Below are positions 1-64,000 of a stretch of 64,000 nt of DNA, one piece after another. The DNA is taken from NCBI GenBank assembly GCA_014905635.1, contig JABVCE010000024.1, positions 372,001-436,000 of the forward strand, in the 5' to 3' direction. This DNA comes from Scenedesmus sp. PABB004 (taxonomy: Eukaryota). Both the position numbers and the translations under genes were made by a program. The notes beneath the pieces were generated by a model that was not told the DNA's origin, did no database searches, and worked only from the letters and a program-made list of their open reading frames with translations. Positions within the stretch are counted from its first letter, which is position 1. Every line of letters begins with the position of its first letter.

Positions 1-3000
1 GGCTGCAGCGCCCGCTCACCGTGCAGCACACGCTGTCGGCCTGCGCCCACGTCATGTCGGTGATGTTGCCGGCCGGGTCGAGAGCGTTGGGGAAGGGTTG
101 CGTTGAACCCGCACAGTTGAACTCAGGCGCGCCGTCGGCAGCGCCGTTGGTGTCGCCGCAGGTCGCGCCGGCGGGGAACGCCGGCAAGGCATCAAAGCGC
201 ACGGCCTCGGGGGTGGGGTTGGCAAGCGTGTTGGTAGAGCCCCGGCCCAGCTGGCCGTTGTAATTGTACCCAAAGCACGCCACCGCGCCGCCCGCCCACC
301 AGGCGCACGTGTGATAGCTGCCAGTAGCCACACCCGCCACGCCGCTCAAGCCGGGCACCGTCAGCGGGGTGGGGTTTGGGTTGAAGGAGCCCGCGGTGTC
401 AGTGACGCCCAGCTGACCGTAGTAGTTTAATCCAAAGCACGCCACCTCGCCGCTTGCCATGATGCAAGTGTGAGACCCGCTGCCCGCGACGAGCGTCACG
501 CCGGTGCGGCCGAAAACGGCCACGGGGCTGGTCTGGCTGCTGCCGCTGGCGTCGTTGTTGCCTAGCATGCCATAACCGTTCCAGCCCCAACACGCGGCCG
601 TGCCATTGACCAGCGTCGCGCAGGTGTAGGCCCCGCCGGCGGCGATGCTCGCCACGCCGGTCAGCGGCGCACCGCCCGGCCACTTGACAGGCACGGGCAC
701 GGAGCTATCCCCTGTGCTGCCGTCGCCCAGCTGGCCGGCCCAGTTGGAGCCCCAGCACAGTGCAGTGCCGTCGTTCAGCCGCGCGCAGGTGTGGGCCCCG
801 CCGGCGGCGATGCTCGCCACGCCGGTCAGCGGCGCGCCGCCTGGCCACTTGACAGGCACGGGCACGGAGCTATCCCTTGTGCTGCCGTCGCCCAGCTGGC
901 CGGCCCAGTTGGAGCCCCAGCACAGTGCAGTGCCGTCATTCAGCCGCGCGCAGGTATGGGCCTCGCCGGCAGCAAGCCCAGCCACACCGGTCAGCGGCGG
1001 GCCGCCCTGTGTGAGCGTGACGGCCGCGAGACTGAGCCTGTTTGTGCCGCTGGTGCCGTCGCCCAGCTGGCCGGCCCAGCTGGGGCCCCAACATAGTGCA
1101 GTGCCGTCGTTCAGCCGCGCGCACGTGTGAGAGTCGCCGGCACTGATGCTCGCCACGCCGGTCAGCAGCGCGCCGCCCGGCCACGTGACGGGCACAGGCA
1201 CAGGGCTGCTCGTGGCGGTCCCGTCGCCTAGCTGGCCGTCAATACCATATCCAAAGCAGCGCACCGAGGTGTCCCTCAGCAGCGCGCAGGTGTGAGCCAT
1301 GCCGGCCGCAACGGCAGCAACCGCCGGCTGCGTGGTGCAACAGACAGCCTTGGCCTGGGTGGCATTGAGACCGGCAACGTCAGTGGCTGCGACGGTTGTG
1401 ACAACGTCTCCGCCTGCGCAACGGGCGATCAGAGTTGGTGAGTGCCCGCCTCTCCCTCCCCCCTGCCCTCCCTCGAGCTCCCAGCGCTGCTGCACCGTCC
1501 ACAGCACCCCCCTCCCCACGGCACCTCCCACCCAACTCTACACTCACATGAAAGCGGTCGCGCATCTGCTGTAAGGCTGCCGTCGCGGTCGGCGCACGTT
1601 GCGTCCGCGGGGTACACCTGGCGGCGGGGCGGCACGAAGCGGGCACTCTCACACGACGCGGCACACCCGCGCGCCACGCGCGGGTGCCTTGGCCCGCCAC
1701 GCCCCCGCCCCCGCCCCCGCCTCCACCCCCGTCGCCGCCGCCGCCGCCGCTGGCAACTCACCGTGCAGCATGCCTTGAGGGCGGCGGTGGCGTCCAGACC
1801 GGCGATTGACGTGGCGGCATTGCCCGAGTTGGCCATGGCTGTGCCCTCGCCTGCGCACACGCGCAGCAGCCGCGGGCAAGCGGGGCGTGCGAGCAGCCAG
1901 CAGTCAGCAGCGCACGCAGCTGTGGTGTGCGTGCCGCGTGCGGCGCGCCGGGCCCGGGCGGGCCGCCTGCGCTCATGCAGCGCTGGCAGCCTCCCGCTGT
2001 CCCTCCCCCCACGACCGCCGCCTCCCGCCCAGCCCGGCACTCACACGACAGCGCCTCCGCGCCCGAGGCCAGGTTGCCGTCGACGTCGGCGCACGTCGCG
2101 TCCGCGGGGTACGCCTGGCGGCAGGGAAGCAGAGCGCAGCGGCGTCAGCAAGCGCAGCGCCCAAGGCCGGCTCGTTGCCGCCGGCGGGCGGCGCACCGTG
2201 CAGCAGACCGCTTCCGCGGTCGCCGGCGTGAGGCCGGCGATGTCGGCCGGCGCGTAGAGGGCGTTGGGGAGTGGCTGGCTGGTGCCGGAGCAGTTGAACG
2301 GCAGCGCGGGCAAGCTGCCAGTCGTGTTGCCACATGTTGCGCCGGCCGCGTACACCTGCGACGGGCAGCAGCAGGTTGGCTGCAGACCGCGCGCCTGGCA
2401 GGCACCGCGCGCGCCGCCAGAGCAGCATGCTGCTATGCAGAAGGCCTCCGCCCACGTGCGCGCCTCTCACCGTGCAGCACGTGGCCTGCGCTTGGCCGGG
2501 GCTCTGCCCCGCAATGCTGGTGCTGGAGCCTGCGTTGACCCAGCGCGTGCCAGTGCCTGCGCGGGAGAGCGCGCGCACAGCAGTCAAACGTGCCGCGCCC
2601 GGGCGCGGGCTGGCCCCGCGCTGCTGTGCTGGCCCTTGGGCGCTGCCTGCTGCAGCCGCACACAGCCCGGCACTCACACGACAGCGCCTCTGCGCCCGGG
2701 GTCACGTTGCCGTCGACGTCGGCGCACGTCGCGTCCGCGGGATACGCCTGGCGGCGGGGCGGGGCAGACGCGTGCGTGCAGCAGCGTCAGGTCGCAGCCT
2801 CCCCAACACAGGCCCTTCATTTCGGGCCAGCCGCATCACTCACGCAGCAGCGCGCGTCGGTGGGGCCATCGCCCTGACCGAGCGCAGGGACGGGCGCCGC
2901 CAGCACCAGGCCGCTGGAGCAGGCAAAGTTGGTGCCGCAGGTGCGCTGCGGGCGAGGAGCAGATGGCAGGTGGTTTGCGCGTGGGCTGCAGCCAATCCGC

Positions 3001-3471
3001 AGCGAGCGCCGGGCTGCGATCCCGCGCGTCAGCAGCACCCGCGGCCCCAGCACTCACGCAGCAGGCCTCTGCACCCGCGCCGAGGGTTGCTGGCGGCATG
3101 GGCTCGCCGGTGTTGCAGGCCACCGACGCGCAGGTGGAGGGGAGAGGGTTGGGAATTGGGTTCGGGGTTGGGTTGGCGGGAGGGGTGGGAGGAGGGGTGG
3201 GGTCAGGGTTGGGGGCTGGAGCTGGGCTGGAGCCGGGGCTTGGGTGGGGGCTGACAACGGGGTCGGGGCTCGGGCCAGGGCTTGCGGCCGGGCCAGGGTT
3301 TGGGCTGGGGCTTGAGTCCGGGCTGGGGCTTGGGGTGGGGCTTGGGGTGGGGCTCGGGCTCGGGATCACGGGGCTTGGGCTGGAGCTTGTGCTGGGGCCG
3401 GGGCTCGAGGGAGAGCTTGGGCTGGGGCTCGCCTCCGGCTCCGGCTCCGGCTCCGGCAGGGGGTTGGGCGT
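1..3471 (-). CDS. Ser/Pro-rich, 4-Cys-module, 7-blade RCC1/BLIP-II-like repeat protein (copy L); multi-exon, 3' end outside window, start not resolved
   Basis: Exon ~3057-3471 encodes SPSP/TPSP tracts. Short exons (~2843-2945, 2678-2746, 2471-2555, 2197-2355, 2046-2113, 1761-1850, ~1545-1617) encode PA(G/D)ATC..C..IAGL..CCT modules. A single exon 20-1413 encodes 7 repeats of AG.xHTCA.L..GTA.CWG.N..GQLGDG and then another Cys module ending at a GTGAGC donor at ~19. Paralogous to the genes at 42014-46317 and 49008-53221. Confidence 0.8.
630..959 (-). repeat. Near-perfect 165-nt tandem duplication of one RCC1 blade (blades 3 and 4)
   Basis: Positions ~630-794 and ~795-959 are almost identical; both encode HTCARLNDGTALCWGSNWAGQLGDGST(R/G)DSSVPVPVKWPGGAPLTGVASIAAGG. 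Confidence 0.9.
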
Positions 3472-3833
3472 CTGCGTCGCGTCAGGGGCTCACGAGCTCG
3501 CGCAGCCGCTCCGCCGCCTGGGGTGAGGCGGGCGGCGCTCACACCCACCCAACGCGCACCGCCACTGCCGCCGCCACGGCCGCTGTGGCGGCGGCCGCAC
3601 CCGGGCGGCCGCGTGACGGCGCGTGGCCGTCAGTCGCGCGCGGACCGCGCGCCGGCAAAGCCGGGAGCCTCGTGATTTGGACTGGCCCGCACCCCCAGCG
3701 CCCCGCACCCGCTGCGCTCCCCACGCCCGGCCCGCCACCGCCGCCGCCGCCGCTGCTGCCGCAGCCGCCGCCGGCCGCCCGCAGCCCGGGGCCCCCGCTA
3801 GGCCGCGCCCATTGGAACGCCCCGTCCCGCACC

Positions 3834-5323
<1,490 letters not shown>

Positions 5324-5611
5324 GCGCGGCGCGCCCCGGCGGCGTGTTTTAAGACCTGAGCCCTGACCTGAGCCCTGACCGACTGCGCCGTGTAGCGCCT
5401 ATAGTCGCAGCCGTGGCACAACAGTGGAACTGCCGTCTGCGCCGCGCGCCGCCGCCCGCACAGCAGCCGCCGCGCCGCCTCTCGCCTCGCCGCACGCACG
5501 GCTCGAACCTGATCCAGCCTGCACGGACAGCAGCACCCGCCGGATTTCCACCCGCTCGCCGCGCAGCCGGCGCACGCACGGTCTGGGCTGCAGCGGCGGC
5601 GGCGATGAGCG

Positions 5612-8600
5612 ATGCTGCCGGCAGCAGCGCTGCTGCCGGCGCGCCAGCCCCTCGCCGCCGGAGCGCTGGCGGCCGTGAGGGTGGCGGCCGCTGCGACGGG
5701 TCTGCTGGCGCGCCGTGGCTGCGCATCGGAGGCCGGCGGCGGCGCGCAGGAGCGGGCGAGCAGCGGTGCGGCGCAGCAGCGGCGCCGCCGCCCATGCGCC
5801 GCCCCCACGCCGCCGCTCGCGCTCACAACATCGTCAGCGTGCCGCGCTGCACGCGTCCGAGCCCCGCCCGCGCCGCCCGCCGCCGACCGCGGCGCCCGCC
5901 CGCCACCGCCGCCGCGCGCGCCGCGCAGCGCGCCGCCCCGGGCAGGCGCCGCCGGCGCTGGTGCCCTTTGAGCTGGGCCCGGACGAGGCGCTGGATGCCT
6001 TCCGCGCCCACCAGCGCGTCGCGTGCTTCGGCCTGCATGCGGGCAACCTGCTCAAGGCGCACTTCGCGCTGCGCCCCGCCTTTCTGCCCTTCTACACCTT
6101 TGAGGCCACCGTCACCGCGCAGGCGGCCGCCACGCTCGGCCGGCGCGCCGACAGGCGCGCAGCGGCGGCGGCGGCGCCAGCGCGGCGCGGCGCCCCAGCG
6201 CGGCGCGGCTGGCGCCCGAGCCCGAGCCTCGGCCGCCGCCGCCGCCGCGTCCGCGCAGGTCCAGCAGCAGCTCGCCGCTGGTGTGGAGTCGCATGCCGGA
6301 CTGGGTCACGACCGCGGAGCGCGTGACGCTGGGGCGCGAGGAGCCGTGCATGCAGGTGGGGGCGCGCAGCCAGCGGCGGCTCGCGGGGCGAGGAGGCGTC
6401 AGGGACGAGCCGCGCGGCGCCCCCGGTGACATGGGCGCCCCTGACCGAGCGCCGCCGCCGCCGCGGCGGCGCAGGTCTACGCCTCGTACCGCCTGCGGCG
6501 TGACCTCGCGGACGCGGCCAAGCCCGCCGCGTCCACGCTGGCCAAGGCCCGGCAGCTGGCCGACGCCGACCTGCGCGCACAGGCGTGGCCCGACCCGCTG
6601 GCGGGGTCGCGCGAGCAGGGGCGGCCGCCGGCGGGCGCGAGCGGCGGCGAGCACGGCGGCGGCGGCGAGAGCAGCGGGCAGGGCAGCAGCAGCAGTAGCC
6701 AGGCGAGCGAGAGCGAGGGCAGCAGCAGCAGCAGCAGTGCGAGCAGCGGTCAGGCTGACGTTGGCCGCAGCGGCGGCGAGGCGGGCGCGGGCGCGGGCGG
6801 GGCGGCGCCGGGCGGCGGCGTGCCCCTGGACGCGCCAGACATGCGGCAGGCGATCGCGTGGGCGCTGTGCCACCGTGCGATCATGCATGCGCAGAGCGCG
6901 GCCGCGGCAGAGGCGCTCAAGGCGCGCTTTGCCGCGGACGAGGTCCGCGACCTGCAGGTGCGGCGGCGGCAGCGCGTGCGCGAGCGCTCGGCAGCAGGTC
7001 GCCGGCGTGCGTCTGGCAGCGTCACAGGGGGTGCCGCCGCCGCCGCCGCCGCCGCGCGGCGGCCGTCCGTGCGCGCGACACCGCCGCGCGCGCCGCCCGC
7101 GCGCGCAGCTGCGGCTCACGGTGCACGCGCGGCGCGCGGCCCTGGCCTATTTCCCCGCCTACCACCTGCGCTACGTGCACGGCGAGCGCTACACGCCGTC
7201 GCGCGCCGACATCGTGCCCGCGGGTGCGCAGCTAGCTGCCTCCTGGGCAGCAGCGGGCGGCGGCGCGCGCGCGCGCCAGCCCCCTCGCGCACGGGCCGAC
7301 CCGGCCGCGCCGGCTCACGAAGACCCGCCCGCCCGCCGCCCGCCGGTCGCACGCACAACAGAGTACGACGCGCTGATCGGCGGCGCGTCGTGCGGCCGCG
7401 TCGCGGCGGAGCTGCACCCGTCGCCGCTCAAGTCGCAGGCCGCCGCCGCGTCGGCGGTCGCGGGCGTGGGCCTGGGCGTGATGCCACTCACCGGCGTGGC
7501 GCTGGGGCTGGACCCCAGCCTCGGCGCGGGGCTGGGCGGCGCCGACGCGGCGCTGCTCGCCGTGCTGGCGGCGAGCGGCGCGGGCGCGCTCGCGGCGCGG
7601 CTGCCGCTCATCGCCCGCAACCGCCACGCCGCGGAGCAGGCCGCGGCGGAGCGCACCTTTTACAGGCGCGCGGGGGCGCGCACACGCCGGGGCGCGGGCG
7701 GGCGGGTGGGGTGTCTCTGCGCTGGCTGAGCCCTCCTCAACTTCGGACCCTGCCTGCGACCGCCGTGCAGGCAGTACGACCGGCGCGAGACGGCGCACGG
7801 CGCGCCGCCAGACGCGCACACACTGTGGCTGTGGCGTGACGCGGACTGGCGCAAGTGGGAGCAGGTGCGGCGGCGGCCGCCCCTCCGCGCACGCGCGCGT
7901 GCGCAGCGCAGCCGGCTGTCCGGCGGCCGCGCCTGACCGCCGCGTGCGCGTGTGTGCGCGCCGCACCCCGCAGGACGAGCGCTGGGCGTGGGCGGCGGGC
8001 AAGCGGCGCAAGTGGGCGGAGGAGCTGTTCCGGCAGCACGCGCAGCGCGACCTGGACCGCCTCGCCGCGCAGCGCGCGCAGGAGCGGCAGCAGTGAGCGC
8101 GCGCGGCCGCGCGGGCGGCGCCGCGCGCCGCCTGACCACCACCACTCGCGCTGAGCCGCCGCCGCCGCCACCGCTGCCGCCGCCGCGCGCGCTCTGCAGC
8201 CAGCAGCGCGAGGAGGAGGCGGCGCGCGAGGCCAAGCGCGAGGCGCGCTTCGGGCGCAGCCGCCGCGCGGCGCCGGGCGGCGCGGGGCACCACTCCGAGT
8301 CGGGCGCGCGCGTGCACCACGGCGGCCCCGCGCCGCAGCGGCGGCGGCGGGATTTTTTAGGGTACTACAAGGCCCTGGGCATCAGCCTGGACGACGGCGG
8401 TGCGGCGCGCGGCGCGGCGTGCGGCGCGGCGCGGCGGGGCGCGGCCGGCGCCAGCACCCCGCTATGGCTGCCGGCCGTCGGGGCGCGGAGCTGCGGCGCG
8501 CGCGCGCGCGGCGCCCACAGCAGCAGCGCCCCACGCGCGCCCGCCCGCTGGCCGCCGGCCCCAGGCGTGGCCATCAGCGCCGAGTCGATCAAGGCCGCCT

Positions 8601-8764
8601 ACAAGGCCTCCGCGCTGCGCCTGCACCCCGACCGCCACGTGACCGCCGACGCCGCGGCGCAGCGCCGCGCGGCGGAGCGCTTCCGGCGCCTGCAGCTCGC
8701 GTACGAGACGCTGCGCGACGCGGAGCGCCGCCGTGCGTACGACCAGGGGCGCCTGGTGCAGTAG
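5612..8764 (+). CDS. DnaJ-type protein with C-terminal J domain and probable transmembrane segments (multi-exon)
   Basis: Last exons read DFLGYYKALGI...IKAAYKASALRLHPDRH...AAERFRRLQLAYETLRDAERRRAYD, with the HPD motif intact. There is a hydrophobic stretch at ~7450-7610. The N-terminus MLPAAALLPARQ...LLARRGCASE resembles a mitochondrial presequence; the start is inferred. Confidence 0.78.
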
Positions 8765-8843
8765 GGTTAAGTCGGCGGGCGGGGGCGTGTCACACGCGCT
8801 GGCTGGCGTGGAACGCACCCTCGGACCACCAGCGAGCCGCCCG

Positions 8844-8865
8844 TTACAGGCGCGTCAGCGTTACA
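8844..8865 (-). terminator. Two chlorophyte polyadenylation signals (TGTAA) for the SSL gene
   Basis: TTACA on the plus strand at 8844-8848 and 8861-8865, just downstream of the minus-strand stop at 8877. Confidence 0.6.
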
Positions 8866-8876
8866 GGCGCGCCGCG

Positions 8877-11825
8877 TCAGCGGTACGTGCGCGCGAGCGG
8901 CAGCTTCTCGCACGGCGGCGTCCAGCAGCCCACGGGCGGCGCCCAGGACGTCGGCCGCGGCGCGGGGCGCGGCGGCAGCGCGGTCAGGTCAACGTAGCTC
9001 ACAAAGTGCGCGACCAGCGCGCCCAGCCACAACCGGCCGCCGTGCTCGTGCGCGGAGGAGATGCGATACGCGACCGGCTTGTCCGCGGGGTCGGGGCGCT
9101 GCGGGGCCTCCAGGAACTCCAGCACCTCGCCCTCCCCCGACACCTGCAAGGGGACAGCGGCGCGCGGCGAGCCGCGCCACGGGGCGAGCAAGGTTGGGGG
9201 GCGGCAGCGGCGCGGCGGGCGGGCGCGCGGGTGCGCAGCTGCAAGCCAGCCGTCAGAGTCACCTTGACCGCCGCGCCCCACTCCTTGACGAGCGGGCGCC
9301 ACGTTTCAGGCACGACCGGCAACAGCATGCGCACGATGGGCGAGTCAAACACCTGCGGCGCGCGCGGCGCACGGTTGACCGCCGGTTGGCCAGCGGCCGA
9401 CCCCCGTACGGCCGGAAGGACCCCCACAGCGCACCCGCTTCCCACCCAGCATGCGTGCCCCCCCCCCCACCTTGGTCGCCGGCGGCGGCAGCGCGAGCAG
9501 CGCCGCCCAGAAGCCGCCGTCGGGCGCGCGCGACACGCCGTCGGGCGTGCCGGGCAGGTGGTCGATCATCACCTGCATCTGCCCCGCCTGCGCAGCACGC
9601 ACAGCGCGGCGCGGCCGGGCGCAGCGGGCGCGTGCAGCTCTGTTAGTTGGGTGGCGTGCGCGCCCGGCCAATGATGCTCGGGAGCCAGCGGCGGCCCGGG
9701 CGACGTGCGCGCGGCGAGGCAGGGAGAGGGCGGCGCGGTAGGGGTGGAGGGGGGGGGCGCACCAGGGGCCCTTTGAGCCAGTACTTGACCAGGCGCAGCC
9801 GGTCGGTCTCGCTGATGACCTGCGGCAGTTGTAGCGGCGGCAGGGTGGACGGTCGCGGCGGCGGCGGGGTGGGCGGTCGCGGCCGGAGGGACGGCAGGCT
9901 GCTCAGCCGCCGGCGTGTGCGGGGGGCGCCCATGAGGGCCCCGCTGGCCAGCGCGCCGCGCGCACCAGGTAGTCGTCGTCCTTGCTCACTGCCACGCCGT
10001 TGCTGTACCAGAGGCCCTTAGCCAGCAGGTGCGTCTCACGCGTCGCGGGGTCGTAGCGGTACAGGCGCCCCTCAGGCAGGCCCTGCGGGGCGGCGGGCAG
10101 GCGCGGCAACGGGGTGGGCGTGGCGGCGGCGGAGGGCGCAGACTTGGGGGACCTCACGCACGAGCGTGCGGCAGCGGCAGCCCCCGCGCGCACCTGGCAC
10201 ATGCCGAGGCCCCAGCCCTTGACCGTGTCCCAGTGCCCCGCGCGGCCCTCGAGCGATGGCACGTGCGTGTAGCGGCTCGTGTGCGGCGCGTTCCTGCGGC
10301 GACGGCGGAGGCCGGGCCCGCCAGGGTCGGCCCGTCGCGGTGCTGCGCTCGAGCTCGTCCGCCGCGCTGTGCTCTGCGCGTGCGCACGCGGCCGCGTGCT
10401 GCTTTTATGCCGCCTCGCCTGTGCAGGTGGATGTTAATGGATGAGGTGAAGTAGACCCGGCCGTTGCTCGCCACGTCGAGGTCGTTCGCGTAGATGATCG
10501 GCGTGTCTGCGTGCGGCCGGGGATTTAGGGCCGCGGTTGGGAGGGTGGTTCAGGGGTTAGGGTGTAAGGTCAAATTTCTGACCCGATTCGGGCCAGACAC
10601 ACAGGGCGGGGCGGGGCGGTCAGGCGGCGAGCCAGCGGCGGTCAGGCGGCGGGCCGTGGCGGCGCACCCGGCTCGAGCGGGCTGGAGCGGCTGACGCGGT
10701 TGGTCAGTATGACGACGCGCCCGCTGTCGCGCTCGACCTTCACGATGCCCTGCGCGCCGCGGTGCGGGAGGCAGCGAGGCGGAGGGTGGGAGGGGGGGGG
10801 GGGGTTGGCGGCGGCTGCATCCGCCCCGTGCCGCCGCCGTCGCCGGCCCGCGTGCCCGCGTGCCCGACCTCCCGCGCGCCCTGCGCTGGTTGTTGGCCCA
10901 CGCCGCCGCCGCCGCGCCTTGAGCGCGTCGCAGACGACGATGTCGCCCGCCGCGTCAAACGCCGCGCCGAGCGGGCGCCCCGGCCCGAGCCAGGCCTTGG
11001 GCGTGGCGTTGAACGCGAACGTGCCGTCTGGGGTTTCGACCGCCTCGTGCACGGCGCCAAACTTGCTGAACATCACCGCGCGGCCGTCGGGCGAGACGAT
11101 GACCGACTCTGCACGCGCGCGCGTGCGCAGGGTTTGACCGGTCAAACTAACTGGCAGCCCAGTGTGGCGGCGCCGCCGCAGGTTAGGAAGGCTCGGCGCG
11201 GCGGGGCTCCAGCGCCGGCTAGCCTCGAGGCTCGGTCGCGGTCGCTCACCCGAGCCGTCGATCTGGCCCTCGAACAGCCGCACCGCCGACTCGAGGCGCG
11301 TGTTGGACGTGAAGTCGCCCTGCCGCGGCGGCGTTGCGGCGTTGCGGCCCGAGCGGCCTGGCCAGCGCGCGCCGGCGGCCGGCGCCGTCGCGCAGGCACC
11401 TCGAGCGGGCGCAGGTGCCAGGGGAAGACGTCCGCCGGGTACACGTGGACCCACTGGTTCACCGCCGGGTAGGGGATGCCCGGCTGGATCAGCCCTGCGA
11501 GCGGCGGTGTGGCGCCGCCGGTCAGCCGAGCGCGCTCCCGCGCGGCGCTGCTGCCGCCGCTGCCGGGCCGCCGCAAGCCACGCGCGCCGCGCTGGAGATC
11601 AGGCGTAGCTCGGAATCAACGAAAGAGTGCCTCGCGAGGCATTTCGTTGTGTGTGCGAACTGTCGTGCCCCTGGTCGCTGCTGTTACAGCAGGCTCTCCG
11701 CGCCTGGCGCTCCGCTTGCCCCCCGCACCTAGGTGGACGCATGTCAGACCTCCTAAGCCTAGTGAGAGCAGCGCAGCCGCTGCTAGGGCTCCAGTCCGCC
11801 AGCTCGGCGCCGCGGCGGCGCCCAT
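8877..11825 (-). CDS. Strictosidine synthase-like / APMAP-type six-bladed beta-propeller hydrolase with N-terminal signal/anchor
   Basis: Spliced motifs GPGRPLGAAFDAAGDIVVCDALKG, IIYANDLDVASNGRVYFT, GRLYRYDPATRETHLLAKGLWYSNGVAVSKDDDYL, IDHLPGTPDGV and HEHGGRLWLG. Hydrophobic N-terminus MGAAAAPSWRTGALAAAALLSLGLGGL. Confidence 0.88.
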
Positions 11826-12057
11826 CGCTGTCGAGCCCCCCGGCGCCTGGCCGCTGCGAGCCTGGCTGCTGCTGTGCCTCACACGAGCCCTACGGAGCGC
11901 CCTGGTCGAAAGGGGCGCCGCTGCAGGTTGTGCAGCGCGCCGGCGGCGCGCGTGGGGTTCACCGCGGCGGCCCCACACGACGCCCACGCCCGGCGCCGCG
12001 TGCTCGGAGCGCACCGCTCACGTCCCTCCTCCACCCTCTCCTCCAGCGCTACCTCTC

Positions 12058-15000
12058 TCACTCCGTCGCGGCGCGCGGCACGATCTCAAAATCGGCGACG
12101 AGGCACACGTGGTCGCTGCCGAGCCAGCGGCTCGGCAGGCCCTTTGGCAGGCGCAGCCCGTCGGGCGGCACCAGCACCGCGACCGGGCGCAGCTCGTAGC
12201 CCCCCGGCGCGCCGGCACTGCTGCCGTCGGCGCCGGCGCTGGCGGCCGTGGCCGTGGCCGGGTGCGGCGTATAAAACATGTAGTCGCAGGTGTTCATGAA
12301 CTGGCTGTGACTGCTCGTGTAGTCCGGCTCGCAGCCTGGGGGGGGGGGGGGGGCGTCAGGCGAGGCGGCGGCGTCAGGGCACGTCGGCGGCGCAGCGCAG
12401 CGGCGGGGGCACGGCGCGGCGCGGCGCCGCGCGGCGCACCCAGCACGCTCTCGTAGCAGCTCCGCAGGCGCAGGCCGTGGCGCAGCAGCAGCGGCCCTTC
12501 CGCGGCCTCCGCCGCCGCGCCGCCGCTGGCGCTGCGGAAGAGGCCGCTGGCGCTGCTGCTGCTGCTGGCGGCGGCGGCGGCTGCCGCCGCGGCAGGCGGC
12601 GCCGCGCTGCCGGCCGCGCCCCCGCCGTCTGCGCCGGCCGCGGCGGCGGCGGCGCGCGACGCGGCCGCCGCGCCCGCGCCGGCCGCGGCGCGCTCGCCAA
12701 ACGCCGCAGCCGCGCGTGCGATGCGCGTGTTGGGGCTGTGCGGCTGCGCGGCGGCCGCGCCCTGCGGCCGCGCCGGCGGGGCGGCCGCGCCGGACGCGCT
12801 CGCTGCGAGCAGGTCATCGTGGCTCATGCCCGCCGCCCGCCAGATGTCTTTGTCAGACCAGCGGTGCGCCCTGGCCACGAGAGCGCCGCCGCCCTCCGCG
12901 GAGCCCCAGGGGCTGCCCGCCGCGGCGCCCGGGCTCGCGGCAGCGCCCGGCTGCGGCCGCGCCGCGCCGCGGCCGCCGCCCGGCACGTCGCGCGGCGCGC
13001 TCGCGGCGGGCGCGCTGCTCGCGTCGGCGGCGAGCGCGAGAGCGAGCGCGGCGCCGCTCGCGCTGGCGGCGCTGCTGCCCGCGCTGGGGCTGCCGCCGGA
13101 GACGCCGGGGCTGCCGCCCGCCGCCTGCGCCTGCGCCTCGCCCGAGCGCCGCTGCGCCTCGAGCGAGCGCCGCGCGGCGCGCCGGAACCCGCGGTGCCCC
13201 TTTGCAAAGGGGCTGCCGCCGGCGGCGCCCGCGACGCCGCGCTTGCTGACGCGCGACAGGTCGAGCGCGCCGCTGGCCAGGAAGGCGTAGAGGGGGCTGC
13301 CGGGCACGGCGTTGAAGTCGCCGGCAACGACCGTGGCGACGCCGAGCGGCGCCTGCGTCCGCTCCTCCTCCCCTTGCGGCGCCTGCTGCGCCTGCGCCTG
13401 CGCCTGCGCCTGCGCCTGCGCCTGCGCCTGCGCCTGCGCCTGCGCCTGCGCCTGGTGCTGCGTCTGCGGCTCCTGTCGCGGCCCCTGCTGCGCCTGCTGC
13501 GCCTGCTGCGCCTGCTGCGCCTGCTGCTGCAGGTACCACGCCGCCATCGCCTCCGCCTCCTGCAGCAGCAGCCGAGCCTGGCCGAGCTTCACCTCGCCGC
13601 GCTCGGGCGTGAAGATGACGTGCGTGTTGGCCACGAGCAGCCCGCACCGCTGCCACGCCGGCGCGGGCGCGGGCGCGGGCGCGTCCCGCTGCTGCTGCGC
13701 CGCCGCCGCCGCCGCCGCCGCCGCGTCGGCGCCGGCGTCGCCGCTGCGACGCCGGCCCATCACCTCGTGCGGCAGCTCGTACAGGGGCGCCGGCCTGGAG
13801 CTCGTGCTGCTGCTGCCCCCGCCGCCGCCGCGCGCCCAGCCCAGGCCGCCGCGGGGGCTGTGCGACTGCTGCTTCTGCTGGCCGCCCGCCAGCCAGCTGC
13901 GCGGCAGCCACTGACTCAGCAGGTCCTGCACGCCACCGCGCGACGGCTGCGACGGCTGCTGCTGCTGCTGCGCCTGCTGCTGCTGCTGCGCCTGCTGCGC
14001 CTGCTGCGCCTGCTGCGCCACCGCCTGCGCCTGCGCCTGTGCCTGCTGGGGCTGCTCCGCGGCCGCGCCCCGGTCGCCGCTGCCGCCGCCGTCGCCGTCG
14101 CGCCGCGGCTCAAAGAGCACCAGCAGGGCCACATTGTCCTTCAGGTTGTGTTCGCTGAACCGCAGCCGCCGCACGAGCGCCGGCCGCAGCAGCGACGCGC
14201 GCCAGAACGTCGCGCAGCCGTCGCGGCGGCCGCCGTCGCGCTGCAGGAAGATGCTGTCATACCTGGCGGGGCCGCGGCGGGCCGGGGCGGGGCAGGCGGC
14301 GGTCGGGCGGCGGCCGACCCCGGCTCTCCGCGCCGCTGGCTGCCCGCCGCCGCGCCGCGCCGCCGCCGCCGCCCGGTGCCGCACGGCTGCCGTCCCGCAG
14401 CGCCCTAAGGCGTGCGGGCTCACCCCAGGGCGGTCAGCTCTGCGTCGAGGTCGTCAAAGCGGTCGACCTCCTGCAGGCAGATGACATCGGGCCGCACGTG
14501 CGCAAGCTCCGCCAGGATCGCGCCGCGGCGGTGGCCCCAGTCCAGGTAGGTGCTCGGGACGTCGTGGTAGAGGTAGGAGCGATAGGTCTTGGCCTGCCAG
14601 GGCAGCGCGGCGGCGGGCAGCGGCGGGCGGCGCCGGCGGGTCGCGTGGCGCGGCGCAGCGCGGCGAGCAGGCCGGCTGCGCGCGGCGGCGGCAGGCCGCC
14701 ACACGCACGTATTTGTCGGCGAGCACGTTGTAGGTGGCGACGGAGAAGCGCCAGGACGGCGCGCCGTCGCTGTCCTCCTCCTGCAGCAGCGCGGCGGGCA
14801 GCGGCGGTTGCCCGGCGCCGCGCGGGGGTTGCCCGGCGCTGCGCATTCTGCCGTTGCTCGAACTGCCCGCGGCACTGCGCGGTGTACGAGAGCGCCGGCG
14901 GCGGCAGCAGCAGCAGCAGCAGCAGCGGCAGCAGATTGATGCGGGCCGCCCGCGCCGCCGCCCGGCCGCGGTTGGCCGCCTGCCTGCACCAGCGCAGCGC

Positions 15001-15260
15001 AGAGCACGCAGTACCCCACTTCCACCCACACTCACGCTGCTGCTGAGCGCCCAGCTGCGCTCCGCGGGGCTGGGCAGGCTGTCCCCAGCGTCTGGGCCAA
15101 CCGCTCGAGTGTGCTGCGCGCTGCATCGCCGAAAGCGACAGCTGCCACTGGCGGCGTAGAACCGGCACACCGAGCCGGGCAGCGCCGGCACCGGCAGCGG
15201 GCCGCGCATCGGCTCGGGCGGCGGCGGCGCGTGCTCGGGCGGCGGTGCGGCGGCGCTCAT
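12058..15260 (-). CDS. CCR4/ANGEL-like exonuclease-endonuclease-phosphatase (EEP) protein with N-terminal CCCH-type zinc finger
   Basis: Motifs SVATYNVLA, PDVICLQEVD, DGCATFWR, LLVANTH, VKLGQ, VAGDFNAVP, CDYMFY and GSDHVCLVADF. N-terminal CRFYAASGSCRFRRCSAQH. Large Q/A-rich insertions. Confidence 0.87.
13385..13452. repeat. (GCCTGC)n hexamer microsatellite encoding (QA)n in the EEP gene
   Basis: About 11 tandem GCCTGC units are visible directly. Confidence 0.9.
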
Positions 15261-15387
15261 GGGTGCGCCCGGCGGCGGGCCCGCCGCCCCGTGTGGCAGC
15301 GGCGGCGGCCGCGGCGCTGGCGGGCCGGGCGCGGCGAGGCGGCGACCGGGCGGGTGCGTCAGTTGCGCTTCAGCGTGCTTCAGCGTG

Positions 15388-15454
15388 TTACAGGCGGCGA
15401 AGCGCCGCCGCCGGCGCCGCACGGGGCGTTACACAGGCTGCACACATATTTACA
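15388..15454 (-). terminator. Three TGTAA poly(A) signals for the SDR gene
   Basis: TTACA on the plus strand at 15388, 15429 and 15450, 65-130 nt downstream of the stop at 15519. Confidence 0.65.
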
Positions 15455-15518
15455 GGGGGCGCCGCCGCCGCTCCGCTCCGCCTCCGTCTCCGCCTCCGCG
15501 CGCCGCCGCCGCGCCCTC

Positions 15519-16418
15519 TCAGCGCGCCGCCGTGTCCTCGGGGACCGCGTCGGCGCGGCGCGCGAAGAGGTGCGCCCCGAGGCGGTACTTGCTGCACAGC
15601 GCGGCCTCGAGCAGCGGCGCGGGGACGAGGAAGCTCGCGAGGTACGCGACCCAGCCGTCGCGCACGCTGTTGAGCCACACGCGCGGCGGGCGCGCGCTGA
15701 GCGCCATCGCGCAGAACCCCTCGGCGAAGGCCTCGGCGCTGACCGCGTGGCCCGCCTCGACGGCGTAGAGGTCCCCCGTGATGAACGGCGCGCAGGGCGC
15801 CCAGGGGCCGCGCGCGTTGAGGCAGTTGGCGCCGCTCGCGGCCATGGTGTCGATGATGTTGGTCCGCACCCACCCCGGCGCGCAGTACACCACGCTCACG
15901 CCCGACCCCGCCAGCTCCATGCGCAGGCTGTCGGTCATGCTCTGCAGCGCTTTCTTGCTCGCGCAGTAAACGCTCGCAAAGGGCACCGTGAGCAGGCCGA
16001 GCGCGGAGCCGACGTTGATGATCACGCCGCGCCGCGCGGCGACCATGCCCGGCAGCACCGCCTGCACCATCGCCATCGCGCCGAAGACGTTGACCTCGAA
16101 CTGCCGCCGCGCCTCGGCCAGGTCGTACTCCGCGAGCGCGCCGCGGCCGCTGAGGCCGGCGTTGTTCACAAGCACGTCGACGCGGCCCGCCGCCTTCATC
16201 ACGCGGTCGACGCACGCGCGCACGCTGCCCGCGTCCGTCACGTCCAGCGGCAGCACGCGGCAGCCCAGCTCCTCCAGCCCCGCCATGGCCTCCACCTTGC
16301 GCGCGGTCGCGAACACGGTGCAGCCGAGCGCAGCGAAGCGGGCGCAGAGCGCGTGCCCGATGCCGCCGCGCGTGCAGCCCGTGACCAGCACGACCTTGCC
16401 CGCGTGCGGCGACGCCAT
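15519..16418 (-). CDS. Classical short-chain dehydrogenase/reductase (AYR1/17beta-HSD-like subgroup), intronless
   Basis: Single ORF with VLVTGCTRGGIG, LDVTD, VDVLVNNAG, NVGS, catalytic YCASK and APGWVRTNI. Confidence 0.93.
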   Translation of the reverse strand: MASPHAGKVVLVTGCTRGGIGHALCARFAALGCTVFATARKVEAMAGLEELGCRVLPLDVTDAGSVRACVDRVMKAAGRVDVLVNNAGLSGRGALAEYDLAEARRQFEVNVFGAMAMVQAVLPGMVAARRGVIINVGSALGLLTVPFASVYCASKKALQSMTDSLRMELAGSGVSVVYCAPGWVRTNIIDTMAASGANCLNARGPWAPCAPFITGDLYAVEAGHAVSAEAFAEGFCAMALSARPPRVWLNSVRDGWVAYLASFLVPAPLLEAALCSKYRLGAHLFARRADAVPEDTAAR

Positions 16419-17562
16419 GGCGCGCCTCACGCCGCGAGGCGCGGGCTGGCGGGGCGGCTGGCCGGCCTGCTGGCGCGCCGCCGCAGTACGGGCAGCGGCG
16501 CGCTGCGAGCGGCGGGCTGCAGGCGCGCCCTTCGGCAGCCGGAGCGTTGTGAAACTGCGCGATGCGGGCTCGGGTGCAATGCTGGAGGCGCGCAGACGCC
16601 GGAGCGCGATGGGGAGGGGAGGGCAGCGGTCTCGCCGCCCGCCTGCCTTCTCGTCGTCCTGCGCCCGTCCCAGCGCGCCTGCTCGCCCGAACGACTGGGA
16701 CGATCTCCTCGTCGGCTAGGGCGCTCGTAATCCCCGGACGGCCGCCCTCAATTCGCGCGGTCTGTTACCTGGACTGCTGCCGAGAGGCGGGCAACAGGGG
16801 CTCATCCCAACAGCAGAGGGCTGTCGTCCGCGCGGCGGGCACGCCGCCGCCGCGCGTCTTGCAGCCCGGCGCGGCGCTCGAGCCTGGCGCGCAGCGCCTG
16901 CGCCCCAGCCATCATCATCCCCCCGCCCGGACACCACCGGCACAGCCCGTCAGAGCCTCGGCAGCCGGTGTGTGCGCCAGGGAGCAGAGGGCCCCCCGAA
17001 GCGGATGCGGGCGCGCCGGGGCCCCCAGGAGGGCGCGGCGGCCGGGGAGAGGCCGCCGGCCGCCGACCGCCTGCGCTGGCGGCGCGGCCGCGGCCGCCGC
17101 CGATGCCGACGGCGGCCGCGGCGGGCCTGCCGTCCCGGCGCGCGCTGCTGGCGACGAAGACCGCCGGTGCGGGGCCGGCCGCAGCAGGCCCGGGCCGCCC
17201 GCGCTGGCCTGCAACATGCACATTAGTTCAGGCAACATCGCGAGGATGGAAACCCCCCAGCCAGCCGAGCCAAAGCACCTATGCACGGTCCTGCGCCCCA
17301 CTCCTGGCAACTCTCAAGGCCGGCGCCCGCCCGCAGCGCCAAGGCGGCGCGCACGCGTGCGTTCAGTGCGGCGCAAACCACCCGCACCGGCCGGCCGCGG
17401 CTGCGGCCGGCGCGGCGGGGTCCGAGCTCGGCGCCCCAGCGCAGCGGCGGGCGAGCGGCCGGAGCGGCGCAGCTGCTGCTGCGCCCGCCCCGGCGCGGCG
17501 GGCGGGCCCGCGCTGGGCGCCGCCGCTGCCGCGCCGCCGCCGCCGCCGCGCCAGGCGGCGCC

Positions 17563-20526
17563 TCACTGCGCCGCGACGGGCGCCGCCGCCGCGTCCGCGC
17601 GCGCCGCCTCGGCGTGCAGCCGGATCGTCTCCGCCGCGTCCTCCTTCGCGCGCGCCGCCGCCGGCGCCGCGAGCGTCACGCGCGGCGCCGCGCTCGCCGC
17701 GGCGAGCACCTTTGCATGCTCCTCCGGCGCGCGCGTGCTGGGGAGGTCAAAGATCGACTTGTAGTCGTTGCTGATCGGCCGCGGCAGGTCATACTCCTTG
17801 AGCGGGATGCCGTTGAGGTGCGCCCAGCAGGGGTGCACGTCCTTGATCGCCCGCAGCGCGCGCCAGTACGCGACGCCGCTCTTCATGCCGCCGCCGACGC
17901 CGACCTGCAGGATCGTCTCGCCCTTGGCCACGCCCATGGTCGACTCGATGTACGACCACGTGTACCTGGGGGGCGAGGGTTGAGGTTTTGAGTTGAGGTT
18001 GTGAGCGAGTTGAGGTTTAGTTTAGGCAGGGCCCAAGGGCTCGGCAGCTGAGCATGGACACGCGGCGGGCGCGGGGGCAAGCAGGCGCGGGGGCAAGCAG
18101 GCGCGCGCGCGCCGCACCAGGTGCTGGCGCTGCTGGTGTTGCCAAAGTCGCGCAGGCTCGCAAAGCTCGGCATCATCTTCTCCGCCGGCAGGCGCAGGCC
18201 CTTCTGGATGCCGCGCAGGATCGCGTAGCCGCCCGCGTGCAGCAGGAAGTGGTCGGCGCACCTGGCAGGGTGTAGGTTTGTTTTTTAGCGCCGCGCGGCG
18301 GCGGGGCGGGCGCGTGAGCTCGGGGCGGCGGCGGCTCGCGCCGCCCGCTGCTGCCACCGGCCGGCGTGCGCGTCTGCCGGGCGGGGCGGCGCTGGCGTTG
18401 CGGCGATGCGCACCGCGTGTAGTCCGGCATGTAGGGCCCCGGCGCCTTGGTGAGGCCGGTGAGGCTGCTGATGCCGGCCTGGATGTAGTGCACGCTCGCC
18501 TCGAGGTACTGCCCCCAGCTCATGATGCGCGGCGTCATCTTGCGCACGCCCTTCTCCAGCACGTTGGCCGCCTCGCTGCGGGGGGGACAGGGCGCCGCCG
18601 GGGTCAGCGTGGCGCGGCGGCGAGGCGCGCGCGCGCGCGCGCGCGGCCGTCCTGCGAGCCGCGCCGCCGGCAGCCCCGACGCCGCCGCCGGGGCGCGCGC
18701 GCACCTGGGCAGGGTCTTGGTGATGACCATGCCGTTGATGCCCTCCTCATCGGGCTCCCAGTTGAGCGCGCTGCGCGGCGCGGGGCCGGGCGGGGCCGGC
18801 CGGGGTGAGGCGCACGGGCGCGGGCGGCGAGCGCGCCCGGGCGCCGCGCGCGCCGCGCTCTGCTCCGCGCCGCCGCCGGGCGCGCGCGCGCGCAAGCAAG
18901 CTCACTTGAACGCGCGGTCGCTCGCGCCGGTGTGCACGCGGAGGCAGTGCGAGAGCACGTACTTGCTGCGCTTGCGCCACGCGGGGTTGTTGGTGAGGAT
19001 GGAGGCCGTGCCGCCCATGCGGAAGAGCGCGTTGGTCACGAGCGCCTCCTTGCGCTGCCCCGGGTAGAACGCGCTGGTCACAATCTCGCTCGACACAAAG
19101 AGGCAGATCTTGCCCGGGTGCGCCTGCAGGATGGCGCGGCGGGGACCGGCGCGGCGCGCGCGCGCGCGCGGCGTGAGGCGGCGGCCGCCCCGGCGCGCGC
19201 GACGCCGCCCAGCAGGCGGCCCAGCAGACCGCCCGGCCCTCCCTGTGGAGCCGGCGCGGCGCAGCGCCAGCGTCGCGCCTTGAGCATGTCGCGCACGAGG
19301 TTGAGCCCGACCACGCCCATCGCGCAGCCCATGCCTCCCATGTGGTAGCACTGCACGTCCTCGCGCATCTTAAACATGTTGACCACCATCGACGCGATGG
19401 AGGGCGTGGGGCAGTAGATGGACGAGTTGGTGATGAGGATGTCGACGTCGGTGGCCTTCAGGCCTGCGGGAGGGGCGGAGCGGCGGCGGCGCGTGAGCGC
19501 ACGTGCGGCGCGCGGGCGCGTGACAGCGTGAGAGCGTGAGCGCGGCCGCTGCGCCCCCCCGTGGCGGCTGGGCCTGAGGGCTTCCAGCTGCTGGGCGCGC
19601 TGGCAACACCGGCAGTGCCGCCGCCGCTGCTCGAGAGCCGCAACTGGCAGGTCGGCCGCCTGACCGCCAGCGCCGCCCGGCGGCGCGCGCGTGCGCCGCG
19701 CCCGGCCCGCATCCCGCGCGTCCGGCGGTCGCGCGCACCCGTCTTCTCCAGCACGCGGCTGATGACCTGGCCGTAGACCATCTTGGCCTCCGCCTGGGCG
19801 TTGAGGAGGTCGGTCTTGGGCTCATCGGACACCGTCGGCTGCAGGCACGCCGGCAGCGCCGTGCGCGTCACGCTGATGCCCGAGGCCAGGAAGATCTTGG
19901 ACACAAAGTCGTGCTTGTCCTTGGTGCAGCACTGCGGGGGCGGGTGCGCATCGCGGTGCGGGAGCGGCCGGCGCGGGCGCGGGGGTCGTGAGCGCGGCGC
20001 TCCAGGTGGCGCGGTCTGCGACATATCAGTGCGCCTAGCTGTGGGCGCCGCGCCAGTGGCTGCGGCGCCGCGCTCGGCCGCCAGGGCGGGCGCGACTGCG
20101 GCCCCGGCGCGACTGCGGCCCCCGCGCCGCCACGCCAGGGCCCGTCCGGGCTCCCTGAGCTGCTGGTCGCGGTCTGGCGGCTCCCCAGGCTCCGGCCGTG
20201 CGCTGCTGCTCGCGCGCGCGGCGCGTGCAACTGCAGACGTGACCCCGATGGCTGGCCCCCAGCCTGGCGCGCCCCGCTGTCCACATGCCACGCAGGCAGC
20301 GCGGACACTTGCCTTCCACTTCCACGCCTGCGGGGGCGCGGCCGCCCGGAGTCAGGGCGGGCCGGGCAGCGCGCGGGCGGGGCAGCAGCTGGGCATTGGC
20401 GCCAGCTCCCGCGCCGCGCCGCGGCGGGGCGCGCACCTCGTCCTGGGCCTTGAAGAAGTCTATCTTGAGCTCATCGGGCGACTCGAAGCACGTGTAGTCC
20501 GCCAGGTAGACCGGAAGATGCGCCAT
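17563..20526 (-). CDS. KCS: 3-ketoacyl-CoA synthase (FAE1/CUT1-like condensing enzyme) without N-terminal transmembrane helices
   Basis: Spliced motifs VYLADYTCF, DVDILITNSSIYCPTPSIASMVVNMFK, catalytic GGMGC, LVTNALFRMGG, HFLLHAGG, FGNTSSASTWYTWSYIE and LQVGVGGGMKSGVAYWRA. Confidence 0.9.
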
Positions 20527-21504
20527 GGCGCCGGGGGAGGGATGGATGGCCCGCGAGCGCGGTGTGGGGAGCGTGGCGGGGCAAGGCGGGCCCCCGGGAG
20601 CGTGGCTGGGACCGGAGGCGAGGGAGGGGAGGTGGGGAGGGCTGGCGAGCGGGGCGGGGCGCCGGCTTTTCAGGCCAACTCCGCCCGCGGGAGTCGCACA
20701 GGCGCGCGCCCCACATGCCACGCACAGGGTTCTCTCACAGCGTTCACGGAGCTTCGCGAATGCGTTGACTGACAGCGGCGCGCTCGGCGACGGGCGCGCG
20801 CGCGGGGGGCCGAGGGGCGCCGGGCAAAAATGGCGCGAAATCCTCGCACGGCCGCGTGTCGCGCGCACGAGCGACTGCCAGCTGCGCGGAGCTCGCCAGA
20901 GCTGGGAAACACGCAGACACAGCCCCACGTAGCGGCGCGGCGAGCTTTGGCGGGCACACGCGGCCGGCGGCGCCGCAGCGCCCCAGCCGCCCGCTGCTGC
21001 TCGTTGCTGCGCGCACCGCCCAGCTCCCCTGCACGCGACCAGCCAGCCGCTGCTGCCAGCAGCACGCGCACTGCCCACGCTGTCCTGCCGCACGCCGGGC
21101 GCCGGCAGCGCAGTGTTGTTACCCGCACACGGCACACCCCGGCGGCGCCCGGGGGGAGAGGAGGTCAGCGATCCCCCGCCGCGGCCCGGCGCATGGCGCG
21201 CCTCGGCCGCGCTTAGGCCCCAGGCCCAGGTCTAGAAAGCCCCGCGCACATCCTGCAGCAGACAGGGGCGGCATCCTGCAATCCCGGCGGCCGCCTGCGC
21301 GCGCACTTGCGCACGCGCACCCCACGGCGGCCGAGAAGACTCCACAAGCGCAGTGACGGACGACACAGATCGGGCGGCCGCGAGCGGGCCGGACGCCGCC
21401 AACACCGCTCGCGGCCGTTCCCCCAGGGTCCCGCAGCGAAGCACGCGGCGTGGCACCGCCCAGCGGCGCCGCCCGCCGCCGCCCGCAGCGCCTGCGCCGC
21501 GATC

Positions 21505-21505
<1 letters not shown>

Positions 21506-21551
<46 letters not shown>
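21506..21551. repeat. (GGC)n trinucleotide microsatellite
   Basis: About 15 GGC units just downstream of the reductase stop. Confidence 0.9.
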
Positions 21552-21553
<2 letters not shown>

Positions 21554-21590
21554 CCCGTCCCCCCAGGGTTTGCCGCGCGCTCGGCGCGGC

Positions 21591-24320
21591 TCACATGCTG
21601 GCGCCGATGGCCTCGTCGCCCACGGCCCCGACCGGGCTCTCTGGCATGACTGCACTGAGGTCCAAGCTCTTGAACCCCGCTAGCGCCGTGCTGCTGCTCG
21701 TGCGCAGCTGCACCGCCGGTGACGCGCCGGTGGCGGGGCTCGGCCGCCAGGCCGCCGCCGCCTTGGGCCCGCCCGCCTCGCCGCCGTGCTCGCCGGCGCC
21801 GGCCGCCAGCGCCGCCGCTGCGGCGGCAGCCATCCCACGCAGGTGCGCGCCGGCGCGCGCGGCCGGCTCCGCGGCCGGCGCCGCGGCCGGCGCCGCGGCC
21901 TGCTCCGCGGCCGCGCCCGCCGCGCCAGCAGCCTCGGGCGCCGCGGCCGCGCGGCACCCAAGCGCGCCGGGGCCCACCCGGATCTCGGCCACGCACGCGC
22001 CGCGCCGCCGGCGGCCGCCGAGCGCCCAGCGCCCGCGCCGCGCGCCCCCGCCGCCGCCACCCGCCACGTCGCCCGCGCCGTCGCCCGCGCCCGCACCGGC
22101 CGCCAGCGGCGGCGCGAGGCACGCGAGCGGCCGCGGCGCCGCGAGGCCCATGGCCACGACCGAGTCGGCCGCCGCCCTGACCGAGTCGGCTAGCGGAATG
22201 TAGGTGAAGCCGGGCAGCACACGGCCGAGCTTGGACGCGTCCACGGTGTAGGGCTTGTTGTGCACCGCCCTGCGGGCGCGGACCGCGCGGCGGGTGCTGC
22301 CGTCGTGCTGCCGCGGCGGCGCCGCTGCCGGTGCTGCCAGCGCTGGCGGCGGCCGGCGCGCGGGCGACAGGGCGCGGGCGGGGCGGGGCGCGGGCGCGCT
22401 GGTAAACCCTGCCGCCGCCGCACCTGAACTTGGCGAGGTCGAAGCCGAGCGCCTCGGGGCGGTGGCGCGCGAGGAACGCGACGCCCCAGCCCGGCGCGGT
22501 GAGGCGCGGCACGCGCGCGCCGGGGTAGGCCTGCGCCAGCAGGCGGGCGATGTCGACCATGGACGGCGGCCGGGGGCTCGACATCATGAGGTGCCTGGCG
22601 CACCGCGGCGCGGTGCAGCGGCGGGGGCGGTCAGACGCCACTCGCCGGCCCCGCGGCCCTGCCCCTCCCTGCCGCCCCCTCTGGCCGCTGCGGCGCAGCC
22701 CAGCATGGCGCGGCGCCGCACCGTCCGCCCGCGCCGGGCGTGGCGAGCAGGCCGCACGTCGCGGCGGCGACGTCGTCGAGGTCGACGTGGCTCAGGTACA
22801 TGTTGGAGGTGAAGGGGTACCTGAACGGATTGATTGGTTGATTGATGTATCCAGGTGAGGTGAGATAAGATGATGAGGCGGACGGGGAGGGGAGTGGAGG
22901 GGGCCGGCAGGCGGTGCAGCGTGTGCGGGGGGACGGGCGCGGCGGGGACGGCCGCGCGCGGCGCGGCGCGGCGCGGCGCGCACTTGGTGCCGTCCATGTG
23001 CTGCACGATCGGCGCCGCGACGCTGAGGCTCTGCGCGAGCTTGCGGTGCGCGACGGGGCCAAACACGATGCCGGGGTTGATCGTCACCAGGCTCCACCTG
23101 CGCCGGCGCGGCGGCGGCGGCGACGTTGCGCAGGGCAGCGCGGCGCAGGGATGCGCACCGCGGCGCAGTGCGGTGCGCGGCCGGCGCGTGCGGGTCCGCT
23201 GCCTGCGCCGCACCGCGCGCCGGCGGCCATCTCAAAGGCGAGGCGCTCGCTGTCGCGCTTGCAGAGCGCGTAGGTGTTGACCGCGACGCTCGCGTCGGCC
23301 GTCCAGTTGGCCTCGCTGTACACGTGGTCCCGCCCCCGCTCCCACCAGTCCCACACCACCGCGACGACGCTCGAGGCGAGGAGCACCTTGGTGATGCTCC
23401 CCGCCGCGGTCGCGGCCTCTGCGGCGGCGGCGCGGCGGCGCGTGGGCGGCGCCGCAGGTGGGCGTGGGCGGCGCTGTCAGCGGCGCGCGCCCGCCCGCCC
23501 GCCCGCCCGCCCGCCCCGGCGGCGGCAGCGCTGCTGCCGGGCGCGCGCACCGAGCACCAGCCGAGTGCCCTGCAGCGCCGTGTCGAGCATGGCCTGGCGC
23601 TCGCGGCCGTCCTTGGGCGTGAGCAGGTCCACCACCGCCGCCAGGTGCACGAGCTGCTCGCAGCCCGCCATCGCCGCCGACAGCGCGCCTGCGCGGCCGG
23701 TCGCGGGCAGCGCCGTCAGGGCTGCGCGCCAGCTGCGGGCGCGCCAGCTGCCGGCCGCCGGCGCCGCCTCTCGGCCTTGGAGCAACAGCTGCGAGCCGCC
23801 GGCGCCGCGCGCGCCGCACCAGGGTCCGTGACGTCGCCCAGCGCCACCGACATGCGCTCCGACGCGCCCGGCAGGCGCTGCGTCGCGACGCGGCGGCGGG
23901 GCGTCGGCACTCGCGCCCCGCGCGCACGCCGCGGCGGCCGCGCGCAGCGTGCTTGAGGTCCGCGCGCGCCAGCAGCAGCCCTTGGCAACCGCCCGCCGCG
24001 CAGCGCCGGCGCGCACCTGGAGGTATGCCAGCATGTCAGCCGGGTCGTGGCGGGGGCGGGGCCGGGCGAGCACCACGACCGTGTGCCCCGCCGCGAGCAG
24101 GCGCTCAACCACGCGGCTGCCTGCGCGGCCAGCGGCGGCGGCGGCGCGGCGTGCGGTGAGCCAGCGCCCGGTCCTGCCGACGCGACGCCGCCGGGGCGGG
24201 CGCGTTGCGCGCACCGATGTAGCCGGTGGCGCCCGTCACCAGCACGCGGCGCGCCGCCGCCGCCGCCTCGGCCGGCAGCAGCGGCTTGCGCTCCACGCTG
24301 GGCGCAGCGAAGCCGCCCAT
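21591..24320 (-). CDS. NAD(P)-dependent epimerase/dehydratase-fold reductase (DFR / cinnamoyl-CoA reductase / TKPR-like)
   Basis: Motifs RVLVTGATGYIG, GDVTDP, GCEQLVHLA, VLLASSVVAV, YSEANWT, catalytic YALCK, LVTINPGIVFGP and HVDLDDVAAA. Low-complexity Ala-rich C-terminal extension. Confidence 0.88.
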
Positions 24321-24716
24321 GGCTGAGGAGCTCTCACGCGGCGCCCGCGGCCGCGCTGGGCAGCGCTGGGCTGCCCGGCAGCCGCGCAGTACGGGGCAGG
24401 GCGGGCCGGCGCGCCGGGCAACGGGGGGCCACGTCGAGCTGGCCAGGCGGATAAATGACCGAGCCATGCCTCCACGCGCGCGCGGGGAGCCTCCGCAGCG
24501 CGGTGCGCGCCGGGCGCCCCTCCTAAAACGCCGCGCGGCATCGCCCGCCCGCGTCGTCCTGTGCCGGTGGGCCGTCCGGCACCGCACACCACGCCCGCGA
24601 AACGCGCGGCAAATCGCAGGCCGCCAGCCGGCGCCTGCTGCTGTCGCACGAGCGCGAGCCTGCTCACGCTCTCGCCCTCACCGGAGCACCGCACCGCGCT
24701 TGGACGCGCGCCCGGC

Positions 24717-26674
24717 ATGGCCTGCGCCCTGGGGCGCCCCTGCCGTGGCGCGGCGGCGGCCGCCGCGATCGCGCTGCTGCTGCCGCTGCTCGCGCCGCTG
24801 GCGAGCTGGGTTGAGGTGGGCCCGCCGGAGCGCACCAACCTCCAGGTGCGGGCCGGCGCGGCGCCCCACGCAGCAGGCCGGCTGCGCCGCCGCGTCGCCG
24901 CCGCCGCCAACCGCCCAAACCGTCCGGCGCGGCGCTGCTGCCAGACGCCGGCGACGCTGCCGATCGACGCGCCGGGCTACGCGCGCACCACGCTGGAGTG
25001 GCCCTGCCACGGCGACACGTGCGAGGCGTGGCTGTACCTGCCCAAGGGCCTGCCGCCGGGGGAGCGGCCGCCCGTCGTGCTCATGGCGCACGGCATGGGC
25101 GGACAGAAGGTCAGCCGGCGGCGGCGGCGCCCGCCCGCCAAGCGGCGAGCCTGCCTGCACGCGGGCGCCGCGTGCGCGCGCGGCGTCAGCACCCCGCTGC
25201 CGCGCGCCGCACACCGGCCGCCGCCGCCCTGCGCGTGCCTGCTCGCTTGCAGGACTTTGGCCTACACAAGTACGCGTCCAAGTTTGCCGAGGCCGGGCTG
25301 GCGGCGTTTGTTTTCGACTACCGTGGCTGGGGCGGCAGCGGCGGCGCGCCGCGCCACTGGCTCTCCGCAAAGCGCCACATGGCCGGTGCGCGCGCGCGCC
25401 GGGCGCGGCGGGCCGCGCGGGGCAGCGCGCCGCGCCGAGCGCCGCGTCGCGGCGCCGACGCCCGCGCGGCGCCCGCGCGCCCGCAGACTGGCGCGCCGCG
25501 ATCGCGCACGTGCGCGGCAACCTGTCGGCGGCCGTCGACACGGAGCGGCTGTGCCTCTGGGGGACGAGCTTTGCCGGCGGGCACGTGATCGTCGTCGCGA
25601 GCGAGCCGGGCATCGCCGAGCACATCACCTGCGTCGTCGCCCAGGCGCGGCGGCCGACGGGCGCCGCGCACGCCGCGCACGCCCGCGCCCGCGCGCCCGC
25701 GTCCGACGCACGCGTCCGACGCCCGCGTCTGCGGTCCGCGCCGTCCACCCAGCCGCCCACCCCGCCGCGCGCCGCTCCGCCGCAGGTGCCCAACCTCGAC
25801 GCCGTCGCGTCGACCAAGGCGTCGCTCGCGCTGCGGGGCCCCGCCAAGTCGCTCGGCATGCTCGCCACCGGCCTCGCCGACCTCGCGCGCGGCGCGCTGG
25901 GCCTCGCGCCGCTGTACGTCCCCCTCGCGGGCCTCCCCGGGAGCATGGCGTTCATGCAGGCGCGTGGCGCGGGGGTTTTGGGGTTCAGGGGCCCATCAAC
26001 GGGAGCGCAAGGGGTTCAAGGAGGGCTCAAAGGGGTCCAGGGGCGCTCAGCCGTCGTGGGCCTGTGGCTCGCCCGCGCCCGCCGCCGCCGACCGCGCCGC
26101 CGCCGCCGCCACCGCAGATGGGGCCGGGCGAGCTGCAGCGCTATCACGCCGGCCACCCCGCCGTCCCCCAGGTGCGTGCGGGTGTGTGCGCCGTGCGGGC
26201 GCGGCGGTCGGCGCGGGCGGTCGGGCGGCGGCAGTCGGGTGCAGTCGGCCAGCGCCCGCCGGGCGCCTCCTGGCGGCGCTGGCGCCCCGCCGCTCACCTC
26301 CGCGCCGCCGCCCTGCGCGCGCCGCCGCCGGCGGGCTGCAGGGCGGGTGGCGCAACATGGCGCGCGCGGCGTACGCGGCGGAGCACGCGCTCGCGCGCAC
26401 CAGCCCCATCGCGCACGTCGGCGGCGTGGCCGCGCCGCTGCTGCTCGCGGGCGCGACGCACGACAGCCTCTGCCCCATGGCCATCGTGCGGCGCGCCGCG
26501 GCGCTCGCGCCGCGCGCCGAGCTGTACGAGGCGGACTGCGACCACTTCGAGCTCTTCACGCCCCAGCACTTCCCCGGCCTCCAGGCCGCGCAGCTCGCCT
26601 TCATCGCGCGCCACGTCGGCCTCACGCCGCGCGGCGGCGGCGCGCAGGGCGCTGCGGACGTCGCGGCGGTGTGA
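24717..26674 (+). CDS. Alpha/beta-fold serine hydrolase (S9/S15-like) with N-terminal hydrophobic signal/anchor
   Basis: Motifs AWLYLP, PVVLMAHGMGG, FVFDYRGWGGSGGAPR, nucleophile elbow WGTSFAGG, LLLAGATHDSLCP and CDHFELF (Ser-Asp-His triad). Confidence 0.9.
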
Positions 26675-26892
26675 GCCCGCTCGGGGCGGTTTTGCTGGCC
26701 GGCCGCCCCAGCGGTTCGGGCGCCGTGCAACTGCCCAGCCCGGCCCCGACCGCTCGCCCCTGCTAGTTCCCGGCCGCACGCGCTCGCACGCGCCGCAAAC
26801 GCGCGCGGCCGCCGCTCGCGCCGCGTCGTCGCCGCCGCTCGCCGTCACCCCCGCGCGCATCGGCAGCGGCGCCAGCGTGCCTGGCGCGCGCC

Positions 26893-29800
26893 ATGGCAGG
26901 CGACGAGCGTGCAGCCGCGGAGCTGGCGAACGTGCAGCTCTTCCGGCAGCAGCACGCGAGCGACGGTGGCCTCGAGCTCGGCGCCGGGGCGCCGGGCGCG
27001 GCCAACACGGACGGCCTGGGCCTCTCTGCGGACCCCCGCGCCATGGGGCACGGCCTCCGCGCCTCCGACGCGCCGCCGCCGGGCGCCGCCGAGCGCGCGC
27101 CGCCGGGCGGACTGCAGCGCGTCGCGCCGCCCGCGCGGCAGCGGCCGTGGTACGCGTCCGCGTGGAGCTGGTTCCTGGCCGTCGTGTGGGGCCGCCCGCC
27201 CGACCTGCTCGGCCTGGGGCCCCCCTGGATCAAGCAGCCAGGTGCGCGCGCGACGGCCGGCCCCGCCGACGCAGCCCGCTCCGCACGCGTGCAGCGCTGC
27301 GCGCCCGCTCCCTTACACTGACGGCCTCCGCCGTGACTGCCCGCCGCCGCCGCCGTGGCCTGCGCGGCGCGCCAGACTTCGAGCGCCTCAACAACGTCAA
27401 CGCGGTGCTGCAGGGCCTCTGGCCCAGCGTGTCGGCCGCGGTCGCGAGCGAGCTCGAGGCGGCCGCGTCGCCGCGGCGCTCGCCGCGGCCGGGCGCGCCT
27501 ACGGCGGCGGCGTGGTCACGGGGCTGCGCCTGGTGGACCTGGACCTCGGTCCGGTGCGCCGCCGCCGCCCGCGCTCCGCCCGCGCGCCGCCCGCGCGCCG
27601 CCCGCGCTCCGCCCGCGCGCCGCCCGCGCGCCGCCCGCGCGCCGCCCGCGCGCCGCCCGCGCGCCGCCCGCGCGCCGCCCGCGCGCCGCCTGCGCGCGTG
27701 ACGCTGGGCGAGGCCTCGGCATCAGTCGGCCGCGCCCACGCGCGCCCGCCGCACGCGCGCGCGTGGCCGCGCTGCCCTGCCGCAGGTCCCGCCGCGCCTG
27801 GACGGGCTGAAGGTCTACGCTGACCGCGGGGGCCTGCCGGGGGAGGCGATCACGCTCGAGGCCGCCCTGGCCTGGGGCAGCGAGGCGCAGGTGGGCGCCC
27901 GCACGCGCGCGCGCGCGGCGCTCGCAGCGGGTCGCAGGAGGGGAGCTGCCGCCGCCGCCGCCGCTGGCGCGTCGACGCGCGCGGGCCGCCCGGCACGCGC
28001 GCGCCGCGCAGGTGACGGTCGCGGTGACGCTGACGCTGCTCGGGCGCACGCTGGAGCTGCCGCTGCGCGCGCGCGCGCCGCAGCTGCAGGCGCTCGCGCG
28101 GCTGTCGGTGCGGCCGCTGCTCCCGCACTGGCCCTTTGCGGGCTCGGTCTCGGCCTGCCTGCTGGAGCCGCCCCACTTTGACATCGAGCTGCCCCTCGCC
28201 GTGCCGCCCGGCGGGCTCGCGGAGCGGCTCGGCCTGTCGGGGCTCGACCTGCTCTGCCTTCCCGGGGCGCGCGGCGCGCTGCGCCTCGGCACGCGCCTCG
28301 CCGCGCGCGCGCTCGCCGTGTTTCCCAGGCGAGTGCGCGGCGGCGGGCGGCGGGCGCGCGTGCGTCGCGGGCCGCCCGGGAGCTGCCACCGCGCCCGCTG
28401 AGCGGCCGCTTAGCGGCGGGCCCCGCGCCGCGCAGGGGCATCAACGTCCCGCTTGTCCCTGGTGGCGGGTCGGCGGCGCCGTGCGGCATGCTGCAGGTCC
28501 GCCTCGTGCGCCTGTCGGGGCTGCGCAGCGAGGACCTGATCGGGCACAGCGACCCCTACGTGGTGCTGCGGGTGCGTGCGCGGCGCCGCGGCGGCGACCC
28601 GCCGCCGCGACTGCCGGCAGCGCGGCTCGCTTGCAGCTGCCAGCCAGCGTGCGCGGCCGCCGACGCTGATCGCTGCGCCCGCCCGCCCGCCCGCCGCCTC
28701 GCGGCGCCAGGTGCGCGAGGGCCGCACGCTGCGCAGCCGCACGGTGCAGAACAACAACCAGCCCGAGTACGACGAGACGTTCCGCATGCTGGTTGACGAC
28801 GTGGAGACCCAGGTGGGGCCCCATGCCACCGGGCTGGGGCTGGTGCCGCTGCTGGCAAGCGCCGCCAAGCGCGCGCCGTCGACCGCCGCGCCGCGCCGCA
28901 CGACGCCGCGACAACGACGCTTAAACCGCGGCTGCGCCCGATGCCTGCCTGGTCGCCTGGCCCAGGTGCTGCAGGTCATCGTGATGGACGAGGACCTCTT
29001 CTCCTTCACGAGCAAGGTGGGGCAGGGCTCAGGGCTCAGGGTACATCAGGGCTCAGGGCTCAGGGCTCGGGGCTCAGGGCTCAGGGCTCAGGGCTCAGGG
29101 CTCAGGGCTCAGGGCTCAGGGCTCAGGGCTCAGGGCTCAGGGCTCAGGGCTCAGGGCTCAGGGCTCAGGGCTCTGACCCCCCTCCCCTGCCAGCGGCTGA
29201 GCAGTTTGCCGAGCGCGCGCCGTCGCCGCCGCCGCCGCGCTCGCAGGTCATCGGCGTCGCGCAGATGCCGCTCAAGACGTCTGCCGCGGTCGCCATGCCG
29301 CGCACGCCCGTCCCGCTCGCCCTCAGCCTGCACAAGCTCATGGCCCCGACGCAGGGCGGCGTCGGCAGCGTACTCGAGCTGCCCGTGCGCGTTGCGGGCC
29401 TGCCCATCACCGCCGGTGAGCCGCCCGCCCGCGGCGGGGCGGGCGGCGCGCGGGGGCCGCCGTCGCCCGCGCGCGCGCGCGCGCCTCCCGCACGCGGCGC
29501 GGGGGCTCGGCGGGCTGACGCGCCGCCTCGCGCGCGCACCGCCGCTGCCGCAGCCGCGGCCGGCGGGCGCTGGCTGTACCAGAACCTGGCGGGCGCACTC
29601 GGCGACGGGCCGCGCGGCCCCGGCGACGAGGTCGGCGCCGGCGGCGGCCGCTACGAGCGGGTGCGCGCGGCGCGCCGGCGCGAGGGGGGGCCACTGCAGA
29701 GGTAGCACCGCTGGCGTCAACACGCGCCGCAGCGGTGACGCAGCAGTCACGCCCCGCCACCCCGCTGGGCGGCCGCGCCCACCGCAGGTGCTGGACGCCA

Positions 29801-31705
29801 CGGGCTGGCTGGGGCCCAGCGAGGAGTACCTGGCAGAGGGCGGCGAGGCGCCAGGCGCGGGCACCGGCGACGACGAGGCACCGCCCGCGCGCCCGGCGCC
29901 CTCGCCCGCGGGGCCCGAGCCCACGGCGCCCGCGCCCGAGCGCCGCGCGTCGCCCCTGCCGGCGGCGCCCGCGCCGGTGGTGCTCGTGACGCCGCCGTCG
30001 CCCTTTGCCGGCGGCGCAGCCATCGCCGCCGCGCCCGCCGCGCGGCCGCGGCGGCCGAGCAACGGCGGCGCGGCGACGGCCGCGTGGTTTGCCGACGACG
30101 AGGACGACGGCGCCGGCGCCGGCGCCGCGCCCCGGCCCGGCCTGCCGCGCCTGGCCAGCCGCAGCGCCCCGCTCGGCGGCTTCCCGGCGGGCGCGGGCGA
30201 GCCGCCGCCGCGCGGCGATGCGCCGCGCCCGGCCGCGCCGGCAGCGCGGCAGGGCGCGGCCGCGCCGCAGGGCGCGGAGCAGGAGGGCGGCGGCGGCGGC
30301 GGCGAGGGGGCGGCGGGCGTCAAGGCCGCGCAGGCGGGCGCGCCCGCGGGCGCCGAGGGCGGCGGCTCAAAGTTTCTGGAGGGCGACCAGGTGGGCGCTG
30401 GGGCCGTGGGCGGCCGTGCGACGGCCCGTGCGCCCGCGGCCAGAGTGGCGGGCGCCGAGGTCGCGCGGCCCCGGCCCCCGCCTGCCCCTGCCGCCGACCA
30501 GGTCAAGCCGGTCTATCGGGGCACCGCCTTCCTGGAGGTGACGTACACGCCCTTCCGGCAGCCCGACGTGCCCGCCACGGGCGCGGGCGCGAGCCCCGCC
30601 GCGCCGGCGCAGGCGGCCGCGACCGCCGCGGGCCAGCGGGGCCCGGTGCGGCCGGACGACAAGGGCATCCTGGCCGTCACGCTCGTGCGCGCAAAGGGGC
30701 TGACCGGCTGGCAGGGCCAGGCGGGTGCGCACGGCCGCCCGGTGCCGCCGCGCGGCGCTGGTGCCCCGCCTGTGCCGCGCGCCGCCTGGACGGCTGCCAG
30801 CGCGAGCTCCCCAGCCCTCGCCCAGGCGCCGCGCCGCCTGCGCCACCGCGCCGCGCCCGCAGACCCCTTCTGCACCCTCACGCTGCTCGACCCCGTCGGC
30901 AGCCCCAGCGGCGGCGGCGGCAGCGGCGGCGCGCAGCAGCAGCGCGGCGGCGCGGTGACGGCGCGGGAGGAGCAGCGCAGCAGCACAATCTACAACGAGG
31001 ACAGCCCGCGGTGCGCGCTGCGGGCAGCGCGCCCTCGCCTCGACTCATCCTGCTCGCGCGCGCGCGCGCCGCGCTCGCGCCGCCGCCTGCCGCGCAGCAG
31101 CACACCGCGCCCCGCCCCCGCCCGCCTGCTGTCCAGGTGGGGCGAGAAGTTTGACTTCATAATGGTCCCCGCCGCGAGCGTGCTGCTGGTCACGGTACGG
31201 CGCAGGCTGCACAGACGATGTCTGTGCAGCGGCGGCCGCCGCCGCCGCGCCCGCCCGGCGCGGCCTGCGCCGCCGCCGCGGGCGGCGCGGACACGGCGCG
31301 CCGCCCCGCCCCCCGCGCCCCGCGCCACGCGCACGTGCGCGCCAGGTGTGGGACCGCACGAGCGTGCTGGAGGGCGTCGCGAGCCTCAGCGTCAGCCGGG
31401 TGCGCGCGGGGCCAGTGGCGGCACGCGTGGCCGCAGCCGGTCGGCCGGCCGCGGCCGGCCGCGCGTGCCCCGCCCGCTGAGCGCGCCGCCCGGCGCCCAG
31501 CGCGCGCGAGTTGAGGGGCGACGGGCCGCCTGCCCGCCGCCGCTTGCAGGAGCGCTTCCGCAACCACGTGCTCGGACGCGTCAAGGTGCCGGTGCTGGAC
31601 GTCGCCTCGGCGGGCCGCATCGCGGCGTCGTGGCCGCTGCAGGGCGCGCTGCTGGGCGAGCTGGAGCTGGTCCTGCAGTGGCTGCCCGCGGCGCTCGTGG
31701 CGTGA
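26893..31705 (+). CDS. Synaptotagmin-like / extended-synaptotagmin protein (SMP + two C2 domains); one apparent frameshift near 27460
   Basis: SMP segments PPWIKQPDFERLNNVNAVLQGLWP, LVDLDLGP and LLPHWPFAGSVSACLLEPP. First C2: GMLQVRLVRLSGLRSEDLIGHSDPYVVL...RSRTVQNNNQPEYDETF. Second C2: GILAVTLVRAKGL...DPFCTL...RWGEKFDF...GELELVLQW. Confidence 0.85.
27566..27698. repeat. GC-only minisatellite (CCGCCCGCGCG-type units) in a synaptotagmin intron
   Basis: Tandem ccgcccgcgc(g/t) units, with about four higher-order ~33-nt copies. Confidence 0.8.
29023..29173. repeat. (CAGGGCT)n heptamer array, telomere-like, intronic
   Basis: About 21 tandem copies of CTCAGGG starting a few nt after a GT donor at ~29017. 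Confidence 0.92.
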
Positions 31706-32575
31706 GCAAGCGGCGCGCGCGCGGTCGCGGACCGGCCGCGACGAGGGCGCGGCGGGCCGGCTGCGCAGAGAACAAAAGGGAGGCTGGCGACGGGGGCGGC
31801 GGGCGGCAAGTTGACGCGTTGACGCGCGGTGCCGGCCTCGAGGCCGGTCGAGCGGTGCGGCGGGTAATTCAGGGAATTGCAATCGCCGGCTCGCCGCGCT
31901 GCCAGCAGCTGGAGCTCGGTGCCGCCCGCCCGCCGCGCGCACCAACCAACCTGGCGCGGCCGCCCGCCCCTCACATCACGCATCCATCATACATCATGCA
32001 GAACGGAGAGGCGCGGGAGCAGTCGAGCGAGAAAGGGATGATGGGGGTTCGAAGAATGCAGTGCGGTCAATCGATCGGCCGTTCGCCCAAGCTTTGGAGG
32101 CCCCGTGCATGCACTGGCGCCCGCGGCGCGCCGCATCGCGGTGCCCGGCGGCGGATTAATCTGCTGCCGCGGCGCCGAGCTTGGCGCTCCGAGCGCCGCG
32201 GCACCATCCACGAGTCTTCCACCCTATTGGCCACCAAACGGGTCGCGGCGCGTGCTCGGATTAGCAGGGCAGCGCGATCACGCACACAGTGCTCGCAGGA
32301 CAAGGGTAGCAAGTGCAGCTCCCAGCCAGTGTGCTCGGACCGACATGCAACCAGGCGCGCGCTTCCGCCCAAGCGGCACGGCCGGCCTCGCCCTTGGGCA
32401 GACCGAGCGTTTCACCCACAGCTTCTGCCGTGCTGAGCAAACAATCTGCAAGCGTGCAGACGCGGCGCCGACGGCCCATTGGGGCCAGTCGCCGCCGTCC
32501 TCGCCCCCTGCCACCCCCTCCGTCCATTTATTTCAGCCCCGCCTGCGCGCGCCGGGCGCCGCCGACTGCGCCGCG

Positions 32576-35500
32576 TCAGCGGTGTCTGAGCTCCGTCGTC
32601 TGCTCCGACGCCCGCAGGATGACCGTCGCCGCGGCCAGGCGCCCCGACTGGACGTCGCTCAGCATCTCATCGACGTCTGACATGCCCAGCAACTCGTCGT
32701 CCTCGCCGTCACCGCCGTCGTCCTCCTCCTCGGACGCCGCGCCACCCGAGCCGGCGCCCGCGCCGCGCCCGCGCTGCGCCAGCCCGCCCGCGCTGCCGAG
32801 CACCTGCACCGCCGACGCGCGGCGCGCGGCGGCGCGCAGGCTGCTGTGCCGCCCCCCGGCCTGCTCGGGCGCGCCGGCGCTGCCGCCGCTTGTGCCCGCG
32901 GCGTCGCTGCCGCTCGGCCCCGGGGGCGAGCCCCCCGAGGCCGCGCCGGCGGCGCTGCTGGGCACGCGCGTGAGGCTGCCGCGCGTGCGGCTCTTGGGCC
33001 GCCAGCCGCGCGCCTTGGCGAGCGCCTGCGCCAGGGCCATCGCGTTGGGGAGCAGCGGATACGACATGACCTGCACGCGCGCGAGCTGCGGCACACACAC
33101 GCACGCGCGCGCGGCGGGTGAGAGGTGGGCGGGGCGGCGCTCTGCGCTCGGCGCGGGCGGGCGGCGCGCCGAGGGGGGCCGGCGGGCGCGGCGGCGCGGA
33201 CCTGCACCGGCTCCAGTATGATGTCGTAGAGGCTCGAGTGCAGCGTGATGGACGCTTGCACCTCCCGCTGCACCGACGCCTGCACCGCTGCCATCACCTC
33301 CATGAGGCGCGTCGCCGCCGTCTCGGGGAGGTGCTCCGCGGAGAGCAGGTCGCCGAGCCGCGCGCGCGCGGCAGGGCCGCCCGCCGCGAGCAGGCGGCGC
33401 AGCTGCGCCGCCGCGGCGGGCGACGGCGCGCCGACGGCGCCGCCGCCGGCGCCGGCGCCGGGCGCGTCGGCGCCGGCCGCGTCGCCAGGCGCGAGCCGGC
33501 GCAGCGCGGCCTCCACGGCCGCGTCGCCGCCGCCGCCGCCGCCGCCGCCGCGGCCGGCCTCCTGCTTGGCCAGCAGCATCGCCGCGAGCAGCGCCTTGCG
33601 CTGGCGGCTGATGGCGAGCATGTCGCGCGCGGTGAGCTCGAAAATTACCATGAAGCGGTCGAACTGGGCGGCGGGCGGGCAGCGGGCGGGCGGGCGGGCG
33701 TCAGCGTGGCGGGCCAGCGTGGCGGGCGTCAGCGAGGCGGGGGCGTCAGCGTGTGTTTGCGTGCGCGCGTGCGCCCGCTCCCCGGCCGCCCGCACCTGCT
33801 CGGGCGTGAGCTGCAGCGCCTCCGCGATGGGCCGCCAGTGGTCGTCGAGCGCGTGCGGGTTGACGTCCGCCCACGTCTCCAGGTCGGTCGAGCCGAGGCT
33901 GATCGTGACAGAGGGGGAGAGCACCACGAGGGAGAGCAGCGAAAAGCTCTCGCCCTCCACGAGCGCCTCCACCGCGAACGCCGCGGCCGCCGCGGCGCTG
34001 GGCGTGGCCGCGGCCTCGAGCGCGCGCAGCGCGCACGCCAGCCGCCACACGCTGTGCTTGTAGTAGGGCGCCACCTCCTCCGCGGTCATGCGCCGCACCT
34101 GCTCCACGGTCACGGGCGGCAGGCGGGCCGCAAACGGCGCGAGCTGCGCGACGAGCCGATCCAGCGCCGCTGCGCCGAGGCCGCACCGCGGCGCAGCGGC
34201 GGCGGCGGCGGCGGCGGCGCCGGCACCGCGCCGCGCGGGGCGCGCGGCCGCCGCCGCGGCGCCGCCGTCGGCGCCGCCGAAGTCAGAGTCGAGCCGCAGC
34301 CCCTGGCTGCAGCGGCCGCACATCAGGACGCAGCCGGCGCCCGCGCCATGCCCGCCGGCCGCTGCGGCCGGCTGCGGCCCGCCATGTGGGCCGGCCGGCT
34401 GCCCGAAGCCGCTGCCGGCGCCGAGCGAGGGCGAGCTGCCGCCGTCGCCAGCGCCGCCGCCCTGCTCGCCGCCGAACGCCGTGCTGCCGCTGGCGGCGCT
34501 GGCGTCCCCGCCGCTGCTGCCGCCGGCGTTCCTGCCGGGCGCCGACACGCTGCGATCCTGCCGTGGCGGCGCGCTGAACGCGCGCAGCACGCGGAGGTGC
34601 CGGTCGCGTGCCGCGAGCACCAGCTCCAGCGCCTGGACGCGAGCGGGCGGGCGGGCAGGCGCGCGGCAGAGCGCCAGCGTCAGCGTCAGCAACTAACAGC
34701 GGCTGCGCGGCCGCGCGGCGTCCGCAGCGCGGCGCTGCCGCCGCGCGCCGCCCGCGTGCGCACCTGCGACCTGACGCGGAGGGAGTCATTCTCCACTGAC
34801 AGCAGCTCCATCTCGCGCAGCTTACGCGTGAGATCGAGCTCCAGCTGGAGCATGTTGGCCCTCGCGCGCAGCCGGCTGCGCTTGAACCTGGACATCGGCT
34901 CCGCCATCGCGGCGTCCACCTCGGCCACCGCCGCTGCCGCCGCCTGCAGCGCGACCTCGCTCGCCGGCTCCACGCCGCCCTCTGCCGGGGCGGGGCGCGC
35001 GCTGGAGGCGCCGCTGCCCCCACGCCTGATGTGAGCGGGCGGCCCCGCAGACGCGGCGCTGCTGCCCCGCTGCGCTAGGTTGCCGCTGTCGGTCGCAACT
35101 GCAGCGGCGGCCGCAGCGGCCGCTGCCAGGGCCTGCTGCGCCTGCTCCTGCGCCTGCTGCTGCGCCTGCTGCTGCGCCTGCTGCTGCGCCAGCTGCTGCG
35201 CCAGCTGCTGCGCCTGCTGCTGCGCGCGTTGCTGCTGGCTCAGCAGCTGCTGCTGCGCCTGCTGCACCCGCTTCTGCTGTTGCTCTTGCTGCTGCTGATG
35301 CTGCTGAAGCAGTTGCTGGTGCTGCTGTTGCCGGAGCAGCTCCCGCGCCTGCCCCAGCGCCAGCTCCTGTCGCAGCGCCTGCGCGCTGAGCGCCGGCTGC
35401 TGCAAGGGGGCCGCGGGCAGCTCCTGGTGCTGCTGCAACGCGCCGCCGCCGGGCGGGCCTGCATGCTGCTCGAGCAGCTGCTGCAGCAGCAGCGCCTGCA

Positions 35501-36068
35501 GGTGCTCGATCTCCTGCTGCTGCATCTGCCACTGCGCCTCGAGCCGCTGCTGCTGCTCAGCATGCTCGGCCAGCTGCCGGTGCTGCTGCGCGAGCGGCGG
35601 GGCCTGCTGGTGGTGAGCGGCCGCCGCCAGCTGCTGCGCGAGCGGCGGGGCCTGCTGGTGGTGAGCGGCCGCCGCCAGCTGCTGCGCGAGCGGCAGGGCC
35701 TGCGGGTGGTGCGCGGCCGCCAGCTGCTGCGCGAGTGGCGGGGCGTGCGGGTGGTGCGCGGCCTGCTGCTGCTGTGGCTGCTGCTGCGGCTGCTGCTGCG
35801 GCTGCGCCCGCAGCGCCTGGAGCCGGCGCAGCAGACAGTCCTGCTCCGCCGTCAGCGCGCCGCCGGGCGCGGGCGGGGCCGCCGCACACCACGCCGCCGG
35901 CTGCGCCTCGTGCTGTTGCTGCTGCTGCTGCTCGCCCAGCAGCGCTGCCAGGGCGCCGTAGTCCGGTCCGGCGCCAGGCGCGGCGGCCAGGTCCACGTCC
36001 AGCGTCTCGAAGAACTCATCGAAGAAGCCCAAGCCCTCGTCGTCCAGCAGCGCCGCCACAGGATCCAT
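32576..36068 (-). CDS. Q-rich bZIP-like transcription factor with a C-terminal helical domain (chlorophyte type)
   Basis: Acidic N-terminus MDPVAALLDDEGLGFFDEFF and polyQ tracts. Basic region plus heptads SRFKRSRLRARANMLQLELDLTRKLREMELLSVENDSLRVRSQ|ALELVL. C-terminal HWRPIAEALQLTPEQ...LEPVQLARVQVMSYPLLPN. Confidence 0.62.
35583..35760 (-). repeat. Coding tandem repeat (~48 nt, 3-4 copies) encoding LAQQLAAAAHHQQAPP
   Basis: Visible in the ORF translation and in the DNA. Confidence 0.85.
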
Positions 36069-36530
36069 GCGCCGCTCGGCGGTCGGCGTGTGCTGCGCGG
36101 GCCGCTGCACGTTCGCCCGCGGCTGGAGCGTGTCTCGGGAGGCTGCGTGACGGCGACCGGCGCGAGTCCGGCGCAACCGATGCCGCCGCCGCTGCTCGCG
36201 CGCCGCTGCCGCACGCCCGACTCCTCCCCCACCGCACCCCCACGCGCGGAGCAGGTGTCGTGGGCGGCCCGGGAGTGCGCGTGGGCGCCCAGCGCTCGGG
36301 GGAGCCGCCGCCGCCGGACGCCGGTCGCGTGCGGCCGAGCGCGCTGCCGCTGAAGCCCGGCGCTTCCGGCGCCGCATCGCTCGGCGCCACACGCAGTGGT
36401 CGGTGCCTCTGGGGCCTTGCGCGCACACGCCGCAAACGTCAGCTGGGCACGCGGCGTCCGCAAAGCGGCCGTGCGCCGGTTTCAGCGGCCGGCGGCGGCA
36501 GTCCCGCGCCTCACGCGTGCGGGCTCGGCC

Positions 36531-37281
36531 ATGGCGGCGGCGGCAGACGGCGTGGATGCTGCAGCAGCTGACGTCCAGGCGGCGTTCGCGGCCGCCGTGC
36601 GCGGGTGCGCAGCTCGGGCCCGCCAAGCGCGCCACGGGCGCCGCGGCGCCGTGCCAGGCCGCCAGGCCGCGACTGGGCGCTCTGATCGCCGCCCCTCACC
36701 CGTCCCGACGCCGCAGGCACCACGCCGACCTCTGCGCGCGCGGCATGAACGCCAACGAGGCTTGCGCGCTCGCGCTCCGCGTCGCCGCGGGCCAGGGTGC
36801 GGCGGGCGCAGCCCGGACAGCACCGGAAGCGCGAGCCGCAGCGGCGAGGCGCGCGCCGGCGGCGCAGCGGCCGCGCGCCGCGCGGCGCGGCAGACCGCGC
36901 CGCTGCTGCTGCGCTGCGCCCCGCCGCCCGCAGCCTCGCTGCCGCGGCGCCTCGCCGACATCCACGACGCCCTCAAGGCGGCGCAGCAGGGCGGACGCAG
37001 CGACTACGGGGCCGCGGCCGCGCTGGTGCGCGCGGCGCGGCGGGCGCGCCGCCGCTGGCGTGCCGCGCGGCCAGCCCACGGCGCGGCGCGGCCGCGCGCT
37101 GCTGCTCGCAGATTCGGTCGTTCTTCGCGAGCCCCGATGCGCTCCACACCGCATTTTGGCCGCAGCCCGCGGCAGCGGCGCAGCAGCTGGAGCCGGCGGG
37201 CGAGCGGCAGGCGCAGCAGGAGGAGCGGCAGGAGCAGGAGGAGCGGCAGGAGCAGGAGGAGCGGCAGGAGCAGGAGCAGCA

Positions 37282-37319
<38 letters not shown>

Positions 37320-37839
37320 CACCGGCGCAGCGGCCGCCGTGGCTGCAGATCGACGGCGCGCAGGTGGAGGCGCTGCGCGCCGCGCTCGAGGCGTGCCGCG
37401 CCGACGCGGTGCGCGACGCGCTGGCCGAGGGCGGGCAGCAGCTGCTGCTTCACATCAGCGACGCCGCGCGGCGGGGCGCCGACAACCCGGGCTTCTGCCG
37501 CCAGGTGCGCGGCAGGGGAGGGGGTGCGGGCGCTGCGTGGCCCGACCTCGCGCGGCGCAGCCCCGTGCCTGGCAGGTCGGGCAGCGGCGCCGACCGCCGC
37601 CGCCCGCCGTCCGCGCCAGGTGTGCGGGCTGCTGGCCAACCCCTGGCTGGAGCACATGGAGTGCCACGCGCTGCTGGCGTGCCTTGCGGGCGTGCTGGTG
37701 GAGGTCAGCCAGGGCGGCGGCGGCGGCAGCGGCGGCAGCGGGGGCGGCAGCGGCGGCGGGCGCGGCCCGTCGTGCGGCGTCGGCTACGGGCAGCAGCTCG
37801 ACGCGCTGCTGCGGAGCTGGGACGCGCCGCAGATGCGCC

Positions 37840-37870
<31 letters not shown>

Positions 37871-40800
37871 GTGCGCGCGTGCGGCCCTGCCCGCCGCCCG
37901 GCTGCTGCCGGCCGCCGTGCCGCGCCGTGCCCCCCCTCCCAAACACACACATGCACGCACGCGCACGCCGCCGCGCGCCACGCCGGCCGCGCAGGCTGGT
38001 CGCGCTGCTGCAGCAGCACATCACGCTCACCCTGTACGAGCAGCAGGCCATCACGCCCGGCGTCGAGGCCACAACGGCGCTGCTGGGCCTCGCGCAGGCC
38101 GCCAACGCGGACGCGCCCGGGCCGGAGGCGCTCGACTTTGCCGAGTTTTACAACGACGCCGTGAACGAGCCAGACTTCAACATCAAAGAGGACTACAAGC
38201 GCTGGACGAGCGTGAGCGCGCGCGCGGCAGCGCCGCGGGGCAGGCGCGGGAGCGAGCAGGCGCGCGAGCGAGCAGGCGCGAGCGCGCCGCGCGGGCGCGG
38301 CGCCCGCGCCCAGCCGCCCGCGCGCCGCGCCGCGCCGCGCCGCGCCGCGCGCAGCCGTCGCGGCCGTTCAGCTTCTGCAGCCACCCCTGGATCTACGACC
38401 CCGCGAGCAAGAGCAAGATACTCCAGCTGGAGAACCAGATGCAGCAGCTGCAGGCCTTTGAGAACACCATGATGCGGGTGCGGCGCCCGCGGCGCCAGCC
38501 GCGCCGCGCGGCGGCGCGGCGCGGCGCGGCGCGGCGCGGCGCGGCGCGGCGGCGCGTGCTGCGCGCCCCGCGCGCGGAGGGCGGCGCGCCGCGCGACCGC
38601 AGCTGCGACGCGCGCGGCCGCCCCGGCGCCGCAGGCCATCATGCACGGCGCGCGCGAGGTGTGCCCGTATCTCCTGCTCAAGGTGCGGCGCGGCGGCGGG
38701 CTGCTACAACGCTCAGCTCAAACCTTTCAAGTGATGTTGAGCCCACCTCCGGCAGCAAAGCACTGCTCAAACGCGCGGCCCGCGCGCCGTGCCCACGACC
38801 GGCCGCGCGCGTGCGCGTCGCCGCCGCGTCACGCGCCGCGCCGCGCCACCGCCGCCGGGCGCAGGTGCGGCGTGGGCCGTACCTGCTGAGCGACACGCTG
38901 CTGCAGATCAACGCGGCCAAGAACAACGGCAGCCTCAAGAAGCCCCTCAAGGCACGAACGGGCGAGGATTGGGGGGGGGGCACGATGCCGGCCGCATCAG
39001 ATGCTGGCGCGAGGGCGGCGGCGGGGCGAGGCGGCGGGCGCGGGGCCGGCGGCCGTGCGATGCGGCGCCCGCCAGCGCCCGCGGCCCGCGCGGCGCGCCG
39101 CCCTGGGGTTGGCGGGGCGGCGGGGCGGCTCGGGCGCGCGCGGCGCCGCGCCTACTCGGCTCACGCGCCCACGCACCCACGCCTCTGCGCTGCCCCACAC
39201 GCCCCCGCGCTGCCCCACACGCCCCACATGCCGCGGCGCAGGTCAAGTTTGTGGGCGAGGAGGGCGTGGACGAGGGTGGCCTGCAGAAGGAGTTCTTCCA
39301 GCTCCTCGTGCGGCAGTGCTTCAACCCCCAGTTTGGCATGTTTGTCTACAGGTGGCAGGGTTTAGGGGGGGGGGTTAGGGTTTAGGTGTTTAGGGTGTAG
39401 GGTGTAGGCGTCCTCAGGGCGGAGGGAGGGGCGCGGAGCAGCGGCGGTGGAGCGCCGCTCGCCCGCGCGCCGCGGCGGGGCCGGCGCGCCCAGCGCGCGC
39501 CCCGCGCTCGCCCACGCCGCCGCTGCCCGCCCGCCCGTGCGCGCGTGCCGCCGCCGCCGCCGTCGCCCGCGCAGCGAGGAGACGCGGCTGCACTGGTTCC
39601 ACGCGAGCAGCATGGAGCTGGGCACCGAGTACGAGCTCATTGGCATCCTCGTGGGTGCGTGAGAGGGGACGGGGGACGGGGGGGGGGGGGGGCTCTGCGG
39701 CAGGCGCGCCCGCACGCGGCCGCCCAGCGGGGCGCAGGGCGCGCAGGGCTGCTAGCTGGCGGCGCGCCGGGGGGCGTGAGCACGGGCGGGCGGCGCGGCG
39801 CGGCGGCCCTCGCCTGCGCCTCTCGCCCACCCTGCGCGCCCAGCGTCCCGCCCCGGGGGGCGTGCAAACCCTAAACCCTCCACCCCCTCGACCGCAAGGC
39901 CTGGCAATCTACAACTCCCACATCATGGAGTTTCAGTTCCCCCTGTGCCTCTACAAAAAGCTCATGGGCCAGCCCCTCGGCCTGGCCGACCTCGCCGAGC
40001 TGCACCCCGACGTGCACCGGTGCGGCGCGGGTGGCGGGGGGCGGGGGGGGGGGGGGCGCGAAAGAAGCGCCGCGGCGCGAGCGTGCGGGCGTGCGGGCGG
40101 GCGGGCGGCTGGCGGGCCGGCGCCGCTCATGACCGCCGCCGCGGCGCAGGAGCCTGGTCAAGCTGCAGGGCATGAGCGCGGAGGAGCTGGAGGCGCTCGC
40201 GCTCACCTTCCAGGTGTGACGCGGTGGAGTGGGTGGTGGGGGGGGGGGCACTCTCTGCGCGCCCGTGCACGCGACGCGCCGTGCCCGCCACGTGCCCCCC
40301 CTCCCATGGTCGCGCACCCCGCGGTCGGTCCGGGCAACGTCGCCGCAGATTGAGAGCGAGGCCGGCTTTGGCGAGCGCGTGGCGGTGGACCTCGCGCCCG
40401 GCGGCGCGGCGCTCGCGGTCGGCCGCGGCAACGTCGCCGACTACGTCGCCGCGTACACGCAGCACCTGCTGGTCGGCAGCGTGGCGCGCCAGTTCGACGC
40501 CTTCCAGCGCGGCTTCCTGCGCCTCTGCAGCGGCGCGGCGCTGCAGTTTTTCAGGCGCGTGTGCGCGAGAGAGAGAGAGAGTGAGAGAGAGAGAGAGAGC
40601 CCGCCGCGTTGCCTTGGACCGCGGCGGCCCGCTCGGCCTGCGGGCCGCCGCCCGCCCGTGCCGCGCCGCCGCCCCTCCGGGCGCCGCCGCCGCCCGCTTG
40701 GCCGAGCCACCGCCCTCCTGTGCGGCGCCGCCGCCCGCTCGCGGCTCACGGGCGTGGCCGCCGCCGGGCATGCCTGCGCCCCGCCCGCGCGCGTGCCAGG

Positions 40801-41320
40801 CCCGCGGAGCTGGAGCAGCTGGTGTGCGGCGGGCGGGTCGTGGACCTGGCCGCCCTCGAGGCGGCCACACACTACGACGACGGCTACGACGCGTCCAGCG
40901 CGCCCGTGCGCTGGTTCTGGGAGGTGCGCGCGCGCCGGCCGGCCGCTGGGGCGCCGGCTGCACGGGCGCGGCACGGCGGTTTGTCGCGCTCCTGCGTGTG
41001 GGCCCCGCGCGCTGCGGCGCCCACCGCTCACGCCCGCGCGCGCGCCGCGCGCTGCGCCGCAGGAGGTGCACGCGCTGGACGGCGCGGCGCAGAAGCGGCT
41101 GCTTTTTTTCATCACCGGCAGCGACCGCGTGCCCATCAAGGGCCTTGGCCACCTCAGCCCTCCGTTTGTCATCTCGCGCAACGGCGCCGACGGCGCGCGC
41201 CTGCCGACCGCGCACACGTGCTTCAACCACCTGCTGCTGCCCGCGTACGCCGACCGCGACACGCTGCGCTCGCGGCTGCTGACGGCGCTGGACAACGCGG
41301 AGGGCTTCGGCCTGCTCTGA
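36531..41320 (+). CDS. HECT-domain E3 ubiquitin ligase (multi-exon)
   Basis: Spliced motifs [78 protein letters not shown] and [14 protein letters not shown] (catalytic Cys), ending EGFGLL*. Confidence 0.93.
39357..39410. repeat. Interstitial telomere-like TTTAGGG tract in a HECT intron
   Basis: agggtttagggg...gttagggtttaggtgtttagggtgtagggtgtagg directly after the donor at ~39352. Confidence 0.75.
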
Positions 41321-42013
41321 CAGGGGCGGCGCGCCGCGTGGGCGTGCGCGCGTGGAGCCACGTGCTGCGGCGCAGCAGGCCGGGCGGCGGCGCACACGCA
41401 GCGTGGCGGGCAGCGGCTGGCGCCCCCCGCGGCGGCTGCCACGGCCGGGCGTGGCGAGCGCGCGCGGCACGCTGGCGGCGCGTGGTGGTGCGCGGGCTGC
41501 ATCGTGAGCGCTCGCTCGCGCTGGTGACAGGCAGCGTTGGACCGAGTTCTGCCGCCCGTGCGAGGGGGCCGGGAGGTCAGCGGCTGGGTGGTGCTCAGCA
41601 AGTCAGGGGCGCCGCCGCGCGAGCGCGCAAGAAAAATGACCGCCGCCTTGCGCCGCTGGCGCGGACGCCGCTGGGTGGCGCGGCCCGTGCGACTCCGGGG
41701 CGTCGTGGTGAGGCCCTGGAGCTGTTGACGGGCCCATCAAACCCAGGGGGTGGCCTGGCAGGGCTTGAGCTCGCTTAGGGCTTCACTCCGGCTTCAGAAA
41801 AAGGGGGTGAACCACGACGATATGCCCGTTACATTCGGCGCGGTCGCCGGAACGCAACACCTTGGCGTCCAATCGCGCGCCCGCGCGCGACGACACGCAG
41901 CCCACAGGCCAGGCCAGGCGCCCGGTCCGGCTCTAGGGTCAGCCCTCCTCCCACGCGCGCGCGCAGCTCACGCGACGCCTGATCAGCCGCTCACGACGAC
42001 GGCTCGTACGACT

Positions 42014-45000
42014 ATGGTGCGGCCCCACGGGCGCGCGGCCTGGCTGGACCGGGCAGCGCAGTTTTCGCGGGCGAGGATTCGCCATCCCCTGCCCCGCCGA
42101 GCGGGGCGCCCTGGCGCCGGGAGCCCGCGCGCGCGTGCCCCACGTGACTGCACACTGCGCCCCTGCCGCCTGACACCCCGCGCTCCGACGGCTGACCCGC
42201 CCCACCCGCCGCCCGCGCGCTGCTCGCCCACCGACAGGCCGCCGCGCCGCGCCGCCTGCTGGTCTGCCTGGCGCTGCTGGCGTGGTGTGCGACAGCCGCC
42301 ACGTCGCGGGACGTCGCCGTCGCCGTCGACGGAGGCACACACCGCAGGCCCACGCGCACGCTGCGCCAGGGCCGGCCCGCCGCGCCACGACAGGCCGTGC
42401 CCGACATCTGCGGCGCGACTGGGCAGGACGCCGGCTCCGACACCACCACGCGCTGCGCGCAGCGCTGTCAGGTCTGCGTCAACGACCGCACCATCGCAAC
42501 CCGCAACCGCACCTGCCTCTGCTGCAAGGCGGGCTTCGTGCCCAACCGCGAGGAGCCCGGGCGCTGCCGGCCGTGCGCGCCCAGCACGTTCAGCCCGACG
42601 CCCGGGCGCGCGCGCTGCATGCTCTGCCGCGGCGCATTCACCACCCTGCGCAATGGCGCCACAAGCTGTGACGGTGAGCGCGGGCGCTGCGCCGGTGCTG
42701 CGGGACAGAGCCGCTGCCGCGCTGCGCCGCCTGACGCACCCTGACGCCCCACTTCCCTCCTCGTCGCTCGCCGCAAACGCTCGCAGCCTGCGCGCCCGGT
42801 TACGGAGGTGAAGCGTGTGTGCAGTGTGCTGCCGACACCTACTCACCCGGCGGCTGGCCAAACGAAACGGCCTGCCTCGCTTGCCCCCCTGGCACGAGCA
42901 CGAGCGCCCTGCCCGGCGCGACGTCGCTGGTCGGCTGCCTCCCCGGTGCGGGGCGTGAGGGCGGTGGCGCTCCTGCCGGGCTGCTGCATGGCGCGCCCAA
43001 CCACATCGCTGACATGCACGAGCCGTACGCGCCCTCATTGTCCCGCAGTGAACACCACCAATCAGGAGTTGCCCGCGCCAGCCAGCCCGTCGCCCGCGCC
43101 GCTGGCCCTCAGCAGCCCCAGCCCCGCCTCTGCGCCAAGCCCTGCGCCGAGCCCTGCGCCGAGCCCTGCGCCAAGCCCTGCGCCGAGCCCTGCGCCAAGC
43201 CCTGCGCCAAGCCCTGCGCCAAGCCTCAGCCCCAGCCCCAGCCCCAGCCCCAGCTCTGCGCCAACCCCTGCGCCAACCCCTGCGCCAACCCCTGCGCCAA
43301 CCCCTACGCCCGTGCCAGGCGGCGGCGGTGGCTCGTTGGTCCAAGCCTGTGGCGCCTTCAACTGCACCAGCGGCGTGCCCCGGTCCAGTGACACCGTCGG
43401 GAGCTCCGAGGCCGCCTGTTGCGTGAGTGGGCCGGCGCGGGTTGCCCGAGGGCACGCCGCGGTGCAGCATGGCCACAGGGGGCCTCGGTCACTCTGCTAG
43501 AGCTGCGTTCACGCAGCCGCCCACCGCTGCCGTCGCTGCACACCTCACAACCACCCCAGAGCACGTGCGCCAACCCCGTCACGGCGATCACTTGTGTTGC
43601 TGGGCAGTCGCTGCCGTCGACTCCTGTGGCCCTGCCGGCGGGCATTGGGCCCTCCGCTGCTCGGTGCTGCGTGAGTTGCCACGGGCCTTTAGCGCTCGCC
43701 GCTTTCATGCAAAGCACACCCTAAATGTCAGCGCGAACGCCAGTGAGCGCCACGCGCTGCGCCGCCGGCGCGCCTGCAGGTCTTTTCTGTTGCCGTCGCC
43801 ACATGCAACAGCACGGGCGCTGGAGCGCCGTCGTACGACTGCGCCAACTCGACGCTGCCGCTCCCCAACGCGCTCTACGCGCCGGCCAGCATCAGCGGCC
43901 TCACGCCGGCGGCCGCAGAGGCCGTGTGCTGCACGGTGCGCGTGCCGCCGACGGCACCGAGCCGCGCCGAGCAGGCGCCGCCTGTTGGCAGCCAGGCTCG
44001 CTGACACCCGGGCTCGCTGGCTGTTGCATGCGCTGCTGCATTTGCAGCGCCACGCAATCCACGCCTCCGCCCGCGCCGCCCGCAGGCGCACCCTGCTGGC
44101 GCGACCTGCATCGACATCGACGGCGCGGGCGCAGGACAGGTCGCGCTCAACTGTGCGTGGTGCAGCGCAGTCGAGGGCACTGGCCGCCTGCGCAGCGGCG
44201 GGGCGGGCACCGCCGCGTGCAGCGTGCGGACCTCGCAGAGCTTTGCTGCTCTGCTCCGCCCTGCGCTGATCGCTGTCCCGCGCGCTCCTGCATGCACTCA
44301 TGCGCAGGCACGGGCGCGGGCTGGGTCAACGGGGGCGCCAGCACCAGCATCGCGGGGCAGACGCCCAGCCAAGCGCGGGCCACGTGCTGCACGGTGAGAT
44401 GCGCGCGCGTGGGCGGAGGCCAGAGCAGCACGCTGCTGGCGGCGCGCGCGCTCGGTGCCTGCCAGGCGCGCGGTCTGCAGGCGCGCCGCGTGCTCGCCGC
44501 CTGCGACCGCACCTGCCCATCAACCTGCTGCTGCCCGCCGCAGGTCTACGCGGCCGGGGCAACGTGTGGCGGCACGACCGGCAGCTCGCCCGCGCTGCCG
44601 TTCAACTGCTCAGGCAGCAGCCAACCGTTCCCCAACGCGCTCTACGCGCCGGCCAACATCACCGGCCTCACGCTGGCGGCCGCAGAGGCGGTCTGCTGCA
44701 AGGTGCGCCGCCCGCCGGCGGCAACGCGCCGGCCTTGGGCGCTGCGCTTGCCGACGCCGCTGCGCTCTGCTTCCCCGCCGTCAGGCGTACCCTGCGGGCG
44801 CGACGTGCGGCGACAACGACGGCAGCCTGACGGCAGCCACGCAGTCGCTGTCATGTGAGTTTGGCGCTGGGCAGCAGGTGCCGCCGCGGGGGGGGGGGGG
44901 GGGGGCATGCGCGCTCTGCAGCGCTGCGCGCACGCCCGCCGGGCCCGCCGGGCCCGGCGCGTGCGGGCTGCTGAGCGGCGCCGGTGGTGCGAAACTCGGG

Positions 45001-46317
45001 GGAGGGGGAGGCGGGCACTCACGGGCTCTGCTGCTGCTGCACTCATGCCGCGCAGGCGGCAACTTGGTCGCGGCCGCCAACGCCACCAACACCACCATTG
45101 CCGGGCTCAGCGCCACAGAGGCCGCAGCCGCCTGCTGCACCACCGCGCCGGCAGTCGCGTTACCGGTTCCGGCCGTTGCTGCAGGCACCGGATACACATG
45201 CGCGTTGCTGAACGACACCTCGGTGCGCTGCTTTGGCAGCAACGAGTATGGCCAGCTTGGCGATGGCACCAACACAACCAGACCCGCGCCCGTGCGCGTC
45301 ACGTGGCCGGGCGGCACGCCGCTGACCGGCGTGGTGAGCATTGTCGCCGGCCCCTCTCACGCCTGCGCGACGCTGGCAAATGGCACGGCGGCGTGCTGGG
45401 GTCGCAACTTTATCGGCCAGCTGGGCGGCAACTCTGCGTCTTTCAGCCAGCCCAACCCCGTCGCCGTCTTGCTTGGCGGCGCGCCGATGACCGGCGTGGC
45501 GAGCATCGCCGCTGGCGCGTATCACACCTGCGCGCGGTTGGTCAACGGCACGGCGCTTTGCTGGGGCACGAATGGGAACGGGCAGCTCGGAGACAACACC
45601 ACAGCCTCCCGTTTTAGCCCTGCGGCCGTCACGCTTGGGGGTGTGCCGCTGACCGGCGTGGCTGAGATCGTTGCTGGCTTTCAGCACACCTGCGTGCGGC
45701 TGGACAACGGCACCGCAGTGTGCTGGGGCTTCAACGGGAGCGGCCAGCTTGGCGAAGGCACCAACACCACCAGCCGGCCGAGCCCCGTGGCCGTCACGTG
45801 GCCGGGCGGCGCGCCGCTGACCGGCGTGGCCCAGATCGCCGCTGGTCAGTATCACACCTGCGCGACGCTGGCCAACGGCACGGCGGTTTGTTGGGGCGAT
45901 AACGCTTCTGGCGCGCTGGGCGACGGCACCAGCGGAGCCCTTGGCGTCAACAACAACCGGCTCAACCCCGTGGCCGTTTCAAACCTCACCGGCGTGGCGC
46001 TCGTCGCTGCGGGGCTGCGGTCCACCTGCGCCATTGCCGGTGGTGAGGTGGCGTGCTTTGGGAGCAACTACTACAGCCAGCTGGGCACAACCGTCAACGC
46101 CGGCACCGGCAACAACCTCACCCCGCTGAAGGTGCTGGGCCAGGACCCCACCAGTTACCCCGCGGTGGGCGTCGCTGTTGGGGACGCCCATGCGTGCATC
46201 TGGCTTGGGGGCAACTTGGTTGTGTGCTTCGGACAGAACAACTATGGCCAGCTGGGCCGCACCTATACCGACACCTCTACCTCACTCTACGCCGGGGTCC
46301 TCGTGAGCTTTGCTTGA
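42014..46317 (+). CDS. Secreted modular protein, copy A: signal peptide, TNFR/GCC2-like Cys-rich region, Ser/Pro-rich (HRGP-like) stalk, six 4-Cys modules, 7-blade RCC1/BLIP-II propeller
   Basis: ATG|GT micro-exon spliced to 42238 gives MAAAPRRLLVCLALLAWCATAA. Then CKAGFVP...CRPCAPSTFSP and CAADTYSPGG...CLACPPGTST, (APSP)n, exon-coded ..CCT modules, and a terminal exon 45056-46317 with 7 RCC1 repeats. Confidence 0.85.
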
Positions 46318-47249
46318 CGCTCTCGGCGCGCAAGGCATGGCGGAGGCAGCATCACACCAACCCTTGATGGTCAAGGGGGTGCTGTTTGTCTGGCCAGGGC
46401 CAGGGGGTTGCACTCCCTCCACTCTCTTGCCGCGCACCATGTGGTGTGCTGCGGCAACCCCGCAGCGTGTGAGAGGAGCGCGCATGCGCGTGGGCAGGGC
46501 GGCGCAGCACACGAGGGGGGGGGGGGGGCTTCGCTTTTGCCTGCAGGGAAGCAGCAGTTGGTGGGGTCGGCTCTCGTTGCTACGCCTTGAACGGCCTCCC
46601 CTCACCGCGCCGCTCTCTTTCCTGCTCCTGCGGGTTGCCGGACCAAACTTGACTTGACTAGACTTCCAGGGTTTGCCGTGTGCGAGTACGTTGGGCTCAA
46701 CAACATATGCGTGTGCGCAACCTAGTTTGTGTTGTGTTGTGATCAAAATCAAACGGCCTGTTCGATCACGGCCAATTCAGCTTTGAGCAATCAGTTATCG
46801 CCTCTGCTTCAATCACTGCTGTTTGCCACAGGGCGGCTCGGCACCCAACGGCCACGCACGGGCTTAGCAGCACTTCCTGAACGTGCTGACTTGCGCGCGC
46901 GCGCGTGGCTGCTGCTGCCGACGCTCGACAGCGCAGGGGCGCCGGCTGACCAGCTGTCAGCGCCGGCCAGAGCAGGCGAGCGGCCGCGCGCGGTGGGCGG
47001 CTGCCAGCGCGCGTTGGGCGCGCGGCGGCTGGCGCGACCAGGCGTGGGCGCTGCGGCAAGCCTGGCGCTGGCGGCGTGCATCGTGGTGTGAGTGCGTCCG
47101 CTTGGTGCCTGGTCAACTGGGACTCGCTGTGTGGCGGTTGCTCGTAAGACTGTGCACCTGGCCGCTCTCACCCAGCCCGGCCTCGCCACCCGCGCGATGC
47201 AGCCCCAGGCCACCACAAAACACAGTTTGCCGCCGCTGCCCGCTGCTGC

Positions 47250-47435
47250 TGCTGGTCTGCGGATCACGCGCGCGCGCGCGCAATTGCCCTCAGCCACCGG
47301 CGGGCGGCGAGCCCTCGCGGCCCGCCGGCGGCTCACCATCGTCAGCGGCGGCTCATCGTCCGCGGAGGTGGTGGCAAGCGCCGGGTGGCCGGCGTAAAAT
47401 GCTCACCGCCACGCCGCTGGACTGTGGTGGCTCGC
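47250..47435 (-). pseudogene. Decayed duplicate of the last codons of the CUB-TM-RING gene
   Basis: The reverse complement encodes EPPQSSG-VAVSI, matching EPPQSSGRVAVSIY at ~55440-55480, with indels downstream. Confidence 0.75.
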
Positions 47436-47460
47436 ACCGGCCGCCCACGCTGTGCCGCAG

Positions 47461-48358
47461 ATTGAGAGCGAGGCCGGCTTTGGCGAGCGCGTGGCGGTGG
47501 ACCTCGCGCCCGGCGGCGCGGCGCTCGCGGTCGGCCGCGGCAACGTCGCCGACTACGTCGCCGCGTACACGCAGCACCTGCTGGTCGGCAGCGTGGCGCG
47601 CCAGTTCGACGCCTTCCAGCGCGGCTTCCTGCGCCTCTGCAGCGGCGCGGCGCTGCAGTTTTTCAGGCGTGCGCGCGCGAGCCCGCCGCCTCGCGGTGGA
47701 CTGCCACCACCGCCCGCTCGGCCTGCGGGCCGCCGCCCGCCCGTGCCGCGCCGCCGCCCGCTCGCGGCTCACGGGCGTGGCCGCCGCCGGGCATGCCTGC
47801 GCCCCGCCCGCGCGCGCGCCAGGCCCGCGGAGCTGGAGCAGCTGGTGTGCGGCGGGCGGGTCGTGGACCTGGCCGCCCTCGAGGCGGCCACACACTACGA
47901 CGACGGCTACGACGCGTCCAGCGCGCCCGTGCGCTGGTTCTGGGAGGTGCGCGCGCGCCGGCCGGCCGCTGGGGCGCACGCTGCGGGGACGCGCGGGGGC
48001 CGTCTCGCGCGCGCGCGCTCCGGCGCGCGGGCCCCGCGCGCTGCGGCGCCCACCGCTTACGCCCGCGCGCGCGCCGCGCGCGCCGCGCGCTGCGCCGCAG
48101 GAGGTGCACGCGCTGGACGGCGCGGCGCGGAAGCGGCTGCTTTTTTTCATCACCGGCAGCGACCGCGTCCCGATCAAGGGCCTTGGCCACCTCAGCCCTC
48201 CGTTTGTCATCTCGCGCAACGGCGCCGACGGCGCGCGCCTGCCGACCGCGCACACGTGCTTCAACCACCTGCTGCTGCCCGCGTACGCCGACCGCGACAC
48301 GCTGCGCTCGCGGCTGCTGACGGCGCTGGACAACGCGGAGGGCTTCGGCCTGCTCTGA
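47461..48358 (+). pseudogene. Partial duplicate of the last three HECT exons (C-lobe)
   Basis: Exons near-identical to 40349-41320 ([10 protein letters not shown]..., [10 protein letters not shown]..., LPTAHTCFN...GFGLL*). No upstream HECT exons and no convincing start. Confidence 0.88.
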
Positions 48359-49007
48359 CAGGGGCGGCGCGCCGCGTGGGCGTGCGCGCGCTCGGCGCGG
48401 CAGGCGGCGGCGCACGTAGCGTGGCTGGCGTCGCCGCGGCGGCTGTCGCGGCCGGGCGCGGCGATCGCGCGCGCAGCACGCTGGGGCGCGTGGTGGTGCG
48501 CGCGCTGCATCGTGAGCGCCCGCTCACGCTGGTGACAGGCAGCGTTGGACCGAGTTCTGCCGCCCGTGCGAGGGGGCCAAATGGTCAGCGGCGACGCGGG
48601 GCTCGGTGGCGAGACAGGGCGCCGCGGCAGCGCGCAAGAAAGTGACCGCCGCCGCGGACGCCGCGGCGGGTGGCGCGGCCCGTGCGACTCCGGAGCGTCG
48701 TGGTGAGGCCCTGGAGCTATCACCGCGACCAGCAGCAGCCCAGGGTGTGGCCTGAGCTGTGCGCGGCGTGCCTAGGGCTTCACTCCGGCTTCAGAAAAAG
48801 AGGGTGAACCACGACGAAATGCCGGTCATATTCTTCGCAGTCGCCGGAACGCAACACCTTGGCGTCCAATCGCGCGCCCGCGCGCGACGACACGCGGCCT
48901 AGAGGACCAGCGCGCCCGGTCCGGCTCTAGGGTCAGCCCTCCTCCCACGCGCGCGCGCAGCCCACGCGGCGCTTGATCAGCCGCTCACGACGACGGCTCG
49001 TACGACG

Positions 49008-52000
49008 ATGGTGCGGCCCCACGGGCGCGCGGCCTGGCTGGACCGGGCAGCGCAGTTTTCGCGGGCGAGGATTCGCCATCCCCTGCCCCGCCGAGCGGGG
49101 CGCCCTGGCGCCGGGAGCCCGCGCGCGCGTGCCCCACGTGACTGCACACTGCGCCCCTGCCGCCTGACACCCCGCGCTCCGACGGCTGACCCGCCCCACC
49201 CGCCGCCCGCGCGCTGCTCGCCCACCGACAGGCCGCCGCGCCGCGCCGCCTGCTGGTCTGCCTGGCGCTGCTGGCGTGGTGTGCGACAGCCGCCACGTCG
49301 CGGGACGTCGCCGTCGCCGTCGACGGAGGCACACACCGCAGGCCCACGCGCACGCTGCGCCAGGGCCGGCCCGCCGCGCCACGACAGGCCGTGCCCGACA
49401 TCTGCGGCGCGACTGGGCAGGACGCCGGCTCCGACACCACCACGCGCTGCGCGCAGCGCTGTCAGGTCTGCGTCAACGACCGCACCATCGCAACCCGCAA
49501 CCGCACCTGCCTCTGCTGCAAGGCGGGCTTCGTGCCCAACCGCGAGGAGCCCGGGCGCTGCCGGCCGTGCGCGCCCAGCACGTTCAGCCCGACGCCCGGG
49601 CGCGCGCGCTGCATGCTCTGCCGCGGCGCATTCACCACCCTGCGCAATGGCGCCACAAGCTGTGACGGTGAGCGCGGGCGCTGCGCCGGTGCTGCGGGAC
49701 AGAGCCGCTGCCGCGCTGCGCCGCCTGACGCACCCTGACGCCCCACTTCCCTCCTCGTCGCTCGCCGCAAACGCTCGCAGCCTGCGCGCCCGGTTACGGA
49801 GGTGAAGCGTGTGTGCAGTGTGCTGCCGACACCTACTCACCCGGCGGCTGGCCAAACGAAACGGCCTGCCTCGCTTGCCCCCCTGGCACGAGCACGGCCA
49901 CCCTGCCCGGCGCGACGTCGCTGGCCGGCTGCCTCCCCGGTGCGGGGCGTGAGGGCGGCGGCGCTCCTGCCGGGCTGCTGCATGGCGCGCCCAACCGCAT
50001 CGCTGACATGCACGTGCCGTACGCGCCCTCATTGTCCCGCAGTGAACACCACCAATCAGGAGTTGCCCTTGCCCGCGCCAGCCAGCCCGTCGCCCGCGCC
50101 GCTGGCTCTCAGCAGCCCCAGCCCCAGCCCCAGCCCCGCCCCTACGCCAAGCCCTGAGCCAAGCCCTGCACCAAGCCCTGAGCCAAGCCCTAAGCCAAGC
50201 CCCAGCCCCAGCCCCAGCCCTGCGCCAACAACCCCTGAGCCCTTGCCCGGCGGCGGTGGTGGCTCGTTTGTCTCGACCTGTGGCACCTTCACCTGCACCA
50301 GCGGTTTGCCCCGGTCCAGCAACACCGTGGGGAGCTCCGAGGCCGCCTGTTGCGTGAGTGGGTCGGGGCATGTTTTGCAAGGTCGCGCGCGCGGTGCAGC
50401 ATGGGCGCAGGGCCCCGGTCGCCCTGTTCCAGCTGTGCTCACGCAGCCGCGCACCGCCGCCGTCGCTGCACTCCTCACAACCACCGCAGAGCACGTGCGC
50501 CAACCCCGCCGCGGCGATCACCTGTCCTGCTGGGCTGCAGCTGCCGTCGATTCCGGTGGCCCTGCCGGCAGGCATCGGGCCTTCCGCTGCTCGGTGCTGC
50601 GTGAGTTGCCGCGGGCCTCAGCGCTCGCAGTTTGGGTGCAAAGCGCCCCTAGATGTCAGCGCGCACGCCAACGAGCGCAACGCGCTGCGCCGCCGACGCG
50701 CCTGCAGGTCTTTTCTGCTGCCGTCCCCACATGCGGCATCACGGGCGCTGGAGCGCCGTCGTACGACTGCGCCAACTCGACGCTGCCGCTCCCCAACGCG
50801 CTCTACGCGCCGGCCAGCATCAGCGGCCTCACGCCGGCGGCTGCGGAGGCCGTGTGTTGCACGGTGCGCTGCCGGTGGCACGGAGCCGTCCCGAGCAGGC
50901 GCCGCCCGTTTGCATCCGGACCCGTTGGCTGTCGCGTGGTGCTGCAAGCGCAGCGCCAGCTGACCCACCCACCACCTCCGCCCCTGCAGGCGCACCCTGC
51001 TGGCGCGACCTGCATTGACATTGACGGCGCGGGCGCAGGACAGGTCGCGCTCAACTGTGAGTAACGCAGCGCAGTGGGGGCACTCTGGCCGCCTGCGCAG
51101 CGCAGCGGCGGGGCACCGCAGCGTGCGGCCATGCGGACGACGCAGAGCTTTGCTGCTCTGCTCCGCCAGACGCTGACCGCGGTGCCCTCACACGCTCCCT
51201 GCACTCTATGCGCAGGCACGGGCACGGGCCGGGTCAACGCAGGCTCCAGCACCAGCATCGCGGGGCAGACGCCCGGCCAAGCGCGGGCAACGTGCTGCAC
51301 GGTGAGAGGCGCGCGCGCGGGCGGAGGCCTTCCGCAGCGCTGCACGCTGCTGGCGGCGCGCTCGCGGTGCCTGCCAGGCGCGCGATCTGCAGGCTTGCCG
51401 CGTGCTTGCTGCACACGACCGCGCCTGCACGTCAACATGCTGCTGCCCGCCGCAGGTCTACGCGGCCGGCGCAACATGTGGCAGCACGACCGGCAGCTCG
51501 CCCGCGCTGCCGTTCGACTGCTCCGGCACCAGCCTGGCGTTCCCCAACGCGCTCTACGCGCCGGCCAACATCAGCGGCCTCACGCCGACGGCCGCGGAGG
51601 CGGTCTGCTGCAAGGTGCGCCGCCCGTCGGCGGCAACAAGCCGGCCTTGGGCGCTGCGCTTGCTGACGCCGCTGCGCTCTGCTTCCCTACCGCCAGGCGT
51701 ACCCCGCAGGCGCGACGTGCGCCGACGGTGATGGCAGCCTGACGGCAGCCGCGCAGCTGCTGTCATGTGAGTTTGGCGCTGGGCAGCAGGTGCCGCCGCG
51801 GGGGGCAATCCGCCTGCGCGCTCTGCAGCGCTGCGCGCACACCTGGCGGCCCGCCGGGCCTGGCGCGTGCGGGCTGCTGAGCGGCGCTGGTGATGGGCAG
51901 ACGGATAATGTGCTCATGAAAAGCGGGAGGCGGGCACTCACCGGCTCTGCTGCTGCTCCCATGCCGCGCAGGCGGGAACTTGGTCGCAACCGCCAACGCC

Positions 52001-53221
52001 ACCAACACCACCATTGCCGGGCTCAGCGCCGCCGAGGCCACAGCCGCCTGCTGTACCACCGCGCCGGCGGTCGCGATACCGGTCGCGGCCGTCGCTGCAG
52101 GCGCGGGATACACATGCGCGTTGCTGAACGATACCTCGGTGCGCTGCTTTGGGGTCAACGACGTGGGCCAGCTAGGCGACGGCACCACCACCAGCCGGCC
52201 GAGCCCCGTGGCCGTCACGTGGCCGGGCGGCGCGCCGCTGACCGGCGTGGCCCAGATCGCCGCTGGTCAGTATCACACCTGCGCGATGCTGGCCAACGGC
52301 ACGGCGGCGTGTTGGGGCGTCAACTGGTACGGCGAGTTGGGCGACGGCACCTCCACCACCAGTGGCCACCCTATGCTTGTTAGGCTGACACAGGGCGGCG
52401 CGCCGCTGACCGGCGTGGCCCAGATCGCCGCTGGTCAGTATCACACCTGCGCAAAGCTGGACAACGGCACCGCGGCGTGCTGGGGCCGGAACGCTTACGG
52501 CGAGCTTGGCGACGGCGCCAGCTCAACCGTAACGGAACGGCGGAGCCCTGGGACGGTCACGCAATCGCTGGGCGGTGCGCCGCTGACAGGCGTGGCAGGC
52601 ATCACCGCTGGTGAGTTTCACACATGCGCGACGCTCAACAACGGCACGGCGGCCTGCTGGGGCGCCAACAACAAAGGCCAGCTGGGCGACGGCACCGTCG
52701 CCGATAGCGATGTGCCCGTGGCCGTCACGTGGCCGGGCGGCGCGCCGCTGACCAACGTGGCCCAGATCGCCGCTGGTCAGTATCACACCTGCGCGACGCT
52801 GGCCAACGGCACGGCGGCGTGCTGGGGCTGGAACGCTTATGGCCAGCTAGGCGACGGCACCAGCGGCACCAACCGGCTCAGCCCCATGGCTGTTGCAAAT
52901 CTGACGGGTGTGACGCTCATCACTGCTGGGTCGCAGTCCACCTGCGTCCTTGCAAGCGGTGAGGTAGCCTGCTTTGGGGTCAATTCCTACGGCCAGCTGG
53001 GCGTCGGCGTCAACGCCGGCAACGCCAATGCAAACCGCACCCCGCTGATGGTGCCGGGCTTGAACGGCACGGCGGGCATCACGGCCGGGGATGTCCACAC
53101 GTGCGCCTGGTGGACGGGCGGCGCCGCGGTGTGCTTCGGGTCCAATGCCTATGGGCAGCTGGGCCGGGGCACCGTCAACGCAACAGCCAACCCCACGCCT
53201 GAGGCTGTGCGCTTTGCTTGA
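49008..53221 (+). CDS. Secreted modular RCC1-propeller protein, copy B (same architecture as copy A)
   Basis: Same exon series at an offset of ~6994 nt. Terminal exon 51972-53221 has 7 RCC1 repeats and ends ANPTPEAVRFA*. Confidence 0.85.
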
Positions 53222-53618
53222 CGCTGGGCGCGCCAAAACGTCTGCGCCGCGAAGGCCGAACCTCTCAGTGTTGGGGGGCCTCGGTCTGACTTGCCAGCAT
53301 CTCTGCAGTGCGAGGGGTGCGCTCTTGCCCGCCGCGACTCGGCTCGCCGCGCGTGCTGCATCAACCACTCACTCTACTTGTGTGTCACGCGCGGCGCGCA
53401 TTGCGCGCAAGGCAGGATCGAGCATGGTGTGATGCTCAAACCATCAAGGGTGTGCAGATTGGTGGGCCAGGGGGTTTCACTCTCTCCACTCTCTTGCTGC
53501 GCCGCACGTGGTGCCGTGTTTGCTGCGTCGACCCCTCAGCGTGTGTGACACAAGCGCGCATGCGTGTGGGCAGGGCGGTGCATCAGACCAGGGCGGGGGG
53601 ACAATGGGCGGGGGCTTC

Positions 53619-54628
53619 ACCTGGTCTGGCGGCGCGCCGCTGACCGGCGTGGCGAGCATCACCGCTGGCGGATATCACGCCTGCGCGACGCTGGTCAATG
53701 GCACGGCCGTGTTCTGGGGCTCGAATGCTGTCGGCCAGCTGGGCGACGGCAGCGCCACACTATTCAGACCCGCGCCCGTGCCCGTCACATGGCCTGGCGG
53801 CGCACCGCTGACCGGCGTGGCAAGCATCGCCGCCGGCTTCCTTCACACCTGCGCGCGGCTGGACAACGGCACGGCGGCGTGCTGGGGCAACAACGACGTC
53901 TACGGTCAGCTTGGCGACGGCACCCGCATCAGCAAGTATAACCCCGTGGCCGTCACGCAATCGCTGGGCGGCGCGCCGCTGACTGGCGTGGCCGAGCTCG
54001 TTGCCGGGAGTTATCACACGTGCGCGCGGTTGGTCAACGGCACGGCCGCGTGTTGGGGCTACAATGGGAACGGCCAGCGTGGCGACGGCACCGGCGGCCC
54101 CAACAATGACAGCCCCGTGCCCGTGCCCGTCACGTGGCCGGGCGGCGCGCCGCTGACCGGCGTGGCGAGCATCATCGCTGGCTGGTATCACACCTGCGCG
54201 CGGTTGGTCAACGGCACGGCCGCGTGTTGGGGTGAAAACCTGAATGGCCAGCTGGGCGACAGCAGCGCAGGCGACCAGCTCAACCCCGTGGCCGTTTCCA
54301 ACCTCACCGGCGTGACACTCATCGCTGCGGGGCTGCGCTCCACCTGCGCCGTCATTGCCGGTGGCGAGGTGGCGTGCTTTGGAGACAACTCCTGGGGCCA
54401 GCTGGGCACAATCGTCAACGCCGGCACCGACACTCCGAATCGCACCCCGCTGAAGATTCCGGGCCTGACCGGGGCAGCGGGTGTCGCTGTCGGGGATCTC
54501 CACGCATGCATCTGGTTGCCGGGTGACGTGGTCGGGTGTTTGGAAGCAACGACAAGGGCCAGCTGGGCCGGAACTCTACCAACAATACGTCCATAAACCC
54601 CTCCCCGGCCCCCGTGAGCTTTGCGTGA
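53619..54628 (+). pseudogene. Truncated RCC1 cassette (blades 2-7) with a frameshift, copy C
   Basis: Begins abruptly at TWSGGAPLTGVASI after a copy of the family 3'UTR and has 6 repeats. There is a C-to-F change in AVFWG. A 1-nt deletion at ~54540 hides CFGSNDKGQLGRNSTNNTSINPSPAPVSFA* (TGA 54626-54628). Confidence 0.8.
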
Positions 54629-55334
54629 CGCTCTCGGCGCGCACGGCAGGGTGGTGCATCGCACCATCAAGGGTGTGCTGTTTGTTTGGCCAGGGGCAGG
54701 GCGGCTTCTCACTCCCTCCACTCTCTTGCCGCGCGGCGTGTGGTGTCGTGTGTGCAGCGCATCATCAAACCCTCAGCGTGTGCGACGAGCGCGCATGCGC
54801 GCGGGCAGGGCGGCGCATCACGCCGAGGGACCTGGGGGGCAATGGTGATCATAATCAAACGGCCTGTGCGGTCACGGCCAATTCAGCTTTGCCTTGAGCA
54901 ATCAGTTATCGCCTCTGCTTCAATCACTGCTGTTTGCCACAGGGCGGCCCAGCACCCGTGGGCCACGCACGGGCTTCGCAGCACTTCCTGAACGTGCTGA
55001 CTTGCGCGCGCGTGGCTGCTGCTGCCGACGCTCGACAGCGCAGGGGCGACGGCCTGCTGGGCCGACTTTGACTGCCGGTCAGAGAGGGCGCGCGCGGCGG
55101 CTGGCGCGGCCAGGCGTGGGCGCTGTCGGCAGGCCAGGCGCTGGCGGCCCGCGGCGCGGTGTGCGCGCATCCGCTCGGTGCCTGGTAAAACTGGACTCGC
55201 TGTGTGCCGGTTGCCCGTTTTACTGCCGCTCGCACCCAGCCCGACCTCGCCACCCGCGCTCGTTCGCAGCCCCACACCTCCACAAAACATAGCTTGCCTG
55301 CCGCTGCCCGCTGCTGCTGCTGCCGGTCCGCTGA

Positions 55335-58300
55335 TCACGCACGCGCGCGCAGGTCCCCTCCGCCGCTGGCGCGAGGCGCGCCCTCGCTCGCCGGGAGCTC
55401 ATCGTCGTCGTCGGTGGCAGGGTGGCCGGCGTACGCATAAATGCTCACCGCCACGCGGCCGCTGGACTGTGGCGGCTCGGGGCTCGTGCGCCCGACGGCC
55501 AGCCCGGCTGCCGGCGCGGGCGCGTCGCCCCCGCCGTCAATGCCGCCGCCGCCGCCGCCGCTGGACGCGCGCAGCATGCCGTGCAGGCGCCGCCCCAGCT
55601 CTCGGCCAGAGTCGCGGATGGCCGACACGCCCGCCTGAGCCGCGCCCAGCGCGCCGCCGAGCGGGCCCGCCGGCGGGCTGGCGGGCCCCGCGCTGCCGGG
55701 GTCCGCGCCCGCGATCGCGGCGACCGCCGGCTGCTGCTGCGCTGCCGCGAGCGCGGCCGCTGCGGCGGCAGCGGCGGCAGCAAAGTCCGCCGGCACCGCG
55801 TGCACCGTGCCCGCCTGCAGCGCGCCAAGCGAGGGGGCGCGAGACATGCGCCCCTGCTGCTCCGCGCCACCGCCACCGCCGACTGGCGCCGCGCCGCCGC
55901 CGTCCTTGGGGCTGAGGGCCGCGCCTGCGGCACCGCTCGGCAGGGCCAGCGGCGGCAGCCGTCCCTGCCACTGATGCGCCGCAGGGCTCGGCAGCTGTGC
56001 GACCGCCGCCACAGCGTCTCCGTGCAGCGCCGCGCTGGTGCTGCGACCGCCGAGCGAGCTCACCGCAGGCAGCTCGATCTCTGAGGCTGCCCACACGCCA
56101 GCCGCCGCGCCGCCCAGGGCCGCCGCGGCGCCCGGGGTGCCTGGCTGACTGCTGCTGCTGCGTTCGCTGCTGCTGCTGGTGTGGCCCGCTCCGCTGCCGC
56201 TGCTGCTGCCGCTGCTGCTGCCCGCGTCCGCGCCCTGCTCGCCGCCGCCGCCGCCGCCGCCGCTGCCGGGTGCGTGCGCCACAGCGCGCCGCTGGCTGCG
56301 GCGCCGGCGGCGCGACGCCGGCTGCTGGCCTGCGCCCTGCGCGCCGCCGGCAAACGCGCGCAGCACGTTGGCCTTGCACAGCGGGCAGGTGCAGTTTCGG
56401 CTGAGCCACGAGTCGATGCACTCGCGGTGATAAAAGTGCATGCACGGCAGCACCGTCACGCTCTCCCCCGGCTCCAGCTCGACCAGGCAGATGGCGCAGC
56501 AGTCCGCCTCCGTCGCCGCGCCGGGCAGCGGGTTGTCGGCCGGCGGCGGCTGGTACGGCTTGCTCGGCAGCAGCGCGCGCACGCCCGACGGCACGCGCGG
56601 GATGGCGGCGCCCTGCGCGGCGCCGCCGCTGCCGCCCTCGGCAACGAGCACCACCTGCGCCGGGCGGGGCGGGGCCGCGGCGAGGCAGCGGGCCGGTGGG
56701 GCCACAGGGCCGCGCCGCAGCACGGCGGCCGCTGCCAGCGTCGCCCGCCCCGCGCGTCCTCCGCCAGCCCCCCCCCCCCCCCCCCCCGCACGCCGCCCCG
56801 CGCGCCGCCGCCGCCGCCAGCTCACCCCGCGCCGCCGACGCGCGCAGCAGACGCAGAAGAGGCACAGCGCCGCGAGCGCCGCCGCGGCCGCGCTCACGCA
56901 GGAGAGCGCCACGACCATGACGCGCGCGCGCGGCGGCCCGCGCGGCGCGGGGCCCGCGCTCGTCCAGGCGACGGAGAAGTCGCCGACCGCGGCCGTGCTC
57001 GTGCGCGTGGTCTCAAACTCCACAAACACCGAGCGCTCGACCCAGAGCCGCGCGCTGAACACGCCGCCCGCGCCGGGCGACGCGGGGCGGCGCAGCTGCA
57101 CCACGTTGTTTGGCCCCAGGTGCAGCGTGAGCGCCTCGTCGGGCAGCAGACCAGCGTAGCTCACCGTGAGCGTCACTTCGGGGTAGTCGGGCTGCAGCTC
57201 CCAGCGGCAGAAGAAGCCTGCGCGGCGGCGGCGGCGGCGCGCGGCGTGGGCGGCGGCGCGCGGCGGCGCACCGCGCGCGGCGTAGGCGGCGGCGCGAGCG
57301 CGGTGCGGCCGTGCACACACGGGCGGGCCGCGCGGCGCGGCGCGCCCACCGCGCGGGTGGTAGATCGCGCGCCGGTCCGGCTCCAGCGCGGATAGGTTGG
57401 AGGGGAACGCGCCGCCCTCGCCGCGCACGTCCTCGACCTCGCCCGTGCACAGCAGCTGCGGCGCGGCGACGAGCTGGCGCGTCTGCGGCGCCGCCGCGGC
57501 GCCGCGCGCGAGCAGGCCCGGGTCGGCGGGGTCGAACGCGACCGGCAGGCTCGCGAGCTGCGTGTCGCCGACGCTCATGTTGGCGACGAACTCAAACGAC
57601 CTGCGTGTTCGCGTGCGTGCGTGTGTTGTGTGTGAGTGTGTGGACGGGGGGCTGCCGCGCGGGCACGGCGCCGGCGGCGACGCCGGCGGCGCGCCAGCGC
57701 GGGCGCAGCGCACAGCGCAGCGCGCACAGCGCGCGCGGCGCACCCCGGGACGACAAAGAACGGCGCCAGGCCTGCGTCGCCGGTCCACTGCATGTCCCAG
57801 ATCAGCCCGGGGCTGCTCTTGGTCCAGACCACGATCTGCGCCGGCGGCGGCGGCGGCGCGGGCGCGACGGGCTCGCGGGGCGGGGCCGCCAGCCGCGCAC
57901 GGCTGCCAGCCGAGCGCGCCGCGCCGGCCGGCCCCGCTCGCCGCTGCCGCCCGTGCCGCGCCGCTGCGCACCTGCGCGCCCACGATCTGCGCGTGCATCT
58001 GCACGGGCGCGCTGCCGCGGCGCTGGGGGTAGCGGCTGCCCGCCCACGCGAGCGAGCCAAATGACGCCTCCAGCTCCAGCAGGCCCAGCTCGACGCGCAG
58101 CGCCGCCTCAATCGTGCCCCCGCCGCGCAGCACGAAGCTGCCCGACGCGAGCGGCAGCGCCGCCGCGCCGTCGCGCTCTGTTCCGGCATGGGCGGCGCGG
58201 CGCGCGCGGGTGGTGCGGCCGGCCGGCGGGCGCGGCGCGGCGCCGCCGCTGCTCCTCCCCGCTCCTCCCGCGCCCTCCCGCGCCCTCCGCGCACCCGGCG

Positions 58301-59320
58301 TGTCGAAGAGCGACACTGTATAGGCCACGCCCTCTCGCAGGCCGCCGCAGAGCACGACCTGGTCGCGGTACACCAGCCCGCTGCCGCCGTCGCAGCGGCC
58401 GCCGTACTTGACGGACTCGTCCTTCACGTCGACGTAGAACGAGCGCGGCGGCAGCGGCAGGCGCAGCGCCTCGCCGCCGCCGGCGCCGAGCGGCGCAAAG
58501 GCCACGGAGAGCGCGAGCGACGCGCTGCCGCGGCCGCCCGGCGGGTTGTAGAAGCGCACGCTGCCCTCGCCGCCGCCGCTGCTGTCGCCGCCGCTGCGCC
58601 TCCCGCCGCCGCCGCTGCGCCCGCTCCCGCCGCCGCCGCCGCCGCGCCCGTTACCGCCGCTCCCCCCGCCGCCGGCGTCGGCGTCGAGCGTCGGCGTGGA
58701 GAACGGGTCGAGCAGCATCGGCCCGAGCGCCTGCAGCACCGCGTCGCCCGCCGTCGGGTCGCCGGGCGAGGCGTCGCCCCAGGGCCCCGCCAGGCGCGCC
58801 GCCGCCGCGAGCGCGCGGCCGAGCAGGCCGTCCAGGCCGGGCGCCGCCTGCTGCAGCAGCGACCGCGCCGGCGGCGGCCGCCGATCGCCCGCCGCGCGGC
58901 CGCCGCCCGCGCCGCCGCGGCCCTGGCCGTAGCGCGTCGGCCTCCAGGCGCTGGGCGGGCCCGCGCCGGCGCTGCCGTCCAGGCGGGCGCCTGCGGGCGG
59001 CAGCAGCGGCCGGCGCGGGCGGCCCGGCCTCGGCGCGGCGTCCGGGGGCGCAGGCGCGCGGGCGACGCGATCCCCCGAGCGCCACGGGCCCGCGGCGGCC
59101 GTCACGGACGACGCGCGGGCGCCCGCGGCGCGGGGCGAGCACGCCGAAGCCCTGTACTGTCGACCCGCCGGCCGTGCGCCCCGCCGCCCCCCGCGCCCCC
59201 GGCACGCGCAGGCTCACCTTCCAACTCCCGGGCCGGCCGCGCCGCGCCGGCGCAGGCCGCCAGCGCTGCGAGGGCGAGCAGCAGCGCGGCGCAGCGACGC
59301 CGCCGCCCGGGGGGCGCCAT
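55335..59320 (-). CDS. Type I membrane RING-H2 E3 ligase with a luminal CUB-like domain
   Basis: Signal peptide MAPPGRRRRCAALLLALAALAACAGA. CUB-like segment CTGEV...FCRWELQP...VTLTV...VFVEFET...GDFSVAW. TM segment VMVVALSCVSAAAAALAALCLFCVCC followed by RRRR. RING-H2 CAICLVELEPGESVTVLPCMHFYHRECIDSWLSRNCTCPLC. Confidence 0.85.
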
Positions 59321-59913
59321 GGCTGCTTCGCTGGCCTCGATCTACGCGACCCGCATGCCGGCGACCGCGCTGGCGGCTGGCGCGAGAAGCTGTTTCCGAG
59401 TCGAGAGGCTGGGCCGCACCAGGCGGCTGGCTGGGAGGGTCTGGATGTGGAGGGCCCCGTCTTGCAGGTGTGGGCACGCGGGCGGGGCGGTCGGGCGTGC
59501 GGCCGGCCCGGGAGCGGCGGTCAAAGAGGTTCAGCGAAGCCCAGGCTGGCCCCCCGGCACCCGCACGCCCTGCCCTGCCGGGAGCGGGCGGTGGAGACCG
59601 ATCCAATTGCCAGGGACAGCGCAGGCGCCGCGCACACGCTGCCCACGCGGCACCCCGCCACCCGCACTACAAGCAACTGGGCCGGAGCAGCTCCGCCCGT
59701 TGGGCGCCAGCGGTTCGGGGCGCGCCGTTGGGCCACGCAAGACCGCGCCTCGCCGCCCGCCCGCGCGCCCGGCCCGCCGGGGCGCGGCGGCGACCGCGGC
59801 GGCGCAAACAGCGGCGGCGCGCGAGCAGCGGCGCGCCCGGGCCGCGCGCATGGCCGGCCCCGCGCCGCGCGGCGGCGGCCCCGGCCCGACGACAGCCGAC
59901 TGACCCAGCCACC

Positions 59914-62900
59914 ATGGCCGCCGGCGCGTCGCCGGCGCGCTCGGCGGCGGCGCGGCGCGGCGCGCACGCGCTGCCGCTGCTGCTGCTCGCCGCGGCGGCG
60001 GCGGCGCTGCTGCTGCTCGCGGGCGGCGCCGCGGCGCAGGCCCCCGCCGGCGGCAACTCGAGCACCGCGCCGGGCGACGTGGAGGCGCTGGTCGCGTTCA
60101 TGGCGGCCATCGCGCCGCTCGAGGGCACGGCGCTGTCGCGCTGGGACGTCTACCACGACCCCTGCCTCGGCGCCTGGGAGGGCGTGCTCTGCGCGTGCGC
60201 CGACCTGCCGCGCGCGCTCGCGGCGGGCTGCGACGACGCCGGCGCGGGCGGCGCCGGCGGGCCGCTGCGCGTGCGCGGCCTCGACCTCGGCCCGCTCGCG
60301 ACGGCGGGCGCGGCGCGCCTCGGCGGCTCCATATCGGCCGCGCTGGCCGGCCTGAGCGAGCTGCAGCTGCTGGACCTCTCCGACAACGAACTGCGGTGCG
60401 CGGGCCGGGCGCGCGGGCGCGCGCGGGCGCGCGGCGCGCCCCTGCGCCTGGAACCCGCCGCCGCAACCGCCGCCGCCGCCGCCGCTGCCGCCGTCCTGCA
60501 ACCGCCCCCCAGCGGCGCCGTGCCCGACGCGCTCGGCGGCCTGGCCCAGCTGGAGCTGCTGCTGCTGGAGCGCAACCAGCTGACCGGGGCGCCGCCGGAG
60601 GCCCTCGGCCGCCTGCCGCGGCTGCGCCGCGCGCAGCTGCAGGATAACCGGCTCGCGGGGCCCGTGCCGGAGGCCTGGTGCGCCGGCAACGCGTCGTTTG
60701 ACGTGTCGGGCAACGTCGCGCTCTGCGGTGCGCGGCGGCGGGCGGCGGCGGGCGCGCCGCGCGCGCGCGCGCTTGCACGCGGCTGGCGGCCGCGGCGGCG
60801 CGCCGTCGAGCCTCGAAACGCCCCCCTCCCCCCGGCCCGCAGGCGCGCTGCCGCGGTGCTTCGAGGGCTCCGCTCGCATCGACAGCATCGAGGGCACGTA
60901 CCTGAGCCCCGAGGCCCCCAGCACCACGGGCGCAGTGTGCGATGCGACGGGCCCCGGCTGCGACCCGGACGTCGGCTGCGTGTGAGCGGCCCCGCGGCCA
61001 GCGTCGGCCGCGCCGCGCGCCGGCGCGCGCGCCGGCGCGCGCGCCCGCCCACGGCGCCGCCCGCGGCGCCCGCAGCATCTGGACGCCGGCGTTTTGGAGC
61101 TCGCTGAGCGTGGTGGACTTCAACTTCACCGGCTTCATGGTGCGCGCGCACGCACGGCATGCCGGCGGCGGCAGCACCCCGCGCGGCGCGCCCCGCCGCG
61201 TGGAGGCTGGGCCGCAACGCGCGGGGGCTGGGGCCGCAGCGGACGAGCTGGGCCGCGGGCGCGGCGCGCCGCCGCGCCGCCGAGCCCGCGCCGCGGCTCA
61301 CAGGACTATGAGAGCGGCATCGCCTACTACGAGTGGGGCGTCGGCTCTGCGCCGATGCTGGCCGACGTGGTGCCGCTGTCGCGCGTGGACGCGGAGCGCG
61401 TGCTCAAGGACATCAAGTGGGGCGGCGGCGGCGGCGGCGGCGGCACCAAGAAGATGTTTGTCACGCCCGTGGTGGGAGGCGGCGGCAGCGGCGGCGGCGG
61501 CAGCGGCGGCAGGGGCGGCGGCGGCGGACGGCAGGGGCGGCGGGCGGGGGCCGGCCCCGCCCGCGCGCCGCTATGCAGGGCGGGCAGGCGGCCGCGCGCG
61601 CACCGACCCCGCCCGCCCGCGCGCCGCCGCGCGCCAGGTGCACCGGCTCGCGTCTGTGTCGCTGCTGGAGGGCCAGCCCTACTATGTGACCGTCGTGGCG
61701 CACAACCGCGGCGGCCCGCCGCGCTCCGCCAACAACACGAGCGAGGCGGTGTACGTGGACGTGTCGGGCCCGCTGGCGGCGGCGGTCTACAACACGTGCG
61801 GCGCGGCCGGCGGGGCTGGCGGCGGGCGCCCGGCTGCGGCGGCGGGGCGCCAGGCGCTCGGCGGCAGCCGGCCGAGCCGCGCGCTGCTGTCGCGCGCGCC
61901 GCCGCAGGTACGAGCACGTCCAGGCGTCGACCACGCCCTACGCGACAAGCCTGCAGGCGAGCTGGGACAACTTCACCGACGCTGAGAGCGGCGTCCGCGG
62001 CTACACCGTGCAGTTCTTCCAGCAGGCGAGCCGCCCAGGGGCTTGGGCGCTGCACGCGGGGGAGCGCGCCCGCGGCGGGCGGGCGGGCGGCGCGCACGCG
62101 CTCGGCGGCGCCGCCGCGCGGCGGCGCCGGGCGCGCAGGCGCGGGCGGCGGCCGAGCCGCGCGCCGCCCGCCGCGGCGCGGCAGGTCCGCTCCGGCAGCA
62201 ACAACTCGGTCGAGGTCGTGCCGCTGACGGAGGTGATCAACGTGAAGCTCGCCAACAAGCTCCAGATCCGCATGGACCCGGCGCTGCACGACGGCACGAT
62301 GTACTTTGCGCAGGCGCGTGCGGCGCCCGCGCGCCGCGGCCGGCCGGACAGCGGCGAGCGGCCGTCGCCCACGCGCCGCCGCGCTCGCGCGCCCTGCCGC
62401 CCCGACCAGGTGACGGCCACCAACGAGGCCGGCCTCACCACGGTGGTGCAGGGCCTGCCCATCGCGGTCGACCGCTCGCTGTGAGGCGCCGCGCGGCGCC
62501 GTGGCGCGGGGGCGGCCGCCCCTGCCCCGCTGACGCGCGCAACGCGCGCTCGCCCCGCTCACGCGTGCCCGCCGCCGCCGCAGCGAGGGCGCTGTGCCGG
62601 CGGGCAGGACCGCGCTGATCGTGGTGCTCTGCAGCGTGGGCTGCCTCGCCATCGGCGCGCTGCTCTCGGTGCTCGCGATGCGCGGCGCGGTGCACCAGCA
62701 GAAGCAGCGCGAGAAGGAGCGCCAGCAGGTGGGCGCCGCCGCCTGGCCTCCGCGCCTCGCGCGCCCGCCGCCGCCGGGCGCCGTCGGCCGCTGAGCCCCT
62801 GCTGCGCCCCGCGTGCTGCCCCGCGTGCTGCGCCCCGCGGTGCGTTACGCCGCGCCCTGCAGGAGGCGAAGCAGCTCAAGGCCCTGATGTACGCCCTCGT

Positions 62901-64000
62901 CTCGCACAGCGACGGCGGCCCCGGCGGCCCCGGCGGCAGCGTCGTCGCGCCGCCCGGCGCCGCGCGGCTCGACGCGAGCAGCAAGGAGGTCGCGTTTGTC
63001 TTCACCGACATAGAGAGCTCGACCGAGCTCAGCAACCAGGACCCCGAGGCGTTCAAGCAGGCACGCGCCTAGGCGGCGGCGGCGCGGCGGCGGCGGCAGC
63101 TTGTGGCGGCGGCGGTGGCGCGGCAGCCGCGCAGGGGGTGGCCGCGCGGCCGCCGCCGCCCCGCCGACCCGCCCCGCCGACGCGCCCCCGCCCGCGCTCG
63201 CGCGCAGCTGCAGGAGGTGCACGACCAGATCATGCGCGAGGGCATCGCGAAGCACCACGGCTACGAGATCATCACCGAGGGCGACTCGTTCCAGGCGCGC
63301 GCCGCGCCCGGGTCCTGCGCCGCGCCCCTGTCGCGCGCGGGCAGTGCCCCTGGCGCCGCCCCCCCCCCCCCCCGCGCGCGCGCGCGGCCGGCGGTGGGGC
63401 GCGCGCCGACGCCGGCCGGCGCTGCGCGCCGCGGCCGCGCGCCAGGTCGCGTTTGCGAGCTGCCAGTCGGCGCTGGCCTTCTGCATGGAGACGCAGTATC
63501 GACTGCTGGAGCAGACCTGGTCCAAGGACGTGCTGCGCCTCAACGCCTGCAAGGCCATCCGAGGTGCGCGGCGCGGTGCAGCGGCGGCAGGCGCCGGCGC
63601 GCGCGCTCCCGGCCGCCCGGCGGGGCGCGGCGCACCGGCCGACCGCGCCGCGCCGCCTCGACGCGCGTCGCCGCAGGCCCCGACGGCGACGTGCTGTTTG
63701 CGGGGCCGCGCGTGCGCATGGGCATCCACTGGGCGCGCGAGGGCACGGTCGCGGTGCGGCTGCACAACCTCACGCGCCACAGGGTCTACGCGGGGCCGGC
63801 GGTGCAGATCGCGCTGGACGTGAGCGAGGCGGCCAACGGCGGCCAGATCGTGCTCACCGAGGTGCGCCGCGCGTCCACACCCGACCGCGCCAACGCCTGC
63901 CCGCGCCGGGGCTGCCGCCGCCCCTGGCCGGGGCTGCCGCCGCCCACACGCCGGACCCGCGCCGCCCGCCCGCGCTCGCTGCCCCGGCCCCGCCAGGACG
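59914..64000 (+). CDS. Receptor-type class III nucleotide (adenylate/guanylate) cyclase: signal peptide, LRRNT + LRRs, Fn3-like repeats, TM helix, cyclase domain; 3' end outside window
   Basis: LRR cap DVEALVAF...W...DPCLGAWEGVLC. Plant-type LRRs LSELQLLDLSDNELSGAVP and LELLLLERNQLTGAPP. Fn3-like DYESGIAYYEWGVGS, YYVTVVAHN and SWDNFTDAESGVRGYTV. TM ALIVVLCSVGCLAIGALLSVLA. Cyclase FVFTDIESST...GYEIITEGDSFQVAF...GPRVRMGIHW...ANGGQIVLT. Confidence 0.9.

Follow-up and report, generated by a model that had tools for sequence, protein, structure and literature searches.

Out-of-register blade exchange in a small family of RCC1-like propeller genes of the green alga Scenedesmus sp. PABB004

Blades of the RCC1-like propellers encoded at this locus have been exchanged out of register, both within and between genes, and this exchange is real. 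The window, the whole 64,000-nt stretch that was analysed, comes from the nuclear genome of the green alga Scenedesmus sp. PABB004, and its propeller genes probably belong to a small, lineage-restricted family encoding secreted stalk-and-propeller glycoproteins, present here as tandem paralogues. An earlier note, made from the letters of this DNA, had proposed a variable recognition system; out-of-register transfer, a Pro-rich stalk and variable columns on one face all held up, but selected diversification of a binding face is unproven. The exchange appears instead to reflect concerted evolution of the ordinary kind seen in repeats, and not selection for generating diversity.

Blade exchange within and between propellers

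Pfam RCC1 domains are present in all four of the RCC1 blocks first noticed in the window (WD40_RLD E-values 6.9e-46 to 3.8e-75), which are terminal or internal exons with exact limits. The block starts at 45056 (copy A) and 51972 (copy B) directly follow CAG acceptors, the minus-strand block at 1413..20 (copy D) has an acceptor at its start and a GTGAGC donor at its end, and the block end at 54628 is the stop of copy C, in a shifted frame. As anticipated, the intact copies A, B and D have seven blades each. The fifth propeller of the locus lies outside the window and is the second propeller of gene D.

The main conversion tract joins copies A and B. On the A side (45762..45886, plus strand) it comprises the tail of blade 4 and the head of blade 5, and on the B side (52183..52307, plus strand) the tail of blade 1 and the head of blade 2, an offset of three blades relative to A. 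The two sides differ at 1 position in about 125 nt, and both contain the rare codons GCT GGT .. TAT. The block of ~100 nt previously reported at these junctions is present as described, the quoted 74 nt being exact at 45767 and 52188, and the exact match extends over 101 nt in all (45765 = 52186). This tract contains 67 consecutive polymorphic sites, above the maximum of 42 in 1000 column permutations and therefore beyond chance. Parts of the block do recur in B, at the B2/B3 junction (60 nt exact at 52393) and the B4/B5 junction (109/120 identical). The head of blade B3 (52393..52452, plus strand) carries the same 'QY' head DNA: 60 nt agree exactly with B 52225 and A 45804, and over 94 nt there are 7 mismatches. 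The head of blade B5 (52756..52817, plus strand), the in-register counterpart of the A5 head, is exact with A 45825 over 62 nt.

Blade heads and blade tails differ in their nearest relatives; the B1 tail shares 90% identity with the A4 tail and 78% with the A1 tail, and identity between the B2 and A5 heads is 96%. Blades D3 and D4 (659..988, minus strand) are near-duplicates in one propeller, with a DNA identity of 92% (97% in the tails) and a run of 45 polymorphic sites that was reached in 0/1000 permutations. At the protein level, blades E4 and D3 are 98% identical, compared with an overall blade identity of about 70%. A tree of single blades, the check suggested at the outset, recovered clustering by position for part of the propeller: positions 1, 6 and 7 form clades (support 100/99, 99/98 and 91/71), whereas AU tests reject clades for position 3 (p 0.0003) and position 4 (p 0.0025). 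Tracts, permutation test and blade tree agree in supporting out-of-register conversion between blades, and conserved linker DNA is a plausible source of homology for it. Conversion of this kind among blades 2 to 5 would make mosaic blades, and blades 1, 6 and 7 and the count of seven would stay fixed because the ring must close.

Variable columns and selection

Variation among 16 central blades is concentrated at the columns singled out earlier, AG-xx-H, CWG-x-N-x-x and the loop after GDG. When mapped on the predicted structure, the most variable columns fall in loops of one face, and all seven columns with entropy of at least 2.3 lie in the strand 1-2 turn, the strand 3-4 loop or its end. Aromatic residues are common at variable columns, and columns 8 and 26 align with UVR8 residues W233/W285/W337 and W94/W250, described as located at the dimer interface.

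A selected recognition system, in which conversion shuffles face residues between blades to yield new specificities for self/non-self recognition, adhesion or defence, would draw on this one-sided, aromatic-rich variation and on exchange seen within and between loci, the transferred tract itself carrying the face residues QY. Heads remain divergent where stalks are homogenised, and a promoterless partial copy (C), possibly a silent donor, adjoins B. Precedents have been described in the Podospora hnwd WD-repeat genes, the parallel drawn here, and in PKN, a brown-algal gamete factor combining propeller and mucin. This reading is nevertheless doubtful, and selected diversification is unproven. 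At five face columns dN/dS is about 1.2, which is not below 1 but also not significantly above neutral (one-sided p 0.36-0.45), and the figure is biased upward since the columns were picked for their variability; the diversifying selection that had been suggested for this face was not recovered. Face-column values of 1.9 (A-B) and 2.1 (A-C), on 14-25 changes, are compatible with positive selection at these columns. Outside them dN/dS is 0.46-0.58, high for a constrained protein, which would also fit relaxed constraint. Bacterial relatives with blades 74-76% identical vary at the same columns, indicating that the pattern belongs to the repeat class, and in one survey RCC1/BLIP-II propellers are given as 10% of highly repetitive propellers. 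The QY heads of B2, B3 and B5 have been made alike by the transfers, which is homogenisation. Blades are not near-identical, their number is fixed at seven in 5/5 complete propellers, and copy C has at most 40 nt, a linker, in common with other copies. Only five genes make up the family. Ordinary concerted repeat evolution among tandem paralogues for secreted glycoproteins, by duplication and by conversion in and out of register, is preferred with moderate confidence.

Gene models and duplication history

The locus contains a tandem segmental duplication, of which unit 1 (40342..47453, plus strand) carries the 3′ part of a HECT gene, gene A and flanking DNA, and unit 2 spans 47454-55479. Gene A (42014..46317, plus strand) has 11 exons encoding 960 aa, at 42014-16, 42238-42673, 42787-42945, 43049-43422, 43560-43670, 43780-43935, 44086-44152, 44308-44393, 44544-44702, 44785-44854 and 45056-46317. 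Its start ATG is immediately followed by a GTGCGG donor, all ten introns are GT..AG, and the frame is open throughout. The gene corresponds to NCBI protein P0124, although the NCBI and rebuilt models differ. Gene B (49008..53221, plus strand), the tandem paralogue of A, also has 11 exons and encodes 935 aa (49008-10, 49232-49667, 49781-49939, 50043-50353, 50490-50600, 50708-50863, 50990-51056, 51216-51301, 51456-51614, 51697-51766 and 51972-53221). Every splice site of gene A has a canonical counterpart in gene B, and each of the 11 exons has either the same length in both genes or a length difference divisible by 3; among the diverged introns, 5/7 length differences are not multiples of 3.

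Exon 3 of A (42787..42945, plus strand) encodes a Cys-rich ephrin-receptor-like repeat (Pfam PF07699, Ephrin_rec_like, 26.2 bits, cutoff 23.1) that is missing from the NCBI model; paralogue P0126 carries this segment too, after ..SCD. The HRGP-like Pro-rich stalk proposed earlier is genuine coding sequence, located in exon 4 of A (43049..43422, plus strand), which encodes a (Ser/Ala/Thr-Pro)n spacer and the first Cys module. This exon contains an array of 12-nt repeats at 43130-43310 and is longer in A than in B by 63 nt (21 codons). Exon 11 of both A (45056..46317, plus strand; blades 45163-46314) and B (51972..53221, plus strand; blades 52079-53218) encodes the last Cys module and the seven-blade RCC1 propeller, each with a Pfam match. 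Two PABB004 proteins match the N-terminal exon at 100% identity. NCBI names four of the five family members UVR8. Searches turned up no RNA run, and no mention of the five accessions was found in the literature searched.

The first-propeller exon of gene D (20..1413, minus strand) encodes seven blades (1324..191) and then a Cys module, and the gene, NCBI protein P0127 (1228 aa, two propellers), runs off the window. Copy C (53609..54628, plus strand) is a promoterless partial duplicate of six blades, consisting of the tail of the blade-1 linker and blades 2-7; blade 1 and the upstream exons are absent, and 1 nt has been lost from a T run near 54536, shifting the frame. Its 3′ flank matches that of gene A, and the spacer on its 5′ side is a copy of A flank 46397-46524. 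The sole duplication junction placed, at about 53600-53609, connects 3′ flank with linker and shows no homology there. The longest tract that copy C has in common with the other copies is the 40-nt linker.

NCBI model P0125 instead treats B and C as one gene, in which a donor ten bases before the stop of B is spliced to an acceptor at 53574, making C coding in a two-propeller protein. In its favour, the intron concerned (53207-53573) preserves the frame, with GTGCGC as donor and CAG as acceptor, gene D is a real precedent for two propellers in one protein, and the donor-like motif GTG[AC]GC also occurs at the ends of A and C. Against it, the splice would cost the B propeller its last strand, copy C is without blade 1 and the modules found before every other propeller, and the NCBI model bypasses the copy C frameshift with an extra intron. 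The sister model P0124 uses a like device to fuse A to a HECT fragment without profile positions 1-115, suggesting a gene-finder artefact behind the B-C fusion as well, and a single B-C gene is considered improbable.

Genes A and B are near-identical at their 5′ ends and divergent in the propeller, as was noted from the sequence. A block of 889 bp that spans exons 1 and 2, introns 1 and 2 and most of exon 3 is exact in both (42014..42902 = 49008-49896, plus strand), and identity is 56-82% per 100-nt bin in the propeller. For the A-B pair, dS rises from 0 in exons 2-3 to 0.17 in exons 4-10 and 0.46 in the propeller, and intron divergence ranges from 0 to 0.22. Synonymous sites rise alongside replacement sites, which suggests that the gene parts have different histories and that selection alone does not account for the contrast; the A/B 5′ end was homogenised. 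The steps involved would be tandem duplication of a 7-kb unit, partial copying of the last exon to give C, and gain of a second propeller in D, with in-register non-allelic gene conversion keeping the A and B stalks identical at the 5′ end. The A and B propellers remain much less alike than other parts of the two genes, even with active conversion nearby; selection against homogenising heads could be the cause.

An artefact, introduced into this tandem repeat by assembly or by polishing with short reads, is a scarcely credible source of the 101-nt propeller tract and the 889-bp 5′ block. In its favour, both are perfectly identical within otherwise diverged paralogues about 6.4-7 kb apart, and the T-run frameshift of copy C could be a sequencing error, but mosaic relations also occur at lower identity and whole-blade scale (D3/D4, E4/D3 and the B3 head), where polishing would not act, and the tree and AU tests are independent of the exact tracts.

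Protein architecture and related propellers

The encoded protein would be a secreted, disulfide-rich, N-glycosylated wall or surface glycoprotein. From a signal-peptide-like start, the predicted order runs through ephrin-receptor/TNFR-like Cys-rich repeats, the (Ser/Ala/Thr-Pro)n HRGP-like spacer and six short lineage-specific Cys modules of no known family to a C-terminal seven-blade, four-stranded RCC1-like propeller. Proteins A and B each contain 58 Cys, with 23 and 17 N-x-S/T sequons respectively. Every blade has a C-x9-C[WF]G Cys pair, presumably a disulfide, and an NGT sequon is found in 18/40 blades and is typical of central ones. The propeller is most likely a ligand-binding head, whose putative contact face would comprise the strand 1-2 turns (AG-xx-H) and strand 3-4 loops (CWG-x-N-xx..GDG..), and the opposite face would hold glycan sites and the conserved WPGGAPLT linkers.

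The AlphaFold2 model of the B propeller has 28 strands (pLDDT 95.7, pTM 0.93). UVR8 is its best match among solved structures (TM 0.85-0.90, 29% identity; sequence E 2.3e-36), and profile E-values are 2e-81 for UVR8, 3e-18 for BLIP-II and 1.4e-15 for ACR4. However, Trp-Arg is present at the UVR8 GWRH position in 0/27 window blades, and the signal-peptide-like start, Cys content and Pro-rich stalk set the algal proteins apart from UVR8. The NCBI name is a best-hit transfer and does not indicate function.

The nearest sequence relatives are bacterial and archaeal secreted RCC1-repeat proteins (COG5184, 'alpha-tubulin suppressor-like RCC1 family'; Pfam RCC1, RCC1_2, WD40_RLD); among the 120 best matches, 119 are prokaryotic or metagenomic, at 34-48% identity. 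The blade motif AG-xx-HTC..CWG-x-N-xx-GQLGDGT and the variable columns are common to both groups, and to these the algal genes add introns, a (Ser-Pro)n spacer, NGT sequons, lineage-specific Cys modules and differentiated first and last blades. Within the green lineage, the land-plant CRINKLY4/ACR4 ectodomain (PDB 7a0j) is likewise described as extracellular, pairing a seven-blade RCC1/BLIP-II-like propeller with a TNFR-like Cys-rich domain, and has a per-blade Cys pair, C(X~10)CWG, reported as a disulfide in the ACR4 crystal structure. However, CR4 repeats are about 39 aa, and those of the algal proteins are 50-59 aa and resemble UVR8 and HERC far more closely. The algal proteins also carry the Cys-rich domain at the N-terminus and not after the propeller, and are without transmembrane helix or kinase.

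In Podospora anserina hnwd genes (het-d, het-e, het-r), propeller repeats are described as swapped within and between paralogues, with variable residues on the interaction face, putative in the algal case. These ten members are reported to be intracellular STAND proteins with highly variable repeat number and positive selection at four positions, whereas the algal proteins, which would be secreted, have a fixed repeat number, more diverged blades, few tracts and non-significant dN/dS. BLIP-II binds its protein target through loops of one face. This protein of Streptomyces exfoliatus is also a secreted seven-blade RCC1-like propeller (TMt 0.76), but its blades are short (273 aa in total; TMq 0.54) and the available account describes it without blade disulfides. 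PKN, the brown-algal gamete recognition factor, is described as a membrane protein of an unrelated lineage with positive selection across 17 species, whereas dN/dS at the PABB004 face columns is not significantly above neutral. Its likeness to the PABB004 genes rests on architecture, namely a signal peptide, a seven-blade propeller and a Ser/Thr/Pro-rich glycosylated spacer, and its distal face carries fast-evolving loops (bioRxiv 10.64898/2026.02.20.706836).

Gene models and architecture of the RCC1 genes

Each of the four blocks of RCC1 repeats marked in the earlier note gave a Pfam RCC1 match, and the limits proposed for them are exact exon limits. Two of the blocks are the last exons of tandem paralogues on the forward strand, named here A (42014..46317; public model P0124, annotated "UBE3A") and B (49008..53221; P0125, annotated "UVR8"). 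The others are a partial propeller copy, C (53609..54628, forward strand), and a block at 20..1413 on the reverse strand within gene D (protein P0127), the second propeller of which lies off the window. With paralogue P0010 as a guide and direct reading of the DNA, A and B were each modelled with 11 exons, predicted to encode 960 and 935 aa respectively, with introns that are all GT..AG and splice sites that are all conserved. All 11 exon lengths are equal between A and B or a multiple of three apart, and among the seven diverged introns the length difference is not divisible by three in five. The ATG forms the 3-nt coding end of an exon followed by a 221-nt intron (ATG/GTGCGG ... CAG/GCC), an arrangement identical in A and B (42014-42237 and 49008-49231). 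Intron 10 of A contains a run of 18 G residues (44888-44905).

The two public models are probably chimeras (46300-48355 and 53207-55068). P0124 leaves out exon 3, exon 5 and a portion of exon 4, and splices 10 bases before the stop codon of A into a HECT fragment. P0125 runs from B into C by one splice and bypasses the frameshift in C by another. Exon 3, missing from the public models, scores above the Pfam cutoff for Ephrin_rec_like and is also present in paralogue P0126. The HECT part of P0124 covers only profile positions 116-305 of 306 and lies beyond the A stop codon, within the next duplication unit; on the present models A does not qualify as a HERC/HECT ubiquitin ligase, which would carry an RCC1-like domain together with a full HECT domain on a single polypeptide. 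C was discarded as an alternative last exon of B, since the phase-1 end of exon 10 does not fit the sole acceptor before C, which is in frame for a phase-0 junction only. The propellers end in ..V(S/R)FA-stop (46304-46317, 53207-53221 and 54614-54628), where the Val-Ser/Arg codons are GTGAGC or GTGCGC, the two motifs that occur most often as donors in the RCC1 family genes. At the same point gene D reads on (..VRFD) into further modules and a second propeller, and an optional splice may occur at these propeller ends.

The A and B proteins begin with a hydrophobic leader, followed by a Cys-rich region and an ephrin-receptor-like repeat. The (Ser/Ala/Thr)-Pro repeats come next, then six short Cys modules, which end in CC(T) and have no Pfam family, and finally the propeller; the Cys-rich repeats are thus N-terminal, and the stop codon directly follows blade 7. 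The stalk had been proposed to resemble hydroxyproline-rich glycoproteins (HRGPs), and exon 4 of both genes indeed encodes approximately 75 residues of such (S/A/T)-P repeats. We infer that A and B are secreted from the leader, the 58 Cys and 17-23 N-x-S/T sequons of each protein, the Ephrin_rec_like repeat and the Pro-rich spacer.

A search with the N-terminal exon returned four matches among 5,609 scored candidates, all from PABB004 and including 100% identity to two PABB004 proteins, and a search with the module region returned five, one of them a weak Tetradesmus protein. In an exhaustive phmmer search, a single 53-aa Cys module was compared with 1.84 billion representatives and gave seven matches, four from PABB004; the other three come from a gammaproteobacterium, a tick and an ENA record, and were set aside as probably spurious, having no domains in common. 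By these searches the Cys modules and the N-terminal domain are almost confined to the PABB004 genome, and the family consists of five genes as counted from protein databases: A, B (with C), D (with two propellers), P0010 and the divergent P0126. Comparison of the Cys-module region with the Protein Atlas gave no lead (best feature score 0.88, TM at most 0.31). The related alga Tetradesmus obliquus encodes a 1263-aa protein, P0128, with Cys-rich repeats and Cys modules of a similar kind (..PxxATCxDxDG.. / ..CCT). P0128 lacks an RCC1 domain and gave no Pfam match at E≤0.001; the stalk modules may therefore predate their joining to the propeller.

Neither a UVR8/RCC1 entry nor any of the five family accessions appears in the text and one supplement of the Scenedesmus obliquus wall proteome paper, and the accessions were not found in the full-text literature. 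A search of that literature (bioRxiv supplements fell outside it) likewise found no description of the family, or of any green algal protein in which an extracellular RCC1 propeller is borne on an HRGP-type stalk. If this reading holds, five PABB004 proteins named "UVR8" or "UBE3A" would be secreted stalk-and-propeller glycoproteins and neither photoreceptors nor ubiquitin ligases. Extracellular propellers of the RCC1 type, as in BLIP-II, CRINKLY4 and prokaryotic surface proteins, would then also occur in a chlorophyte, in an architecture that combines an HRGP-type spacer, new Cys modules and a putatively disulfide-bearing RCC1 head.

Propeller fold, relatives and variable columns

The heads of these proteins are RCC1-like domains (PF00415, PF13540 and PF25390), with seven repeats of approximately 50-60 aa whose four-stranded blades close into a propeller. 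An AlphaFold2 model of the B propeller, built from a 38-row alignment, has 28 strands with a pLDDT of 95.7 and a pTM of 0.93. Foldseek places UVR8 first among its fold matches (TM 0.85-0.90, 29% identity), followed by HERC, RPGR and RCC1 domains, with BLIP-II at TMq 0.54 and TMt 0.76; sequence profiles give E-values of 2e-81 for UVR8, 3e-18 for BLIP-II and 1.4e-15 for ACR4. Among the best 120 sequence matches, 119 are prokaryotic or metagenomic RCC1-repeat proteins with 34-48% identity, and the single eukaryotic match is paralogue P0010 (67%). The propeller and the last Cys module are encoded by one intron-less exon of approximately 1.25 kb (45056-46317 in A and 51972-53221 in B), the other exons being 3-436 nt long, and it is possible that this exon was acquired from bacteria. 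A scan of metagenome contigs found no relative of the N-terminal exon; with blades 5-7 it found 349 relatives, and the 80 that were kept are 37-52% identical and include no sister-strain locus.

The count of exactly seven blades in intact copies, as given in the earlier note, is correct for A, B and D, and all five complete propellers have seven; C, however, has six, lacking blade 1, and one nucleotide is missing from a T run near 54536. Blades are 50-59 aa long, and 26 of the 27 in the window contain the motif C-x8/9-C[WF]G, the exception being the second blade of C, where Phe replaces the second Cys. The same Cys pair, C(X~10)CWG, is found in each of the seven "crinkly" repeats of CRINKLY4, where a crystal structure has one disulfide per blade, and by analogy we infer a blade disulfide in the algal propellers. 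CRINKLY4 repeats are shorter, however, at approximately 39 aa, and its propeller is followed by a TNFR-like Cys-rich domain, a transmembrane helix and a kinase, none of which follows the propeller in A and B. UVR8 differs in other respects. It is a soluble nucleo-cytosolic protein without secretory features, unlike the algal proteins, in which such features are predicted, and its GWRHT motifs place a Trp233/285/337 cluster at the dimer interface, whereas W-R precedes His in none of the 27 algal blades. The pairs found there include PS, AY, FQ, QY, EF, GY, FL, SY, WY, DS, EA and GA.

Variation among blades had been described at AG-xx-H, CWG-x-N-xx and the loop after GDG, and the entropy maxima of the 16 central blades do fall at these positions. 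Seven columns reach an entropy of at least 2.3: the first x of AG-xx-H, the x of CWG-x, the x of N-x and the x after it, two after GDG, and one at the start of strand 4. On the model these map to the strand 1-2 turn and the strand 3-4 loop, which, from the alternation of loops between antiparallel strands, are predicted to share one face, with the NGT turn and the WPGGAPLT linker on the other. Alignment with UVR8 agrees with this assignment, as AG-xx-H corresponds to G-W-R-H (W233, W285 and W337) and CWG-x to W94 and W250, all described as dimer interface residues. As the same columns vary in bacterial relatives with 74-76% identical blades, this pattern is a property of the repeat class.

Blade exchange and history of the tandem locus

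The claim that a DNA block forms the blade 4/5 junction in A and the blade 1/2 junction in B is borne out: exact copies of the quoted block lie at 45767 and 52188, within a full exact match of 101 nt. The two junctions have 117 of 120 nt in common, rare codons GCT, GGT and TAT included, and the heads (first parts) of blades B3 and B5 carry the same DNA. Blade alignment, a per-blade tree and a GENECONV-like test all point to out-of-register exchange. In the identity matrix, blades 1, 5, 6 and 7 match their positional partners and blades 2-4 do not, with central blades mostly 61-80% identical in DNA. A maximum-likelihood tree of 26 blades has clades at positions 1 (100/99), 6 (99/98) and 7 (91/71); in AU tests of grouping by position, position 5 was not rejected (0.44), position 2 was borderline (0.0985), and positions 3 and 4 were rejected (0.0003 and 0.0025). 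In the same tree D2-D4 cluster by gene, and B2 and B3 cluster with A5 and B5. The relatives of blade heads and tails also disagree, the B1 tail being 90% identical to the A4 tail and 78% to the A1 tail, and the B2 head 96% identical to the A5 head. The GENECONV-like test covered 15 two-blade windows and 222 polymorphic sites with 1000 permutations, none of which reached the A4A5-B1B2 run of 67 sites or the D3-D4 run of 45; four further pairs have a global p of 0.003, some double-counting one event through overlapping windows. Blade 4 of the off-window D propeller is 98% identical in protein to D3. There are 23 exact matches of at least 28 nt between propeller exons, two of them in register between paralogues.

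The locus is arranged as a tandemly duplicated unit of approximately 7 kb (40342-47453 and 47454-55479), each copy consisting of the 3′ part of a HECT gene, an RCC1 gene and its flank. The 3′ two-thirds of the HECT domain (profile positions 116-305 of 306) occurs twice (40220-41775 and 47398-48355), and the breakpoint at 40342 falls inside the HECT gene, so the HECT copy that separates A from B is probably a non-functional remnant. Sequence following C matches the 3′ flank of A, and the spacer between B and C contains a copy of A flank 46397-46524, which makes C the positional counterpart of the last exon of A, and the last exon of B, with this piece of flank, a local duplicate. At the junction near 53600-53609 the flank is joined to the linker without homology.

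As had been noted, A and B are nearly identical early and unlike in the propeller: an 889-bp identical run extends from the start codon, and identity per 100 nt in the propeller is 56-82%. Exons 2-3 of A and B have a dS of 0; the value is 0.17 for exons 4-10 and 0.46 for the propeller, with an overall dN/dS of 0.5-0.6. As dS rises together with replacement divergence, which would not result from selection acting only on amino acids, the parts differ in history, with recent homogenisation of the stalk and older, mosaic heads. In the proposed mechanism, in-register conversion would keep one part of the A/B pair identical, out-of-register conversion would make mosaic blades, and closure of the seven-blade ring would pin the first and last blades; if true, the locus would be a clean, dated example of these three processes together. 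Among the sequencing runs listed, none of RNA contains the sequence. In a freshwater metagenome DNA run, 0.05 of the sequence words are present, and 60 short contigs, 85-99% alike, map across 40300-54800, some joining A-unit to B-unit positions (e.g., 41635 to 48643). This shows a related organism rather than strain variation of the PABB004 locus, probably a related alga with a single or differently arranged copy.

Selection, probable concerted evolution and genomic setting

Nei-Gojobori counts among the paralogues, together with a binomial check, were used to measure selection. At five face columns of positionally matched blades the dN/dS ratio is 1.17, and it is 0.46 elsewhere, with face-column values of 1.9 for A-B (25 changes) and 2.1 for A-C (14 changes). 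The replacement share at these columns, which were picked for variability, is not higher than neutral (one-sided p 0.36-0.45). On these values, the proposed diversification of a binding surface by selection may or may not apply, as the ratios are not below 1 and not significantly above neutral.

The best reading of blade exchange is ordinary concerted evolution of a presumed secreted, ligand-binding protein, an account that we hold to be reasonably probable; blade amplification and local duplication have been described as common in RCC1/BLIP-II propellers. Selected diversification of a binding face by blade exchange we regard as unlikely: the number of blades is fixed, the blades are approximately 70% identical, the family comprises five genes as counted from protein databases, and C has only a 40-nt linker in common with the other copies.

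Quite doubtful, in our view, is a reading in which the stalked propeller cluster would serve the alga as a repertoire for recognition, be it in cell-cell contact within colonies or of gametes or microbes. New specificities would come from blade cassettes, face residues included, copied out of register between expressed genes and partial copies without a promoter, such as C, and in-register conversion would keep the stalk uniform, as an algal extracellular counterpart of the Podospora hnwd genes. The hnwd genes are the closest known case of propeller-repeat shuffling, and as in that family, repeats are exchanged within and between members. However, hnwd repeats are near-identical and variable in number, whereas the algal blades are fixed at seven, the central ones mostly with 61-80% DNA identity. 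The hnwd type also has positive diversifying selection at face positions; counts among the algal paralogues give a face-column dN/dS of about 1.2, not significantly above neutral. A brown-algal gamete factor has been reported to carry a propeller on a mucin-like spacer, and such heads can act in recognition.

The genes surrounding the locus have no obvious link to the RCC1 family. A domain scan took 125 of the 143 stop-to-stop frames of at least 230 aa in the window, the 18 omitted comprising 15 over the RCC1 genes and three others. Besides HECT, it identified domains of ordinary nuclear genes: UPRTase (3255-5349), DnaJ (7937-8761), short-chain dehydrogenase (15522-16715), an FAE1-type synthase (FAE1/type III PKS, 19081-19821), RING finger (55338-59213) and LRR (58933-61104). 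The G+C content of the window is 69-82%, and a comparative paper gives the PABB004 genome as 39.8 Mb with 78.5% G+C and 7,092 genes.
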